Positions 1 to 64,000 of a stretch of 64,000 bases of DNA are shown here, in pieces; the stretch's first letter is position 1; each line of letters starts with the position of its first letter. The notes under the pieces are model-generated. The model saw nothing but the letters and a program-made list of their open reading frames with translations. It had not been told where the DNA came from and did not search any database. Source of the DNA: an uncultured Gammaproteobacteria bacterium (GTDB lineage Bacteria > Patescibacteriota > Microgenomatia > Daviesbacterales > UBA10151); NCBI GenBank assembly GCA_964500725.1, contig CAZCNP010000002.1:133347-197346 (forward strand), given 5' to 3'. The position numbers and the translations under genes were made by a program.

Positions 1-288
1 GAGATGGAACATGGAGATCTAATAGCTTTGGTAACACATTCACCTCACGCATTGCGGACATTGCATATGATACAAAGAATAAATGAATTACAAAAAGATA
101 ACGCAAGCCATAATTTATTAGATTTCCCTATTAGTGATGAGAGTATATTAAAAATCTCGCCAGTTCGTACACCGGCAACTGGTTTGACAGAATACGCAAC
201 TTTAGAAATTTGTGGACTTCTTCACTATGCTTACTATGACCAAACCCGTCCGGCATCCAAAATTCCTTTTCCGAACTATGAGTATTAA
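1..288 (+). CDS. DUF218 (YdcF/ElyC/SanA)-like protein, C-terminal part. The frame is open to the window edge, so the gene is probably truncated at its 5' end.
   Basis: The C-terminal ~90 aa align by eye with ORF 14557-15309 (LVTHSPHALRTLHM vs LVAHAPHLVRALHI; EYATLEICGLLHYAY vs NYAMLEISGLLYYTF). The S/T-x-x-H-x-x-R motif is typical of DUF218. Confidence 0.45.
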   Translation, partial: EMEHGDLIALVTHSPHALRTLHMIQRINELQKDNASHNLLDFPISDESILKISPVRTPATGLTEYATLEICGLLHYAYYDQTRPASKIPFPNYEY

Positions 289-1132
289 TAAAAAAATACT
301 GATATTGGGAGGAAGCGGTTTGGTTGGTTCGCACTTTGTAAAATACATTCAGGATTTAAAAGCTAATGTTAGAGTGCCTACTAGTGTACAGCTGAATGTT
401 TTAGTTTTTGATGTTTTGAGGCAATATATTAATTACGAGAAACCGGATATAGTCATTAATTTTGTTGCTTATACCAACCGTGATAAGGCAGAAAAAGAGA
501 AGGGCGATAGAGAGGGTTTAGTTTGGAAAACAAATGTGGAGTTAGTTGATAAGTTAGTAGGGATTTGCCAAGAGTTTAATATTTACTTAATACATATTTC
601 AACAGACGCTGTTTTTTCCGGTTCAGAAAGAATGAAAGGGCCTTATTCTGAAAATCAAGCTCTAGATGTTTCAGAAAATTTAAACTGGTATGGAGAGACA
701 AAGAGGCAATCTGAAATCGTAATCAGAGAAGCTAATATAAAATGTGCCATAATAAGGATTAATTATCCCTTTGGTAATGCAAAATCCGAAAAGGACTTTG
801 CTCGAAAAATATACCATTATATTCTTTGTGGTTATCCGCTTTTTGTCGATCAGCAATTTAATCCGACTTATTTACCAGATTTAGATATAGCTATACAAAG
901 GATTATTCAAACCGAAGCCCAAGGAATTTTTCATGTTGCCTCAAAAGAGATAGTAACCCCCTTTGACTTCGGGCAATTAATTAGGAAATTTACAGGACTA
1001 AAGATACAAATAAATAAGGGATCTAGGGTAATATTTGGGGGATTAAACATTGCTCAAACAGAACAAAAATTAGAATTGGAGTTTCATACAATCAAAAATG
1101 CATTGAAGGAATTCTGTAGGGAGATTTCTTAG
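278..1132 (+). CDS. RmlD-like NAD(P)-dependent sugar nucleotide reductase (dTDP-4-dehydrorhamnose reductase family).
   Basis: N-terminal Rossmann motif KILILGGSGLVGSHF right after the ATG at 278. Downstream STDAVFSG...GPYSE...P.NWYGETKRQSE resembles RmlD substrate-binding and YxxxK regions. The ORF-track start at 212 lies inside the upstream gene. Confidence 0.55.
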   Translation: MSINKKILILGGSGLVGSHFVKYIQDLKANVRVPTSVQLNVLVFDVLRQYINYEKPDIVINFVAYTNRDKAEKEKGDREGLVWKTNVELVDKLVGICQEFNIYLIHISTDAVFSGSERMKGPYSENQALDVSENLNWYGETKRQSEIVIREANIKCAIIRINYPFGNAKSEKDFARKIYHYILCGYPLFVDQQFNPTYLPDLDIAIQRIIQTEAQGIFHVASKEIVTPFDFGQLIRKFTGLKIQINKGSRVIFGGLNIAQTEQKLELEFHTIKNALKEFCREIS

Positions 1133-1134
1133 AG

Positions 1135-2433
1135 TTATATAATCTTTAGATAAGGAATTGTAATAATAAATCGTCCACCTTTTTTGCGATATTTTGTTTG
1201 TTTGCGAATAATTTCATTAGCAAAATTCCACGCAAGTATTAATGCATAATGAGGAACATCTTTTTGTAAACGAATTTCCGGATAAATAGGAATATGGGTT
1301 CCAGGTGTGAAGCGATCATGTTTGTAGAATATCGAATCAACTATATAATCAAGCAAACTAGTGCCTATTTTACAATAATTAAGTAGCACATTACCTTTAG
1401 CAGATGCCCCATAACCTATGATTATTTTTCCTTGTAGTTTTAGTTTTTTCAGGTATGATTTTAAATCTCTTCTAATAACTCCGACTCGTCTGCCAAAGTC
1501 CTCGTATGTTTCTTTTTTATTTAGTTTTCTTAATAATTCTTCCTTGATAACTCTATATACTGAACGATTAGCTTGGTATTTTGATCCTTTTTTTGCAATA
1601 TATATCCTAACTGATCCACCGTGAATAGCTAGTTTCTTAATATTGTAAATATACATGTTATGCCTATTAAATAATTCCGTTAATGGTCTGATGCTAAAAT
1701 AGGAAAGATGTTCATGATAAATCGTATCAAACTCATTTTTTTCAAGCAGATCTACCAGATAGGGGAACTCCATAATAAATACTCCTTGTTTGTCTAGTAG
1801 TAGATTGATGCCAGATATGAGATTATGGAGATTGTTGACATGTGCTACTACATTTGTGGCAGTAATGATTTTAGCTTTACCGAATTCTCTACTTACTCTT
1901 TTGGCTAAGTTATCTGTAAAAAAGTCATCTATGGTATTTATTCCTTTTAGCTTGGCTACCTGCGCAAGATTTCTGGCTGGATCCACGCCTAAAACTTTAA
2001 TTTCACTTTGTTTAAAAAAACCTAAAAGGGTACCATCGTTACTTCCAATATCTATAACAAGGTCATTACTATTCAGATTAAATTCATTAATGGTATTATC
2101 AGCTAGCTTTTTGAAGTGAGTAAGCATAGTAGTTGAGGTAGAAGGGATATATAAATAATTTTTAAACATAAGTTCTGCAGGAACTACATGGGTAAGTTGG
2201 ACTAACCAACATTTTTCACATACACATATTCCCAACGGGTAAAAGGATTCTGATTTTTTTAATTCTTTTTTACTTAAGAATCCATTAGGAATAGGCATGC
2301 TTCCTAGAGATAAGAAATCAAAGATTAGATTACTATCACAGATTCTACATGATTTGATCTTGTATTTTTCATATGTTGGTTGATTGGGGCGAGACATAGT
2401 CGTTATTGTTACAGAACGGTTAACAAATATCAA
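1135..2433 (-). CDS. SAM-dependent methyltransferase with N-terminal Zn-ribbon (sugar C-methyltransferase-like, TylCIII/Methyltransf_13-14 architecture). Paralog 1 of 3.
   Basis: N-terminal CRICDSNL...LSLGSMP Zn-ribbon-like motif. Central DIGSNDGTLL class-I methyltransferase motif. Overall collinear with ORFs 15311-16591 and 32415-33689. Probable start MSRPNQ at 2397. Confidence 0.6.
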   Translation of the reverse strand: MIFVNRSVTITTMSRPNQPTYEKYKIKSCRICDSNLIFDFLSLGSMPIPNGFLSKKELKKSESFYPLGICVCEKCWLVQLTHVVPAELMFKNYLYIPSTSTTMLTHFKKLADNTINEFNLNSNDLVIDIGSNDGTLLGFFKQSEIKVLGVDPARNLAQVAKLKGINTIDDFFTDNLAKRVSREFGKAKIITATNVVAHVNNLHNLISGINLLLDKQGVFIMEFPYLVDLLEKNEFDTIYHEHLSYFSIRPLTELFNRHNMYIYNIKKLAIHGGSVRIYIAKKGSKYQANRSVYRVIKEELLRKLNKKETYEDFGRRVGVIRRDLKSYLKKLKLQGKIIIGYGASAKGNVLLNYCKIGTSLLDYIVDSIFYKHDRFTPGTHIPIYPEIRLQKDVPHYALILAWNFANEIIRKQTKYRKKGGRFIITIPYLKII

Positions 2434-2454
2434 TATTTTTGCTCTGTTAACTAT

Positions 2455-3279
2455 TTAGATAAATAGAAGATTCTCGTAATAGATATTTGGTATATACGAA
2501 TTTCTGATTCGTACTAGAAGTTTACCCTTTAACTTATATGATTTGTAATTATTTTTCATTAATAGTCTATAAAGATCGATTAATTCATACCCAGCTATTT
2601 TCGATAAGGGTCGATTAAGCTCGATCAATAATGGGGGATGAAGTTCTCTAATTGTTTTTTGTGCTCCTGTTAAAACATTAAGCTCTCCTCCTTCTGTGTC
2701 AATTTTTATTAAACCAATGTCTTTGATCTTGTTAACTTTGACAAAGTGATCTAAAGTAACAGCCTTAATTATTTGGGTTTTATTTGAAAGAGGAATAACG
2801 GTGGAATGTAAACCTTTGTTATTCTTGTGGATATACAGGGGTAAATTATTACTATTTTGGTTAGATAAAGCTTTTCTAATAGCTTTCGCATTGGCTATAG
2901 AGTTAATATTTAAATTGCGAACTAATCTTTTATAATTAGTTCTTTCAGGTTCGAATGCATAAATATATTTTGCTATTTTTGACAAAGCAAGGGTATAAAT
3001 CCCTATATTTGCACCAATATCAAAGAAAGTTCTACCTTTAACAAATTCAGTTATCTTCATTAACCATTTACCTTCGTATAAGCCATCCATAAATATCCAA
3101 TAATCAATGAAATCCCCCAGATTTAAATCAATTTTGGCATTAGATATTTTCACTAATGAACGAATTTTGATTTGCCTATTTTTTAAAAGCAAAAAAAGAG
3201 TGAACTTTATAAAGTGAGGAGGATTTAGAAGTTTAAATACAAATGCAGTTACTAATAATAGTCTTTCAAAGTAATTCAT
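2455..3279 (-). CDS. FkbM-family methyltransferase.
   Basis: FDIGANIGIYTLALSKIAKYIYAFEPERTNYKRL matches the FkbM (Methyltransf_21) core. Confidence 0.6.
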   Translation of the reverse strand: MNYFERLLLVTAFVFKLLNPPHFIKFTLFLLLKNRQIKIRSLVKISNAKIDLNLGDFIDYWIFMDGLYEGKWLMKITEFVKGRTFFDIGANIGIYTLALSKIAKYIYAFEPERTNYKRLVRNLNINSIANAKAIRKALSNQNSNNLPLYIHKNNKGLHSTVIPLSNKTQIIKAVTLDHFVKVNKIKDIGLIKIDTEGGELNVLTGAQKTIRELHPPLLIELNRPLSKIAGYELIDLYRLLMKNNYKSYKLKGKLLVRIRNSYIPNIYYENLLFI

Positions 3280-3370
3280 TTTGTAGTAATAGATCTGGTC
3301 GCTGTTGTGACAAAAAATAAATCCATAGTAATATAGTTTGACATCTTCTTATTTATACAATATTCTTTGA

Positions 3371-4408
3371 GTGATGAGAAACAATAAAATGGTTTCAGCG
3401 GTAGTTACCAATTTTAATGGTTTAGAATTAGGGTTATTGAAAAACTTTTTTAACAGCTTTTTAAAAAATGATTTTAAGGATTTCGAATTATTTTTTGTTG
3501 ATAATGCCTCAACTGATGAAAGTATTAGATTTGTTACAGAGAATTTTTCTAAAGATAAAAGGGTAAAAATTATTAAAAATCGGGTTAACAATATGACTAA
3601 GGGTATAAATTTAGCGTTGAGGCAGGCAAAGGGAAATTATATTCTTTTTCTAAACAATGATATCTATTTTGCCAAGGGTGCAATCAGTAAAATGGTAGAT
3701 TTCCTGGATGAACATAATACCGTAGCTTTAGTTCAAGGCAAATTTGTTTCGTATTTTGATCATAAAAAGATAGACGATGCAGGTGAGACGATGGATTTGT
3801 ATGGGAATCCAATAACTATTGGGTCAAAAGAGGATGATACCGGTCAATATAATAATCAGAGAGAAATATTATCAGCCAGCGGCGCTGCATCCTTGCTCAG
3901 AGCTAGTTTATTAAAAAAGGTAGGTTTGTTAGACGAAGACTATAGAATTGGTTACGAAGACCTAGATTTGTGCCTCAGATTAAGAATAGCGGGTTATAAA
4001 ATAATTTATTTGCCACAAGTACTAGTTTTTCATAGAAGAGGATCTTCTGTTTCTAATGCTCCCGAAAAAATACGTTTGCAGATTAAGTATGGATTCAACA
4101 AAAACAGATTAGCAACTTTGATCAAAAATTATCAAGTCTCTACAATTATAAGATCTTTATCGATAGTGGTTTTAATCTATTTGGGAACAGCAATATTCGA
4201 GATTTTTTATAAAAGGTTATGGAAATTTGGGTTCTACAGACTTTGTGCAATCGGTTGGATGATAGGTAACTTATCTGATTTGCTTGAGAAAAGGAAGAAA
4301 GTTCAACGAATTAGAGTAGTGTTAGATGAAGAAGCAATTTTGCCTTTTCTAGCTAAGGGTTTGTTGGTAAATAATATTAAAAATTTTCTTCATAGCAAAA
4401 ATTGGTAA
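3371..4408 (+). CDS. Glycosyltransferase family 2.
   Basis: VSAVVTNFNG...ELFFVDNASTDES and DDAG... are GT-A/GT2 hallmarks. C-terminal TM segments are present. Confidence 0.7.
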   Translation: MMRNNKMVSAVVTNFNGLELGLLKNFFNSFLKNDFKDFELFFVDNASTDESIRFVTENFSKDKRVKIIKNRVNNMTKGINLALRQAKGNYILFLNNDIYFAKGAISKMVDFLDEHNTVALVQGKFVSYFDHKKIDDAGETMDLYGNPITIGSKEDDTGQYNNQREILSASGAASLLRASLLKKVGLLDEDYRIGYEDLDLCLRLRIAGYKIIYLPQVLVFHRRGSSVSNAPEKIRLQIKYGFNKNRLATLIKNYQVSTIIRSLSIVVLIYLGTAIFEIFYKRLWKFGFYRLCAIGWMIGNLSDLLEKRKKVQRIRVVLDEEAILPFLAKGLLVNNIKNFLHSKNW

Positions 4409-4409
4409 T

Positions 4410-5321
4410 ATGAAAAAAAAATTAGTATCAGTGGTAATAGTAACCCGGGACAGAAAGAAAAAGGGTTTAAAAGCCATAGTCTCGATCTACGAACAAAGGT
4501 ATAGTCCTTTAGAGGTGATTTTAGTTGATAATGCTTCCTTAGATAACACAGCTGAAATAATAAAAAGAAAATATCCAAAAACAATTATAGTAACTAGTCA
4601 AACAAATATAGGTGGGGCAGGAGGAAGAAACCTAGGATTATCCTATGCAAAAGGTAAATTTGTATTCTTCATGGACGATGATGCTTTTGCAGATATACAT
4701 GCGCTTTCAGAATTGGTAAAAGTAATACGAGAGGATCCTAAAGTAGGTATAGTGCAGCCTAAAATTTACTATGCAGATAAAAAAAATATTATACAGGGAG
4801 TAGGTCATGGAATTAATTTATTGACTGGTAGGGTTTTTGGGATAGGAGTTGGAGAAAGAGATCATGGGCAATACGAAGAGATAATGGATATACCTATGGT
4901 GGGTTGTACATGGTTGGTGAAAAAAAGTGTATTTCAAAAGATAGGTACATATGATGAAGATTTTTTTATCCCTTATGAAGATTCAGATTTTTCCATAAGA
5001 GCTAAAAAGGCAGGATTCAGAATATGTTTTGTGCCCAGGGCTCATGTTTGGCATAGCAGCCATAAGGATTCTGATATCTCTCCAAAACTTAGATGGCTTG
5101 GAATTACTACTGCAGAGAGAGCATATAGAGTTAGCCGCAATAAGATTATTTTTATGAAGAAGCATGCTCCTCTTCTTAATTTATTAATTTTTCTTTTTCT
5201 CTTTAATCCTATCTATGCGGTCTTGCATTCTGCTATCATAATCCTATCTAAAAGATTTGATATATTGGTCAATTATTGGTGGGGTTTAATAGCAGGTCTT
5301 TGGTATGTATTAATAAGATGA
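4410..5321 (+). CDS. Glycosyltransferase family 2.
   Basis: VSVVIVTRDR...VILVDNASLDNT...FFMDDDAF (DxD). C-terminal TM helix. Confidence 0.7.
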   Translation: MKKKLVSVVIVTRDRKKKGLKAIVSIYEQRYSPLEVILVDNASLDNTAEIIKRKYPKTIIVTSQTNIGGAGGRNLGLSYAKGKFVFFMDDDAFADIHALSELVKVIREDPKVGIVQPKIYYADKKNIIQGVGHGINLLTGRVFGIGVGERDHGQYEEIMDIPMVGCTWLVKKSVFQKIGTYDEDFFIPYEDSDFSIRAKKAGFRICFVPRAHVWHSSHKDSDISPKLRWLGITTAERAYRVSRNKIIFMKKHAPLLNLLIFLFLFNPIYAVLHSAIIILSKRFDILVNYWWGLIAGLWYVLIR

Positions 5322-5995
5322 ATAAGCTATCTCTTTATCAAAAATTTGATAACAACTTACTGCCTTTGAAAATTTTTCTATTATCACTTGCTGATCCGGT
5401 TTGTTGGGTAATTGATAAGTCCGCGGAAAGTATATTAGATGTTGGGTGCGGTCAAGGTTTACCTATGCAGATGATTAATGTAAGGATGAATGTGGTGAAA
5501 AGCATAGGGGTAGATATATACGAGCCTTATATAAAAGAAGGTAAGAAAAGAAAGATACATACAGAGTATATAAAAGCCGACATCCGGAAATTCTCATTTA
5601 AAGATAAAAGTGTAGATGTAGTAATGGGATTGCAGGTTCTCGAACATTTAGATAAAAGAGATTCTTGGAAACTATTGGAGAAAATGGAGAAGATAGCAAG
5701 GAAGCAAGTAATTGTGTCGATGCCGATTGGAAAAACATATCATCCAGCAGTAGATGGAAATGTTCATCAATTGCATCTTTCAGGTTTTTATCCAGAGGAA
5801 TTTACTAAAAGAGGCTATAGAATTATTAAAATGGGTAGAAAAAGCATCTTAGGAGAAAATGGGATTGTGCATAAATATGACAATGATCTTCTAAGAAAAG
5901 CCTTATATTCGATAAGTTTAGTATTAGATTTTGGTTTCTATTTTGTGCAATCATGGGCAGATTATTATTTTGTTGCTTATAAGGATATAGTTTAA
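5318..5995 (+). CDS. Class I SAM-dependent methyltransferase.
   Basis: ILDVGCGQG...VDVVMGLQVLEHL motif I and post-I. The ATG at 5318 overlaps the upstream TGA (ATGA). Confidence 0.6.
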   Translation: MNKLSLYQKFDNNLLPLKIFLLSLADPVCWVIDKSAESILDVGCGQGLPMQMINVRMNVVKSIGVDIYEPYIKEGKKRKIHTEYIKADIRKFSFKDKSVDVVMGLQVLEHLDKRDSWKLLEKMEKIARKQVIVSMPIGKTYHPAVDGNVHQLHLSGFYPEEFTKRGYRIIKMGRKSILGENGIVHKYDNDLLRKALYSISLVLDFGFYFVQSWADYYFVAYKDIV

Positions 5996-6004
5996 AATTG
6001 AATA

Positions 6005-9000
6005 ATGCGAAAACAATTTAGTTACAAAAAAGAACTTATTGTAGCTTTTATTTTTTCTGTCCTCTCGTTTTTAATAATCCTGATTTGGTTTAAAGAAGGT
6101 TTAATTTATGGCGGAGGGGATGTGGGTATTCCTACTTATAACCCTGCCAGAATCCTCGGTATGACAAAGTACCCATGGTGGGAGGCAGTAGCACCAGGCT
6201 TTTTAATAGCTTCTTCCATTTCATCGCTGCCTTTTGAATTTATTTTGTCTTTGTTGCAATATTTCGGTCTTTCTAACCTATTATTGCAAGCTTTTACTTT
6301 TTTCCTACTATTTGCCTTAATGGGTATTGGAATGTACCTCTTTTTGTTAACTCTTTTTAAAGGTAAGCACGTTTTGTCGTTATTGGGAGCATTATTCTAT
6401 ATGTTTAACTCGTATATGTTAATTCAAATCTGGCATAGATTTGTGCATACTTCAATATTCTTTGTAGCTCTTCTGCCATTTATGGTAATCTTCTGGAGGA
6501 GATGGATAGAGACAGGTAAGGTAAAGGATTTGTTTATCTTCTTCTTGTTAAATTTATTTGGCAGTCAAATTTATGGAACGCTGGCTTTCGTAGTTACAAT
6601 CTGGTTATTACTAGGCGGGATAACTATTTTAGAATCTACTATACCTTTTAAATCCAGAAGATTATTTTTGTTACATCTTTCAAGATTATTTATAGCTTTT
6701 ATTGGGTGGATCTTGACGAATTGTTGGTGGTTGATCCCGACATTTTTGATAGGGTCTGGTCAGTATGCTCAACAATATAATGAGTCAAGTAACTTAATGA
6801 GCTTAATTGAGATAAGCAAACAAGCAATTTTACCCTTTAGTCTGCAAATGATTAATCCATTTAATCTTTATCAACAGTTAGATTTTGGCAAAATATATTT
6901 GACGCTCTTATTTAAGCTTCTGCCGTGGTTGTCCGTTGCAGTAGTGTTTGTGGGCTTACTTTCATCTTTAAAAGAAAAAAGATTTTCTTTCATTGGTATA
7001 CTAACTTTATTACTTCTTTTTTTGGCTAAAGGAACCTCTGCGCCACTGGGTAATTTATTTGTTTGGGGATTTAAATCTTCCTTTTTTTTGGGAGTAATTC
7101 GAAATCCGTCGGAAAAGATAGGTATTTTGCTACCATTTGTTTATGCCATCCTGTTTATCTTGGGGTTTCTAGCTATAGAAAAAGTATTAATAAAATATAA
7201 ATTAAAGCAGATTTCAGGTATCAGTTTAGCATTCCTTCTTATTTTACCTAATCTTATATTTTGCTGGCCTATTTTTACTGGACGAGTATTTGCAACAATC
7301 AGTAATCAGGCAACAGTTAGCATACCTGATGCTTATAAACAAGTTGACGATTTTATTAAAAATCAGAATTTTGCTAAATCATTTCAAGATACAGGCAGGA
7401 TTTTGCACTTGCCTTTAACGGTTTCTGACGCACTAACTTATAACTGGGAATCTAAATACCGGGGGGTCGATCCTAACGTCTTGCTTTTTGATTCAATGCC
7501 TTCCATTTCACGAAGCTTAAACTTGCCTAAATTTGAAGATTCTTTAAAAGGATTATCGTTTATATTTATGTATCCTTATTCTCAGGATGAAAGCGCTATA
7601 TTAAAGGCTCTCCAATACTTCAATGTCAAAATTATTATTCTTCATAAAGATGCCGACCACTTAACAGACGGGGTAGTAGATCCTAAAGAATTAGAAAAAT
7701 TATTAGACAGTTTGCCTTTCTTAAAGAGGATTAATACCTCGGGAGAGTTAATGGTATACAAAATAGAAGATAGGTATTTCGAACCAAAAATAGTCTTCTC
7801 AGAAAATCCTAGTTATATACGAGGCGGTGAAAATAATAATGTTTGGCTTTTTCAGACAGGGGATTCCAGAAGCTCAATAAGTGATTCTCCGGAGAATCAA
7901 GCTAATAGTAATATCTATAAAAGTTTACCAATAAGCACTATTTTTGCAGATAAGTCTTTACGTTTTTATCAAGCCTCTTCTAGCGCAGTATTAAGCAGTA
8001 TATTTTATAATAATTTAGTTAATAAATTAAATATCAGTTTACAGAGAGCAAAATATAACCAAAATTCTACAGCCGCTAATGCTATTAATGAGCTATTATT
8101 ACTAACTCAAATACTTGGAACTTATACAAATCAAGGTATTATTAAAAAGTCAGAAACAGTAAGTAATTTAAAAAGTTTATTAGAGGAGTTGTTTCAGGAT
8201 CAGCAAGCTTTTGTTTCGCTACAGAATTATTTGGATAGAGAGACGTTACAGCTTGTTTTTCAAGAGCAGTTACTGTTATTGAATCAAATAGGGTCGATAT
8301 TTGACGATCATACAAATGACTTTGGGGAGTTATCCAATAAGATAATCCAAGCGCTTACAAAAAATAATGTTTTCCCGATGAATTACTATAAGGGAGAATC
8401 TAACATTGGGGTTGATAGGCAGGTATTTAATTTATCGTTACCTCGTTCTTCAAACTATAAAATATATCTTACAAAAGTTTCAGATCCCTCTATATTTGAA
8501 AATGACTTATCTCAATTACCATTTATGATCGATGGTAAAAAACAGGTTTTAGAAAGCATGGATGAGGGTAATACTCTCTCGTTTGGAGTGCAAAATTTCG
8601 AAGAAGGTATACATGAAATCAGTTACCCGACTTTGTTTTCCGAAAACCTTTTAGTTGACCGCGAGGAATGGAAAATATCTCAGGGGAGGTTAGGGAATTC
8701 AGAAATCCTCCTGGAGACTGTAGGAAACACATATGGTGTTCTGGTGGTTCCAATTAAAGAGATAGAAAGACGTGGGGGAGGAGCATACCGTATAAATATG
8801 GAAATAATGGTTCAAAGTGGACAAGGTTTCTATATCCAGTTGCTGCAGAATAGTGATCCCATCGATCAATCTGGGCAGCCAGGTATGTTACTAAATCAAG
8901 GGTTTAGTAAAGAAGAGATTGGCGAAGGGTGGAAAAACATAAATTTTGATATCAATTTAAGGATGACTACAAAAAATGCAAATCTGCGTTTCATATTAGT

Positions 9001-9448
9001 TCCGGATGATTCTTTCTTAGGGATTAAATCCTCATTATCAATTAAGAATTTATCATTTCAAAAAATATTAGATAGTGCTATCTTTCTAAGAACTAATGAT
9101 GTAGGTTTAGAAGTAAGGGGTCAGGTTACTAAAATCATCCATCCGAATCCGATTTTTTATTCAGGGGAAATAAATATAGCAAAACCATCGTTTTTAATAT
9201 TAAAAGAAACCTATAACCCCGGATGGAAGTTAAAAATTAATAATAACACGGTACAGCCAAAAGATCATCTGATAGGGGATTTATATGGAAATGCTTGGTT
9301 TGTAGAAAAACCAGGAAAATATTCCTTTGAGATAAAATTTGAACCAATAAAATATAATGTCATAGGTTTTTGGGTGTCGACTATTACTTTCTTTGGGATT
9401 ATTATTGTGATTACCTTAGAAGGTATAAGAAAAAGGAGATATGAGTAG
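6005..9448 (+). CDS. Giant (1147 aa) polytopic membrane protein with a ~700 aa extracytoplasmic domain and a C-terminal TM anchor. Possible GT-C-type glycosyltransferase.
   Basis: About 12 hydrophobic helices in the first ~430 aa, then a long hydrophilic region, then a terminal hydrophobic helix (VIGFWVSTITFFGIIIVITL). The architecture resembles GtrC/AftD/YfhO-type GT-C enzymes. No motif could be checked. Confidence 0.45.
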   Translation: MRKQFSYKKELIVAFIFSVLSFLIILIWFKEGLIYGGGDVGIPTYNPARILGMTKYPWWEAVAPGFLIASSISSLPFEFILSLLQYFGLSNLLLQAFTFFLLFALMGIGMYLFLLTLFKGKHVLSLLGALFYMFNSYMLIQIWHRFVHTSIFFVALLPFMVIFWRRWIETGKVKDLFIFFLLNLFGSQIYGTLAFVVTIWLLLGGITILESTIPFKSRRLFLLHLSRLFIAFIGWILTNCWWLIPTFLIGSGQYAQQYNESSNLMSLIEISKQAILPFSLQMINPFNLYQQLDFGKIYLTLLFKLLPWLSVAVVFVGLLSSLKEKRFSFIGILTLLLLFLAKGTSAPLGNLFVWGFKSSFFLGVIRNPSEKIGILLPFVYAILFILGFLAIEKVLIKYKLKQISGISLAFLLILPNLIFCWPIFTGRVFATISNQATVSIPDAYKQVDDFIKNQNFAKSFQDTGRILHLPLTVSDALTYNWESKYRGVDPNVLLFDSMPSISRSLNLPKFEDSLKGLSFIFMYPYSQDESAILKALQYFNVKIIILHKDADHLTDGVVDPKELEKLLDSLPFLKRINTSGELMVYKIEDRYFEPKIVFSENPSYIRGGENNNVWLFQTGDSRSSISDSPENQANSNIYKSLPISTIFADKSLRFYQASSSAVLSSIFYNNLVNKLNISLQRAKYNQNSTAANAINELLLLTQILGTYTNQGIIKKSETVSNLKSLLEELFQDQQAFVSLQNYLDRETLQLVFQEQLLLLNQIGSIFDDHTNDFGELSNKIIQALTKNNVFPMNYYKGESNIGVDRQVFNLSLPRSSNYKIYLTKVSDPSIFENDLSQLPFMIDGKKQVLESMDEGNTLSFGVQNFEEGIHEISYPTLFSENLLVDREEWKISQGRLGNSEILLETVGNTYGVLVVPIKEIERRGGGAYRINMEIMVQSGQGFYIQLLQNSDPIDQSGQPGMLLNQGFSKEEIGEGWKNINFDINLRMTTKNANLRFILVPDDSFLGIKSSLSIKNLSFQKILDSAIFLRTNDVGLEVRGQVTKIIHPNPIFYSGEINIAKPSFLILKETYNPGWKLKINNNTVQPKDHLIGDLYGNAWFVEKPGKYSFEIKFEPIKYNVIGFWVSTITFFGIIIVITLEGIRKRRYE

Positions 9449-9782
9449 AAGTATAAAAATAAGTTTGATGCTTTTAGCAACGGTGGTTTTGATACTGATT
9501 TTGATTTTTATTGATACTAACGGAGATATTAATAATGTAAATCAACTTTATAGTCCTATGATTTGGGCATCATCTTTTACCATATCTATTTTTTACCCAA
9601 ATGTAAGGAAATATTTGTTTAGGTTAAGCTATTGCCTAATGATACTTATGTTAATCTTTTATTTTACACAACGTTTAGATTTATCTAATTGGTTTGGTAG
9701 TCTAGGTTTTGGATTGTTAATATTTCTTGTTGTTTCTTGTTTTCCTGAATTAATAAAAAAAGGCTATGTAGATAAGTTTTGA
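9441..9782 (+). CDS. Small integral membrane protein of unknown function.
   Basis: 113 aa, 3-4 predicted TM helices. It overlaps the upstream gene by 8 nt, consistent with co-translation. Confidence 0.3.
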   Translation: MSRSIKISLMLLATVVLILILIFIDTNGDINNVNQLYSPMIWASSFTISIFYPNVRKYLFRLSYCLMILMLIFYFTQRLDLSNWFGSLGFGLLIFLVVSCFPELIKKGYVDKF

Positions 9783-9810
9783 TCTGAATATGCTTTTGGC
9801 ATATAATTAA

Positions 9811-10473
9811 TTGATGGATATTTTTATTGTTATCCCCGCATTTAATGAAGCTAAAAGAATAGAAAAAGTTCTTGAAGATTTAAATAAGACTAATTTACCT
9901 ATTATTGTAGTTGATGATGGATCAAAAGATTCTACATACACTCAAGCAAAAAAGCATCGTGTAACAGTATTAAGGCATAAAATTAACTTAGGTAAAGGAG
10001 CTGCTATTAGGACTGGGTGTGAAGCAGCTTTTATGATGGGTGCTGATGCAGTTATAATGCTGGATTCTGATGGGCAGCATAAAGCAGAAGACTTGCCAAA
10101 ATTTTTAGAAAAAATTCAAAGCGGCAAATATGATGTGGTATTTGGCTCAAGAAATATGAGCTTAGGTGTACCCTTAGTAAGATTTCTTGGAAATAAATTT
10201 GCCTCTATTTTAGTAATTTTACTTTTCAAAAAATATTTTTCTGACATAATATGTGGATATAGAGCTATTACAAAAAAAGCTTATGAACGTATGCAACTTA
10301 AATCTTCCGATTATGGTATTGAAACTGAAATGGTAGTAAAAACTGCAAAGTTAAAGCTCAGATATTGCGAGATTCCTATCGAAGCAATATACTATGATAA
10401 ATTCAAAGGAGTTACTATCTTAGATGCATTTGGTATCTTATTTGATGTAATTAAATGGAAATTTAACATATGA
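9811..10473 (+). CDS. Polyprenyl-phosphate sugar synthase, GT2 (Dpm1/GtrB/ArnC-like).
   Basis: IFIVIPAFNEAKRI...IIVVDDGSKDST...LGKGAAIRTG is the Dpm1/GtrB-like soluble GT2 core. Confidence 0.7.
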   Translation: MMDIFIVIPAFNEAKRIEKVLEDLNKTNLPIIVVDDGSKDSTYTQAKKHRVTVLRHKINLGKGAAIRTGCEAAFMMGADAVIMLDSDGQHKAEDLPKFLEKIQSGKYDVVFGSRNMSLGVPLVRFLGNKFASILVILLFKKYFSDIICGYRAITKKAYERMQLKSSDYGIETEMVVKTAKLKLRYCEIPIEAIYYDKFKGVTILDAFGILFDVIKWKFNI

Positions 10474-10817
10474 TTTTAGGTCTTCAGATAATAGCTATAA
10501 TTTTTTCCCTCGTGATGCTTTATTTTGCGTATTTGCATTACCGTAGAGGAGAAATTAATGGATTGGAGATTTTATTTTGGTTTGTTGCTTGGATAGTTGC
10601 AATATTGGTTGCACTTTTTCCCGGAATTTTTAGAGCTTTTTCAGCAACAATTGCTATTTCCCGAGCTTTTGATTTGGCCATGATAGGTGGATTTATTTTA
10701 GTTATCCCTTTAACCTATATGGCATATGTTAGAACCAAAAAATTAGAAAAGAAATTTGAAGAAGTAATTCGCCAAAATGCCTTAAAGGATTTAACAAATG
10801 ATAAAAAGAAAAAGTAA
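10470..10817 (+). CDS. Small 4-TM membrane protein, GtrA/DUF2304-like. Putative polyprenyl-P-sugar flippase partner.
   Basis: 115 aa with 3-4 hydrophobic helices. It sits directly downstream of, and overlaps, the GtrB-like gene. Confidence 0.4.
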   Translation: MILGLQIIAIIFSLVMLYFAYLHYRRGEINGLEILFWFVAWIVAILVALFPGIFRAFSATIAISRAFDLAMIGGFILVIPLTYMAYVRTKKLEKKFEEVIRQNALKDLTNDKKKK

Positions 10818-11640
10818 TTTACCCAAAATTTCCGTAGTGATGCCTTGTTTTAATAGTGTTGACTATATCGAAAGATCTATACGATCTGTAGTTGAGCAAG
10901 ATTATAAAAATATTGAACTGTTTATTAAAGACGGAGGTTCTAATGATGGTACAGTCGATATTATTAAATTTTATGCAAAGAAATATTCAAACATCATTAC
11001 TTGGATCTCGGTTGAAGATAAAGGTCAAACAGATGCAATTAATATAGGTATGAAAAAAGTTAAAGGTGATATTTTAACTTATTTAAATGCAGATGATGTT
11101 TATAAACTAGGAGCGTTAAAAGAGGTTGCAGAATATTTTGCAAATAATCCAAATGTAATGTGGGTATTTGGTAAAGCTGATATCATTAACTTTGATGATG
11201 TAGAGATTAGAAAGTGGATAACACAGTATAAAAGTTTCTGGCTTAAGAATTATTCATACAATACTCTTCTAATTTTAAACTATATATCTCAAATGGCTAC
11301 ATTTTGGAGAAAGGAAGCAGTAAAGGAAATTGGTGATTTTGATGAAAAACAATATTATGTTATGGATTATGATTATTGGTTAAGATTAGGCAAGAAGTAT
11401 AAAGCAGGATTTATAAATAAGTATCTAGCAAGCTTTAGGATAACACTTGTGAACAAAAGTTCTACAGGGTTTGTAAAACAATTTAAAGATGAATTTATAG
11501 TTGCTAAAAAGAATACCAACAATAGTGTAATTCTGTTTTTGCATACTCTACATTACAATTTAATAATTTTTATATATTTTATTCTAAAATTATTAAGTGA
11601 TTTTTCTCCTCAAAAATTTCAAGAACAAAGCAATGCATAA
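10798..11640 (+). CDS. Glycosyltransferase family 2.
   Basis: ISVVMPCFNSVDYIERSIRSVVEQDYKNIELFIKDGGSNDGT...LNADDV. Confidence 0.7.
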   Translation: MIKRKSNLPKISVVMPCFNSVDYIERSIRSVVEQDYKNIELFIKDGGSNDGTVDIIKFYAKKYSNIITWISVEDKGQTDAINIGMKKVKGDILTYLNADDVYKLGALKEVAEYFANNPNVMWVFGKADIINFDDVEIRKWITQYKSFWLKNYSYNTLLILNYISQMATFWRKEAVKEIGDFDEKQYYVMDYDYWLRLGKKYKAGFINKYLASFRITLVNKSSTGFVKQFKDEFIVAKKNTNNSVILFLHTLHYNLIIFIYFILKLLSDFSPQKFQEQSNA

Positions 11641-11647
11641 GGAGTAA

Positions 11648-13385
<1,738 letters not shown>

Positions 13386-13386
<1 letters not shown>

Positions 13387-14393
13387 TATAGTTTTGATTG
13401 ATTTCTTATTCTCTCTATTAATTCTTGTACCCTGACACCAGCACTGAAGTTTGGAGTAAATTCTCTTCTATATATAATAGATTTAATAAATCGATCAGTT
13501 AATTTGCTTATAATTCTCACTCGTTCATCTTCGCCTCTTACGCCTTTTTCTTTTGAAATTGTAAGTTGTTTTGCACTTCCATCTTCATAAATTTTAATTT
13601 TAAAATTCTCCACAACACTATTTGTATTCTCTAAGACAGCTGTACCCCTATCGGAAACAAATATTAATTGATGTCTACTTAACCCAGAATTATTACAGCA
13701 AAGGTGGGCATACCCGGTGATATTTTTTTTAAACTGCAACAAGAGATCAATACCTGTTTCTCCGCCATTAATACTTTCTTTGGAGTACGAAACAAGACTT
13801 TTGAGGTTTAAGATTTCTCCTGCAAAATATTCTAAATAATAAAGAGAGTGGGAGAAGTAATAAGATAATGCTCCGCCGCCTTCGACGGCGTCAGTTTTCC
13901 AGGATGAAACTTTATTTTTAATGTCATAGCTTTGAAAATCCCAATTTAAATTAATTTGTTTTAACTTGCCTAAGGTTTTTTTATTTATTATTTCTTTAGC
14001 CTTTTGCCATTCCTCAATCTCTGGAAAAATGAAATCTACAGCATTTATAATTTTCTTTCTTTTAGCTAGGTCTAAAAGTTCTCTGGCCTCTTGATAAGTT
14101 GTTGCCAAAGGTTTTTCGGCAAAAACATGTAAGCCTCTTTTTATAGCTGTTTTAGCTATGTTGTATTGGGCGCTGGGAATAACTGCTATAGCAACAGCAT
14201 CGAGATCTTCCTTATTGAGCATCTCACGCCAGTCTGTATAAGTGTTTGTTAAGTCAATTCTTTTGCAATAGTTAATAAAGCGGGGGGTATGTTTGCCGCA
14301 AATTGCAACAACTTTGCATCCATGAGTGGAATTAAAAGCAGGCAGCAAACCATATAATCCAAAACCGGAACCAATTATGCCAACTTTTACCAT
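13386..14393 (-). CDS. Gfo/Idh/MocA-family NAD(P)-dependent oxidoreductase.
   Basis: MVKVGIIGSGFG... Rossmann N-terminus and AEKPLATTYQEAREL, the family signature EKP motif. Confidence 0.7.
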
Positions 14394-14556
14394 ATTAAAA
14401 ATATTATACTTCAGATTGTGCGGGATTTAAATCGATGTTATAATTTTTAGCCTTATGACACTGGCCGAGACTTTAAGAACCCAGTAATTCATAGACAGCG
14501 CGATTACTTTTGCCACAAACAGAAATCCCAAGCTTGGAGAGATTGATCAGAATAAA

Positions 14557-15309
14557 GTGATTAAACTAACAAGAGAAGCTGTTTTAGAAACAGCTTCTCT
14601 TGAAGAGGTTGCAAGGAATAATCCTTTACGTATTTCCAAATCTATTGATGACGCATTAAGAATTAAAGCAATTTGGGATCTTTCTGCTGTAGGCACAGTC
14701 TTAAAAGAGTTTCAAGACGATAGGTGGAAAAGTATAACTTGGATGGGATGGACAGATCGAAGAAGGCTAATCTATTCAGCGTTTTTAATGAGGCATATCA
14801 CCGAAAGAATAACAGGAAAAACACATAAAGTACCTGTAGGAGAAAAGCTTGCTGTGGATCAAATAGCAAGCCTTAAAATGGATATCGGAATGTTTAGCCC
14901 ATATCTGATATATGGTTCAACCAAAGAACAAAATGATGATGTAAGGGAAGCGCTTAAACAACCTGGTGTTATTATCCCAGAAAATAAGGTACATATTATT
15001 GATTTCCCAGAAAAACCGGTTGGGGTAAATACAATAGACCAAATGAAAAATTTCAGCTTACCCACCTCACCAGAAGCTAAAAGAGAGGATACGCTGATAC
15101 TAGTAGCCCATGCGCCTCATTTGGTGCGAGCACTTCATATTATGAATCGATTTCATCCTTTACCTAAAGGACTAGCTGTACAACCCTATCCTTTACCTTC
15201 ACCCTCTTCTGCAGGAGTTAATTATGCGATGCTAGAAATAAGTGGACTATTGTACTATACGTTTATAACGAAAGAATCTGCCGAGAAGCCTTATCCATAC
15301 AAAATCTGA
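14557..15309 (+). CDS. DUF218 (YdcF/ElyC/SanA)-like protein.
   Basis: LILVAHAPHLVRALHIMNRF matches the DUF218 S/T-x-x-H-x-x-R-A core. Paralogous to 1-288 and 31696-32418. Confidence 0.45.
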   Translation: MIKLTREAVLETASLEEVARNNPLRISKSIDDALRIKAIWDLSAVGTVLKEFQDDRWKSITWMGWTDRRRLIYSAFLMRHITERITGKTHKVPVGEKLAVDQIASLKMDIGMFSPYLIYGSTKEQNDDVREALKQPGVIIPENKVHIIDFPEKPVGVNTIDQMKNFSLPTSPEAKREDTLILVAHAPHLVRALHIMNRFHPLPKGLAVQPYPLPSPSSAGVNYAMLEISGLLYYTFITKESAEKPYPYKI

Positions 15310-15310
15310 C

Positions 15311-16591
15311 TTAGACCTCAGAGTTTTTAACTATTTTAAAATCAGGCAGAGGGATGATGAAGTCTGATTTTAGGCCCCTTGCTTTGAGTTGTTCCATAAT
15401 CGGTTTGGCATAGTGCCAGGCCAATACCACGACATATTCAGGCTGCTCATCAATTAAACGCCGGTTATTTACTATTGGTATATGCTTGCCCGGTAAAAAC
15501 ATATTTAGTTTTAATGAGGTTGGCTGTTCAGCTAAATACGGTAATAATTCTTTATCAACGCCGTAATAATTTAATAAGGTGGAGCTCCGGGCAGGACAAG
15601 AATTACCGACAACTGATTTACCCTGTTTCTTGGTTTTAAAAAGAAAGTCCATAAATTCAAAACGGGCTTTTTTAACCCTGTCGGCAAATTTAGTAAATGT
15701 TTCGAGCTTATCTAACCCAAAATCTTTTTCAAGCTTCAGTAACTCCTTAACTGCTGAACTTACTTTTTTACCTTTTCCTTTGGTAGCATAAACCCGGATA
15801 TTGCCTCCATACCGATCACCTCTTTCGACATCCGTAACTGTAAAGTCATACTGGTTAAATAACTCTATGTAGGAGCGTAACGAATAAGTTCTGAGGTGTT
15901 CATGGTAGATGGTATCAAATTGCCCTCCCCGTAAAACATCTAAAAGATAATGTGTTTCATTTATAAACACACCATCGTCTTTTAGCAGATGGTAAGCTCC
16001 CATAATAAATTCACCTAAAGTTTGCATATGGGCAAAAGTGTTTGTAGATATAACTAGCGAAGCTTTTCCATACTTCTTTTTTATTTTTTCTGATGTTTCT
16101 ATATCAAAAAATGATTGAACGGTTTTGATTCCACTTTTATTGGCAATTTTGGCAATATTTGTGGGTTCAACACCAAGTGTTTTAGCTCCTGCCTTTTTAA
16201 AGCCCTTCAATAAAGTACCGTCATTGGAACCAACATCAATAACAAGGCCTTTTGGTGTTAGGTTAAGCTTTTTTACTAAAGAAAGAGCCATCTTCTCTTG
16301 ATATTCTGCCAGTTCTTTTGTAATACCACTTCTGTAAGGATAATCAGGGTGATAAACTTCTTTTCCAGAAACGCAATAGTCCAGTTGAACACCAGTACAA
16401 TTTTGACACCAGATCATTCTTAGCGGATAAGTCTTTTCCGGTTCATTTAAGCTGTCTTTTGTGAGTAAAGTATCGCAAAGAGGTTGGTGTCCCAAATCCA
16501 AAATAGTATGAAGGTTACCAGAGTTACAAATTTGGCATTTGGATAAAGGTCCTGTTTTGATAGAGTGATGTGTAGGATATTTTAGTTTCAT
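15311..16591 (-). CDS. Zn-ribbon SAM-dependent (C-)methyltransferase-like. Paralog 2 of 3.
   Basis: CQICNSGNLHTILDLGHQPLCD Zn-ribbon. VIDVGSNDGTLLKGF methyltransferase motif. C-terminal region is collinear with the other paralogs. Confidence 0.6.
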   Translation of the reverse strand: MKLKYPTHHSIKTGPLSKCQICNSGNLHTILDLGHQPLCDTLLTKDSLNEPEKTYPLRMIWCQNCTGVQLDYCVSGKEVYHPDYPYRSGITKELAEYQEKMALSLVKKLNLTPKGLVIDVGSNDGTLLKGFKKAGAKTLGVEPTNIAKIANKSGIKTVQSFFDIETSEKIKKKYGKASLVISTNTFAHMQTLGEFIMGAYHLLKDDGVFINETHYLLDVLRGGQFDTIYHEHLRTYSLRSYIELFNQYDFTVTDVERGDRYGGNIRVYATKGKGKKVSSAVKELLKLEKDFGLDKLETFTKFADRVKKARFEFMDFLFKTKKQGKSVVGNSCPARSSTLLNYYGVDKELLPYLAEQPTSLKLNMFLPGKHIPIVNNRRLIDEQPEYVVVLAWHYAKPIMEQLKARGLKSDFIIPLPDFKIVKNSEV

Positions 16592-17967
16592 GATAGTCCG
16601 ATTCCTTTATATATTATTCCAGCTTTTTGGAAGAGGCGTTTATCATATATTCTTCTGCCGTCAATGACAATAGGGTTTTTCATTAGTCTTTTGAAAAATA
16701 CGGGAGTTAATTTGATATATTCTTTCCAAGAAGTGATGATAATTGTTGCATCAGCATTTTGAATTGCTTCCTCTACAGTGCTGGTTAAAATTATTGAAAG
16801 ATCAGCTAATTTTGTAGGTACATTGTTTTTTTGGTATACCATTGGGTCATGTACAATAACTTTGGCATTTTCTGCAAGTAATTTTTCTATTACCGTGAAT
16901 GCGGGTGATTCGCGGGTATCATCCGTGTTAGGTTTAAAAGATAATCCCAATATGGCTATTCTTTTTCCAGTCAAATTTTTTCCTAAGGCCTTTTTCAGCA
17001 GTGAAACTAACCGGTATGGTTGGGTTTGATTGATACCGATAACACTTTTTATAAGTTTTGGTTCACTTCCTAATTCGTCGGCAAAACTGGCTAAAGCTTG
17101 TACATCTTTAGGAAAACAGCTTCCTCCAAAACCACATCCGGAAAAAATGTAACTTAATATTCCCGGTTTAATGCGAACATTCCCACTTATGGGACTGAGC
17201 CTTTTATCCAGATGTACCCCTTTCCATACATCTATGACATCAATATTGCCAGCATGTTCTGCGATTCTGGCAATTTCATTTGAGTAACTGATTAGAGTTG
17301 CCAGTAAAGCATTAGCAGCATATTTTGTCATTTCTGCGGTCCAAAGATTGGTAAAGATTTTTTCAGCCGATATTGACTCATAAATTTTGGCAAATTTTTT
17401 ACCGCTTTTGATATCAATTTGTCCGATGATAATCCTATCAGGAGTTAGCGCATCCTCCAAAGCACTGCCTTCCCTTAAGAATTCCGGATTCATGCAAATT
17501 CCAAAACTACCAACACTTTTTTTAGAATATTTTTCCAATATTGGTTTAATAATTTTTTCAGTTACACCGGGTAAAATCGTAGATTTGACTGCTACAACCT
17601 GGTAGTTTTTGATTTTTGCCATGGCTTCCCCGATTTGTTTTGCAGCTTGTTTAATATAAGAGAGGTCTATTGTCTTGTTAGTAGTTGGTGTCCCAACCGC
17701 GATGATGGTAATTTCTGACTCTAAAACTGCTTTCTCAAGGTCAGTTGTAGCAAGAAGTCTTTTTTGTTTTAGTACTCTTTTTAGGTATTTATCAATTTCT
17801 GGTTCGTAAAAAGGTGATTTGCCAGCGTTGACTTTGGAAATTTTATTTTGGTCAGTATCAACACAAATTATTTGGTGACCTAATATAGCCAATGATATTC
17901 CGGTAACTAATCCTACATAACCTGTTCCAATAATAGCAATTTTCATAATGAGTTTTGCTGATACCAC
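16588..17967 (-). CDS. UDP-glucose/GDP-mannose dehydrogenase-family nucleotide-sugar 6-dehydrogenase.
   Basis: KIAIIGTGYVGLVTG Rossmann motif and GFGGSCFPKD catalytic Cys motif. Probable start MKIAIIG at 17946. Confidence 0.8.
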   Translation of the reverse strand: MVSAKLIMKIAIIGTGYVGLVTGISLAILGHQIICVDTDQNKISKVNAGKSPFYEPEIDKYLKRVLKQKRLLATTDLEKAVLESEITIIAVGTPTTNKTIDLSYIKQAAKQIGEAMAKIKNYQVVAVKSTILPGVTEKIIKPILEKYSKKSVGSFGICMNPEFLREGSALEDALTPDRIIIGQIDIKSGKKFAKIYESISAEKIFTNLWTAEMTKYAANALLATLISYSNEIARIAEHAGNIDVIDVWKGVHLDKRLSPISGNVRIKPGILSYIFSGCGFGGSCFPKDVQALASFADELGSEPKLIKSVIGINQTQPYRLVSLLKKALGKNLTGKRIAILGLSFKPNTDDTRESPAFTVIEKLLAENAKVIVHDPMVYQKNNVPTKLADLSIILTSTVEEAIQNADATIIITSWKEYIKLTPVFFKRLMKNPIVIDGRRIYDKRLFQKAGIIYKGIGLS

Positions 17968-19052
17968 AATAAAGTATTAGTTAAGCCTTGATCTAGTGAT
18001 ATTTCCGGATTATAGCCCAAATCTTTTTTGGCTTTTCCAATTCGCGGACAACGGCGGTTAGGACTATCGGTTAAATAGTTTTTGTCATGACTTTTTTCCA
18101 TAACTATCTTCCCCCGATAGCCTAAATGTTTAACTGCCAAATCTGCCATAAGTTTAGCTAAATCATACATAGAAATTTCCGGCTTCTCAACTCCAATGTT
18201 ATAACTTTCGGCTGCTTTACCTTTCAGTAATACTTTTAAGTATCCAACTACTGCATCTGTAACATAACAAAATGTCCGCGTGGGAGAGCCGGTAGAGAGT
18301 AAAACAATATCCTTATTTGGTAAAATATTCTTAGCAAAATCAGGAATAACTCTGCCGTCAGTTATTTTCAAACCCGGTCCATAATTATTAAAGGGCCTGA
18401 CTATTTTAATAGGTAAATTGTGTGCTCTTGAGAAATTGACACAAAGAGTTTCACCAAATCTTTTTGATTCATCATAGCAAGCCCTCGGACCAGTACAGGA
18501 GACATTTCCGCGGTAAGTTTCCGGAGTAGGAATATTTTCCGGAGTAGGATCGCCATATATTTCGCTTGAAGAAAAAAACAACAATCCTTTGACCGGTTTT
18601 TTTATCCCTTTTCTTTTAACCAAATAATTTAAGATGTTATAAAGGCCCTGAACATTGGCATTAATGGTTTCTATTGGGTATTGGCGGTAAAAGATTGGTG
18701 AGGCAATAGAGGCTGCATGAATTATGTAATCAAACCTGACGGAGAGATCAGGTTGGTATCTTGTAATATCTGCTTTAACTGTCTTCAGGTCATTTCTTTT
18801 ACTTAGCCACTCCGGTACTCCATTTATAAAAGTATCTAAAGCATATAGGGTAATTTTCTTTTTTGGATTTATATCATTCCACAGCAGAAGTGATTTAATA
18901 AAATAATAACCTAAAAACCCGTTAGCTCCGGTAAAAAGAATAGTTTGATTTTTCAGAAGTTCAAACTCTTTTTTGGCTTTTGTATAGATGTACTTCAGAT
19001 CATTTTCTTCAACAGGAGTATTATTTATTGACATTATTTCCAGACTTTCCAT
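17943..19052 (-). CDS. UDP-glucuronate decarboxylase-like extended SDR (UXS/ArnA C-terminal domain family).
   Basis: SSSEIYGDP...GPRACYDESKRFGETLC...DGRVIPDF closely matches the UXS signature (GPRACYDEGKR..ET, DGRVVSNF). Confidence 0.7.
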   Translation of the reverse strand: MESLEIMSINNTPVEENDLKYIYTKAKKEFELLKNQTILFTGANGFLGYYFIKSLLLWNDINPKKKITLYALDTFINGVPEWLSKRNDLKTVKADITRYQPDLSVRFDYIIHAASIASPIFYRQYPIETINANVQGLYNILNYLVKRKGIKKPVKGLLFFSSSEIYGDPTPENIPTPETYRGNVSCTGPRACYDESKRFGETLCVNFSRAHNLPIKIVRPFNNYGPGLKITDGRVIPDFAKNILPNKDIVLLSTGSPTRTFCYVTDAVVGYLKVLLKGKAAESYNIGVEKPEISMYDLAKLMADLAVKHLGYRGKIVMEKSHDKNYLTDSPNRRCPRIGKAKKDLGYNPEISLDQGLTNTLLWYQQNSL

Positions 19053-19807
19053 TTGGGATCTTCATTCCAAAGTTTATTTAGATTGTTGACATCAGGATAA
19101 GTATCCATTGAATGCCAGAAACCATTGTGAGCATATATAGTCAGTTGTCCTTCTTTAATTAATCTTTTTAAAGCATCGTGTTCATATTCCCCTTTACCGA
19201 TATAGTCAAAAATTTTCTTTTTAAATATCATAAAACCACCATTTATCCAGTCATTCAAAACGGGTTTTTCTAAAAACTGGTAAGCAACTCCGTTTTTATT
19301 CATCGTTAAGATGCCATATCTGCTTCTGGGGTGTACCCCTGTAATCGTTCCAATCAAATTATGATCTCTGTGGAATTCAACCAACTGCTTGATATTGATA
19401 TCCGAAACACCGTCTCCATACGTAACCATAAAACTTTCATCATTTTCCGGTATAAAATCTCTTATTCTTAAAATCCGTTCTCCCGGTAAGGTTTCTTGGC
19501 CGGTGTCTACAAAAGTGATTTTAAAGTCATCCTTGTTATTTTGGTTACGATGAATTTTTGCGTGTCCGGTTTTTGTATACAGAGTAAAATCATCAGTGAA
19601 ATATTTTTGATTAAGAAAATAATCTTTAATATAATCACCTTTATATCCCAAAGCAATGATAAATTCATTAAACCCGTAGTGGGAATAAATCTTCATGATA
19701 TGCCAAAGAATTGGTTGACTGCCAATAAATACCATTGGTTTTGGTTTAAACTCGGTTTCTTCTTTTAATCTGTATCCAAGCCCGCCGCAAAGAATAACTA
19801 CTTTCAT
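19034..19807 (-). CDS. rfbF: Glucose-1-phosphate cytidylyltransferase (RfbF/DdhA-like).
   Basis: MKVVILCGGLGYRLKEETEFKPKPMVFIGSQPILWHIMKIYSHYGFNEFIIALGYKGDYIKDYF is near-canonical for RfbF. Confidence 0.8.
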   Translation of the reverse strand: MKVVILCGGLGYRLKEETEFKPKPMVFIGSQPILWHIMKIYSHYGFNEFIIALGYKGDYIKDYFLNQKYFTDDFTLYTKTGHAKIHRNQNNKDDFKITFVDTGQETLPGERILRIRDFIPENDESFMVTYGDGVSDINIKQLVEFHRDHNLIGTITGVHPRSRYGILTMNKNGVAYQFLEKPVLNDWINGGFMIFKKKIFDYIGKGEYEHDALKRLIKEGQLTIYAHNGFWHSMDTYPDVNNLNKLWNEDPKWKVWK

Positions 19808-19908
19808 AAGTCTTTAATTATTTGATTTTAATTATAAAGCTGATAATAGTCAAGAAATATTATAAATAGAATTTTTCAATTCTTTTTGTTAGTATATAAG
19901 GGCTTATT

Positions 19909-20616
19909 ATGGAAAGTTATGTTCAGCACTTACAGGAGATGTCTTCACCGCTGACTTTTATCAGAAAAAAAAGGTATATTGATTACAATTTAAAAAAATA
20001 TTTTAAAGAATTAGGCTATCAAAACTTACAGGTTTTAGAAGTGGGGCCAGGTTTGGGTGAATTTGAAAGCTATTTAAATGACAAGCGTGTTTATTCAATT
20101 GATATCGTTGATAATGATCAAACGATTTTAACCTATGTTACTAAACGATATAAAATAAATAGAAGCTTTTTATCCAAAAGTTTGAAAGATGTTGATAAAA
20201 AGCTAGGACAATACAACTTCATCTTTTTAATGCAGGTTTTGGAACACTTGCCTGCTTCGGAATACATCATTACTTTAAAACTTTTATACTCCCGTTTAAA
20301 CAAAAACGGCTATTTAATAATTGTGGTACCAAACGGGAATAATCCACTAGGTTTAATTGAAAGGTATGCTGATTTGCAGCATACAGGTTGTTTTACTCAA
20401 ACTTCTTTAAAAGACCTTGTGCGTACTTCAGGAATAAAAGATTACAAATTAGAAATAAAAGGATATGAAATACCACCATATGATTTTATTAATTTAATCA
20501 GGATTTTTTTACAAAAAATTCTCCACTTTATTTTATATTTAATTATGATAATTAATGGAGGAAACTATTTTAAGATTATGACCCCAAATATTGCACTAAT
20601 TATTAAAAAAAATTAG
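19909..20616 (+). CDS. Class I SAM-dependent methyltransferase.
   Basis: VLEVGPGLGEF...FIFLMQVLEHL. Confidence 0.5.
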   Translation: MESYVQHLQEMSSPLTFIRKKRYIDYNLKKYFKELGYQNLQVLEVGPGLGEFESYLNDKRVYSIDIVDNDQTILTYVTKRYKINRSFLSKSLKDVDKKLGQYNFIFLMQVLEHLPASEYIITLKLLYSRLNKNGYLIIVVPNGNNPLGLIERYADLQHTGCFTQTSLKDLVRTSGIKDYKLEIKGYEIPPYDFINLIRIFLQKILHFILYLIMIINGGNYFKIMTPNIALIIKKN

Positions 20617-20655
20617 TCTCAATATCTTAGGATTTGTTGGAACATTGTTCCCATT

Positions 20656-21699
20656 TCATTTATCGTATTTTAATACTAATTGCCGAATATTGTTGAAATC
20701 GCTAAAATAGCGGGATTTAGGATCATCAATCAGGCCGATACGGTCCTCCTTTCTTTTAGAAAATAAATATGTAGCATGTAGTAACCTTAAACTCCGGGCA
20801 AATATATTTGGAAAATTTTCTAAAAATAGATTCAGTCTAGCTGTTAGATGTTCTTGAGTAGATGTTTTAAAGTAATTTGGCATGCTTGAGTCAATCACCT
20901 TTGAGGTCTTAAATGACGTGATATTAAATTTTTTAAAAGCTGAAATAAGACATTTCTTAAACTTTGCAAAATCAGCATCATAAGTACCTTCTTTTTTTGC
21001 ATCCTGCAGGCTTGGCCAGTAGCTGTAAGAATGAGAAAATGCCTGTCTGGCAGCATAGAAGGTATTTAATCTTTTTATTTTTCCGTATGCAACAGTAAGC
21101 ATATCAGGAAGCAACTCTCCAAACAGGATGTGGTTAACTTTTGAGTTTAAAAACTTACTATAACAGGTTTTAACGAACCTTGTTCTTCGTACTGACCAAA
21201 GAACCAGATTGTAATTTGTTAAATGATAACCAAGTCTTTCTAGCGGATTAGGGTAAGTTATTGATTCATTGCGATAGAAAAATCTCCACCAGAATTGTTT
21301 TAAAAAAGAATTTTTATAAACATAAAAAGAAATATATGTACCGTGAGCAGCAGAATAATCAGGGTTCTTTTCCAAGAATTCTACAGCTTCATTTATGCCT
21401 TTTGGTACTATAAAATCGTCATCAGGGCAAAAAACACAATATTTACTCTTGGCATATCTAACCATTTCACCGAATTTTATATGAAAATTCATATTGCTGG
21501 AACATTTGTCCACGTATTTAATTTTTAAATGAGGGTATAAGGAAATATTTTTTTTGTTAATTTTCTTATTATTCTGATTACTGGAATCAACTATGAAGAT
21601 ATTAAAGTCCACATTATAGGAATTATAGTAATCTAAAATTCTTTTGAGAAATTTGGGTCTATTAAAAGTGGGGATAAATAAATCAACTTTATTGTTCAT
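20656..21699 (-). CDS. Putative GT-A-fold glycosyltransferase (GT2-like).
   Basis: VDLFIPTFNRPKFLKRILDYY...FIVDSS...CPDDDF (DxD-like). Confidence 0.45.
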   Translation of the reverse strand: MNNKVDLFIPTFNRPKFLKRILDYYNSYNVDFNIFIVDSSNQNNKKINKKNISLYPHLKIKYVDKCSSNMNFHIKFGEMVRYAKSKYCVFCPDDDFIVPKGINEAVEFLEKNPDYSAAHGTYISFYVYKNSFLKQFWWRFFYRNESITYPNPLERLGYHLTNYNLVLWSVRRTRFVKTCYSKFLNSKVNHILFGELLPDMLTVAYGKIKRLNTFYAARQAFSHSYSYWPSLQDAKKEGTYDADFAKFKKCLISAFKKFNITSFKTSKVIDSSMPNYFKTSTQEHLTARLNLFLENFPNIFARSLRLLHATYLFSKRKEDRIGLIDDPKSRYFSDFNNIRQLVLKYDK

Positions 21700-21715
21700 A
21701 CAAACGCTTGCTTAC

Positions 21716-22885
21716 TCACTTATCTAATCTATCCTTATTAAGGATCTTTATTAAAATATTGCATATATAATCAACATCAGATTTAGTTAGTTTAAACGAA
21801 TAGGGCAGACTTATTGTAAAAGGAGATAAGGCATAAGAAATGACGTTTTGTTTTTGATAATTCTTTTCTTTGCAATATTGCTTATAGGCTGGTTGAGAAC
21901 TAACAGGATAAAAGAAAGGTCTGGTATCTATGCCATATTTTTTAAATTCATCCATGATTTTTTCCTTTTCAATTTGATATTTGCCACATAATACGGCATT
22001 AATCATCCAAAAGGAGCTTTTTGTGCCGGGGGTTTCGGAATTTAATTTTATATCATCTATATTTTCCAGCCTTTTTTTATACCACTCATAGACTTGTCTT
22101 TTTTTGGATACGAGTTCGTCAAGGCGTCTTAGTTGGGCAAGCGCTAAAGCGGCTTGAATATTAGTCCATTGGTAGTTGTAACCGATTTCCACAGACCAGA
22201 AGGTTTTTTCATTGTAAGGAATCATTCCATGGTGATAAAGCTGCTCAAATCGGTCAAATAACTTTTTGTTATTTGTTGTTATCATTCCACCTTGGCCGGA
22301 CATCATGATTTTTGTGGCATTAAAAGAAAAGGCGCTGACACCACCAAAAGTACCCGCTTTTTCTCCCTGATATTCGGCCCCCATTGCTTCTGCGGCATCT
22401 TCAATTACATAAATTTTATGTTTTTTGGCAATTGCTAAAATATTTTTCATATCCGGCATATTGCCATACAAATCTACCAACATCACCGCTTTGGTTTTAG
22501 GGGTAATAAGTTTTTCAAATGAAGCAGGGGAAAGGCACCAGGTTTTAGGGTCGATATCGGCAAATATAGGTATAGCGCCTACATAAGTAATGGGGGCAAC
22601 CGAGGCAACCCAAGTAATGTCAGGGACAATTACTTCATCTCCGGGTTTAATACCTAATCCTAACATAGCTAGATGAAGAGCTGCTGTGCAGCTGGAAACA
22701 GGTAAACAATATTTGATTCCGGTGTAATTTGAAAATTCTTTAATAAATTGGTTAAGATGCATATTCCTGTTTTCATACCAGCCAATTTTTATTGCTTCTG
22801 TAACAAGTTTTACTTCTGCGTTAGTTACGGAAGGACCGCCTGAAGGTATTTTCCTATAATTTTTTTTAGTGGGTTTTTTATTCAT
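21716..22885 (-). CDS. DegT/DnrJ/EryC1/StrS-family PLP-dependent sugar aminotransferase.
   Basis: CTAALHLAMLGLGIKPGDEVIVPDITWVAS. FSFNATKIMMSGQGGMITT retains the catalytic Lys. Confidence 0.8.
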   Translation of the reverse strand: MNKKPTKKNYRKIPSGGPSVTNAEVKLVTEAIKIGWYENRNMHLNQFIKEFSNYTGIKYCLPVSSCTAALHLAMLGLGIKPGDEVIVPDITWVASVAPITYVGAIPIFADIDPKTWCLSPASFEKLITPKTKAVMLVDLYGNMPDMKNILAIAKKHKIYVIEDAAEAMGAEYQGEKAGTFGGVSAFSFNATKIMMSGQGGMITTNNKKLFDRFEQLYHHGMIPYNEKTFWSVEIGYNYQWTNIQAALALAQLRRLDELVSKKRQVYEWYKKRLENIDDIKLNSETPGTKSSFWMINAVLCGKYQIEKEKIMDEFKKYGIDTRPFFYPVSSQPAYKQYCKEKNYQKQNVISYALSPFTISLPYSFKLTKSDVDYICNILIKILNKDRLDK

Positions 22886-22888
22886 AGA

Positions 22889-23968
22889 TTAATTAATATG
22901 TTTTATCCAGCGCAGGTCGTCTGAAATATAACCGTTGCTAATTAGCCATTCCAATTTTTGCAACCGGTAAAAATTAATATTTTCAAATTGCTCTTTTGTT
23001 AGGTTAATTTCTTTAAACTTTTTCAACATGGCTTTAACGCTATTTTTTACAGTCCAATTGCACTCAAATCCTGGAAATACCTTTTTGATTTTATCAAATG
23101 AAATCTTATAGTTTCGGGAATCCACGCCATCTTGAATTTTTCGGTCCTTGATTAATTCTTTATTAATTTGAGTATTTGTTTGGTTAATAAAATTAATCTC
23201 ACAACCCTGAACTTGTTTTTTAACGATTTTGGTAAGGTCTAATATTTTATAATTTTCTGAAGTACTACCGACATTAATAATTACTTTCTGACTTATCGGG
23301 GGAGTATATTCAACCGCATATTTGATGGCTTTGCAAATATCGTTTACACAAACATTGGGTCTCCAAGCCTGCCCATTGGAATTTAAAATGATTTTTCCGG
23401 TGGTATAAGCCATGGCGGTAAACATATTGATAACTAAATCAAATCTCATTCTTGGAGATAAACCAAAAGCGGTGGCAAACCTAAAAATAATCGGAGTAAA
23501 ATTTTTATCGGTAATTTTTGCTAAGTCCTGTTCTATTTGTACTTTATTTAATGAATAAGGAGTTTGAGGGAAAACCGGTGAAGTCTCGTCAGAATATCCA
23601 TCAACCCCTTTACCGTATACTGAACAACTAGAGGAGAAAATAAATTTTATCCCTAACTTCTTACATAGTTTTGCTGTTTGTATAGTATGTTTTCTGACAG
23701 GATCATAGACTTTTACAAGATCCAAATTTTTAAAAGGATCATTCGAGATACCGGCTAAATAAATAACAGCATCAAACCCTTTGAGGTCTTTTGTGGTAAT
23801 ATCCCGAACATCTTTATATATTGTTTTGCAATCGTTTAGTGGGTAAAGCAGGCAATCTTTAATAAAACCTGTATCTATTCCCGAGACATTGTATCCATAT
23901 TGTACTAAATACGGTACCAAAACGCTGCCTATGTAACTTTGAGATCCTGTTACCAAAACTTTTTTCAT
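22889..23968 (-). CDS. NAD-dependent epimerase/dehydratase (extended SDR). Paralogous to 26636-27670.
   Basis: VLVTGSQSYIGSVL Rossmann motif. YSLNK (YxxxK). AYTTGKI...WRPNVCVNDIC shared with the paralog. Confidence 0.6.
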   Translation of the reverse strand: MKKVLVTGSQSYIGSVLVPYLVQYGYNVSGIDTGFIKDCLLYPLNDCKTIYKDVRDITTKDLKGFDAVIYLAGISNDPFKNLDLVKVYDPVRKHTIQTAKLCKKLGIKFIFSSSCSVYGKGVDGYSDETSPVFPQTPYSLNKVQIEQDLAKITDKNFTPIIFRFATAFGLSPRMRFDLVINMFTAMAYTTGKIILNSNGQAWRPNVCVNDICKAIKYAVEYTPPISQKVIINVGSTSENYKILDLTKIVKKQVQGCEINFINQTNTQINKELIKDRKIQDGVDSRNYKISFDKIKKVFPGFECNWTVKNSVKAMLKKFKEINLTKEQFENINFYRLQKLEWLISNGYISDDLRWIKHIN

Positions 23969-23971
23969 TGG

Positions 23972-24859
23972 CTAAATTTTATCATATTCTATGGTTTTCC
24001 TGAGGCCCATTTCGATGCTAAGCTTTGGGTGCCAGTTTATGGCTTGTTTTATTTTTGAGATATCGGCATAACTGGCCGATAAAGCATCGGTCGGCATTTG
24101 TTTTGACGTTTGATAGCCTCCACTTTTTTCGTAGATGTCATAAATTGTATTGATAATAGTTTGTACGCTTGTTAATCGCCCGGAACCAATATTAAAAATA
24201 CCGCTTTGGTTATACTCTAATACTAGTTTTGAAATAGCATCTGCCACGTCTTCTATGTAAATAAAGTCATTTTTGGCATCAGGGTTTCTGATTTCGGGTT
24301 CTTTTCCTTCTTTAAGACAATTTATAAGATATGAGATTAAGGAGGTGTTTTTTTGACCGGGTCCATAAACATAGAATAACCTTGTCCATAAAAAAAGCAT
24401 ATTATTTTCTATGGCAAATTCTTTGCCTATCCAATTAAGGGAATTTTTGGCGGCAGTAAAGCAATTGAAGGGTTCAACAGGCAAATCTTCCGATAATTTA
24501 CCCGGTATTTTGCCATATTCCCAGACACTACCTGTTACCAGCACTTTTCTACAATTTATTTTTAGCAATAATTGAATTAACTCTAATCCGTACTTTAAAT
24601 TCCGGATACTGTTTTTGGCACCGTAATCAGGTATTCCTTCCCATGCTAGATGGATTGTTGCATCCGGCTTAAATTTTTCTAAATCACCAGCCCAGTCATG
24701 AATACCTTCCAGGTTGCCTTCTAAAAATCGGATACCATCAGAAGATTTTCCGCCGTGAGGGTTTCTGGTAAGAAGCAATAAATCATTTTTCCCATTATCA
24801 AGCTTTTGGGTAACATATTTTCCAATAAAACCAGTTCCACCAGTGATGAAAATCCTCAT
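23972..24859 (-). CDS. NAD(P)-dependent sugar nucleotide epimerase/reductase (extended SDR, ~295 aa).
   Basis: MRIFITGGTGFIGKYV. Its size and its position after the cupin epimerase suggest a 4-reductase. Confidence 0.6.
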   Translation of the reverse strand: MRIFITGGTGFIGKYVTQKLDNGKNDLLLLTRNPHGGKSSDGIRFLEGNLEGIHDWAGDLEKFKPDATIHLAWEGIPDYGAKNSIRNLKYGLELIQLLLKINCRKVLVTGSVWEYGKIPGKLSEDLPVEPFNCFTAAKNSLNWIGKEFAIENNMLFLWTRLFYVYGPGQKNTSLISYLINCLKEGKEPEIRNPDAKNDFIYIEDVADAISKLVLEYNQSGIFNIGSGRLTSVQTIINTIYDIYEKSGGYQTSKQMPTDALSASYADISKIKQAINWHPKLSIEMGLRKTIEYDKI

Positions 24860-25419
24860 ACTTTTAATCCGCCGTACTTTTTAACAAACTCCTTGAAGCT
24901 TTGAGCTTTGGTATCCCTTTCAGAGATATCGGCAGGGGTCTTTATGGGCCAGTTAATGGCTAGATTGGGGTCATTCCACCTGATATTGTCATAACTCTCA
25001 GGTATAAAATACTCATCCATTTTATATAGTATTTGGCAATTAGGAGTTAGAGTACACATACACGGGGCACAGCCTTTGGGAATATAAATCTGATTCTTTT
25101 TTTCTGCAGATACCACAATCTGAATCCACTTACCAAAAGTTTTTTGTTTTGGTCTTAGATCGATAATGGTAAAAAGTATTTCTCCGGAGATTACCCGGAT
25201 TAATTTTGTTTCAGCGTATGGAGGATGTTGGAAGTGGATACCCCTGACTGTCCACTTCTCTTTGCTAAGAGAATGACTTTCCTGAATCCAATCCGTAACC
25301 AAACCGTGTTTTGCAAATATTTCTGCATCATAAGTTCTCATAAAAAATCCACGGGAATCAATATTTGGTTCAAGCTGAATTTCAAAAACACCCTTAATTT
25401 GTTTTTCTTCAATAACCAT
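24856..25419 (-). CDS. RmlC-like cupin, nucleotide-sugar 3,5-epimerase family.
   Basis: SRGFFMRTYD and VRGIHFQHPPYAETKLIRVISGEILFTIIDLRP are RmlC signatures. Confidence 0.7.
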   Translation of the reverse strand: MVIEEKQIKGVFEIQLEPNIDSRGFFMRTYDAEIFAKHGLVTDWIQESHSLSKEKWTVRGIHFQHPPYAETKLIRVISGEILFTIIDLRPKQKTFGKWIQIVVSAEKKNQIYIPKGCAPCMCTLTPNCQILYKMDEYFIPESYDNIRWNDPNLAINWPIKTPADISERDTKAQSFKEFVKKYGGLKV

Positions 25420-25437
25420 AAGTACTATTTTACAACT

Positions 25438-26631
25438 TTAAATAATCTTTTGAACTATTTGAAGTAAGCTCTTTTTAGGAGATACTAAAAATGTTTTGCA
25501 ACCTACTTCCTGCCCGGTTTGTTTATCCCGTATATCATCTCCAATAAAAATAGCTTTTGTTAAATCAATCTGGTGATCACGGCTGGCTTGTAGGAGTAAC
25601 CCTGGTTTTGGCTTTCGGCATTGACATCCTTCGTCCCATCCGTGGGTACAGACATAGATTCCATCTATTTTTGCCCCATTATTATTTAATTCCTTCAACA
25701 TATTCTTATGGATTAAATCTAAATCCTTTTTACTGAGAAAGCCCCTGGCTACCCCTGCTTGATTTGAAATGATAAATACCCTATATTCGTTATCGTTTAA
25801 AAGCTTTATTGCTTGAGTTGAATCCGGAAGAAATTTAAATTCCTTCCAGCTTTTAACATAGTCAGCCTTAGGAGCTTTTTTATTAATTACGCCGTCTCTA
25901 TCTAAAAATATTACCTTTTTGGGAATGAGGAACTTATTTATAATTTTTAATTTTTGCAGATCTCCAATACTATAATATTTTTGATCTGTTAAATACCCGG
26001 CAAGAGCCTCTTTTCTTATCAGCTTCGGCAATATTTCATTCTCAAACTTACAGTTTCCCTGAGGAAGCAACTTTAGGACTTTTTTATTGGCTATAAAAAA
26101 GCCTATATCAACAGCATTCAGATTTTTTTCTTTCCGATCAGGATCATATCCGGTGACGTAACCATTTTCTATCAGGATATTATTCTTTGTGGAATTATCT
26201 AAATTAGAAAAAGCGGTAATTAATATTTCAGAAGGATGGTCCTTGAAGAAATTAATATGCTTTTTAAGCTGTAGCGGCCAATAATTATCGCAGTATAGCA
26301 GCAAGAAATATTCATTTAGAAGTTTTTGTGCATTTTTGATTCGTATACCGCTTTTGTTTTCCAGCCCCTTTTCATCTAAAAACGGAGTATATGAATATTT
26401 AATCTTCATACCAAAGCTTGAACCATCACCGAAATATTTTTGGATTTTATCTTCCAAGTAACCGGTCAAAAGGACGATCTCCTTTATACCATTATCTTTT
26501 AATAAATTTATTAAGTATTCCAGAAAGGGTTTGCCGTTTATAGGAATTAAAGGTTTAGGATTTTTAAGTGTAAATGGCCGGAGTCTTCTTCCTTCGCCAC
26601 CTGCTAAAATTACAGCCTGGTTTATCTTCAT
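25438..26631 (-). CDS. Bifunctional fusion: N-terminal sugar-1-phosphate nucleotidyltransferase (HddC-like) and C-terminal D,D-heptose-1,7-bisphosphate phosphatase (GmhB-like HAD).
   Basis: N-terminus ILAGGEGRRLRPFT..KPLIPI (GGxGxRL). C-terminus VIFLDRDGVINKK...CQCRKPKPG...FIGDDIRD (GmhB DxD and Zn-binding CxC-like). Confidence 0.7.
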   Translation of the reverse strand: MKINQAVILAGGEGRRLRPFTLKNPKPLIPINGKPFLEYLINLLKDNGIKEIVLLTGYLEDKIQKYFGDGSSFGMKIKYSYTPFLDEKGLENKSGIRIKNAQKLLNEYFLLLYCDNYWPLQLKKHINFFKDHPSEILITAFSNLDNSTKNNILIENGYVTGYDPDRKEKNLNAVDIGFFIANKKVLKLLPQGNCKFENEILPKLIRKEALAGYLTDQKYYSIGDLQKLKIINKFLIPKKVIFLDRDGVINKKAPKADYVKSWKEFKFLPDSTQAIKLLNDNEYRVFIISNQAGVARGFLSKKDLDLIHKNMLKELNNNGAKIDGIYVCTHGWDEGCQCRKPKPGLLLQASRDHQIDLTKAIFIGDDIRDKQTGQEVGCKTFLVSPKKSLLQIVQKII

Positions 26632-26635
26632 GATT

Positions 26636-27670
26636 TTAAGTCCAGTAGAGGTTTTTATCTATTTTTCTCTGTTCAAGCAAGTATTTAACTTGTGGCAGGC
26701 GGTTACATTTCCTGCCTCTGAAATCTTCCTCGGTAAAATCGATTGATTTAAAAAATTCTACCAATTCTTTACCCCCTTTATCCAGATCCCACGCAGGTTT
26801 ATAGTAGTTTTTTAAGACTGATAAAATTTTTTTAAAAGAGACTTTGTAAGTTCTGGAGTCATTGCCATGTTCTCCGGTAAATGTTAAAGAACTTCCTGAT
26901 ACAGCTCTTTGGGCAGCTTCAGCCAGATCCCTGACGGTATAGTTTCCGTTTTTGATACCAACGTTGAAAGATTGGTTGCCAACTAATCTTGCAGGTGCTT
27001 CTAGTCCGGCAATATATGCCGAGCAAACATCCCTAACATGTACTACCGGACGCCAAGGAGTACCATCACTTTTAATTTCAATCTTGCCTGTTGTATAGGC
27101 ACAGGCCACTAAGTTATTAAAAACAATGTCACATCTTAAGCTTGGACTGGCACCAAAAATCGTGGAAGGCCTGAAGCAAATAACAGTAAAATCATCTGAT
27201 GAAAGCTTTTTAAGTCCGCATTCTGCCTGCCATTTTGTTTTAGCATACTCTGTAATGGGATTTTTGGTGCTATTATCTTCATCTAACTCACTGGCGGTAT
27301 CAGATATTCCATACATGCTCTGAGAAGAAGAATAAATAAACCTTTTTACTCCTGCTTGTTTGGCCAACTTTGCCAATTTGATGGTAGCTTTATAATTTAT
27401 ATTTTTGGTAAGTAGGGGATTGAGTTGTCCTACCGGATCGTTTGAAAGAGCAGCCAGATGAATAATAAAATCTATGCCTTTGAGATCTTCTTTAGAGACT
27501 TGTCTAATATCTTTAGTGATTTGTTTAATTTTTGCTGAGGTTTTTGGTAAAGGACATAATTTTTGATAATAATTAGTATCAAAACCAACTACTTCATATC
27601 CTCGTTGTATTAAAATATCAGTCAATACTGATCCGATATACCCTAAATTTCCGGTGACAAGAATTTTCAT
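26636..27670 (-). CDS. NAD-dependent epimerase/dehydratase (extended SDR). Candidate GDP-heptose dehydratase or epimerase.
   Basis: MKILVTGNLGYIGSVL. YAKTK (YxxxK). Located inside the heptose gene block. Confidence 0.6.
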   Translation of the reverse strand: MKILVTGNLGYIGSVLTDILIQRGYEVVGFDTNYYQKLCPLPKTSAKIKQITKDIRQVSKEDLKGIDFIIHLAALSNDPVGQLNPLLTKNINYKATIKLAKLAKQAGVKRFIYSSSQSMYGISDTASELDEDNSTKNPITEYAKTKWQAECGLKKLSSDDFTVICFRPSTIFGASPSLRCDIVFNNLVACAYTTGKIEIKSDGTPWRPVVHVRDVCSAYIAGLEAPARLVGNQSFNVGIKNGNYTVRDLAEAAQRAVSGSSLTFTGEHGNDSRTYKVSFKKILSVLKNYYKPAWDLDKGGKELVEFFKSIDFTEEDFRGRKCNRLPQVKYLLEQRKIDKNLYWT

Positions 27671-27675
27671 ATAAA

Positions 27676-28281
27676 TTATTCTTTTGTATTATTTTCTTCA
27701 AGATAATCAAAATAGTTTTTAAAGTATTTGGTCATTAGGTGCAAGATGACGGAGTGTATTCCCTCAACTAGTTCATATTCGCCTTTTTTGGTTTTAACTT
27801 TAATCTTGGCATCGGCTAATTTATTAAGAAGTCCACCATCGAAACCTGATACACCAATTACTGGAAGCCGATATCTTTTTGCCAGCTTAACTGCTTTAAC
27901 AACATTCATTGAATTACCGGAAGATGAAATTGCAATTACGGCATCTCCTTCTTTAATATAGTTTTGCAAGGGTCCGGCGAAAATCATTTCAAAAGAGACA
28001 TCATTAGCCCAGGCGGTTAATTCTTCTTCCGTGGTGGGGATACGAATTGCCTGAAACCGGCGAATATTTTTATCCAGGTGATGAGCAAAAACAGTTTTAT
28101 TGAAATCAGCTACAAAGTGTGTTGCCATTGCTAGCGATCCGCCGTTTCCAAATACATAAATTTTGCCATCCCTCTCATAAGTTGCCTGCAAAATATTTAC
28201 TGCCTTTGCGATCTCTTCGTGAGGCAAAGTCTGTAATATTTTAACGCTTTTTTCAATATAGTTAACTATATATTGTTTCAT
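27676..28281 (-). CDS. gmhA: Phosphoheptose (sedoheptulose-7-P) isomerase, SIS domain.
   Basis: KIYVFGNGGSLAMATHFVADF...AISSSGNS matches the GmhA SIS motifs. Confidence 0.75.
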   Translation of the reverse strand: MKQYIVNYIEKSVKILQTLPHEEIAKAVNILQATYERDGKIYVFGNGGSLAMATHFVADFNKTVFAHHLDKNIRRFQAIRIPTTEEELTAWANDVSFEMIFAGPLQNYIKEGDAVIAISSSGNSMNVVKAVKLAKRYRLPVIGVSGFDGGLLNKLADAKIKVKTKKGEYELVEGIHSVILHLMTKYFKNYFDYLEENNTKE

Positions 28282-29291
28282 TTTAGATTAAATATACTAT
28301 TTGAAACCACTTCCACTCCGGAATGAACGAATTTAATAGGGACCTCCTGAAAATTTAGGAGATTATTTCTCCTGGCAGCTTTTTTGATAGCTGCTTTAAC
28401 AGCTTCCCTTTTTTTTGGTGAAACAAGAAAAAGAAGACATCCGCCTCCACCTGCACCTAATAATTTTCCTCCCCATGCTCCGTTACTGAATCCAGTTGAA
28501 TAAAGTTTGTCGATAATATTGTTGGAAATCTTGGATGCCAGCTTTCTTTTTTCTAGCCAATTCTCATGAAGTATCCCGCCCAGAGATTTAAAATCTCCTT
28601 TTAGGAGTTTTTCTTTAAATAAGTCAACTGATTCTGCCATTGATTTTAGCCTTTCGAAATTAGACCGGATTCCTGATTTTTGTTCTATCAGAATATCTGA
28701 AGCTTGCCTTGTGATACCGGTAAAAAAGATTAACATGTGATTTTCTAAATCGATCCGTTTTTTATAATCTAAAAGTATAGGTTCTATGTCTACAGTCTCA
28801 TCCGGATTAAATTTAAAAACATTAAAACCACCAAAGCTGGCAGCGTATTGGTCTTGTTTGCCAATAGGATCTTTGATTAGATCAATCTCGATTTTGCACG
28901 CCTTTTCAGCCAAGTCTTTTTTATCCAGTCTTTTTCCCAGGTAAGCAGAGAATCCTTTTATCAGCGCTACTGTAAAACTCGATGAGGCACCGAGGCCGGT
29001 ACCAACTTTCATATGTGAAAAAGTGCCTATTTCCATATAATCATTTATATTTAAGATAGCCATTGTTTCCCTGATACGATTATTTTTTAAATCCTTAGCG
29101 TATTTTACGTTTTCAATTTCAGAATAACGAGCAATGATTCCTTGCAGCAAAGGAGCAGGGTTAATAGCGACATAAACGTATTTGTCTATAGTAGCGGAGA
29201 TAACCTTACCTTGATGTAATCTATAAAAATCCGGTAAATCCGTTCCGCCGCCAACAAAACTGATTCTGAGTGGAGCTCTTACAATAATCAT
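28278..29291 (-). CDS. hddA: GHMP-family sugar kinase, D-glycero-alpha-D-manno-heptose-7-phosphate kinase-like.
   Basis: RAPLRISFVGGGTDLPDFY N-terminus. GTGLGASSSFTVAL GHMP ATP-binding motif. GAGGGGC C-terminal motif. Confidence 0.7.
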   Translation of the reverse strand: MIIVRAPLRISFVGGGTDLPDFYRLHQGKVISATIDKYVYVAINPAPLLQGIIARYSEIENVKYAKDLKNNRIRETMAILNINDYMEIGTFSHMKVGTGLGASSSFTVALIKGFSAYLGKRLDKKDLAEKACKIEIDLIKDPIGKQDQYAASFGGFNVFKFNPDETVDIEPILLDYKKRIDLENHMLIFFTGITRQASDILIEQKSGIRSNFERLKSMAESVDLFKEKLLKGDFKSLGGILHENWLEKRKLASKISNNIIDKLYSTGFSNGAWGGKLLGAGGGGCLLFLVSPKKREAVKAAIKKAARRNNLLNFQEVPIKFVHSGVEVVSNSIFNLK

Positions 29292-29314
29292 GCAACTGGC
29301 TAGGATTATATCAT

Positions 29315-30169
29315 CTATTTAAGATATTTTAATAGATACGTAAGCTCCAATAGCATACCTAGCTTTTGGTTTTTTCTTTTTTTGACAAAAAAATCTCTTG
29401 CTCCGACGCTTTCATTTAGTTTTTGTGACTCCGGATATTTAAAAGGAACCTCTACGCTTTTAACCCTGAGGCCAGCTTTTAAGGCGGCAACAATAGGAAA
29501 AAAAATAGTGTTGGAATACTTTTCCGGATCAAAAATCTCATCTTGTGGGATATCCTTAAATATTTTTAAATAATCTCTAATGAACAATTCTAAGTTTGTT
29601 GTAGTATTTGCAAATATCCGGGGTCCGAAAAACATATCTAATTCCTCATCTTGACCGGAGAGCAGATTATGTAGTTTTAATTGTTTATTATATAATCTGT
29701 TCCCTTCAGTTTCTAAATAATACATATAATCAGGAAAAGATTTTTGAAATAATTTATCGTTTCTTTTTGCTATGATAATATCAGCCTTGTTTTCTAAGAT
29801 AGGTTTTGCAAGTATAGGGATACTATCAATTAGTGAAGTTTTCTCCGGTTCGGTGGCTATAATTACCCTGATACCAGGTAATTTTGAAGCAGCTATAAAG
29901 GCCTGGCGTTTAGCAGGAGATGATTGGATAGAATTTCGTTCAATGATTTTTAGATTTTTCTTAAATCTTAGAAGTTCTTTTCGGAAATTTTTCGAGTTTT
30001 TATTATGGACAACAACAACCTGATAATTTTCGATAACTGCTTTATTGATAAATTCTAATGCTAAATCCCCCCGTACCTTGTCCGTATGAGAAATATTTTT
30101 TAGTTTACCTTGATACCAAAGCGGATAATAGGTAATCAATGCAAATGCAACTGATTTGGGACCAAACAT
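29315..30169 (-). CDS. Hypothetical protein, possibly a glycosyltransferase-like (Rossmann) fold.
   Basis: 284 aa ORF with no recognisable motif. Placed by context only. Confidence 0.3.
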   Translation of the reverse strand: MFGPKSVAFALITYYPLWYQGKLKNISHTDKVRGDLALEFINKAVIENYQVVVVHNKNSKNFRKELLRFKKNLKIIERNSIQSSPAKRQAFIAASKLPGIRVIIATEPEKTSLIDSIPILAKPILENKADIIIAKRNDKLFQKSFPDYMYYLETEGNRLYNKQLKLHNLLSGQDEELDMFFGPRIFANTTTNLELFIRDYLKIFKDIPQDEIFDPEKYSNTIFFPIVAALKAGLRVKSVEVPFKYPESQKLNESVGARDFFVKKRKNQKLGMLLELTYLLKYLK

Positions 30170-30260
30170 TTTTAAATCATAACATATCTAATTCAGATGA
30201 AAATAAGAGTATGTGGTAACATTTACATAAGAAGTTCAAGAGAGTACAATATTTTAAATT

Positions 30261-31004
30261 ATGAAAACACTTAAGAAGCGATCACCAAAAGTTATCGGTA
30301 TTATGATGACTTATAACTGTGCTGATATGATTGAAAGTACATATAAAAAATTACCAAAAGGAGTTTTTAGTCAAGTTATTGTAGTTGATGACGATTCCAA
30401 AGATAATTCGGTTGAAGTGGCAAAACGTTTGAAACTCAATGTTTATACTCACAAGCATGGAGGTTATGGTGCAAACATTAAATATGGTCTGAAAAAAGTA
30501 TTGTCTTTGGGGGCTGATTATGCAGTCGAAATACATGGTGATGGTCAATACGACCAATCGGTTGTGCCGGCCGCTATCAAAAAAATGGAAACAGGTTTTG
30601 ATTTTTTATTGGGGTCCCGTTTTACTAATCTGAAGCATGCAATTAATGATGGTATGCCACTTGAAAGATATTTTGCTAATTTGGGCTTAAGTTTTATTGA
30701 TAGAATTATCTTGGGTGTTAATCTAACTGAATTCCACACAGGATTTAGGGTTTACAGCAAACGTTTCATTGAAAGTTTAACTTACGAGGGGACATCAGAT
30801 AATTACCTTTATAGTTTCGAGATTATCTGCCAGGCAAAATTTAATGATATGAAAATCGGTGAAGTTCCTATGCGTTGTGACTACAAAGCGGCGCATACAT
30901 CTATTAGTATCAAAAAATCAATTATTTATGCACTCGGAACTTTTGCCATATTAGGAAAATATATTCTAGCCAAAATGGGAGCAAGGGTTAAGATTTTTAA
31001 ATAG
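30261..31004 (+). CDS. Glycosyltransferase family 2 (Dpm1/GtrB-like soluble form).
   Basis: VIGIMMTYNCADMIE...VIVVDDDSKDNS...GGYGANIKYG. Confidence 0.65.
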   Translation: MKTLKKRSPKVIGIMMTYNCADMIESTYKKLPKGVFSQVIVVDDDSKDNSVEVAKRLKLNVYTHKHGGYGANIKYGLKKVLSLGADYAVEIHGDGQYDQSVVPAAIKKMETGFDFLLGSRFTNLKHAINDGMPLERYFANLGLSFIDRIILGVNLTEFHTGFRVYSKRFIESLTYEGTSDNYLYSFEIICQAKFNDMKIGEVPMRCDYKAAHTSISIKKSIIYALGTFAILGKYILAKMGARVKIFK

Positions 31005-31016
31005 TGTAATTTTAGT

Positions 31017-31682
31017 ATGACCGAAATTTTTGTTATCTGCCACGCCGAAGTAATCTATCCAGTTGATGATCAAGGCAGGAAATTAATGTACCCCCCAGAA
31101 ACTCATTTAAGTGATGAAGGTAGAAATCAGTTCAGGTCTTTTGCGATGGGTTTAAGAAATAAAGGAATTGAATTAGATCTTATTGAAACAAGCCCTTATG
31201 TTCGAGCTTATGAATCAGCTATAATTCTTGCAAGTGTTTTTGGAATAAAAGAGCCTGTGAAAAATCAAAATCTTATAGACTCCTATATTCCAGGCTGGAT
31301 TGGTATTCCATTAAGTGAACAACAGAAGCTTGTGGATAAGGGAGAAGATATATATCAATATCCACGTACTGAAAACCAGGAGTCGTATGAACATATAGCC
31401 AGGCGAATGTTCGAAGAATTTAGGAACATTATTAGAAGAAATGATAGCAAGATAGTCACAATCATAAGTCACGGAGACCCTATCCGTTTACTAATGTATA
31501 GATTGGGTCATCCGGAGGGGAGTATACCTAATATGAGTATTTTAAGTAAGGACGGATACTTAAAAAGAGGTGAAGCTTTTCGTGTCAAAGCAGATCAAGA
31601 AGGCAGAATTTTAGAAGCAGAGTTAGTTAGTAATAGGGAAGGGACTGCGGGAGAAAGAGAACTGTATAAAGATAGTCCTTAA
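31017..31682 (+). CDS. Histidine-phosphatase superfamily (phosphoglycerate-mutase-like) protein.
   Basis: IFVICHAEV (RHG-like catalytic His region) and SHGDPIRLL (second His motif). Confidence 0.45.
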   Translation: MTEIFVICHAEVIYPVDDQGRKLMYPPETHLSDEGRNQFRSFAMGLRNKGIELDLIETSPYVRAYESAIILASVFGIKEPVKNQNLIDSYIPGWIGIPLSEQQKLVDKGEDIYQYPRTENQESYEHIARRMFEEFRNIIRRNDSKIVTIISHGDPIRLLMYRLGHPEGSIPNMSILSKDGYLKRGEAFRVKADQEGRILEAELVSNREGTAGERELYKDSP

Positions 31683-31695
31683 GTAAACTAAAAAT

Positions 31696-32418
31696 ATGAG
31701 TGAGAAACCAATAATTGAAATGACACCAAGAGCTGCCCCGATAGAATTTTCTGAAAGCGAACAATGGTGGCAGGGTGCAGAAAAAGCCTATAATTTGCTT
31801 TGTAATGACAGGCCAGCTAAACCCTGTGACATTCTTTACTTTTTCGGCCGTTCTTATTTTGATGCACCCAAGAAAAGTTTTTATGGTTTAGCAGTCAATT
31901 TATATCAGCAAGGGATGGTTAGAAAAATTATAGTCCCCGGCACAGAGGGAGAACGACTGGGTGAAACCATACCCGGAATGGCTCACCCTGGTAAAACGGC
32001 AATGAAAAACCGTTTAGTAAGAATGGGTGTTGCAGAAGAAGATGTAGTATTCAGCAAGCCAGGATATCACACTAAACAAGAAGGTGATGCTTTTTTGGAT
32101 TATTCCATGGAAAATTCTCTGCATAGAGCAATAGCTTTTACTAATCCACATCAGATAGTGCGGGCAATGCTCGGTCTTGTCAGAACAATTAATGATAAGA
32201 GTTTATCCCTTGAAACTTATACTGCTGTACCTGATCCAGAAAAATTTGATTGGGGGAGGATGGTGAAAGGTTCCCAAGGGCAAAAGCTTGAACCGGTATT
32301 CAAACATTTTTATGAAGAACTCTCCAGAATTTCCCGTTATCAGCAAAAAGGTGATCTGGCTGGTTTTGAGGAATTGTTTGAATATATGAATATTCGAAAC
32401 AGCAGAAGACCTACTTAG
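31696..32418 (+). CDS. DUF218 (YdcF/ElyC/SanA)-like protein. Paralog 3.
   Basis: IAFTNPHQIVRAMLGL core motif. VPGTEGE... upstream is similar to YdcF-like proteins. Confidence 0.45.
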   Translation: MSEKPIIEMTPRAAPIEFSESEQWWQGAEKAYNLLCNDRPAKPCDILYFFGRSYFDAPKKSFYGLAVNLYQQGMVRKIIVPGTEGERLGETIPGMAHPGKTAMKNRLVRMGVAEEDVVFSKPGYHTKQEGDAFLDYSMENSLHRAIAFTNPHQIVRAMLGLVRTINDKSLSLETYTAVPDPEKFDWGRMVKGSQGQKLEPVFKHFYEELSRISRYQQKGDLAGFEELFEYMNIRNSRRPT

Positions 32419-33689
32419 ACTATTTTGGGTTCCGGGATTGGGATAATAAACTTTCCGCCGGCTTCTTTAAACCATGGTTCCTTTTTTTCCATAATATGTT
32501 TGGCATAATTCCAGGCAGTAATTAAAATATAATCCGGAGTGCGTTTTTTTAAAGTGTCTTCCGGCAAGATAGGAATATGGGTTCCGGGGGTAAATTTCCC
32601 GATTTTAGAAGGAGCGCTGTCAGTAATGTAATCAATTACATCAGCTCCGATATTACAGTATTGCAAAAGCGTGGTTGCTTTTGCCGATGCTCCATAAGCA
32701 GTAACTTTTTTACCCTTCTTCTTTAGATCCAAAAGCATTTTAGTAAGTTTCTTTTTCACAAGAGGCGGTCTTGCAGCAAACTTTTTATAAGCAGCTAGTT
32801 TATTCAGTCCTAACATTTTTTCATTTTCCAAAAAGTTTCCTACTGATTTATCGATGGGAAAAGGAGATGAGGAGTGTGCCGCGAAAACAATAATTCCTCC
32901 CCCATGTGTATCTGTATGAATTACCTCTATCATCTTCATAGAGTGCATCTTTAAAAGATATAAAAGGGGGGAGACAGCATGGAAACAAATATGTTCATGA
33001 TAAGTATTATCAAATTCGTTATGAGCCAAAAGATCCGCTAAATATTGAACCTCAAAAACAAAGATGCCGTTATTATCCAATAATTCCTTTACTCCTTGAA
33101 AAATATCATGTAAAGCATCCGTATGAGCTAAAGTGTTGTTTGATGTAATTATCCCGGCTTTGCCGTATTTTTTTATCAGTTCCGGGACCTTTTTGCGGCT
33201 AAAAAAATCAGCAATAGTTTCAATACCGTTGCTATTGGCAATTTTAGCTATATTTTCTGCCGGATCTATCCCTAAAACCCTAGCCCCTAATTTTTTAAAA
33301 GGTTTTAGTAATACTCCGTCATTGCTTCCGATATCAATAGTTAATTGTTTTGATTGTTGGGGGAAACGTTTAAAAACTTCTCCAGCATATTCTTCAAAAT
33401 GCCTGACCAGCATAGGGGATGTTGAAGAAAAATAGTCATAATGGCGGTAAATATAAGCTCTGTCTACAATATGTAAGAGTTGGGCCAGGTGGCAGTTATG
33501 ACAGAAATAAACTTTAAGAGGGGCTTTAAATTCCGTTTGTTTTAACTGAGGTTTAGTTAGATATGAATTTGCAGGTGCAGCATTGCCCAGAGATAAATAA
33601 TTTGTTAATTCTTTGCTGCCGCAGATAAGACATTCATTACTTCTTCTGTAGAGTTTTTTGTCTTTAAGCGAATTTGTATTTTTTGACAT
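32415..33689 (-). CDS. Zn-ribbon SAM-dependent (C-)methyltransferase-like. Paralog 3 of 3.
   Basis: CLICGSKELTNYLSLGNAAPAN Zn-ribbon. TIDIGSNDGVLL motif. Collinear with 1135-2433 and 15311-16591. Confidence 0.6.
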   Translation of the reverse strand: MSKNTNSLKDKKLYRRSNECLICGSKELTNYLSLGNAAPANSYLTKPQLKQTEFKAPLKVYFCHNCHLAQLLHIVDRAYIYRHYDYFSSTSPMLVRHFEEYAGEVFKRFPQQSKQLTIDIGSNDGVLLKPFKKLGARVLGIDPAENIAKIANSNGIETIADFFSRKKVPELIKKYGKAGIITSNNTLAHTDALHDIFQGVKELLDNNGIFVFEVQYLADLLAHNEFDNTYHEHICFHAVSPLLYLLKMHSMKMIEVIHTDTHGGGIIVFAAHSSSPFPIDKSVGNFLENEKMLGLNKLAAYKKFAARPPLVKKKLTKMLLDLKKKGKKVTAYGASAKATTLLQYCNIGADVIDYITDSAPSKIGKFTPGTHIPILPEDTLKKRTPDYILITAWNYAKHIMEKKEPWFKEAGGKFIIPIPEPKIV

Positions 33690-34593
33690 ACTTTATATAA
33701 TCGGCAAGTCCCTTCTCTAAATCCATTTTTGGAAACCATCCGATAATTTTTTTGGCTTTCTTGTTGTCCATTGTACCCCGTTTTGGTCTGTCCTGTAAAT
33801 CTTTCACCTCGACTTCGAATTTAAAGTATTTCTTTAAAACATCAACAAATTGAAACAGACTAATAGCGTTACCGCCGCTTATATGAAATACTTCTTTGGC
33901 CGGGGCTTTTAAAGCAACATCGGCAATCCCTCTGACGAGATCTTTTACATAAATAAAATCCATGACAATATTTTTATTGATCCAGAATTTCTCGCCTCTT
34001 AAAATTTTACTTAAAATAATATTGCTTGCCCTTGAGTTCATGTCGCCAAAGCCATATATATTTGTGGTTCTGACCACATTCCAGTTGCTAAGTTCTGCTT
34101 TGGTTAAAAATTCCCCGCCTGCTTTTGATAATCCATAAGGAGTTTTAGGTACAAGTTGATCTTCCTCGTTGATCACATCTTCACAATCTCCATAAGCGGA
34201 TATGGAGGACATGAAAACAAATTTTTTAACGGGAAGACTTTTTATTGCTTCGACAATTTTGTAAGTTAAAGCAAGATCCTCTGTTATTTGTTTTGAAGAG
34301 ATGTTGATATCATTTGCGCGTTCTAAGGGAATTCCGGCCAGATGAATTAAGACATCAGGTTTTTCTTTTTTTAATATTTCTTCTCCCTTTTCTTCGAATT
34401 TTTTTCGATAGATTTTAGCCCCCTTTAGCAAAGTTTCTTTTTTAAACTTATTTATGTTTTTGGTGATTTTTGAGTTCCACTCAGTATAAAAAATAAAGGG
34501 ATCAATAATTACAACGTCATGTTTTCTTGAGATTAATTCACGGGTAAGCCACGACCCTACAAATCCACCGCCTCCTACTATGAGAATTTTCAT
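33664..34593 (-). CDS. NAD-dependent epimerase/dehydratase (extended SDR).
   Basis: MKILIVGGGGFVGSWL Rossmann motif. YGLSK (YxxxK). Confidence 0.6.
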   Translation of the reverse strand: MKILIVGGGGFVGSWLTRELISRKHDVVIIDPFIFYTEWNSKITKNINKFKKETLLKGAKIYRKKFEEKGEEILKKEKPDVLIHLAGIPLERANDINISSKQITEDLALTYKIVEAIKSLPVKKFVFMSSISAYGDCEDVINEEDQLVPKTPYGLSKAGGEFLTKAELSNWNVVRTTNIYGFGDMNSRASNIILSKILRGEKFWINKNIVMDFIYVKDLVRGIADVALKAPAKEVFHISGGNAISLFQFVDVLKKYFKFEVEVKDLQDRPKRGTMDNKKAKKIIGWFPKMDLEKGLADYIKYVKKYKFA

Positions 34594-34720
34594 ATAAATG
34601 TTAAAGCGAGGATAGCAATGATTAAAGAAATAGTCAATAATTATTATTTATTATTGAACCAGAATACCTCGCAACTTGCTGCGGGGATGAATGGTTCACA
34701 TAAGAACTCTCCCGAAGGGA

Positions 34721-34744
34721 TACTCCGCAGTAAACTGCGGAGTA
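34721..34744. promoter_or_regulatory. Perfect GC-rich hairpin (10-bp stem tactccgcag / ctgcggagta, 4-nt loop) in a divergent intergenic region, ~55 nt upstream of the 34798 start.
   Basis: Read directly: tactccgcagTAAActgcggagta, followed by gttcatttt. It is GC-rich against an AT-rich background. Confidence 0.35.
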
Positions 34745-34797
34745 GTTCATTTTAAGATCTTGTATTCTTATACTCTAATGATATATATTAATGAATA

Positions 34798-36015
34798 ATG
34801 AAAAACGGAAAAACATTAAGAGTTAGTCATGCACAGTCCGTATACGGAGATGAGGAGATAAACAGAGTTGTAGCGGTACTGAAAGAACACAGAACTTTAA
34901 TCGGCCGGGAGGTGGATGAATTCGAAAAAAGGGTTGCCAGTCTTTTTAAGAAGAACTACGGTATTATGGTAAACTCCGGTTCTTCGGCAAACTTAGTGGC
35001 AGTTGAACTTTTAGATCTTCCTGCCGGCAGTGAGGTTATTACTCCGCTTCATACTTTCTCAACAACAGTAGCGCCTCTCGTAAATAAAGGATTAATTCCG
35101 GTTTTTGTCGATGTTAAACCAGGGGAGTATGTTATAGATGTAGATAAAATAGAAAAAGCAATTTCCAAAAAAACTAAAGCTTTAATGATACCTATCCTGT
35201 TTGGTTTAGTGCCGGATATGGAGAAACTACAAAAATTAGCTAAGAGTTACAACCTGATTTTCTTGGAAGATTCCTGTGATGCAATAGTCTCCCTGTTTAA
35301 GAATAAGCCAACCGGTGTGTATTCGGATATAACAACAACCTCGGTTTATGGGTCACATGTTATTACTGCAGGTGGCGGAGGGGGAATGGTTATGGTAAAT
35401 AGCGAAAAGTACAGGGATAAGGCAAAAATGTTAAGGGGATGGGGTCGCAGCTCTGCTGTATTTTCAGAATCGGAAGATATTGATGTGCGCTTTTCCCGAA
35501 AAATTGATAATGTTTTATATGATGGCAAGTTTATCTTTGATAGTGTTGCCTATAATTTTCTTCCTTTAGAAATAGGCGCAGCTTTTGGCAATGTGCAGCT
35601 TAACAAGTTAAAGGAGTTCTGCAGAATCAGAGAAAGGAATTATAAGTTTCTGGTTAAAGTTTACAATAAATATTCAGATTATTTTATCCTTCCGGTAGTG
35701 CATAAAGACTCAAGGCCGCAATGGCAGATCTTTCCCTTAACTATCAGGGAAAATGCTCCTTTTACCAGAATTGAATTCGTGAGGTTCTTGGAGGAAAATA
35801 ATGTACAGACCAGACCATTGTCAACAGGTAATGTTTTAAGACAGCCCGGCTTTAAAAATATTCCACATAGGGATACTCAAAAAGAATACCCGTTCTCTGA
35901 TGAGGTATTTGAGCGGGGTTTCATGACGGGTATACATCAAGGCTTAACCCTGGAGCATTTAAACAGATTAGAAGAGGTGGTTGATTCTTTCTTCAAAAAA
36001 CTAAAATCCCGTTGA
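34798..36015 (+). CDS. DegT-family PLP/PMP-dependent sugar 3-dehydratase (ColD / E1-type; the PLP lysine is replaced by histidine).
   Basis: SVYGSHVITAGGGGGMVMV. The other two DegT paralogs have K at this position (FSFNATKIMMSGQGG, FSFYGNKVITTGEGG). Only two Cys in the whole protein. Confidence 0.65.
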   Translation: MKNGKTLRVSHAQSVYGDEEINRVVAVLKEHRTLIGREVDEFEKRVASLFKKNYGIMVNSGSSANLVAVELLDLPAGSEVITPLHTFSTTVAPLVNKGLIPVFVDVKPGEYVIDVDKIEKAISKKTKALMIPILFGLVPDMEKLQKLAKSYNLIFLEDSCDAIVSLFKNKPTGVYSDITTTSVYGSHVITAGGGGGMVMVNSEKYRDKAKMLRGWGRSSAVFSESEDIDVRFSRKIDNVLYDGKFIFDSVAYNFLPLEIGAAFGNVQLNKLKEFCRIRERNYKFLVKVYNKYSDYFILPVVHKDSRPQWQIFPLTIRENAPFTRIEFVRFLEENNVQTRPLSTGNVLRQPGFKNIPHRDTQKEYPFSDEVFERGFMTGIHQGLTLEHLNRLEEVVDSFFKKLKSR

Positions 36016-36053
36016 GTTAATTAGAGCCTCTATTCATATGATAAAATTATTCT

Positions 36054-36908
36054 ATGCTGAAAGCTAAACTAGCTATAGTGACAGGAGGATCAAGGGGGAT
36101 TGGATTTGCTATCGCAAAGGAACTTACTGAAAAAGGAGCAGAAGTTATTATCTGTTCCCGAAATAACGATCAATTAAGTGAAGCAGTGAGCAAGCTTTCT
36201 ACCCCTTCAAAGCCGGCTTTTGGAATAGTAGCTGATGTATCAAAATTTGAAGATTGTCAGAAGTTAATTGATTTTGCCTATTCAAAAAGGGGAAGGATTA
36301 ATATATTGGTCAATAACGCCGGTATCTTTGGTCCGATTGGTTTGCTTGAGACAAATAACCCGGAAAAATGGGAAGAAGTTTTAGCAATCAATGTATTAAG
36401 TGCAGTGTATTGCTCTCAGTTGGTTATTCCATACATGAAAAAAAATGGGGGCGGGAAGATTATTAATTTAGCCGGCGCAGGCGTAGGCAGTCCTCATGCG
36501 CATCCAAGATTTAGCGGTTATTATACATCCAAATCAGCCATTGTAGGTTTTACTGAAACTATGGCAGAGGAGCTTAAAGAGGATAATATTCAGGTTAATG
36601 CGATTGCGCCCGGCGCGATTGCCTCAGAGTTACAATTTGATCTGCTAAAGATGGATAAAACTTTGGTAGGGGAAAATATGTACAAAACTGCAGAGCAGCT
36701 CCTGGAGCAGAATGATATTCCTATAAAATCTGCTGCGAAACTGGCAGCATTTTTGGCTTCGGAAAAAGCGAATCATATAACCGGCAGACTGCTTAGCTCT
36801 AAGTGGGACTCAATTGAGCAATTAGCAGAGATTGAAAGGTTTACCCAAAATAGATATCGATTACGAAGAATTGATAATAAAAAATTTTTTGAAAAAACTG
36901 ATGGATAA
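36054..36908 (+). CDS. Classical short-chain dehydrogenase/reductase.
   Basis: KLAIVTGGSRGIGFAIA, NNAG, YTSSK (YxxxK). Confidence 0.7.
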   Translation: MLKAKLAIVTGGSRGIGFAIAKELTEKGAEVIICSRNNDQLSEAVSKLSTPSKPAFGIVADVSKFEDCQKLIDFAYSKRGRINILVNNAGIFGPIGLLETNNPEKWEEVLAINVLSAVYCSQLVIPYMKKNGGGKIINLAGAGVGSPHAHPRFSGYYTSKSAIVGFTETMAEELKEDNIQVNAIAPGAIASELQFDLLKMDKTLVGENMYKTAEQLLEQNDIPIKSAAKLAAFLASEKANHITGRLLSSKWDSIEQLAEIERFTQNRYRLRRIDNKKFFEKTDG

Positions 36909-36916
36909 ACTATAAA

Positions 36917-37849
36917 ATGAAAATAATATTCTTTGGTCTTGGTTCTATCGGGTTGAGGCATGTTAATATTCTGCAGGAGAATTATCCGCATGATTTATTT
37001 GCTTTTCGTTCAGGAATAAAGGAGGAAGCAAATAATTTGGGGATTAAGGAAATTTATTCCTGGGATGAAGTGAAAACCTTAAAGCCTGATATTGCTTTTA
37101 TAACTAATCCAACCTCCCTTCATGTCGAAACTGCGATAAAATGTGCTGAAATTGAGTGTAAACTTTTTATTGAAAAACCAATAGACAAGGATTTGGATGG
37201 TTTGGATAAACTTTTGGATATAGTCAAAAAGAAACACCTTGTCACTTATGTAGCTTACTGTTTACGTTTTAATTCTGTTCTTAAAAAACTTAAAGAATAT
37301 ATTAATACAGGAAAGGTTCTGCACTTGAGAGCTGTTTACACGTCATTTTATCCTCTTTGGAGACCTGACACCGAGCATTTGAAAGCCTATTCTGCCCATT
37401 CTGGAATGGGCGGAGGGGTTATCCTTGATCTCTCCCATGAGCTTGATTACGTTTCCTGGCTTCTTGGTCCTATTGAAAAAATAGGGGGTAATTTTTCAAA
37501 AAGAAGCAAAGTAACAATAAATACTGAAGACTGGGCAGATATTTTGGTTTCAGCAGAACTTGCCCCTGCCAGCATCCACGTTAATTTTTTTAGTCAGTTG
37601 AAACAAAGGTATGTACAAATTGATTTTGAAAATTTAACTGTAATAGGTGATCTTGTTAATTCAGAAATAAAAGAATATGAAGGACAAACACTCGCGAGAA
37701 ATTTAAGAGTTGATCCGAGTGGACAGGAATACGAAGAGCAGATAAAGTACTTTTTTGATAATATAAATAATCCAGGAATGATGAATAATTTAATCGAAGC
37801 GGCTGATTTATTTAAGAAAATAATACTCTTCAAGGAGAAAAAAATATGA
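36917..37849 (+). CDS. Gfo/Idh/MocA-family oxidoreductase.
   Basis: MKIIFFGLGSIGLRH and FIEKPI (EKP motif). Confidence 0.6.
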   Translation: MKIIFFGLGSIGLRHVNILQENYPHDLFAFRSGIKEEANNLGIKEIYSWDEVKTLKPDIAFITNPTSLHVETAIKCAEIECKLFIEKPIDKDLDGLDKLLDIVKKKHLVTYVAYCLRFNSVLKKLKEYINTGKVLHLRAVYTSFYPLWRPDTEHLKAYSAHSGMGGGVILDLSHELDYVSWLLGPIEKIGGNFSKRSKVTINTEDWADILVSAELAPASIHVNFFSQLKQRYVQIDFENLTVIGDLVNSEIKEYEGQTLARNLRVDPSGQEYEEQIKYFFDNINNPGMMNNLIEAADLFKKIILFKEKKI

Positions 37850-38235
37850 AGTTTGAACACTTAGCTTTAAATGTAAAAGATCCGCTTAATTTAGTGAAAT
37901 GGTATTGCGAAAACTTAGGTTTCTCAGTTGTTAAGGGGATGGATGCTCCACCTTTCGCTCATTTTATAGTTGATTCTTCAAAACATATACTACTTGAGAT
38001 TTTTTATTTAGATGATAAAGAAGTAATAGATTTTTCTGGAGTCGATCCTGCTTCTGTGCATCTTGGTTTTTCTGTTGAAGATATAGAAGAAGAATATAAA
38101 AAACTTATTTCAGCAGGAGCTATGGCCGTCAGTGAAATTACCCTTACAAACAGTGGAGATAAAATAGTAATGCTACGTGATCCCTGGGGAACTCCGGTTC
38201 AATTACTTAAAAGAAAAGGGGCAATGATAAAATAA
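37846..38235 (+). CDS. VOC/glyoxalase-family small protein.
   Basis: FEHLALNVKD...HLGFSVEDIEE. 129 aa, betaalphabetabetabeta-type pattern. It overlaps the upstream stop (ATGA). Confidence 0.45.
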   Translation: MKFEHLALNVKDPLNLVKWYCENLGFSVVKGMDAPPFAHFIVDSSKHILLEIFYLDDKEVIDFSGVDPASVHLGFSVEDIEEEYKKLISAGAMAVSEITLTNSGDKIVMLRDPWGTPVQLLKRKGAMIK

Positions 38236-38239
38236 AAAG

Positions 38240-38968
38240 ATGAATATTTTAAATTCGAAGAATCAAGCTTTGCTTATCACAATTTGCGCAAGAGGCGGTT
38301 CAAAAGGGGTTAAAGGTAAAAATGTTAAAATTTTAAACGGAAAGCCCCTAATTTATTACACTGTTAAGCAGGCAAAAGAGTGGGGGCAAGGAAAGCATGT
38401 TATTGTTACTACTGATTCAGAGGAAATTGCAAAAGTTGCCAGGGAATGTGGCGCAGAAGTTCCTTTTTTAAGACCTGCTGAAATGGCAACGGATACGATA
38501 TCAAAACTTCCTGCCATTAGACATGCATTAAAATTTTCAGAAGAGCTTTATAAAGAAAAATACGATTTAGTTGTTGATCTTGATCCTACAGCTCCTATCA
38601 GGAAAACTTCTGACTTGGAAAATGCTTTGAATTCTTTTTTAGAGAAACTCCCCAAAACATTATTTAGTGTTGTGCCCGCTCATCGGAATCCATATTTTAA
38701 TATGGTTGAAGAAGATTCTGAAGGGAAGGCTCACCTTATCAAGACCGGTGATTTTTTCAGTAGACAGAGTGCGCCTAAGGCATATGACATGAATGCATCG
38801 ATATACATTTACAGTAGAGATTTTTTGATGGATGAGACAAATATGAAACCAATTAGTGATAATTCTATTATTTATATAATGGATGAAATATCACGGTTTG
38901 ATATAGATGCAGAGGTTGATTTTAAATTCATAGAATTTTTATTAAAAGAAGGTATAATATCCTTGTGA
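38240..38968 (+). CDS. Acylneuraminate/nonulosonate cytidylyltransferase family (NeuA/PseF/LegF-like CMP-sugar synthetase).
   Basis: ALLITICARGGSKGVKGKNVKILNGKPLIYYT is the CTP_transf_3 signature. Confidence 0.75.
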   Translation: MNILNSKNQALLITICARGGSKGVKGKNVKILNGKPLIYYTVKQAKEWGQGKHVIVTTDSEEIAKVARECGAEVPFLRPAEMATDTISKLPAIRHALKFSEELYKEKYDLVVDLDPTAPIRKTSDLENALNSFLEKLPKTLFSVVPAHRNPYFNMVEEDSEGKAHLIKTGDFFSRQSAPKAYDMNASIYIYSRDFLMDETNMKPISDNSIIYIMDEISRFDIDAEVDFKFIEFLLKEGIISL

Positions 38969-39756
38969 GCAATTATTCTAATAAATTTTCATTAAAAGGA
39001 AAGAACGCTTTTGTTACCGGAGGCGTAGGGTTTTTAGGATCGGAAGTTGTTAAATCTTTGTCTGAAGCAGGTGCATTTGTGGTCATATTGGATATAAATG
39101 AAAAAAAAGGCAACGGACTTAAGGACGAACTCAAAAATATCAACAGAGATGTTTCATTCGAAATTTTTGATATTACAGATTTAGGAAATATTGATAAAAA
39201 TATAGAAACCCTTAATGAGAAATATAGGCAAATAGATATTTGGATTAATACAGCTTATCCCAAAACTGATGACTGGGGAACAAGGGCTGGGGAGCTATCT
39301 TTAGATTCATGGAGAAAAAATATTGACATTCATCTTAACGCCTACAGTTGGATCAGCAGGAAAGTATGTTTGATTATGAAAGAGCAAAAAGGAGGCAGCC
39401 TTGTTAATTTTGGTTCCATTTATGGGGTGGTGGGAAATAATTTTTCTGTTTATGAAGGTACAGATCTCAGAAGTCCAATGGCATACGCAGCAATTAAAGG
39501 AGGAATTATTAATTTAGGTCGTTATCTGGCTTCTTATTTTGGGGAGTTTAATGTTAGAGTAAACACTGTTTGCCCGGGGGGAATTTTCAATAATCAGGAT
39601 GAGACATTTGTAAAAAATTATGAAAAAAATACGCCGCTTAAGAGGATGGGAAAACCTGATGAGATTGCTGCTGCAGTTTTATTTTTAGCTTCCGATGCGG
39701 CCTCGTATATTACCGGTACTACATTCATGGTTGATGGCGGATGGACAGCAATTTAA
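38965..39756 (+). CDS. SDR-family oxidoreductase (FabG-like).
   Basis: KNAFVTGGVGFLGSEV and YAAIK (YxxxK). Confidence 0.65.
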   Translation: MSNYSNKFSLKGKNAFVTGGVGFLGSEVVKSLSEAGAFVVILDINEKKGNGLKDELKNINRDVSFEIFDITDLGNIDKNIETLNEKYRQIDIWINTAYPKTDDWGTRAGELSLDSWRKNIDIHLNAYSWISRKVCLIMKEQKGGSLVNFGSIYGVVGNNFSVYEGTDLRSPMAYAAIKGGIINLGRYLASYFGEFNVRVNTVCPGGIFNNQDETFVKNYEKNTPLKRMGKPDEIAAAVLFLASDAASYITGTTFMVDGGWTAI

Positions 39757-39763
39757 ATAATTC

Positions 39764-40567
39764 ATGAGGAAGATTGATAAGAGAAAAGAATACTGGGATA
39801 ATAATTATCTCGTATACTGGAAAGATAGGGTAGATAAAAACTCTACTAACCCACTTTCCAAAACTGATATTCATCCTCCAAATGAGAAGATATTCATAAA
39901 ATATTTTGAAGCTGCCTTAGCTTTACAATCCGGGTCCAAAAAAAAGATATTAGACGTAGGATTGGGGTTTGGTAGATTTGTACCGATATATAGACCATAT
40001 TTTGATAAAAATATCTGGGGAATTGATATAGCTGATCAAATGATCCAAGAGGCTGGGAGAATTTACCATGAATTGAAAGAGCATTTTTATATTTCATCTT
40101 CAGAAAGGATGCCTTTTCCGAATAAAATGTTTTCATTTATCCTTTGCTGGGAAGTATTTGATGCAACTTTTCAAGATCAAACCCTTTGGGAATTTCAACG
40201 AGTACTTGAGCCAGGAGGAATTGTCTTAGTTACAGGAAAAAATAATAATTATAGTCCATTGGATGAAAAAGCTTATATCGCAGAGATTAATGCGAGGAAA
40301 AAAGGCCACCCCAATTTTTTTACTGATACAAAATTATTAATGAAAAATATAAGTAATTTTGGTTTTAAGGTAGAAAAGTTTTACCCCTTTAAATTAAGAG
40401 ATGATTTTTCGAAAGATAAAGTAGCCCCACGGAACAGTGAAGTTTTTTATCAATATATCCTTATTATTAAAAAAGTGAAAGATACTTTAAAAAAGAAACT
40501 TTCTTATAAAGTTGCTGATAAATATAGCTTTTCTTATAAAAGTAAAAATGCGAAAGTTAAGAAATAA
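39764..40567 (+). CDS. Class I SAM-dependent methyltransferase.
   Basis: ILDVGLGFGRF...FSFILCWEV. Confidence 0.5.
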   Translation: MRKIDKRKEYWDNNYLVYWKDRVDKNSTNPLSKTDIHPPNEKIFIKYFEAALALQSGSKKKILDVGLGFGRFVPIYRPYFDKNIWGIDIADQMIQEAGRIYHELKEHFYISSSERMPFPNKMFSFILCWEVFDATFQDQTLWEFQRVLEPGGIVLVTGKNNNYSPLDEKAYIAEINARKKGHPNFFTDTKLLMKNISNFGFKVEKFYPFKLRDDFSKDKVAPRNSEVFYQYILIIKKVKDTLKKKLSYKVADKYSFSYKSKNAKVKK

Positions 40568-41732
40568 AAGTATCAACAAAAGTATTACCTACTTGATCGT
40601 GAGCTGCAACTCCCATTTTTTTGCCGCTATCGCCTTTAATAAAATTATACTCCCAGCTTAATTCTTTGGTTTTAAACATTGGCAGCCAGCGATATAAATC
40701 CTGTGAATATTTAATTGCCAAAAAAGGCTGAGGATTAAAGAGAGGTTTATTGCTTTTAATTATTATTTTCTCAGAAGTTCTCTCAATACTTAAAAGAAGC
40801 TGCTTGCCTTTTTTAAAGTTACCTGTCAGCGAAACTGCTGCTGCTGCGGTTGTATAAAAATAATCAATATGGGTTTTTTTGGAAATTTCATTCAACCACT
40901 GCATGATCTGAACTATTGCTTCTGAATGATCACGGTAATCATGCTCAAAACCTGAAAAGATTACATCCTTTCCTTTATTTGCTTCTTCAAATGCTTCTTC
41001 AACATGAGCCTTTGTTATTACATGGGCTCCTGATTGTATATCAAGGCTTTTGACGATAAACCTTCTCATATCTTCCTCTTTAGTATGATCAGCAGCAGAT
41101 GGATGATAGAAAGTGAAACCGGGGGGGGCTTTTTTCCAACTTAAGATATCTTTTATTTTTCTACCATCTGCTTCTTCTTTTTCCCAATTTAAATCTTTGC
41201 AATTTCTGTTTGAATAATCAAAAGGAATCCATTGTTCAAGCCAGTTTGATTGCGTGTCATCTTCTATAGTTCCGCCGGATCTATAGGAAAGAGGGAAAAA
41301 TTCACGGTCAATCACGAGACGGCATAATACATTTTCATATTCACGGTTTTCAAACCAGTTTAAACCCCACTCATTTCCGATTCCTGACAAAGAAGGGTGG
41401 TGGTAATGCCATGCAATTTCATCACCATATTCTTTAAGCTTTGCACCCCATTTTTTTTTGTAATGATCGAAAACTTTATGGTAACCAAAATCATGAGAAA
41501 CAGGATTTGTTCTAAAACCTGTCCAATTGAGCATGAACCATGTAAAGATTGCAGACCCGTTTTTACTATCAGGGAAAGAAAAACGTAGTTTTTGAGAAAA
41601 CATTTTTGAAAGGAATTCTTTATCTATATCTTTCCAATTCTCGAGGAAATGAGTAATGCCTTTGTAATTTGGATCTTTTAGGGGTCCCTCGGTATCAATA
41701 CAAAATACAACAAAAACTTTTCCTTTTTTCAT
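40557..41732 (-). CDS. Hypothetical soluble protein (391 aa) inside the nonulosonate module.
   Basis: No confident motif. VFCIDTEGP and a His-rich WHYHH segment. Possibly a hydrolase or deacetylase-like step (a PseG/NeuC functional analog?). Confidence 0.3.
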   Translation of the reverse strand: MKKGKVFVVFCIDTEGPLKDPNYKGITHFLENWKDIDKEFLSKMFSQKLRFSFPDSKNGSAIFTWFMLNWTGFRTNPVSHDFGYHKVFDHYKKKWGAKLKEYGDEIAWHYHHPSLSGIGNEWGLNWFENREYENVLCRLVIDREFFPLSYRSGGTIEDDTQSNWLEQWIPFDYSNRNCKDLNWEKEEADGRKIKDILSWKKAPPGFTFYHPSAADHTKEEDMRRFIVKSLDIQSGAHVITKAHVEEAFEEANKGKDVIFSGFEHDYRDHSEAIVQIMQWLNEISKKTHIDYFYTTAAAAVSLTGNFKKGKQLLLSIERTSEKIIIKSNKPLFNPQPFLAIKYSQDLYRWLPMFKTKELSWEYNFIKGDSGKKMGVAAHDQVGNTFVDTFIS

Positions 41733-43156
41733 TTTTTTCTTTTTAATAATATTTTTCTAATAATTTTCAGGGTTTCTTCGTCAACGCTTGAATTAGTGGG
41801 AAAGTTCAAGCCTCTTGCTGAAATTTCTTTACTGTTTGTGTTTGAAAAAACATATTGTTTATAAATCTCCATATTTCCCAGTGGATAAAAGAAGGGTCTT
41901 GAGTCTACTTTTTTATTTTTTAACCTTTTTAACAAAGAATCTCTTCCCCTTTCATTTACAAGGGCTGAAACTAACCATGTAATTTTTTTTCTTTTAACAA
42001 GATTATCTGTCTGAAATTCTATTCCTTTAACTCCTTTTAAGGCTCTACGGTATTTATCTTCTATTTTTTGCCGGTTTGAAAGTATGTCCCCAACTCTTTC
42101 TATTTGTGCCAGTCCTATTGCCGCCTGCAAATTTGTCATTCTGTAATTATAGCCCACCATATCATGCCAGTATCTTTTTTTGGTACTCATTCCGTGATCT
42201 CTTAGAATTCTTATTTTTTTGGCTAATGCTTTAGAATTAGTTGTACACATCCCTCCCTCGCCTGTAGTAATAACTTTATTTCCATAAAAAGAAAAACATC
42301 CTATATGGCCGATTGATCCCACCTTTTTCCCGGCGTAGGTTGCCCCGTGTGCTTCTGCGCAATCTTCAATAACATAAAGTTTGTGTTTTTTTGCAATTTT
42401 CATAATTTTGTTCATTTCACAGGGTTGGCCGTAAAGATGAACAACAATAATAGCTTTTGTTTTTTTGGTAATAGCTTTTTCTATTTCTTTCGGATCGATA
42501 CACCAACAGGCAGAATTAATATCAACAATAACAGGTGTAGCATTTGTATAAAGAACACAATTGATTGTGGCTGCAAAAGTTAAGTCGGGTACTATTACTT
42601 CATCTCCTGCTTTTATTCCCAGAGCAGTTAATGCCAAATGAAGAGCTGCTGTGCCATTGGAAACGGCAATGCCGTATTTACATTCACAAAAATCAGCAAA
42701 TTTTTCTTCGAATTCTGTAATATAAGTTCCACGGCTGGATATCCATGAGGAAATAAAGGCATCAATGAGGTATTTGAGTTCATTACCCCCCAGCTCAGGA
42801 CTTGCAACAGGTATAAAAATTCGGTTATCAAGTTCATAGAACTTTTGATAAATGAAGTTTTCATCTACTATAGGAATGATTCTGATTTTTTCGTTTGTCA
42901 TCCCGATTATTTTTTTCGGGTCATCATTAATTGTTGCGTATGTGAAGCGTTTATTCATAATTTCTTTAACAGGAGCTTCTAATGTAGTTTTCTTTATAAT
43001 CAATTTTCTGATATCGCCATCAGTTAATATGCCGCAGAGTTTATTATTGTTATCAATAATGAATGTTACGCCTTTGCCGTTATTCTTTATAACCTGTAGC
43101 GCATCAAACAAAGTGTTTTCTATATTACATAGCAGGGGATCAGAATTTCTTTTCAT
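41729..43156 (-). CDS. CBS-pair domain fused to a DegT-family PLP-dependent aminotransferase.
   Basis: N-terminal ~110 aa has a CBS-like pattern (LCGILTDGDIRK...). Then LGGNELKYL...GTAALHLALTALGIKAGDEVIVPDLTFAAT and FSFYGNKVITTGEGG (Lys retained). Confidence 0.75.
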   Translation of the reverse strand: MKRNSDPLLCNIENTLFDALQVIKNNGKGVTFIIDNNNKLCGILTDGDIRKLIIKKTTLEAPVKEIMNKRFTYATINDDPKKIIGMTNEKIRIIPIVDENFIYQKFYELDNRIFIPVASPELGGNELKYLIDAFISSWISSRGTYITEFEEKFADFCECKYGIAVSNGTAALHLALTALGIKAGDEVIVPDLTFAATINCVLYTNATPVIVDINSACWCIDPKEIEKAITKKTKAIIVVHLYGQPCEMNKIMKIAKKHKLYVIEDCAEAHGATYAGKKVGSIGHIGCFSFYGNKVITTGEGGMCTTNSKALAKKIRILRDHGMSTKKRYWHDMVGYNYRMTNLQAAIGLAQIERVGDILSNRQKIEDKYRRALKGVKGIEFQTDNLVKRKKITWLVSALVNERGRDSLLKRLKNKKVDSRPFFYPLGNMEIYKQYVFSNTNSKEISARGLNFPTNSSVDEETLKIIRKILLKRKK

Positions 43157-44211
43157 AGTTCTATAATCTGGTTCTTCTCAAAATCTTTTCTTGCTTTATG
43201 ATTGAAAACAGATCTGAAGCGGATAGGAGATATGCCTATGCCGCCTGTTCTTTTGGCTATAATATTCTTTTCGCTCATTAATTCTCCTTTTGCAATTGGA
43301 CATAAGGCAACTAGGCACTTTTGCATCATTTTTCTATTTTCTATCTCAGAGGCAGTGGGAGATTTTTCACTCCTACCCATGAATTTTTCAACCCTTCTTA
43401 TCTCTGTAACAAGTTTTTTAAGTTCAATAGGAGAAAGAGAAGCTTTATGATCCGGCCCCGGCATTGACTTATCAAGAGTGAAGTGCTTTTCTATTACCTT
43501 TGCTCCCATGGCAACTGCATAAGGAGCCGCTCCAAGATAGATTGAGTGATCAGAATAACCAGTGAGAATATTGAATTTTTGCTGAAATAATGTCAAAACA
43601 TTAAGATTCATTTCATCATCTTTGACGGGGTAATCAGAAGTACAGTGAAGTAATAATACTGCTTTATTAAATTTAGAAATTTCAGTAAGTGCTGTTTTTA
43701 TTTCTGAGAGAAAACTCATTCCGGTTGATAATATAATCGGTTTATTTTTTTTAGCGACTTTTATTAAGTAAGGAATATTAGTGGTGTCAGTAGATGAAAT
43801 CTTATAAGCAGACAAATTTAAATCATCTAATTCTTCCAGGCTGTCTTCATCGAAAGGGGTAGTCAAAAAGATAATTCCTTTTCCGTCACAGTATTTCTTC
43901 AGTTCTATGTTTTGTTGTTTGTTTAACTCCAGCTTCTTTAACATTTGGAATTGAGACTCGGCTTTGCCTGTTCTTTTTTGATAATTAGCTTTAGAAACGT
44001 TTTCCAATATCAAACTTTCAGTTTTAAATGCCTGGAATTTAACTGCATTTACACCTGCTTCAGAAGCTTTATCAATCAGTTTTTTAGCAAGGTTAATATC
44101 TCCGTTATGATTTACCCCTGCTTCTGCAATAATAAAAACCTCTGAATCCCGGGAAATTTCGAATCTACCAATTTTAATCTGTTTGTCAAAATTCATACTA
44201 TTTATAACCAT
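43153..44211 (-). CDS. Nonulosonic acid synthase, NeuB/PseI/LegI family (PEP-condensing). Includes a C-terminal SAF domain.
   Basis: FIIAEAGVNHNGDINLAKKLIDKA...VKFQ...YKISS...ILSTGMS and a C-terminal SAF-like region. Confidence 0.8.
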   Translation of the reverse strand: MVINSMNFDKQIKIGRFEISRDSEVFIIAEAGVNHNGDINLAKKLIDKASEAGVNAVKFQAFKTESLILENVSKANYQKRTGKAESQFQMLKKLELNKQQNIELKKYCDGKGIIFLTTPFDEDSLEELDDLNLSAYKISSTDTTNIPYLIKVAKKNKPIILSTGMSFLSEIKTALTEISKFNKAVLLLHCTSDYPVKDDEMNLNVLTLFQQKFNILTGYSDHSIYLGAAPYAVAMGAKVIEKHFTLDKSMPGPDHKASLSPIELKKLVTEIRRVEKFMGRSEKSPTASEIENRKMMQKCLVALCPIAKGELMSEKNIIAKRTGGIGISPIRFRSVFNHKARKDFEKNQIIEL

Positions 44212-44968
44212 TGAATTCTAACAATTTTAATTGTTGATAGTAAAGCTCCATTTTTCCCCTTTTTTCCAGTAAATATTTTAAGGCCATTTTCCTTTTAATT
44301 TTATTTATGATATAAATCATTTGTTTTTCTTTACGAAATTTTTTTACTTTTACATCCGGATTTTCGATTTCAGTTACGTCTATTTCTAAAGGATTTCTGA
44401 TTACATCAATATATTTAAAACCGTTATTCGTATAAACCTGCAAACCGGCCTTATTTTTCAGATCTGTTGTTAGTTCGACAGCATCATTTTTATAATATGC
44501 TGCAATTGTCTGCAGGATTTTTATCGCTATACTTCCGAGTCCCAGGTTTTGATATTTATCGGCAATAGCCAGCCCCATTTCTGAGACCCGAAGAACATTT
44601 TTTTGAAAATTTTTGTTATTGATTTTCCATAAAAAGAAATGCCCGATGATATCTTCACCCTTTTTAATAACAAATGAGGCATCTATCTTTTTTTCTTCTT
44701 TTTCAATTGCAAAGAGTAAAGCAGTTATTAGTTTTTTTTTATCATCCCAAGGATAAGGACAAAATAAGTCCCTGCTTTTTTTACTTAGAATATCTTTGAA
44801 TTTGAGTAAAGCTTCCAGATCACTCCTTTCAAGATTTTTAATTAGATAGCTTGCTTTTTCATCACCGATCTCCAATTGGAAATTCCAGGCGCTTAAGATA
44901 CCTTTGTTTTTGAAGAGATATCTATTTTTTTTCTTTTGAATATCCAAAACATTTTGACTTAGAATCAT
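44198..44968 (-). CDS. GNAT-family N-acetyltransferase-like. Candidate PseH/LegH-type acetyltransferase.
   Basis: LGLGSIAIKILQTIAAYY (GNAT motif A-like Q/RxxGxG/A). Context next to NeuB-like. Confidence 0.4.
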   Translation of the reverse strand: MILSQNVLDIQKKKNRYLFKNKGILSAWNFQLEIGDEKASYLIKNLERSDLEALLKFKDILSKKSRDLFCPYPWDDKKKLITALLFAIEKEEKKIDASFVIKKGEDIIGHFFLWKINNKNFQKNVLRVSEMGLAIADKYQNLGLGSIAIKILQTIAAYYKNDAVELTTDLKNKAGLQVYTNNGFKYIDVIRNPLEIDVTEIENPDVKVKKFRKEKQMIYIINKIKRKMALKYLLEKRGKMELYYQQLKLLEFNGYK

Positions 44969-44996
44969 GTAATATAATTATAGAATTATAACACCT

Positions 44997-46127
44997 ATGA
45001 CTTCTCAATCATCAGAAAACATACATTCCGAAATCTACCTTCCTTCTATCGGAAGATCAAATCATGACTTAAGGAAAAGAATTCAGCTTCTACAAGATTT
45101 AAACAGCCTGAAAACTAAAACAGGACTTATGCTCTTACTTTTGTCACAAGAAGATTTAGAAGAAAAGGCGATAAAAAAGGTACTTAGTAATCTTAAAATA
45201 TTTGCAAAAGAACAAAAACAGCTGAAAATATTTTTTATGCATCCGAATAAACCGCTTTCCGGAAAAAAAAGACTAAACTTTTTGGACAATAGTGATTGGT
45301 CGATGAAGTATGTAAAAAAATCTATAGATCTTTGTTTTTCAATCCAGGAGGAAATAAATTCTGATTGGGGAAAGCTTTTAACTTTTCATTTAAATACTTT
45401 AATCCCCCCTTCCCTTTGGAGGAATGATAAACAATACTGGGACAATCAGTTTTTAAAAGTGTACGAAAACTTAAAGGATCTTTCAGATTATGCTAATTCT
45501 AAAAAAGTAACTTTAGCTGTTGAAACTACGCCAATCCCTGAATTTGGGGATATTGCAGCAGAACAGAATAATTATTTGCATGATTATAAATGTTATTGGC
45601 CTGATCTAGGTAATCCATGGCCTTTATTTTTTTGGAGAGATGAAATTTCAATGTTAAGGAAAGCTGGTTATTCAATTGTGATTGATTGGAGCCATTCTTA
45701 TATCGCGCTCTCGACACTTAAAAATTTAGGCAAACTGAAGGACAAAGAGAAAGTTATTAAAAAATATATGATTTATCAGACAGATATTGAGCTTGCAAAG
45801 AGTTTTAAAAGTTTTGTAGATTTAATCTGCAATGATACAGAAAAAGGAGATGTTTGGCATGTAAATAATTCCAGAGGGAGCTACAAGTATAAAGATATAT
45901 ACGGAAAAGAAGAAATATTTTATGAGGGAGTTAGTTTGGATGAGGGTGAGATTTCAGGTAAAGAGATAAATGAATTATTAACCTGGGGTTTGGATAATAA
46001 AATTAAAATTGTTATTGAGGTAAATGAAACGGATTTTAATAAGAATGAAAATACAAAAAAATCTCTGGAGGTTATCAGAAAAATTATTTCTAGTAAATTT
46101 TCTCAGTCAAACCGACGATTTTTTTAA
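44997..46127 (+). CDS. Hypothetical protein.
   Basis: 376 aa ORF with coding-like composition and no recognised motif. Confidence 0.3.
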   Translation: MTSQSSENIHSEIYLPSIGRSNHDLRKRIQLLQDLNSLKTKTGLMLLLLSQEDLEEKAIKKVLSNLKIFAKEQKQLKIFFMHPNKPLSGKKRLNFLDNSDWSMKYVKKSIDLCFSIQEEINSDWGKLLTFHLNTLIPPSLWRNDKQYWDNQFLKVYENLKDLSDYANSKKVTLAVETTPIPEFGDIAAEQNNYLHDYKCYWPDLGNPWPLFFWRDEISMLRKAGYSIVIDWSHSYIALSTLKNLGKLKDKEKVIKKYMIYQTDIELAKSFKSFVDLICNDTEKGDVWHVNNSRGSYKYKDIYGKEEIFYEGVSLDEGEISGKEINELLTWGLDNKIKIVIEVNETDFNKNENTKKSLEVIRKIISSKFSQSNRRFF

Positions 46128-47091
46128 ATTCCTCTTTCGTTTTAATAGCATTTAGACCGAAGTATTCATCCGCTACTTCTTTTTGTTTCTTGTTAATTTT
46201 AAAATTAACCTCAGAAAAAGCTTTGATAATATCATTGTATGGTTTTGAAGAAAAATAGTCCTGGGCAAAGTTTGACCACTCTTTGTTTGCTCTGAATTTT
46301 GGAAATTTATAAAAAATAATATGAGGTTTATTCAAATAAACGCAATAACTCACATGCGTTCCGGCATCATTTGATATCGAGAGATCGGAAACCTCTATTA
46401 TGCTTTTAAGGCGGGGCAGGAACAAGGGATCAAGAATATGTCCGGCTGTAACGCATTCAAAACCAAGTCTTTGATAATATTTATGAAAGCCCAATAGAAT
46501 GTCAGTCCAATACAGGCACACTCTAATACTTTTATAACCTTTTGAAATCTCTTTGACTTTGTTTAAAAACCAGTTTTTATCGTGTTTAATAATTAAATAA
46601 TTTACAGAATGTCCCGGGAATAAGATAATATTTTTTCCTAAACGTTTTCTTTCTGAGGCAATTTTTTCTTTTGTGTAAAAGCTTTCAGCATAGTGTATAA
46701 AAGGTCCGATATCAAAAGATCTTTTGCCATATTTTTCAATTACTCCCTTCCTAAATTTGCTGTGGGTAATACAGGAAGGAAGGCCGGATTCGAATTCGAT
46801 ATTAAAAATTTTATCAGTTAAATGAAGCCCATGTTCAATTATGAATTTAAACTGGTATTCATCAGCAAGGCCGAGGAATTTCTTAAAAACCTTGGCGTGT
46901 CCATACCAGTCGTTAGGTTTGTTAATCTCATTTGTGAATGGGGAAAAGAGGTTAATTTTTTTTGATAAAGGTTCAATATCTGTTAAATCTAAATTAGATC
47001 TCCTTGCAATCTGTGTATTATAGTTAAATTTACTAACAGGATTTCTGTTTACAAAAAAAAGAGATCTTCTTACAAATTTTTTGTAATTCAT
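46090..47091 (-). CDS. Hypothetical protein. Candidate unrecognised transferase.
   Basis: 333 aa ORF. It overlaps the 3' end of the convergent ORF by 38 nt, so one of the two ends may be mis-set. Confidence 0.3.
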   Translation of the reverse strand: MNYKKFVRRSLFFVNRNPVSKFNYNTQIARRSNLDLTDIEPLSKKINLFSPFTNEINKPNDWYGHAKVFKKFLGLADEYQFKFIIEHGLHLTDKIFNIEFESGLPSCITHSKFRKGVIEKYGKRSFDIGPFIHYAESFYTKEKIASERKRLGKNIILFPGHSVNYLIIKHDKNWFLNKVKEISKGYKSIRVCLYWTDILLGFHKYYQRLGFECVTAGHILDPLFLPRLKSIIEVSDLSISNDAGTHVSYCVYLNKPHIIFYKFPKFRANKEWSNFAQDYFSSKPYNDIIKAFSEVNFKINKKQKEVADEYFGLNAIKTKEEFKKIVGLTEKIY

Positions 47092-47098
47092 TCAATTT

Positions 47099-48046
47099 TC
47101 ATCTTCCTTTCAGAATTTTGTCATACCAAACAAGATTTCGGCAGTGTTCATTTATTGTACAGAGGGTTTTTTTATCCGTTAGAAATGACGCTACTTCCTT
47201 AAACAATCCTGCTTTAAATTCCGTATCCAATTTATCATTTAAGTCAATATCTGTAATATTAAAGCTGCCGTGTTTTTGAGTCTGCAGTTTTTCCAAGGGG
47301 CGGAAAATCAAACGGTGATTTTTCATCATTAATTCAATTCCCCATCTTCCGGGCGCAAGCCAATTTGCATGATAAGTAAAAGGAGTTTTTTGATTTGTTG
47401 TTCCAAAACCGGTAAAAATTGCTCCACCGGGGTGCCACGGAAGAGAAGCATAAGTATTTGCAGTTAGAGTCTGTGGACTTCCTGCCAAAAAGAAAGCAAG
47501 ATCCATAACATGAGAAGAATTATGCAATATCCATTGTTCTTTTATTTCTTTTGAGAAAGGAAGAGCAGCTATAGTTGCAGATACTTCGGTAAAGTCAAAA
47601 TGAAAAGATAAAACTCCACCGTCTTTGTGGATAATTTGGCGGGCCTTCGTAACAGATGAATAAAATCTGCGATTGTAACCAAGAAAAACCTGAGCCGATT
47701 TTTTTTGCGATTCATCCCTAACCAGTTCAATCTCCGCTTTATTAAGCCCGCCTGGTTTTTCAAGCAATATGGATTTGATGCCGTGTCTTATCAGGGAAAT
47801 GCATACTTCCCCCAATTGATCGCCTGTTACTGCCACTATAGCTTTCCAGTCTTTATAATCTCCCTTGGAGAGAAATGATTTTGCCCCTCCTGAGATAGGT
47901 GAGATTCCTGACTTTTCCCTAAAAATCCTTGCCGATTTTTCACCTCTTCCTATTACTAAAATATCATGATTTTGGGATTTTAATACTTTAAAAAATTCAT
48001 AAGCCATCCAACCTGTTCCGAAAAGGAGAATCTTAGACTTTTTCAT
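47099..48046 (-). CDS. Gfo/Idh/MocA-like oxidoreductase (divergent).
   Basis: N-terminal KILLFGTGWMAYEF Rossmann-like motif and LLEKPG (EKP motif). Confidence 0.45.
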   Translation of the reverse strand: MKKSKILLFGTGWMAYEFFKVLKSQNHDILVIGRGEKSARIFREKSGISPISGGAKSFLSKGDYKDWKAIVAVTGDQLGEVCISLIRHGIKSILLEKPGGLNKAEIELVRDESQKKSAQVFLGYNRRFYSSVTKARQIIHKDGGVLSFHFDFTEVSATIAALPFSKEIKEQWILHNSSHVMDLAFFLAGSPQTLTANTYASLPWHPGGAIFTGFGTTNQKTPFTYHANWLAPGRWGIELMMKNHRLIFRPLEKLQTQKHGSFNITDIDLNDKLDTEFKAGLFKEVASFLTDKKTLCTINEHCRNLVWYDKILKGR

Positions 48047-48048
48047 AA

Positions 48049-49068
48049 TTATGTAAAAGGATAAAGTTTATATTTTTTTTGGCTATTCTTATTAAGAAAT
48101 TTCAGGAGCGGGTTTAAAATATCCAGATGCATTTTTATCGATACGGCAAAAGGAGTTAATTTACAAGAACCGTTTTTCAAGAGGTCGGAAACTACCAGGT
48201 TTGTCATCTGGCTCTGATATAAAATTGGGGTTTTCTCCAAATTCCATTTCCAGTTTGTTTCAGAACTGGAAATAAATGATTTATTTTCATCAGCTCTTAT
48301 TAAACAGCGGTATGTTTGGGATAAAATCTCAATAGTAAAAGGAACATTACCGTTCGGATAATTAGTAAAAGATCCTGAACTGCCATTTTTAAAATAAACA
48401 TTTAAAGTACCAGTTAATTCCAGAAACCCTTTTCTTTTACTTTCAATTGGTAGGGTGTCCAAGCAGCTGGTATCCAAAGTAAAATCATAACAATTAGTTA
48501 AGTAGGCCATATGATCAATGTAGTGTATAGAGTTAGTGGCCAGACCCTGTTGACTGGAGTTTACAATATAAGTAAGAGGATTATTATTAAAGTGTTTTTT
48601 TAAATCTGCATAAAAAGGAGTGGTCCGCATATTGCAATTTACCCAGGCTTCACATTCTTTTGCAGCGAGCAAATTTTTTATGTCATTATAATCCTGATAT
48701 TTTTGGAAAAGCAGTTTTTCAAAAATTATATATTTCACTTTTGATAAACTTAACAACTGCTTTGTAACAGCCCCCCGTACGTCTGCAGTTGTGGCTATGA
48801 TTGCTATGTCTAGCATATTAGAAATTTCTTTTATATCTAACAAGTAACTTAGCTGGTGTCTGTTATGAGTTTGGATCTGATCGTAAGTTTTCTTGGCTTC
48901 TTTTAATGAATTTTCGGAAGGATCAATTACTTCAATAGAAAGCGATTCTTTAATGTCTGCTAAGGCTTGTAAATGCCTTCTGCCGATATTTCCTGCTCCA
49001 ATTATACAAATTTTCTTTAACATGGAAATACTATACCATAAATCCCGTTTCAAGCTATAGATAATCAC
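48049..49068 (-). CDS. Gfo/Idh/MocA-family oxidoreductase.
   Basis: KICIIGAGNIGRRHLQAL and IFEKLL. Confidence 0.5.
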   Translation of the reverse strand: MIIYSLKRDLWYSISMLKKICIIGAGNIGRRHLQALADIKESLSIEVIDPSENSLKEAKKTYDQIQTHNRHQLSYLLDIKEISNMLDIAIIATTADVRGAVTKQLLSLSKVKYIIFEKLLFQKYQDYNDIKNLLAAKECEAWVNCNMRTTPFYADLKKHFNNNPLTYIVNSSQQGLATNSIHYIDHMAYLTNCYDFTLDTSCLDTLPIESKRKGFLELTGTLNVYFKNGSSGSFTNYPNGNVPFTIEILSQTYRCLIRADENKSFISSSETNWKWNLEKTPILYQSQMTNLVVSDLLKNGSCKLTPFAVSIKMHLDILNPLLKFLNKNSQKKYKLYPFT

Positions 49069-49092
49069 TATTTAGTTAGTTATACTAAGAAA

Positions 49093-50580
49093 ATGGGAAA
49101 TCCCAAATCATTAAAAGAGAGGGTTATAAAAGGTAGCATTATCGTTTTTGTGATGGCTTTTTTTGGATCTCTTTTTGCTTATCTCGTAAGGGTATTATTT
49201 TCTCATTCCTTAACAATTGAAAATTATGGATTGTTTTATGCAACCCTAAGTTTATTTGCTATGGCCTCAATATATATTGATTTAGGTTTCGGTTATGCAA
49301 TTATTTATCTTTTACCTAAATACATTAAACTAAAAGATTACTCAAAGGCCTGGAATATTTTTGTGCATGGTATGACAGTTTCCTTAGCAATGTCGATTGT
49401 AGTTTCAGTTGCTTTAGTAATCATAGCCCCCTTTTTGGCGAAAAATTACTTGAAAATGGAGCGTGCAGAAAATCTTATATATATATTTTGTATTTATTTA
49501 ATTTCTTCCACGGTATTGACCGGTTTATCACAGATATATGCCGGTTTGCAGAAAGAAAAGTATTATTCAGCAATTAATCTATTAAAGTGGATTTTTATAT
49601 TTGTTTTTGCCCTAATATTTTTTCTGTCCGATTTCCCAAATGTTCTATTTTATGCAATAGCTTGGACATTGGCACATGTAGTTACGGCAGTAATTTTTAT
49701 TTTTCTGCTTTATAGGAAGCACTCCTTCCTGACAGAAAATAAAGTTGTTTGGGAGGGTAAGATACTAAAGACCTTGTGGTCATTTGCTCTTCCGTCATTT
49801 TTAGAGTCTATGGTATATTCTTTTGTAATTTTAACTGATACCTTTTTTCTAACTCTTTTTAAGGGGGTTCGCGAAGCAGGCATTTACAATATAATTTATC
49901 CAATTGCTTCGGTTTCCATAATGCTGTTAAATCCGCTAAATAATTTATTGTTGCCTTTGGTTTCAGATCTGATGGAAGGGGAAAAAGATAAGTTAACGTA
50001 TCTTGTTAATAAAGTTTTGGAGGCCGTTCCTTTTGCGGGGATATATTTTGCCCTATTTGTAATAATGTTTCCTTCATCAATAGTAGCTTTAATTTTTGGT
50101 ACAAAATGGTCCGGATTGACAGAGGCTCCTTTAATGATTATAGCCGTAGGTTGCATTGGGTTACTTTTATCTATAATCTTAGGAACAATTCTTATCGGAA
50201 CCGGAAGAATCAGAGAAAGACTAAAATTACTGGCACTAACCGGTATTTTTTATGTTGTTCTCAATGCAGTCTTTATTTGGAAATTTGGTATTTATGGAGT
50301 TGTAATAACAAATACTTTATTGGGCTTGACACTCAGTGTTATGTTTTTAAAGGCAATAAATAAATTGATAAGTTTTAAGATCCCTTACTTATTTTATTTC
50401 AAGATTTCAGTATTTTCTTTAGCTTTGTATATATTGGTAAGATTTACTAGGATAGATCCGCATACATGGTTTGAGTTTATAACGTATGGCTTATTGTATA
50501 CACTACTATATGCTCTTATTGGATACTTTCTAAAAATGTATGATAAAAAGGTTATTCTAATGTTTTTTGGCAAAAGATGA
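49093..50580 (+). CDS. wzx: Wzx-like oligosaccharide flippase (MOP/polysaccharide biosynthesis protein family).
   Basis: 495 aa with ~12-14 TM helices and a typical Wzx hydropathy pattern. Confidence 0.65.
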   Translation: MGNPKSLKERVIKGSIIVFVMAFFGSLFAYLVRVLFSHSLTIENYGLFYATLSLFAMASIYIDLGFGYAIIYLLPKYIKLKDYSKAWNIFVHGMTVSLAMSIVVSVALVIIAPFLAKNYLKMERAENLIYIFCIYLISSTVLTGLSQIYAGLQKEKYYSAINLLKWIFIFVFALIFFLSDFPNVLFYAIAWTLAHVVTAVIFIFLLYRKHSFLTENKVVWEGKILKTLWSFALPSFLESMVYSFVILTDTFFLTLFKGVREAGIYNIIYPIASVSIMLLNPLNNLLLPLVSDLMEGEKDKLTYLVNKVLEAVPFAGIYFALFVIMFPSSIVALIFGTKWSGLTEAPLMIIAVGCIGLLLSIILGTILIGTGRIRERLKLLALTGIFYVVLNAVFIWKFGIYGVVITNTLLGLTLSVMFLKAINKLISFKIPYLFYFKISVFSLALYILVRFTRIDPHTWFEFITYGLLYTLLYALIGYFLKMYDKKVILMFFGKR

Positions 50581-51348
50581 ACCTTTAGAACTTTTAGCTC
50601 TTCCAAGTAGAGCTAAAGACCGTTTTTCATTATTAATCCAAGGCTGGGGCAGAGACTTATCTTTTCGTATAATAAACGTAAAATCATTTCCTTGATTTTT
50701 AAATATTAAGTTAAGTATAAATACCATGGAATTGAAAAAAAATTGTAGGAGATTTCTATTCAACAATTTCACTTTAGATTTTTTCTTCCAAGCATGATCC
50801 GGAGATAAAAATTCCTGATAAAAAAGGAACTCGCTGAAAAAAAGAATATTATGTTGTCTGGTTGGATCGAAGCTGTTAATGGTTTTTCTGACTTCTCTTT
50901 TAGTCCAACGATAAATGAAATTTGGTATAGCTGAACCATTTAATCCTCCCTCCTTGTAATCTATACAAAAGGTTTCATACTCCAAAGTAATTCCCAGTTT
51001 AACTAATAGACGGACTAGAATAGAATCCTGAGATTCGTTAACTATAATAGTTTTTCTGGACACTCGATACATTTCATTGAGAGCCTGATGTGGTGAATCA
51101 CAGTGGTGTAACCCTCTACTGACTATTACTAAGTCAAAAGAACAATCAGCAAAAGGGAGTTGGTGAGCATCTGCCTGTTGATAATGTTTAATACCAGGAG
51201 CTTTTTTGTCAATAGAAGTAATCAGATAGTTATTAAATTGTAGATTTTTTAATCTTATACTGTCATTGATATTACCGCAGATCACAAGGATTTTATCAGT
51301 TTTATTAATCAAACCCAGGTCAAGAAATTTTTTTAACAATCCTTCCAT
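50557..51348 (-). CDS. Class I SAM-dependent methyltransferase.
   Basis: ILVICGNIN...FDLVIVSRGLHHCDSP. Confidence 0.55.
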   Translation of the reverse strand: MEGLLKKFLDLGLINKTDKILVICGNINDSIRLKNLQFNNYLITSIDKKAPGIKHYQQADAHQLPFADCSFDLVIVSRGLHHCDSPHQALNEMYRVSRKTIIVNESQDSILVRLLVKLGITLEYETFCIDYKEGGLNGSAIPNFIYRWTKREVRKTINSFDPTRQHNILFFSEFLFYQEFLSPDHAWKKKSKVKLLNRNLLQFFFNSMVFILNLIFKNQGNDFTFIIRKDKSLPQPWINNEKRSLALLGRAKSSKGSSFAKKH

Positions 51349-51401
51349 AATCCTTCATATATTAACATAATCATTAACACAATTAATCTGTCTAAGCTAT
51401 A

Positions 51402-53591
51402 ATGTTAGGACGAATTATATATTGTATTATGATTTGTAATCGTAATATAATTTCTGGAATGAAGAAATTCCTCATATATTATTTTCTTTCCGTTTTTTCT
51501 CTACTAACAATATTTTCTTCTGGGATACTTGACTCTTTAGATGGACTTCAGTATTTAGCTGTTGCCAGAAATATCTATTACACAGGTGAACCGACAGGAC
51601 CACCTGATGAATTTAATTCTATGACTGGGGAAAATACAAGGGTAAATATCTACATGCCCGTTATAGTAGGGAAAGATGGAAAACAATATAGCTTCACAGG
51701 TTTAGGCTATTCTATTGCTTTAGTCCCGGCGGTTTTTTTAACAAATTTAGTATATAAGATTTACGGAATATCTCCTGCTGTACACTTTCCTTTGGAGAAT
51801 GATTGGTTGATGCTCCTTACCGCCAGTTTTACAAATGCTTTTTTTGGGGCCTTATTAGGGATAACTTTACTCTTATATTTTGTAGAGCTTGGGCTTACCA
51901 AAAAGCATGCCATATTTATGAGCCTTATTTCTATCTTCGCAACTAATCTGTGGGTGTATACCAAGCATTCCTTTGCCCAGATGATGTTTATTTCTTTTCT
52001 TTTTCTTTCATTCTTTTTGGTTAAGAGATTTTTCCGGACAAAGAAAATCTTATCACTGATTTTTGCAGGAGCCAGCTTTGGAATTGCCAGTATAACTTAT
52101 AATCAGACTTTTATTTTAGCAATAATACCTTTATTTTTATATTTTGTATTCCTTGCAAAATTTAGAATTAATTTACTAACCCGGCCAAACTTGTTATTAA
52201 AGCAGGTTAAATATATAACTACCAAATTACTAATTTTTTTCTTGGGGTTTTTGCCTTTTATCATAATTTATTTTTGGTTTGAGGGCCTTCGGGCGGTACC
52301 TACTCGTGATTTAGCAAATCCCTTATCTGTAGCAAAAGCTGGTATAAGTCCCATATTACATCTACCAATATCAGTTTTCTTTGAAGGATTATACGGTCAG
52401 CTCTTTTCTCCGGGGAGAAGCATTTTTTTATATTCCCCGTTACTTTTACTAATTATATTTTTCTTTTACAAAATTAAAAAAATAATTTTACCGGAGGTTG
52501 TAGTTTTTATTGTTTTATCGGTAATATATGTTCTGTTTTATGCTACGCAGCATAGCGTCGGCGGTCCTGATCAGGGCATAGCTGCATATTGGCATGGCGA
52601 GTCAAGTTGGGGACCCAGGTATTTACTGCCTTTAATTCCTTTTGGTTTGCTAATTGTTGGTTATATTTATACCAAACTTACAAAATATCAGAAGCTATTA
52701 ATTTTTTTACCTTTAGCAGTAATAGGGTTTTATATTGAAATATTAGGAATCCTAATTCCATATCAAACAAAGTTCCATAATTTAGTAAAGTTCTATGCTA
52801 ATGGTACAGAGTATACGCCCGGAGTTTATTCTAACCTGCTTCCCCGTTATTCTCCCCTGTTACAAATGACAAAAAATTTAGTAAAGTTAACTCAAAACTT
52901 TCCTAAAACTTTTGACCATGGGATATATAACGTGCGTTTCTATGATGGCATAGAGCTTCCCTTTAACGTTGGCCCGGAAAGATGGAGAGAGATAGAGGGT
53001 AAAGGATATATATCTTTTGATAATAATGAGAGTAATCCGGTAAAAGAATTGACTCTTGGATTAATTAATCATCCTATATCGGAATCTTCTGAATCAGCAA
53101 AACTACAGTTTGTGTTGAATAATCAGCCTTTACTGGATTCGCCTATTATTTTAACTAATAGACAAAGGGAACAAATAAAAATTCCGGTAAAAAATAGGAT
53201 CCTGAAACCAAAAGATAATAATTTAATGATTGAGGTGAGCTATGATAAATCCGTAGTGGTGGATTTACACAAACAGATTCTAGGATTTCAGTTTTTTGAA
53301 ATTAACAACCAGAGGCAAAATATGGAAAGTCTTGATATTCCATATGTCTCGCCACTCGGACCAAAGATGACAGGGATAATTTACCAAAATTGGGGAGGAA
53401 CTAATGAAGATCCTTGGAGATTTTGGAGTCTTCATTCGCAGATGTTTGAAAGATTGCCGGATTTTTGGTGGATTAGAAACTTATATCATTGGGATATCCC
53501 TAAACAATGGGTATTAATTCCTTTAAGCTTGAATCTGGTGATGCTTATTTTTACCGGATTTAAATTAAAAAAGGCATTAAATGAAAAATAA
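51402..53591 (+). CDS. Polytopic membrane protein (up to 729 aa, 722 aa if it starts at the ATG at 51423), N-terminal ~12 TM plus a C-terminal soluble domain. Possible GT-C glycosyltransferase (ArnT/PMT-like).
   Basis: Hydropathy pattern, with a C-terminal ~250 aa hydrophilic domain and a final TM helix. Confidence 0.45.
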   Translation: MLGRIIYCIMICNRNIISGMKKFLIYYFLSVFSLLTIFSSGILDSLDGLQYLAVARNIYYTGEPTGPPDEFNSMTGENTRVNIYMPVIVGKDGKQYSFTGLGYSIALVPAVFLTNLVYKIYGISPAVHFPLENDWLMLLTASFTNAFFGALLGITLLLYFVELGLTKKHAIFMSLISIFATNLWVYTKHSFAQMMFISFLFLSFFLVKRFFRTKKILSLIFAGASFGIASITYNQTFILAIIPLFLYFVFLAKFRINLLTRPNLLLKQVKYITTKLLIFFLGFLPFIIIYFWFEGLRAVPTRDLANPLSVAKAGISPILHLPISVFFEGLYGQLFSPGRSIFLYSPLLLLIIFFFYKIKKIILPEVVVFIVLSVIYVLFYATQHSVGGPDQGIAAYWHGESSWGPRYLLPLIPFGLLIVGYIYTKLTKYQKLLIFLPLAVIGFYIEILGILIPYQTKFHNLVKFYANGTEYTPGVYSNLLPRYSPLLQMTKNLVKLTQNFPKTFDHGIYNVRFYDGIELPFNVGPERWREIEGKGYISFDNNESNPVKELTLGLINHPISESSESAKLQFVLNNQPLLDSPIILTNRQREQIKIPVKNRILKPKDNNLMIEVSYDKSVVVDLHKQILGFQFFEINNQRQNMESLDIPYVSPLGPKMTGIIYQNWGGTNEDPWRFWSLHSQMFERLPDFWWIRNLYHWDIPKQWVLIPLSLNLVMLIFTGFKLKKALNEK

Positions 53592-53605
53592 CAGACAGAA
53601 TCAAA

Positions 53606-54352
53606 CTAACTTTTTGGCGAGAGAACATGATGGTATTTATTGAATACTTCTATGGGTGAACCATCAGCTAATATTTTTCCGTGATCAAGTAATATTATTC
53701 TTTCGCAGAAATTTTTTACTGATTGTTCGCTATGGCTAACAAAAACAATGGTTTTATTTTTCTCCTGTTTGACTTTCTTTAGATACTGTATACATTTCCT
53801 TTGGAATTCGGCATCACCAACCGACAATACTTCATCAATCAGCACAATTGGAGCATCAACGTGTATGGCTATGGCAAAGGCCAATCGCATGTACATTCCT
53901 GAGGAATATCTTTTTACAGGAGCATGAATGAAATCCTTTAGTTCGCTAAACTCTATAATTTTATCAACAACCATTTCAATCTCCTTCTTATGTAACCCCA
54001 AAATAGCTCCATTTAAAAAAATGTTTTCGTACCCTGTTAATTCATGATGAAACCCGGCTCCCAACTCGATTAAAGGTGCTACCTTACCATCTACAATAAC
54101 CTCTCCATTAGTGGGTGAGGTAACGCCGGCAATTAATTTTAAGAGAGTGGATTTCCCGGCGCCATTTTTTCCGATGATGCCTACTGTTTCTCCTTTATTA
54201 ATTTCAAAAGATATATTGGATAAAGCTGTAAATTCTTTTGCCCAGGGTTTGCCCAGAATAAGAGAAGGAAGAGCTTCTTTAAAAGTTTTATCATCCTGCA
54301 ATAAAAATTGCTTAGTAACATTTTTAAATATAATTGATGGGGGATTTTCCAT
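53606..54352 (-). CDS. wzt: ABC transporter ATP-binding protein, Wzt/TagH/KpsT-like (short form without a C-terminal carbohydrate-binding domain).
   Basis: GIIGKNGAGKSTLLKLI (Walker A), LSVGDAEFQRK-region, HVDAPIVLIDE (Walker B). Confidence 0.8.
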   Translation of the reverse strand: MENPPSIIFKNVTKQFLLQDDKTFKEALPSLILGKPWAKEFTALSNISFEINKGETVGIIGKNGAGKSTLLKLIAGVTSPTNGEVIVDGKVAPLIELGAGFHHELTGYENIFLNGAILGLHKKEIEMVVDKIIEFSELKDFIHAPVKRYSSGMYMRLAFAIAIHVDAPIVLIDEVLSVGDAEFQRKCIQYLKKVKQEKNKTIVFVSHSEQSVKNFCERIILLDHGKILADGSPIEVFNKYHHVLSPKS

Positions 54353-54356
54353 AGTT

Positions 54357-55139
54357 TTAGACTATATCTGCAAAAACCTTCTCGCTTTTTTTAAACATCC
54401 AAAACCCAAAAATAAATATTATAAAGGAGATTATGGCAGACCATAAAATTATTCCACTATCAAAGGGTTTATTAAACACTGCCGATCTGTAACCCTCGAT
54501 AATTCCAACCATAGGATTGAGTTTATAAATCCATACCAGGTGATTGGGAATTAATGATAGAGGATAGACAACAGGTGTTAAATACATCCACATGAGTAAT
54601 GCCAGATTAGCAACATATTGGATGTCCCTGTAGAATAGATTTGATGCGGAGAGAAAAAAAGCCAGTCCACACATAAGGATTATTTGGATAAAAAATATGG
54701 GAATAACAAAAATAATTGTTAACTCAAATGGTAATTGATAAAGAATCATAAAGATGATCAGGATTAAGGAAGCTAGCAGAAAATCAACAAGTTTTGAAAA
54801 TATTACAGAATAAGTAAGTATTTCCCTGGGAAAATATACTTTTTTCAGTAAATTTGAATTATCCACCAAAACCAAGGTAGATGCAGAGAGAGTGAGTTGA
54901 AGATAAATCCATGGAAGAAGGCCGATCAGCAAGAAAACAGAATAGGGAATGCCTCCTGTAGGAAATCTAAAAATTACGGAAAATACAAATGAATAGACTA
55001 AAAGTTGGATGAGTGGATTAATTAGTATCCAAACGTAGCCTAAAATAGACTGTTTGTACCTTGCTTTAATCTCCCTTAAGGTGAGTTGTTGAAGTAAGAA
55101 CTTATACTTTAGGAATGGCAGCAAGAAACTTTTAACCAT
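54357..55139 (-). CDS. wzm: ABC-2 type polysaccharide exporter permease (Wzm/TagG/KpsM-like).
   Basis: 260 aa with 6 TM helices. It is immediately upstream of the Wzt-like ATPase. Confidence 0.7.
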   Translation of the reverse strand: MVKSFLLPFLKYKFLLQQLTLREIKARYKQSILGYVWILINPLIQLLVYSFVFSVIFRFPTGGIPYSVFLLIGLLPWIYLQLTLSASTLVLVDNSNLLKKVYFPREILTYSVIFSKLVDFLLASLILIIFMILYQLPFELTIIFVIPIFFIQIILMCGLAFFLSASNLFYRDIQYVANLALLMWMYLTPVVYPLSLIPNHLVWIYKLNPMVGIIEGYRSAVFNKPFDSGIILWSAIISFIIFIFGFWMFKKSEKVFADIV

Positions 55140-55262
55140 AAAAGAGTTGAATTTATTATTTTCTACCTTTTAAAATTAAATGATTTGGGTTTAAAAGTCA
55201 ACGCAATCTTTTCCCGAGTAATTGCTAAAAGTTTTAAAAGACTATACAATTGAAACGAAAAT

Positions 55263-56582
55263 ATGAAATTTAAGTCTGATAATGAAAAGATTGTGTATGT
55301 GGGAATGTCTGCAGATCTTATACATCATGGTCATATAAATATTATCACAACAGCAAGAAAGCTAGGTAAGCTAGTTATAGGGTTATTGACTGATGAAGCG
55401 ATAGCCAGCTATAAGAGGGTTCCTCTTTTGACTTTTGAACAACGTAAACAAGTAATTGAAAACCTAGCTGGTGTTTATAAGGTCGTACCTCAAAAAACCC
55501 TTGATTATGTTGCAAATCTTCAGTTGATAAAACCGGATTTTGTGGTTCATGGAGATGATTGGAAAACTGGTGTACAGCGAGAGACAAGGGAAAGGGTAAT
55601 AAAAGCCTTAAAGGAATGGGGAGGCAAACTGATTGAACCAAAATATACACAAGATATTTCTTCCACTGCTCTTATAAGTAGTTCAGATAGTGTAGGGGTA
55701 AGTCCTGCTTACAGGATAAAACGGTTTCGCCGGATTTTGGATATAAAACCGATAGTTAGGATTATTGAAGCCCATAACGGATTAACTGGGCTTATTGCTG
55801 AAAAAGTTAAAGTAGTAAACGGTCATCAAACTTTGGAATTCGATGGTATGTGGGAGAGTAGCTTGACAGATTCCACTTCAAAAGGAAAACCTGATACTTC
55901 AGCTGTTGATGTGACCAATCGTCTTCAAACAATAGAACAAATATTGGAAGTTACAACAAAACCTTTGATTGTTGATGGGGATAGCGGTGGATTGCCGGAG
56001 CATTTTGTTTTTACAGTTAAATCCTTAGAGAGATTAGGAATATCGGCAGTAATTATTGAAGATAAAGTTGGAATTAAAAGAAATTCTCTTTTTGGTACTG
56101 CCGTTTCACAGACACAAGATTCAATTGAAAATTTTTGCGAAAAAATTAATAAAGGAAAGAAAGCGCAGGTTGAAACAGATTTTATGATAATAGCTCGTAT
56201 TGAGAGCTTAATTTTAAAGAAAGGCCTAAATGATGCATTAAAACGGGCAAAGGCTTATATTGAGGCAGGGGCAGATGGAATCTTAATACACAGTAAAGAG
56301 AAGACACCTGTTGATATATTTAATTTTTGCAGGGAATACAATAAATTTGAATACAAAGTACCTTTGGTTGTGGTACCATCTACGTTTAGCGGTGTCAGAG
56401 AAGAAGAATTTATAAAGCATGGCGTCAGGATGGTTATTTATGCAAACCAGCTAATAAGAAGTGCATATCCTGCAATGAAGAAGGTTGCTGAATTAATATT
56501 AAAAAACGGACGCGCTCTAGAGGCAGATAAATTATGTTTACCAATAGAGGAAGCTATCAAGCTTATTCCAAGTCATTCATGA
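55263..56582 (+). CDS. Bifunctional Fom1-like protein: N-terminal cytidylyltransferase (TagD-like HxGH domain) fused to C-terminal phosphoenolpyruvate mutase.
   Basis: N-terminus [25 protein letters not shown]...VHGDDW...ISST (compare TagD GTFDLLHWGHIKLL...VMGDDW...ISTT). C-terminus [15 protein letters not shown]...IVDGDSG...VIIEDKVG...MIIARIES (PEP mutase/isocitrate lyase superfamily). Confidence 0.75.
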
Positions 56583-57676
56583 TCCATCCCAGTGATTTTA
56601 CAACTCAGCTTATTAAAAATAACCTAGGTCCTGTAGTGGAGGTGCCCTGTTCCTTCCTTAAGGATTTTCTCGGATATCTTTGGGATAGCAAAGAGATCCC
56701 CGTAATAAATCCTGCAAATGAAGCCATTGCTATGGCAGAAGCAGCAGGAGAGTATATGGGAAGCGGAAGAATTCCGGTAGTTGCAATACAGAATTCAGGA
56801 TTAATGAATACTTTAAATGCGCTGACCTCTTTACATAAAATCTATGAAATACCTGTTTTTATGATGGTGACCTGGCGCGGTGAGGGGGGAGCAGGTAAAG
56901 ATGCTCCCGAGCATGATATTACGGGAGAGAATCTTTTAAAATATCTTGAAACATTTGAAATTCCCTACAAAATTGCTGATGGAGTGATGTACAAGGAACA
57001 GGTTAGTTCTTTGGCAAAAAAGGCAAGAGAAACAAAAAAACCCGTTGTTTTAGTAATCAGAAAAGGAATATTTGAACCATACGAAAAAGAGACAGAGGAA
57101 GAAAGTCCTCTTGAAATGACAAGGTTTGATGCAATTTCTATAATTAAGCGAAAAACAAATGGTAAAGTTATATTTTTGTCAGGAACAGGATTTCCCACTA
57201 GGGATTCGTTTAACGTAAAGGATACATCGGATTTTTATACAATGGGGTCTATGGGGCATGTTTTTGGAATAGGTCTTGGAGTAGCGCGCACTAATCCGGA
57301 TAAGAAAGTTATCATACTTGATGGGGATGGTGGAGCAATTATGCACGCTGGAGCTTTCGCATCTCTTGATCCTCAAATACACAAAAATTTAATTTATATT
57401 ATGTTTGATAATGGGGTATATGAAAGTACCGGCGGGCAATCCTCTCCTTCTCAAAATGTCGATTTTAAATCATTTGCAAAAGCTTTTAGATTTGGTAAGT
57501 ACCTCGATGTAAATACGCAAGTTGGTCTTGAACAAGCAGTAAAAAAAGTTCTCGGAGCCAATACTCCGTCATTTCTTCATATTTATGTTAAACAGGGTGG
57601 AAATGTAGGCACACGAGTATCAGATAAGTATACATGTCCACAGGTTACAGAACGTTTTATGGAAAATCTTAAGTGA
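56579..57676 (+). CDS. ppd: Phosphonopyruvate decarboxylase (thiamine-diphosphate dependent).
   Basis: [14 protein letters not shown]...[17 protein letters not shown]...[18 protein letters not shown] (TPP-binding GDG...N motif). The start ATG overlaps the upstream TGA. Confidence 0.75.
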
Positions 57677-58824
57677 TGATGATAAAAACTATTCTACCTA
57701 AAGTTCAACATGATTATAAAATGCCGACAGAGGTTTATTTTGGAAGAGGGACGATAAGTATTTTAGCTGAATTAGTCAACAAAAGTGTCCGTTTGAAGCT
57801 TCTTCTTGTTGCAGGATCACATTTTTATGAGTCAGATTCATTTAATGGTTTGAGGGACAAGTTTAATAATAGAAGGAAAGTGGAATTATATCCTGAAAGA
57901 ATCAAAAAATCTTCATTTGAAGAAGTTGATAGTTTGGTAAGGTATGTCCAGACTAAGGGGTATGATGGAGTCATCGGAATAGGGGGCGGGGCGATTTTGG
58001 ATAGCGCAAAAGTTGCCGCTGCACTGGCGACAAATGGAGGGATGGCAGCAGATTATTTAATTAATCCAACCAGAAGCTTACACAATAAAGGTATTTTTTG
58101 CATAGCTGTTCCTACAACGTCAGGAACCGGCAGCGAAGTGACTCCTTGGTCGGTTGTTTGGGGAAAAATTAAATATTCCCTTTCATCACCGGAATTTATG
58201 TTTCCGGATATTGCCATTGTTGATCCGGCTTTGACAGATGATTGTCCTAAATATATCACGGCAACTGCAGGTATTGATGCGTTATGCCAAGCCATAGAGG
58301 CGTATTGGAATGTTAAACATAACGCAGTTTCAGACAAATATGCTTTAGAATCAATACAAACAATACTTACATCCTTAGAGAAGGCAGTTAACAATCCTGA
58401 TCAGCAGTCCCGAGATAGCATGGCTTGGGGATCTTTAACCGGAGGTTTGGCATTTTCCAATACAGCAACTACTATTTGCCATGCTGTTTCATACCCGATT
58501 ACATCTCATTGGGATATAGCGCATGGTCAGGCAACCTCGATTACTCTTCCCTTATTTATTGAATATGTATTCCCTGTTTTAGAAGCTAATAGGCGCAAGA
58601 AACTACTGGGAGCAATAGGCGCAAAAGACGAGAAGGATGCTGCAGAAAAAATAAGAAACCTAATGATCGAAATTGACCTTAAAACTAAATTATCAGAATT
58701 GGGGATTCCTAAGGAAGGAATAGATATTATAGTCAGCGAAGGATTTGATCCTGACCGTGCTAAAAATTCTCCAAAAATTCCATCGGCCATGGAACTAGGA
58801 GAGATGCTTTATAGTATTTTCTAA
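57673..58824 (+). CDS. Iron-containing (group III) alcohol dehydrogenase. Candidate phosphonoacetaldehyde reductase (FomC/PhpC-like).
   Basis: GIGGGAILDSAKVAA and AVPTTSGTGSEVT Fe-ADH motifs, plus the His-rich metal site (CHAVSYPITSHWDIAHG). Confidence 0.7.
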   Translation: MMMIKTILPKVQHDYKMPTEVYFGRGTISILAELVNKSVRLKLLLVAGSHFYESDSFNGLRDKFNNRRKVELYPERIKKSSFEEVDSLVRYVQTKGYDGVIGIGGGAILDSAKVAAALATNGGMAADYLINPTRSLHNKGIFCIAVPTTSGTGSEVTPWSVVWGKIKYSLSSPEFMFPDIAIVDPALTDDCPKYITATAGIDALCQAIEAYWNVKHNAVSDKYALESIQTILTSLEKAVNNPDQQSRDSMAWGSLTGGLAFSNTATTICHAVSYPITSHWDIAHGQATSITLPLFIEYVFPVLEANRRKKLLGAIGAKDEKDAAEKIRNLMIEIDLKTKLSELGIPKEGIDIIVSEGFDPDRAKNSPKIPSAMELGEMLYSIF

Positions 58825-58849
58825 TCTCCTTTGTTAAAATGCTTTTGTC

Positions 58850-60148
58850 ATGAATCGTGGTATTTTTCAGGATATTTATCTATTTTGGATGGAACTGGTT
58901 CATGTTTTCTTATTTTGGATTGCAATAAGAATGCCTCTTGATAACAAGATCTGGATTTTTGGCTCCTGGTTCGGTGAAACTTATAATGATAACAGCAGGT
59001 ATATATTTGAATATGTTAGTGAAAATCTTCCTAATGTAACTGCAATCTGGCTTAGTAGAAAAAAGGACTTGGTAAAGGATTTACAACGAAAGGGATACAG
59101 GGCTTATTCTTTTTATAACCCCTTAGGGATTTGGTATGCCCTACGGGCTGGAATAGCAGTATTTAGCGTGGGTTATACAGCAGATCTGCCCGGGTTTTGT
59201 ATTTCTAGCTCAAAAAAACTAATTCAGTTATGGCATGGGATAGGTACAAAAAAAATAGGTGTAATGAATACAAAGCAAAAAGACACCAACGAAAAAATAT
59301 ATCCCTATATCCAAAATCCTTATTTAATAAAAATTATTCTGCGTTTATCTAAAATGTTATTTGATTCAACTGCGGTCAAGATTAACCATTTGGTCTATAA
59401 ATTAGAACTTTTCCAGAATTACACATTCTTTCCTACCTTGTCTCCGAGTATTAAAAAAATGGCAATTGAATCTTTCAATCTGTCCGAGGATAGAGTCATC
59501 GTTACCGGCTCTCCCAGGAATGACGTGTTGTTTAGTGAAAAAATTAAAATCACCGGTAAGATTGCTAAAGTAATTGAAAATGTTCATAAAAAAGGCGGTT
59601 TTGTTGGCTTCTATATGCCCACCCATAGGCAAGAGGGCGGGGAAGAAATGCTAAAAATTATTACCGATAATTTGAATCAATATCAAAAGATGCTTGAGGA
59701 GAAAAATATTTATCTTCTGGTGAAACTTCATCAGTTTCATCAACATGAGTCAAGCTCGAAGAAGTTAAAAAATATAATATACGTCACTAACCAGGATTTG
59801 GATGGAGATATCTATCCATATTTACCAAAGACTGATTTTTTGATAACAGATTATTCAACTATTTATATAGATTATCTTTTAGTAGACAAGCCGATTGTTT
59901 TTTTGAATTATGATCTTGACAGATACACGGCTTTGGACAGAGAACTTTATTTTCCTTATGAAGAAGTTACACCCGGACCAAAAGTAACTTCATGGTTACG
60001 ACTTATTCCGACATTGAGTAAACAACTTAAAGAGGATAGTTATAAAAAGCAACGACAAAAAATGAAACAATTTTTTCACACATACCCTGATGGAAACAGC
60101 AGTAAGCGCATTGCAGAGAGGATCTACAAGGATTTTGTAGAAAAATAA
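58850..60148 (+). CDS. CDP-glycerol glycerophosphotransferase-family (TagB/TagF-like) phosphotransferase.
   Basis: IQLWHGIGTKK and FLITDYSTIYIDYLLVDKPIVFLNYDLDRY match TagF catalytic-domain motifs. Confidence 0.7.
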   Translation: MNRGIFQDIYLFWMELVHVFLFWIAIRMPLDNKIWIFGSWFGETYNDNSRYIFEYVSENLPNVTAIWLSRKKDLVKDLQRKGYRAYSFYNPLGIWYALRAGIAVFSVGYTADLPGFCISSSKKLIQLWHGIGTKKIGVMNTKQKDTNEKIYPYIQNPYLIKIILRLSKMLFDSTAVKINHLVYKLELFQNYTFFPTLSPSIKKMAIESFNLSEDRVIVTGSPRNDVLFSEKIKITGKIAKVIENVHKKGGFVGFYMPTHRQEGGEEMLKIITDNLNQYQKMLEEKNIYLLVKLHQFHQHESSSKKLKNIIYVTNQDLDGDIYPYLPKTDFLITDYSTIYIDYLLVDKPIVFLNYDLDRYTALDRELYFPYEEVTPGPKVTSWLRLIPTLSKQLKEDSYKKQRQKMKQFFHTYPDGNSSKRIAERIYKDFVEK

Positions 60149-60153
60149 TTTAG

Positions 60154-62082
60154 ATGGTTTTTGTTGACTTACTATCTTTTATTCTTTTTCAGTTACTGGT
60201 TGTATATCCTTTGGGAAAGATCATCTTAGATTTTTTAGAAATAAAGCTTTGGTGGGTTCAGAGTTTGATATTTGGTATAAGCATAGGTATAGTTGTTTTA
60301 ACTATATCCGCTTTATTTTTAGGTTATACAAATAATTATAGTTTGCTGCCTTTGCTGATAACAATTCCTCCCTTATTATTCATTTTTAGGCTTAAAAAAA
60401 ATTCATTACGGCAATTTAGTCCTAAAAAGATCTTGCACAGACCTGATCTAATTGTTGTATCTGCAATAATATTATGTGTTTTAATACAGTCCATTATTGT
60501 ATTTCCTAACGGGGTAAGGCCGGATGGCAGCCTAAGGCTTAAAGGTGTTTTTACGGAGGATGGTTCGTGGCATATTGCAATTATAAATAATATCAAAAAA
60601 TCTATACCCCCGGAAAATCCTGTTTTCGCCAGTGAAAAACTAGTTAACTATAATTACTTTTCAGATATATATATTGCAACTATACAGAGATTTACAGGCA
60701 TAGACACTTTAATTTTATATTTTAAATTAATAGGACCTTTCTTAGCCCTAATTTGTGCCTCAACGCTTTATTTTTTGCTTGAGGGATTTATCCGGAATAG
60801 ATTGATAAGCAGCGCAGGGGTACTTTTGGTAACACTAAGCAGTACTTATTATTACATTTTTGGAATTTTTAAGCCCAATTTAAATCCTTCAAGCTTTTTT
60901 GGAAATGATTATGTCAGCAGGATGGTAAACTATCAATTATCGTTTTCATATATAATAATAACTACCTTCTTATTCCTGCTTTTATCCTACAAAAAAATAA
61001 ACTCACTCAAATTCTCTCTGGTAGCAGCGCTTTTGATTGGCAGCGGAATAGGCTTTAAATCATACGGCACTATTTTACTAATTGCGGCACTTTTTCTTAT
61101 TGGCATCTACAGAATTTTTAAAAAGGATTTTAGTTATATAAAAATTGCTTTTTTAAGTTGTGTTTTTACTTCTATTTTAAGCTTTTTATTTCTAAGAAGC
61201 AGCCAGGTTACAGAGGCAATATTTGCATTTAACCCGTTATGGTTAATTGAAAATATTTTTAGCGACCCTTTAAGGTTAAATTCTCCTGCTTGGGAAGCAC
61301 AAAAAAATTGGTACTTTCAAAATAGTAATTATCTAGGAGTTACATATCTTTATATAAAAGGTATAGTCATTTTTTTATCTGCAGGCCTTGGCTTAAAATT
61401 ACTTGGTTTTTTTTCTTTTATCAAAATTCAAGAGAGCAGAAAGAGAGAAATAGTCTTGCTGTTAACAATGGTTGCTTTAATCGGTATTCTAATGCCGCTT
61501 ACTTTTACCCAGGGAGGTGTTAAATGGAATACGGTTCAGTTTATTTGGTATTCGGGTTTAAGCCTAGGTATTTTATTGGTTGTTTTTATTGCAGATTTAT
61601 ATCATAGACTAGGTCCGAAACAAGTTTTGATAATAATATTATTTATCTGGATTTCCTATTTGCCCGGGGTATATTATTACAGTAAATTTTACCTGTCTGA
61701 TACCGGCAATTTAACAACGTATAATTTTCAAGGAACCCAGCAATCCTACCAAGCAGCTGAGTTTTTATCCTCTCAGGAGAATGGAATATTGCTTCTTGAT
61801 TCAAATTATTCACAAACTCCTTTTATCATGGCAATTTCAGAAAAGAATGCTTACTTTGCTGATGAAAGCTTATTATCTAATTTGCTTATCAGTTGGCAAA
61901 TTCGCAGCGGGCAAGTTCAGCGCTTTTTTGGCAATTCTACAGAAAAATATAAGGAAAATTTCCTGAAAGAAAACAAAATTTCTTATATCTTTACAATTAA
62001 AGATGGTTTAAAATCAAAAGAATATTTAGATAATATATATACCAATAATGAAGTATCAATATATAAGATTAAACTAGAATAA
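60154..62082 (+). CDS. Polytopic membrane protein (642 aa). Possible GT-C glycosyltransferase or polymerase-like.
   Basis: More than 12 hydrophobic helices, then a ~150 aa C-terminal hydrophilic domain. Confidence 0.4.
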   Translation: MVFVDLLSFILFQLLVVYPLGKIILDFLEIKLWWVQSLIFGISIGIVVLTISALFLGYTNNYSLLPLLITIPPLLFIFRLKKNSLRQFSPKKILHRPDLIVVSAIILCVLIQSIIVFPNGVRPDGSLRLKGVFTEDGSWHIAIINNIKKSIPPENPVFASEKLVNYNYFSDIYIATIQRFTGIDTLILYFKLIGPFLALICASTLYFLLEGFIRNRLISSAGVLLVTLSSTYYYIFGIFKPNLNPSSFFGNDYVSRMVNYQLSFSYIIITTFLFLLLSYKKINSLKFSLVAALLIGSGIGFKSYGTILLIAALFLIGIYRIFKKDFSYIKIAFLSCVFTSILSFLFLRSSQVTEAIFAFNPLWLIENIFSDPLRLNSPAWEAQKNWYFQNSNYLGVTYLYIKGIVIFLSAGLGLKLLGFFSFIKIQESRKREIVLLLTMVALIGILMPLTFTQGGVKWNTVQFIWYSGLSLGILLVVFIADLYHRLGPKQVLIIILFIWISYLPGVYYYSKFYLSDTGNLTTYNFQGTQQSYQAAEFLSSQENGILLLDSNYSQTPFIMAISEKNAYFADESLLSNLLISWQIRSGQVQRFFGNSTEKYKENFLKENKISYIFTIKDGLKSKEYLDNIYTNNEVSIYKIKLE

Positions 62083-62988
62083 ATGAAAAATATATTAACG
62101 GGGATTAGTCTGATTATTCATTCTAAAAACGAAGAAAGAAATATCAAAAACTGCATTTTATCAGTAAACCAGTTAGCAGAAGAGGTAATAGTTATAGATA
62201 TGTCGAGCAGCGATAAAACTGTCAAAATAGCAGAGTCTCTGGGAGCAAGAGTAATAAATATTCCTGATAAAGGCTTTGTTGATAATTATAGAAACTGGGG
62301 ATTTTCTAAAACTAATAAACCATGGATAATTTCTATTGATGCAGATGAAAGATTAACACAAAATCTGATAAAAATATTCAAAAGAGTGGTTGAGGAGGAT
62401 CAGTATGATGTTGTTGTTGCGCCTAGAAAAAATATCCGTTTTAATAAATGGATAAAACACGGGGGTTTTTGGCCAGACGCACAGCCGATAATATGGAAAA
62501 AAGGTTTTCTAACTTGGCCAAAAAATATCAAGCAAGCCCATATTTTACCATTAGTTAAGGGAAGGGTATTAACGCTTGAGCCTAAGGAGGAGAACGCTTT
62601 GATTCATTACAACTGCGAGAACTTGAAGCATTTCTTTTTAAAATTTGTAAGCTATGCTACCGCAGAAGGAAACGGGGGATTTTTTAACCAGAGAAATATT
62701 ACATTTCAACATCTTGTCAATTATTGTGAAGGCGAATTTAGGTACCGCTACTTTGATGAAAAGGGATATTTAGATGGGATGCATGGCTTTGTATTTGCTA
62801 AGTTTAGGGAATTTTACAAGTTTGTTGAGTTTGTTAATTGGTGGGAGAAAGAAGGTTATCCTGAAATATTCAAACAGGATGATATTTTAGGAAATATATT
62901 AAAAAGAGGGGAGTCAGAAGAGTTTCGTTCTTCAAAGTTCTTTACTGCATGGAGGATTTTTAATGGGATTAAGAAATTTGGCAGCTGA
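62083..62988 (+). CDS. Glycosyltransferase family 2-like.
   Basis: ISLIIHSKNEERNIKNCILSV...VIVIDMSSSDKT...SIDADE. Confidence 0.5.
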   Translation: MKNILTGISLIIHSKNEERNIKNCILSVNQLAEEVIVIDMSSSDKTVKIAESLGARVINIPDKGFVDNYRNWGFSKTNKPWIISIDADERLTQNLIKIFKRVVEEDQYDVVVAPRKNIRFNKWIKHGGFWPDAQPIIWKKGFLTWPKNIKQAHILPLVKGRVLTLEPKEENALIHYNCENLKHFFLKFVSYATAEGNGGFFNQRNITFQHLVNYCEGEFRYRYFDEKGYLDGMHGFVFAKFREFYKFVEFVNWWEKEGYPEIFKQDDILGNILKRGESEEFRSSKFFTAWRIFNGIKKFGS

Positions 62989-63961
62989 TTCTACTTAATA
63001 TCTTAACAACCCTAAGACCTAAATTACCATCGTTATAAGGAATTTTATTATATAAAACAGCATTAATAAATGAATTGATTATTTCAAGAAGAGATTCGGT
63101 ATTCTCCATTTTCGGGGTCATTATTTTACCTGATTTGTATGTTATCCCTTTAGTAATATCAACTTGAGAGTTGAAAACTTGTAATCTTGTACTAGGGTCA
63201 GTATCATCCCATACAAGCATCTTTTTATTTCCTGCAATGGTGATATGCCGGATTTTAACCGGAGAGAGCCAGCTTAGGTATATATTTGCCGTAAAGCCAT
63301 TGCTGTATTTTAAAAATAAGTTTCCTTGCTCGATATATTTGGGTTGATGGAAGATATATGATGATCCTACAGTATAAACCTCTTTCGGTTCCTCTTTATC
63401 TAACAGGTAATCAAGTATGGCAAGGTCATGAGGGGCAAGGTCGACAAATACATTAGTTGATTTATCAATCCTTCCTAAGTTAGACCGTATAGAATTATAG
63501 TAATAAAGTTTACCAAGATTATTACGGTTCATCAACGATTTAATTTTTTTAACAGGCTCAGAAAAGATATATGGATGATCAACACAAAGAACAACTTTTT
63601 TCTCAGCTGCTAGTTTAATCAAATCCTGAGCCTCTTTAACCGTAGAAGTCATTGGTTTTTCAACAAGGACATGTTTGCCGGCAAGTATAAATTCCCGGGA
63701 TACCCTAAAGTGATCTATGGTGGGAACTGCAACTACAACACAGGTTACTTCCTTATCATAAATAATCTTTCTGTAATCAGGAGTAATAGCGATATCGGGA
63801 TAATCAGATTTAGCTTTATTTAAATTGTTCAAAGACAAGTCGCAAACATATTTAACTTCAACTTGAGGATGTTTAGATAAATTCCTAAGAAGGTTTGGTC
63901 CCCAGTAGCCGAATCCTACGAGTGCAACTTTAACCATATTATAATTTTTCTGCAATTTCAT
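62969..63961 (-). CDS. Gfo/Idh/MocA-family oxidoreductase.
   Basis: VKVALVGFGYWGPNLLRNL and VLVEKPMT. Confidence 0.7.
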   Translation of the reverse strand: MKLQKNYNMVKVALVGFGYWGPNLLRNLSKHPQVEVKYVCDLSLNNLNKAKSDYPDIAITPDYRKIIYDKEVTCVVVAVPTIDHFRVSREFILAGKHVLVEKPMTSTVKEAQDLIKLAAEKKVVLCVDHPYIFSEPVKKIKSLMNRNNLGKLYYYNSIRSNLGRIDKSTNVFVDLAPHDLAILDYLLDKEEPKEVYTVGSSYIFHQPKYIEQGNLFLKYSNGFTANIYLSWLSPVKIRHITIAGNKKMLVWDDTDPSTRLQVFNSQVDITKGITYKSGKIMTPKMENTESLLEIINSFINAVLYNKIPYNDGNLGLRVVKILSRISCQIS

Positions 63962-64000
63962 TTAGTGATTTAACTATGTATTTTATTTCTCCCGAAGTTA

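Follow-up and report, generated by a model that had tools for sequence, protein, structure and literature searches.

The question raised by this locus is how a nonulosonate synthase could be supplied with its sugar in a gene module where Pfam and NCBIfam profiles found no NeuC/LegG, no PseG and no dedicated LegB/PseB. The module lies at positions 38240-46127 of the window, i.e., of the whole 64-kb stretch of DNA that was analysed. Its genes do form a true module for the synthesis and decoration of a sialic-acid-like nine-carbon surface sugar, embedded in a very large surface-polysaccharide locus of the O-antigen type. An earlier note on this DNA had remarked on the lack of a PseB/PseG- or NeuC-like gene. 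This holds for the module, and no member of the Epimerase_2 family scored above threshold among the about 60 open reading frames scanned in the whole window. A 4,6-dehydratase was not assigned in the window either; several extended SDRs outside the module are candidates, none of them linked to it.

The open reading frames reported in the earlier note are all present at the coordinates given there, and are listed in Table 1 with their neighbors. The reading frames of the GNAT, NeuB, CBS-aminotransferase and NodB-like genes overlap and form one minus-strand operon, and the overlap between the GNAT and neuB frames suggests translational coupling. Taken as a whole, the window is a single, huge polysaccharide locus; its many unrelated genes for sugars include several independent amino-sugar and deoxysugar genes.

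Table 1. Features of the nonulosonate module and adjacent genes (window positions).
Position	Strand	Assignment	Basis
36917..37849	+	Gfo/Idh/MocA oxidoreductase, ElaA/PtmF-like	Pfam GFO_IDH_MocA + C3 domain
37846..38235	+	Small glyoxalase/VOC-fold protein, between Gfo gene and neuA	Pfam Glyoxalase E 7e-14
38240..38968	+	CMP-nonulosonate synthetase (NeuA/PseF/LegF/ElaB type)	CTP_transf_3, PseF
38965..39756	+	Classical SDR, PtmA/ElaC-like	adh_short_C2 E 5e-44
39764..40567	+	Class-I SAM-dependent methyltransferase	Methyltransf_11/25
40557..41732	-	NodB/CE4-like metal-dependent hydrolase, C-terminal beta-sandwich	AF2 model, Foldseek
41729..43156	-	CBS-pair + DegT-family PLP sugar 4-aminotransferase (Per/LegC-like clade)	CBS, DegT_DnrJ_EryC1
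43153..44211	-	NeuB-family nonulosonate synthase, C-terminal SAF/AFP-like domain	NeuB domain, TIGR03569
44198..44968	-	GNAT-family N-acyltransferase	Acetyltransf_1, Acetyltransf_3
44997..46127	+	Divergent xylose-isomerase-like (AP_endonuc_2) TIM-barrel metalloenzyme	hhalign, sub-threshold AP_endonuc_2
46090..47091	-	GT-B-fold protein	AF2 model, Foldseek
47099..48046	-	Gfo/Idh/MocA-like oxidoreductase, first of pair	GFO_IDH_MocA
48049..49068	-	Gfo/Idh/MocA-like oxidoreductase, second of pair	GFO_IDH_MocA E 3e-11

The NeuB/NeuA pair had been read as the mark of a CMP-nonulosonate module, and the domain matches bear this out. The synthase matches the NeuB domain with an E of 4e-88 and TIGR03569 (“N-acetylneuraminate synthase”) with 415.8 bits, above the cutoff of 399.65. 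It lacks neither the C-terminal domain nor the substrate-binding residues: a SAF-like region spans residues 299-350, the metal-binding His are kept in the SDHS and EKHFT motifs, and R321 is conserved as the equivalent of R314 of N. meningitidis NeuB, a residue that contacts the substrate N-acetyl group. The cytidylyltransferase matches CTP_transf_3 (E 1e-19), with PseF as its top NCBIfam model (128 bits, versus at most 43 bits for KdsB models) and the CMP-Pse synthetase 6IFD as its top PDB match (E 1.5e-31, versus only 1e-7 for KdsB structures). A Kdo-type KdsB identity, which the earlier note had considered, was rejected on these scores. Matches of the GNAT protein are weak (E 6e-7 to about 1e-6), and those to the PDB are generic.

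From the aminotransferase and the GNAT a di-N-acyl product of the Pse/Leg type had been proposed. A CMP-nonulosonate of the amino type is supported as the product class, and it is Leg-like rather than Pse-like because the nearest match of NeuB is SpsE of B. subtilis (1VLI, 205 bits, versus 169 bits for PseI), and because the window proteins score far under the cutoffs of the PseI and PseC models.

The aminotransferase shows a CBS domain at residues 5-54 (KpsF-type CBS pair, residues 14-100), a DegT_DnrJ_EryC1 match with an E of 1e-124, and the SFYGNK motif with its invariant Lys294. The CBS module had been thought atypical, but in a homologue search in which all 8000 scored candidates were at E ≤ 1e-20, full-length CBS+DegT proteins of about 470 aa and 56-84% identity make up more than 110 of the 120 best clusters and stem from Bacteroidota, Bacillota, Omnitrophota, Planctomycetota and others. 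The fusion is normal and is a diagnostic mark of a conserved nonulosonate cassette. The CBS pair is conserved and defines the family; it probably senses a nucleotide or nucleotide-sugar, and allosteric control of the amination step is a reasonable guess. The substrate is uncertain, since the protein is closest to the GDP-perosamine synthases 3DR7, 3BN1 and 3DR4 (335-337 bits, versus 202 bits for PglE) and, with 359 bits, misses the equivalog cutoff of 420 of the LegC-family model.

The cassette consists of NeuB, an N-acetyltransferase, a xylose-isomerase-like TIM barrel, the CBS-aminotransferase and a CMP-transferase, and is widespread; we know of no enzyme activity or sugar structure for any of its members. 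The order NeuB, PglD-like acetyltransferase, AP_endonuc_2, CBS-aminotransferase, CTP_transf_3, with no Epimerase_2, is found in four of five sampled CBS-aminotransferase contexts. Metagenome loci were compared where the flanking sequence exceeded 6 kb. Among the 17 loci with the CBS fusion, 11 had NeuB, 12 the TIM barrel, 10 NeuA and 1 Epimerase_2, whereas among 25 loci of unfused relatives NeuB and the TIM barrel each occurred in 1 and NeuA in none. Clustering of open reading frames from 18 cassette loci shows just these five families to be near-universal (TIM barrel 17/18, NeuB 16/18), with the barrel in a fixed place between the acetyltransferase and the aminotransferase. A dehydratase is present in only 4 of the 18; thus the cassette depends on outside genes. 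The window synthase shares 59% identity with the cassette NeuB of Crocinitomix and 52% with that of Bacillus, and the window aminotransferase shares 57-60% with those of the cassettes. The window differs in having a GNAT in the slot of the PglD-like acetyltransferase and a divergent TIM barrel.

Three hypothetical proteins had been put forward as candidates for the missing hydrolase or epimerase and for a transferase, a proposal that fits their folds: NodB/CE4-like, TIM barrel and GT-B. None has a significant Pfam/NCBIfam match, and a sub-threshold AP_endonuc_2 hit is the sole trace in the TIM barrel. The latter belongs to a rare family (32 clusters; 376 aa) with invariant H131, E176, D230, H233, E310 and E341. 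In hhalign this family matches the cassette barrel with 95.7% probability (E 1e-8), and the metal-binding motifs coincide. In locus L006 NeuB carries a fused AP_endonuc_2 domain of the cassette type, which links the TIM barrel to the synthase in function. Co-occurrence, this one fusion and the absence of NeuC are what make the window protein a candidate for sugar release and/or 2-epimerisation before NeuB. In this superfamily, nucleotide-sugar hydrolases are less well known than isomerases, epimerases and dehydratases. It should also be noted that the window barrel is only distantly related to that of the cassette and is transcribed divergently from the NeuB operon, and that the two types may be non-equivalent, as L006 has a window-type barrel besides the fused domain.

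We consider it probable, with some reserve, that the region is a working Leg-like CMP-amino-nonulosonate module, with the TIM barrel in place of the hydrolase/2-epimerase and with subsequent tailoring. An ordinary Leg pathway could instead be split, with a LegB-type dehydratase and a LegG/NeuC-type hydrolysing 2-epimerase encoded outside the window, and with the TIM barrel, the GT-B protein and the downstream Gfo pair serving other O-antigen sugars. The many unrelated sugar genes of the locus would agree with this. So would the lack of a dehydratase in most cassette loci, and one CBS-aminotransferase context (L092) where an Epimerase_2 gene is located at about 5 kb while NeuB is not close by. 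The 64 kb scanned are also just one part of a contig that measures at least 277 kb. However the TIM barrel is as conserved as NeuB and fixed in position, is fused to NeuB in L006, and the CBS-fused loci have Epimerase_2 in a single case, whereas canonical Leg clusters keep the epimerase next to NeuB (L008). A split pathway is thus unlikely.

Less likely still is a route from GDP-4-keto-6-deoxy-mannose to a 7-acylamino-3,7,9-trideoxy-nonulosonate with a 5-OH (Kdn-like), in which the CBS-aminotransferase would be a perosamine synthase, the acyltransferase would form GDP-N-acyl-perosamine and the TIM barrel would only hydrolyse the nucleotide. As the sugar would already be manno-configured, this route could do without a 2-epimerase and would account for the lack of a NeuC-type epimerase. 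The PDB matches of the aminotransferase point the same way, as do its nearest unfused relatives (44-57% identity), which are in non-NeuB contexts, and the PglD/PerB-like acetyltransferase of the cassette. The perosamine-synthase similarity does not discriminate between routes, however, because C. jejuni LegC uses GDP-sugars. Further evidence against this route is the Arg equivalent to NmNeuB R314, the Polysacc_synt_2 dehydratase (PseB/PglF-type, UDP-GlcNAc) adjoining two flagellin-island cassettes (L090, L093), and the presence of NodB-like and ElaABC-like tailoring genes that otherwise accompany di-N-acetyl Leg clusters. It is very improbable that plain Neu5Ac or Kdn is what NeuB and NeuA produce, beside a coincidentally adjacent 4-amino-6-deoxyhexose branch formed by the aminotransferase and GNAT: the score above the N-acetylneuraminate synthase cutoff and the independent amino-sugar and deoxysugar genes of the locus would allow it, but the frames overlap in one operon, the linkage of NeuB to the CBS-aminotransferase is kept across phyla and nearly absent from the unfused loci (1/25), and NeuC or another ManNAc source is absent.

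Returning to the Leg-like reading, the NodB-like protein is modeled with a pLDDT of 94, and its top Foldseek PDB matches are chitin/polysaccharide deacetylases and PuuE allantoinase. Invariant in its family are D13, T14, E15, H109, H111, R151, D172, H264 and D265. Of the 51 family loci longer than 15 kb, 44 have a NeuB homologue at a distance of no more than 10 kb. In a Microgenomates genome a family member occurs together with a complete canonical Leg set including Epimerase_2; thus the protein has an accessory role and is not the hydrolase that the module lacks, and it is a candidate de-N-acetylase of the nonulosonate. In 19 of 79 genome loci the NodB-like gene has a homologue of the adjacent methyltransferase (33-50% identity) at a distance of up to 600 bp. 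The methyltransferase domains fused to NodB-like proteins elsewhere are not detectably of its subfamily. This tailoring pair had been overlooked, as had the two downstream Gfo-type oxidoreductases. Homologues of the first of these (41-42% identity) adjoin the counterpart of the second in nonulosonate loci of Marinifaba (L034) and Magnetospirillum sp. (L026). The GT-B protein (pLDDT 95) has weak Foldseek matches to TagF, LpxB, UGTs and UDP-GlcNAc 2-epimerases; its large family (1711 representatives) often forms the N-terminal domain of giant proteins with TPR, TylF-methyltransferase, sulfotransferase and GT4 domains. It is probably a glycosyl (possibly nonulosonyl) transferase, the alternative being a nucleotide-sugar hydrolase.

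From domain and fold identities and gene-neighbourhood statistics we infer each chemical step of the following route. The starting compound would be an NDP-4-keto-6-deoxy-hexose(NAc) from a dehydratase whose gene lies outside the cassette. The CBS-aminotransferase would aminate it, and an acyltransferase, here the GNAT, would N-acylate the amine. The TIM barrel would remove the nucleotide and, if needed, epimerise C2, standing in for NeuC/LegG/PseG. NeuB would condense the free sugar with PEP, and NeuA would activate the product with CTP. Tailoring probably takes place at the CMP-sugar level: the ElaA/ElaC-like Gfo and SDR would epimerise a carbinol of the side chain, by analogy that at C8, the NodB-like hydrolase would take off an N-acetyl group, the methyltransferase would methylate the product, and the two further Gfo-type enzymes may perform another redox epimerisation. 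The GT-B protein would probably transfer the sugar.

Two known systems resemble the tailoring genes. Free-amine CMP-nonulosonates and a Leg-type cluster with a deacetylase are described in Ca. Kuenenia (bioRxiv 10.64898/2026.04.20.719630). Also overlooked was a Gfo/NeuA/SDR trio, whose Gfo member lies just upstream of position 38240. Its top PDB match is 3EZY, and homologues are beside NeuA in 31 NodB-family loci; it is a candidate oxidase acting on the CMP-nonulosonate. The SDR has 6UH2 as its top PDB match and PRK09186 (242 bits, cutoff 255) and flagellin-modification PtmA (FlagModPtmA; 182 bits, cutoff 350) as top models, and is by analogy a candidate keto-reductase finishing the epimerisation. 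The intervening VOC-fold gene is missing from an otherwise syntenic relative (L009). ElaA, ElaB and ElaC have been described genetically and structurally, with a proposed oxidation/reduction at C8 of CMP-Leg, and were solved with the search models 3EZY, 6IFD and 6UH2 (PMC13656337). The likeness of the window trio (36917-39756) to ElaA/B/C is one of gene order and of these shared PDB entries.

The module is real and related to nonulosonic acids (NulOs), as the earlier note had it, and its unassigned ORFs are plausible pathway enzymes; the CBS fusion of the aminotransferase, which that note had taken to be atypical, is the norm in a widespread subfamily. Out of the ordinary is that this CBS-fused subfamily defines a cassette that lacks NeuC, and that the window adds two further uncharacterised NulO-associated families.

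Every ORF of the earlier note was found where it had been placed, and profile searches bore out the CMP-transferase, SDR, CBS+DegT, NeuB and GNAT domain calls. The NeuB synthase keeps a SAF-like C-terminal domain and the metal-binding His motifs SDHS and EKHFT, and its conserved R321 aligns with R314 of N. meningitidis NeuB. The closest solved structure to the CMP-transferase is 6IFD, a CMP-pseudaminate synthetase (E 1.5e-31), with KdsB structures at about 1e-7; thus it is not of the KdsB type. The aminotransferase keeps the catalytic Lys. Its best NCBIfam model is the LegC family TIGR04181 (359 bits, under the cutoff of 420), and the nearest structures to its aminotransferase domain in a PDB search are GDP-perosamine synthases (335-337 bits), members of a clade that also includes GDP-dependent LegC. 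The GNAT reading frame overlaps that of neuB and holds the acetyltransferase position of the cassette. The pseudaminic acid (Pse) models were not reached, neither PseI by NeuB (254 bits, cutoff 340) nor PseC by the aminotransferase (268 bits, cutoff 423). The module has no PseB (Polysacc_synt_2 above threshold) and no PseG (Glyco_tran_28_C), and there was no PseG match among the window ORFs scanned.

Coordinates of features in the window and in homologous metagenome and genome loci
Sequence	Feature	Position	Strand	Remarks
Window	TylCIII-type NDP-hexose C-methyltransferase	1135-2433	-	Methyltransf_13 + Methyltransf_14
Window	Large ORF	6005-9448	+	1147 aa; no Pfam match
Window	TylCIII-type paralogue	15311-16591	-	Same domains
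Window	Extended SDR	17943-19052		
Window	GDP-heptose modification block	20656-29291	-	
Window	Second LegC/PseC-like aminotransferase	21716-22885		Within heptose block
Window	Extended SDR	22889-24859		
Window	TylCIII-type paralogue	32415-33689	-	Same domains
Window	Extended SDR	33664-34593		
Window	RfbH/E1-like DegT protein and classical SDR	34798-36908	+	DegT 320 bits (cutoff 423)
Window	Gfo/Idh/MocA oxidoreductase	36917-37849	+	First of trio
Window	VOC-fold ORF	37846-38235		
Window	NeuA/PseF-type CMP-transferase	38240-38968	+	CTP_transf_3; PseF 128 bits (under equivalog cutoff 205.7) vs KdsB models ≤43
Window	Classical KAR-like SDR	38965-39756	+	PRK09186 242 bits (cutoff 255); PtmA (flagellin modification) 182 bits
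Window	Methyltransferase	39764-40567		
Window	NodB-like ORF	40557-41732		391 aa
Window	CBS + DegT aminotransferase	41729-43156	-	N-terminal CBS pair, residues ~5-100; DegT E 1e-124
Window	NeuB synthase	43153-44211	-	PF03102 E 4e-88; TIGR03569 415.8 bits (cutoff 399.65); SAF-like region, residues 299-350
Window	GNAT	44198-44968	-	Weak match, profile search
Window	TIM-barrel ORF	44997-46127		376 aa
Window	GT-B-like ORF	46090-47091		333 aa
Window	Two Gfo-type oxidoreductases	47099-49068		
Window	CTP_transf_like-PEP mutase fusion	55263-56582	+	Phosphonate set
Window	TPP-dependent phosphonopyruvate-decarboxylase-like protein	56534-57676	+	Phosphonate set
Window	Fe-alcohol dehydrogenase	57673-58824	+	Phosphonate set
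Window	TagF-like Glyphos_transf	58850-60148	+	
Window	Large ORF	60154-62082	+	642 aa; no Pfam match
L006	B12-binding radical-SAM enzyme	3696-5171		
L006	NeuB-AP_endonuc_2 fusion	7275-9230	-	651 aa
L006	DegT-methyltransferase fusion	11069-12928	-	619 aa
L008	B12-binding radical-SAM enzymes	1826-3400, 11206-12822, 15291-16700		
L094	B12-binding radical-SAM enzyme	4107-5495		
L079	Three NeuA-like cytidylyltransferase genes	12374-15609		
L052	Four NeuA-like cytidylyltransferase genes	12105-15694, 19613-20206		

A homologue search with the full 475-aa aminotransferase gave at least 8000 matches. Among the best 120 clusters, more than 110 are full-length CBS+DegT proteins of 465-496 aa (56-84% identity over 94-100% of the query). 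Bacteroidota, Bacillota, Omnitrophota and Planctomycetota are among the phyla represented. Four of five sampled contexts are co-linear, with NeuB, a PglD-like hexapeptide acetyltransferase, an AP_endonuc_2 (xylose-isomerase-like) TIM barrel of 285-290 aa, the CBS-fused aminotransferase and CTP_transf_3. An Epimerase_2 gene is absent from all four, and two of them lie within flagellin glycosylation islands with Maf.

A metagenome scan with the family alignment recovered both CBS-fused proteins and unfused relatives, the latter 44-57% identical in the aminotransferase domain and a natural control. Counting loci with more than 6 kb of flank, NeuB is found at 11 of the 17 fused loci and 1 of the 25 unfused, the TIM barrel at 12 and 1, the PglD-like acetyltransferase at 9 and 3, NeuA at 10 and 0, and Epimerase_2 at 1 of each. 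When the ORFs of 18 cassette loci were clustered, only five families were near-universal: the aminotransferase (18), TIM barrel (17), NeuB (16), acetyltransferase (16) and NeuA (12). A 4,6-dehydratase recurs in only 4 of the 18. From these counts and this clustering, the CBS pair marks out a subfamily of aminotransferases that is specific to a NeuB cassette without the usual nucleotide-sugar hydrolase/2-epimerase. The cassette occurs in Bacillota as well as in Bacteroidota, Planctomycetota and candidate phyla. Across the family the CBS pair has an invariant T-D-G-D-I-R-R motif, which resembles that of KpsF/GutQ-type CBS pairs, and a putative role in ligand sensing is plausible. A literature search gave no report of a CBS-aminotransferase in NulO pathways.

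All five cassette functions are present in the window: NeuB, N-acyltransferase, TIM barrel, CBS-fused DegT and CTP_transf_3. For NeuB, identity is 59% with a Crocinitomix cassette and 52% with a Bacillus one, but only 41% with a canonical legionaminic acid (Leg) cluster; the window aminotransferase is 57-60% identical to cassette members. There are three deviations: a GNAT replaces the PglD-like acyltransferase, the TIM barrel diverges from its cassette relatives and is encoded on the other strand, and neuA belongs to the neighbouring convergent operon. Judged by its sequences, the window carries a variant of the CBS-aminotransferase NulO cassette.

The genes are very tightly packed. The GNAT and TIM-barrel genes have divergent starts 28 bp apart (44969-44996), the TIM-barrel and GT-B-like ORFs converge with a 38-bp overlap (46090-46127), and the methyltransferase and NodB-like ORFs with an 11-bp overlap (40557-40567). 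Either promoters and terminators are situated within coding sequence, or some start codons have been misplaced.

That the module has no NeuC-type enzyme, as had been noted before, agrees with the profile scan: none of about 60 ORFs scanned in the 64-kb window reaches the Epimerase_2 (PF02350) threshold, and the sole trace is a sub-threshold match within the Glyphos_transf protein. A LegB/PglF-type dehydratase is likewise absent from 36917-49068, and the extended SDRs in the table, among others, score only 50-74 bits with the LegB model (cutoff 475). The NodB-like, TIM-barrel and GT-B-like ORFs gave no significant Pfam or NCBIfam match in profile searches and no match in a sequence search of the PDB. 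The family of the TIM barrel is rare, with 32 clusters, and has H131, E176, D230, H233, E310 and E341 invariant. Profile-profile alignment with the cassette TIM barrels (hhalign probability 95.7%, E 1e-8) puts the His, Glu, Asp-x-x-His and His motifs of both in register. In L006, a groundwater metagenome contig, a cassette-type AP_endonuc_2 is fused to NeuB and the aminotransferase to a methyltransferase, and the two fusions flank a homologue of the 376-aa window-type TIM barrel. The first fusion places the TIM barrel functionally beside the synthase; however, the two TIM types together in one locus are a warning that they may not be interchangeable.

Elsewhere, NeuC, LegG or PseG releases the free aldose, with C2 epimerised if needed. 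The TIM barrel would act in their place, releasing the aldose and, where required, epimerising C2. A literature search found no report of a TIM barrel in NulO pathways, and as far as was searched the step has never been characterised. A wider scheme is offered tentatively, and taken as a whole it is doubtful: a NeuC/PseG-independent route in which a TIM-barrel metalloenzyme of the xylose-isomerase/endonuclease-IV superfamily would remove the nucleotide and set C2, the CBS pair would sense nucleotide-sugar and gate the aminotransferase, and the window product would be a previously undescribed Leg relative, de-N-acetylated and methylated and/or multiply epimerised, tailored by a new NeuB-associated NodB-like family.

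As to the sugar, the solved structure that NeuB matches best is B. subtilis SpsE (1VLI, 205 bits), with PseI and Neisseria NeuB each at about 168 bits; SpsE is a Leg synthase (PMC7439481). Arg321 of NeuB, by its alignment, argues for an N-acyl group at the future C5. Because NeuB is nearest SpsE, the Pse models fail, the aminotransferase clade includes LegC and Arg321 is kept, a legionaminic-type 5,7-diamino sugar, further epimerised and N-modified, is favoured as the product. A perosamine-derived 7-amino-5-hydroxy nonulosonate is a minority reading, which would neatly account for the absent 2-epimerase.

The proposal that the unassigned ORFs are pathway enzymes gains support from structure models, which in Foldseek lead to NodB-type deacetylases for the 391-aa ORF and, weakly, to GT-B folds for the 333-aa ORF. 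The former, modelled with AlphaFold2 from a 44-sequence alignment (pLDDT 94), forms a beta/alpha barrel with a C-terminal beta-sandwich. In the PDB it comes closest to chitin deacetylases of insects, polysaccharide deacetylases of bacteria and PuuE allantoinase (E 6e-6 to 5e-4); for 5Z34, 5ZNS, 3RXZ, 3CL6 and 3S6O the probability is 1.00 each, with TM-scores of only 0.4-0.5. The barrel fold is that of CE4/NodB deacetylases, and the invariant Asp, Glu and His are placed like metal or catalytic residues. However, the beta-sandwich is additional, and the genomic partners of the family are NeuB and NeuA, not genes for the cell wall or for polysaccharide export. Pfam Polysacc_deac_1 (PF01522) gave no match in this ORF, and in place of the canonical D-D / H-x(3-4)-H metal triad D13-T14-E15 and H109-x-H111 are conserved. 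The family invariants (D13, T14, E15, H109, H111, R151, D172, H264 and D265) fit a putative metal-dependent hydrolase.

About 400 NodB-like homologues were found, none with a Pfam domain. In 80 genome loci, of which 51 exceed 15 kb, a NeuB homologue lies within 10 kb of the NodB-like gene in 44 of the 51, and so does a NeuA homologue (44 of 51); a homologue of the window methyltransferase is within 600 bp in 19 of 79. Hosts include Helicobacter cinaedi, H. marmotae, Treponema socranskii, a Bacteroides fragilis MAG and CPR bacteria. Fusion to a class-I methyltransferase is frequent in the family. As a Rosetta-stone argument this is weakened, in that the fused domain of one such protein, P0163, is not significantly similar to the window methyltransferase; thus the linkage of the two genes rests on adjacency statistics. 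In the Microgenomates locus L008, the NodB-like protein lies inside a complete canonical Leg cluster, with dehydratase, hexapeptide-DegT fusion, Epimerase_2, NeuB and NeuA. It is therefore an accessory enzyme and is rejected as a replacement for LegG/PseG. The most economical reading is that of a candidate for de-N-acetylation of a (CMP-)nonulosonate, followed by methylation or re-acylation. Identity with PtmG, the C. jejuni acetamidino synthase, is unlikely by description, as PtmG is described as an amidotransferase (bioRxiv 10.64898/2026.04.20.719630) and the 391-aa ORF matches no NCBIfam or Pfam model.

In the Helicobacter loci L079 (H. cinaedi) and L052 (H. marmotae), the separate NeuA-like genes adjoin a NodB-like/methyltransferase pair, a Gfo gene and SDRs, which suggests several differently tailored CMP-nonulosonates. 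A 447-aa protein of locus L094 and the 736- and 740-aa proteins of L090 and L093 belong to neither the NodB-like nor the GT-B-like family.

The 333-aa ORF belongs to a family of 1711 representatives at 50% clustering, without a Pfam model. In many members the domain is N-terminal in proteins of 600-2800 aa with TPR, TylF-type O-methyltransferase, sulfotransferase and GT4 regions, an architecture typical of polysaccharide-building or chain-modifying enzymes. Its model (pLDDT 95) gave only weak GT-B matches, to TagF (TM 0.41), LpxB, plant UGTs, MGD1 and UDP-GlcNAc 2-epimerases including NeuC. A transferase role is predicted as most likely; alternatively, the protein may be a PseG-like hydrolase. 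The two Gfo-type oxidoreductases lie upstream in its operon, and in Marinifaba and a Magnetospirillum their homologues likewise stand side by side in NulO loci.

The entire 64-kb window is one polysaccharide locus, with rmlD, rmlC, a GDP-heptose set (GmhA, HddA-like kinase, HddC-GmhB fusion), three TylCIII-type C-methyltransferases, many GT2 genes, a Wzm/Wzt ABC exporter, a Wzx-like flippase, a GT-C protein and a phosphonate set. Its exact proteins recur as singleton clusters on an NCBI contig of 277,668 bp and in several SRA assemblies. A faint match to the LA_3751/3752 family (36.6 bits, cutoff 200) and a G+C of about 34% recall Leptospira but do not count as evidence. The three TylCIII paralogues are unusually many branched-sugar genes for one O-antigen cluster. 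The heptose block, which also has an RmlC-like epimerase, three extended SDRs and a TIGR04440 glycosyltransferase, could serve amino-deoxy-heptose synthesis. The phosphonate-glycan set (55263-60148, plus strand) suggests that nucleotide-activated hydroxyethyl- or aminoethyl-phosphonate is added to the polysaccharide. The RfbH/E1-like DegT and SDR genes head a plus-strand operon whose last genes are Gfo, VOC, NeuA, SDR and methyltransferase; they may serve either the nonulosonate branch or the divergent 4,6-dehydratase/C-methyltransferase pair (32415-34593). B12-binding radical-SAM enzymes recur beside NeuB in CPR and Planctomycetota loci and are possible C-methylases of nonulosonates. A C10 CMP-ulosonic acid has been reported from Magnetospirillum (10.64898/2026.04.20.719630).

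With the window, three families with no or only a generic Pfam model acquire testable roles: the TIM barrel beside NeuB, the NeuB-associated NodB-like hydrolase and the large GT-B-like family. The CBS pair is recast as the defining feature of one aminotransferase subfamily and offers a tractable case for CBS regulation of a sugar pathway. Nonulosonic acids (sialic, legionaminic, pseudaminic) decorate flagella, capsules and O-antigens and shape immune recognition, phage susceptibility and motility, and their prediction from genomes now depends on finding the NeuC/LegG/PseG step. A cassette without that step may mean that the pathways of many NulO producers are wrongly scored as incomplete.

Among known systems, Ca. 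Kuenenia is reported in a 2026 preprint (10.64898/2026.04.20.719630) to have free-amine CMP-nonulosonates, as well as a Leg-type cluster with a deacetylase. The likeness to the Ca. Kuenenia stuttgartiensis cluster is one of concept, in that Leg-cluster-encoded enzymes remove and replace the N-acetyl of a CMP-nonulosonate at the nucleotide-sugar level; however, the deacetylase partner there is a formyltransferase and in the window a methyltransferase. In A. baumannii KL49, the CMP-transferase ElaB makes CMP-Leg5,7Ac2, and ElaA (Gfo) is proposed to oxidise C8 and ElaC (SDR) to reduce the resulting ketone on its other face, which yields 8-epi-Leg (PMC13656337). The window has the same clustered set, in the order Gfo/Idh/MocA, CMP-transferase, KAR-like SDR, and the top PDB relatives of the three (3EZY, 6IFD, 6UH2) are the molecular-replacement models of the Ela authors (PMC13656337), the only sequence-level link. 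It differs by the VOC-fold gene between the Gfo and CMP-transferase genes, an ORF missing from the close relative L009. The trio recurs beside NeuB in many NodB-family and cassette loci.

The C. jejuni CMP-Leg pathway (LegB/C/H/G/I/F; PtmA/B/F/E) shares with the window a NeuB-family synthase, a Per/LegC-clade DegT, an N-acyltransferase, a NeuA-type CMP-transferase and a PtmA-like SDR that adjoins it. Both have a CBS pair, in C. jejuni on the PtmE nucleotidyltransferase and in the window on the aminotransferase. The window module differs in having neither LegG (Epimerase_2) nor LegB, a GNAT as acyltransferase, a TIM-barrel metalloenzyme, and an aminotransferase under the LegC equivalog cutoff (359 vs 420 bits). 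In the B. subtilis sps set (SpsM, C, D, G, E, F), the CBS pair is missing from SpsC, and SpsG, a PseG-like GT-B hydrolase, takes the position that the TIM barrel has in window and cassette. SpsG is genetically required, its step preceding SpsE (PMC7439481). Common to both is the GNAT-type acetyltransferase, and sps, like the predicted pathway of the window, is a Leg route that differs from the one in Campylobacter (PMC7439481).
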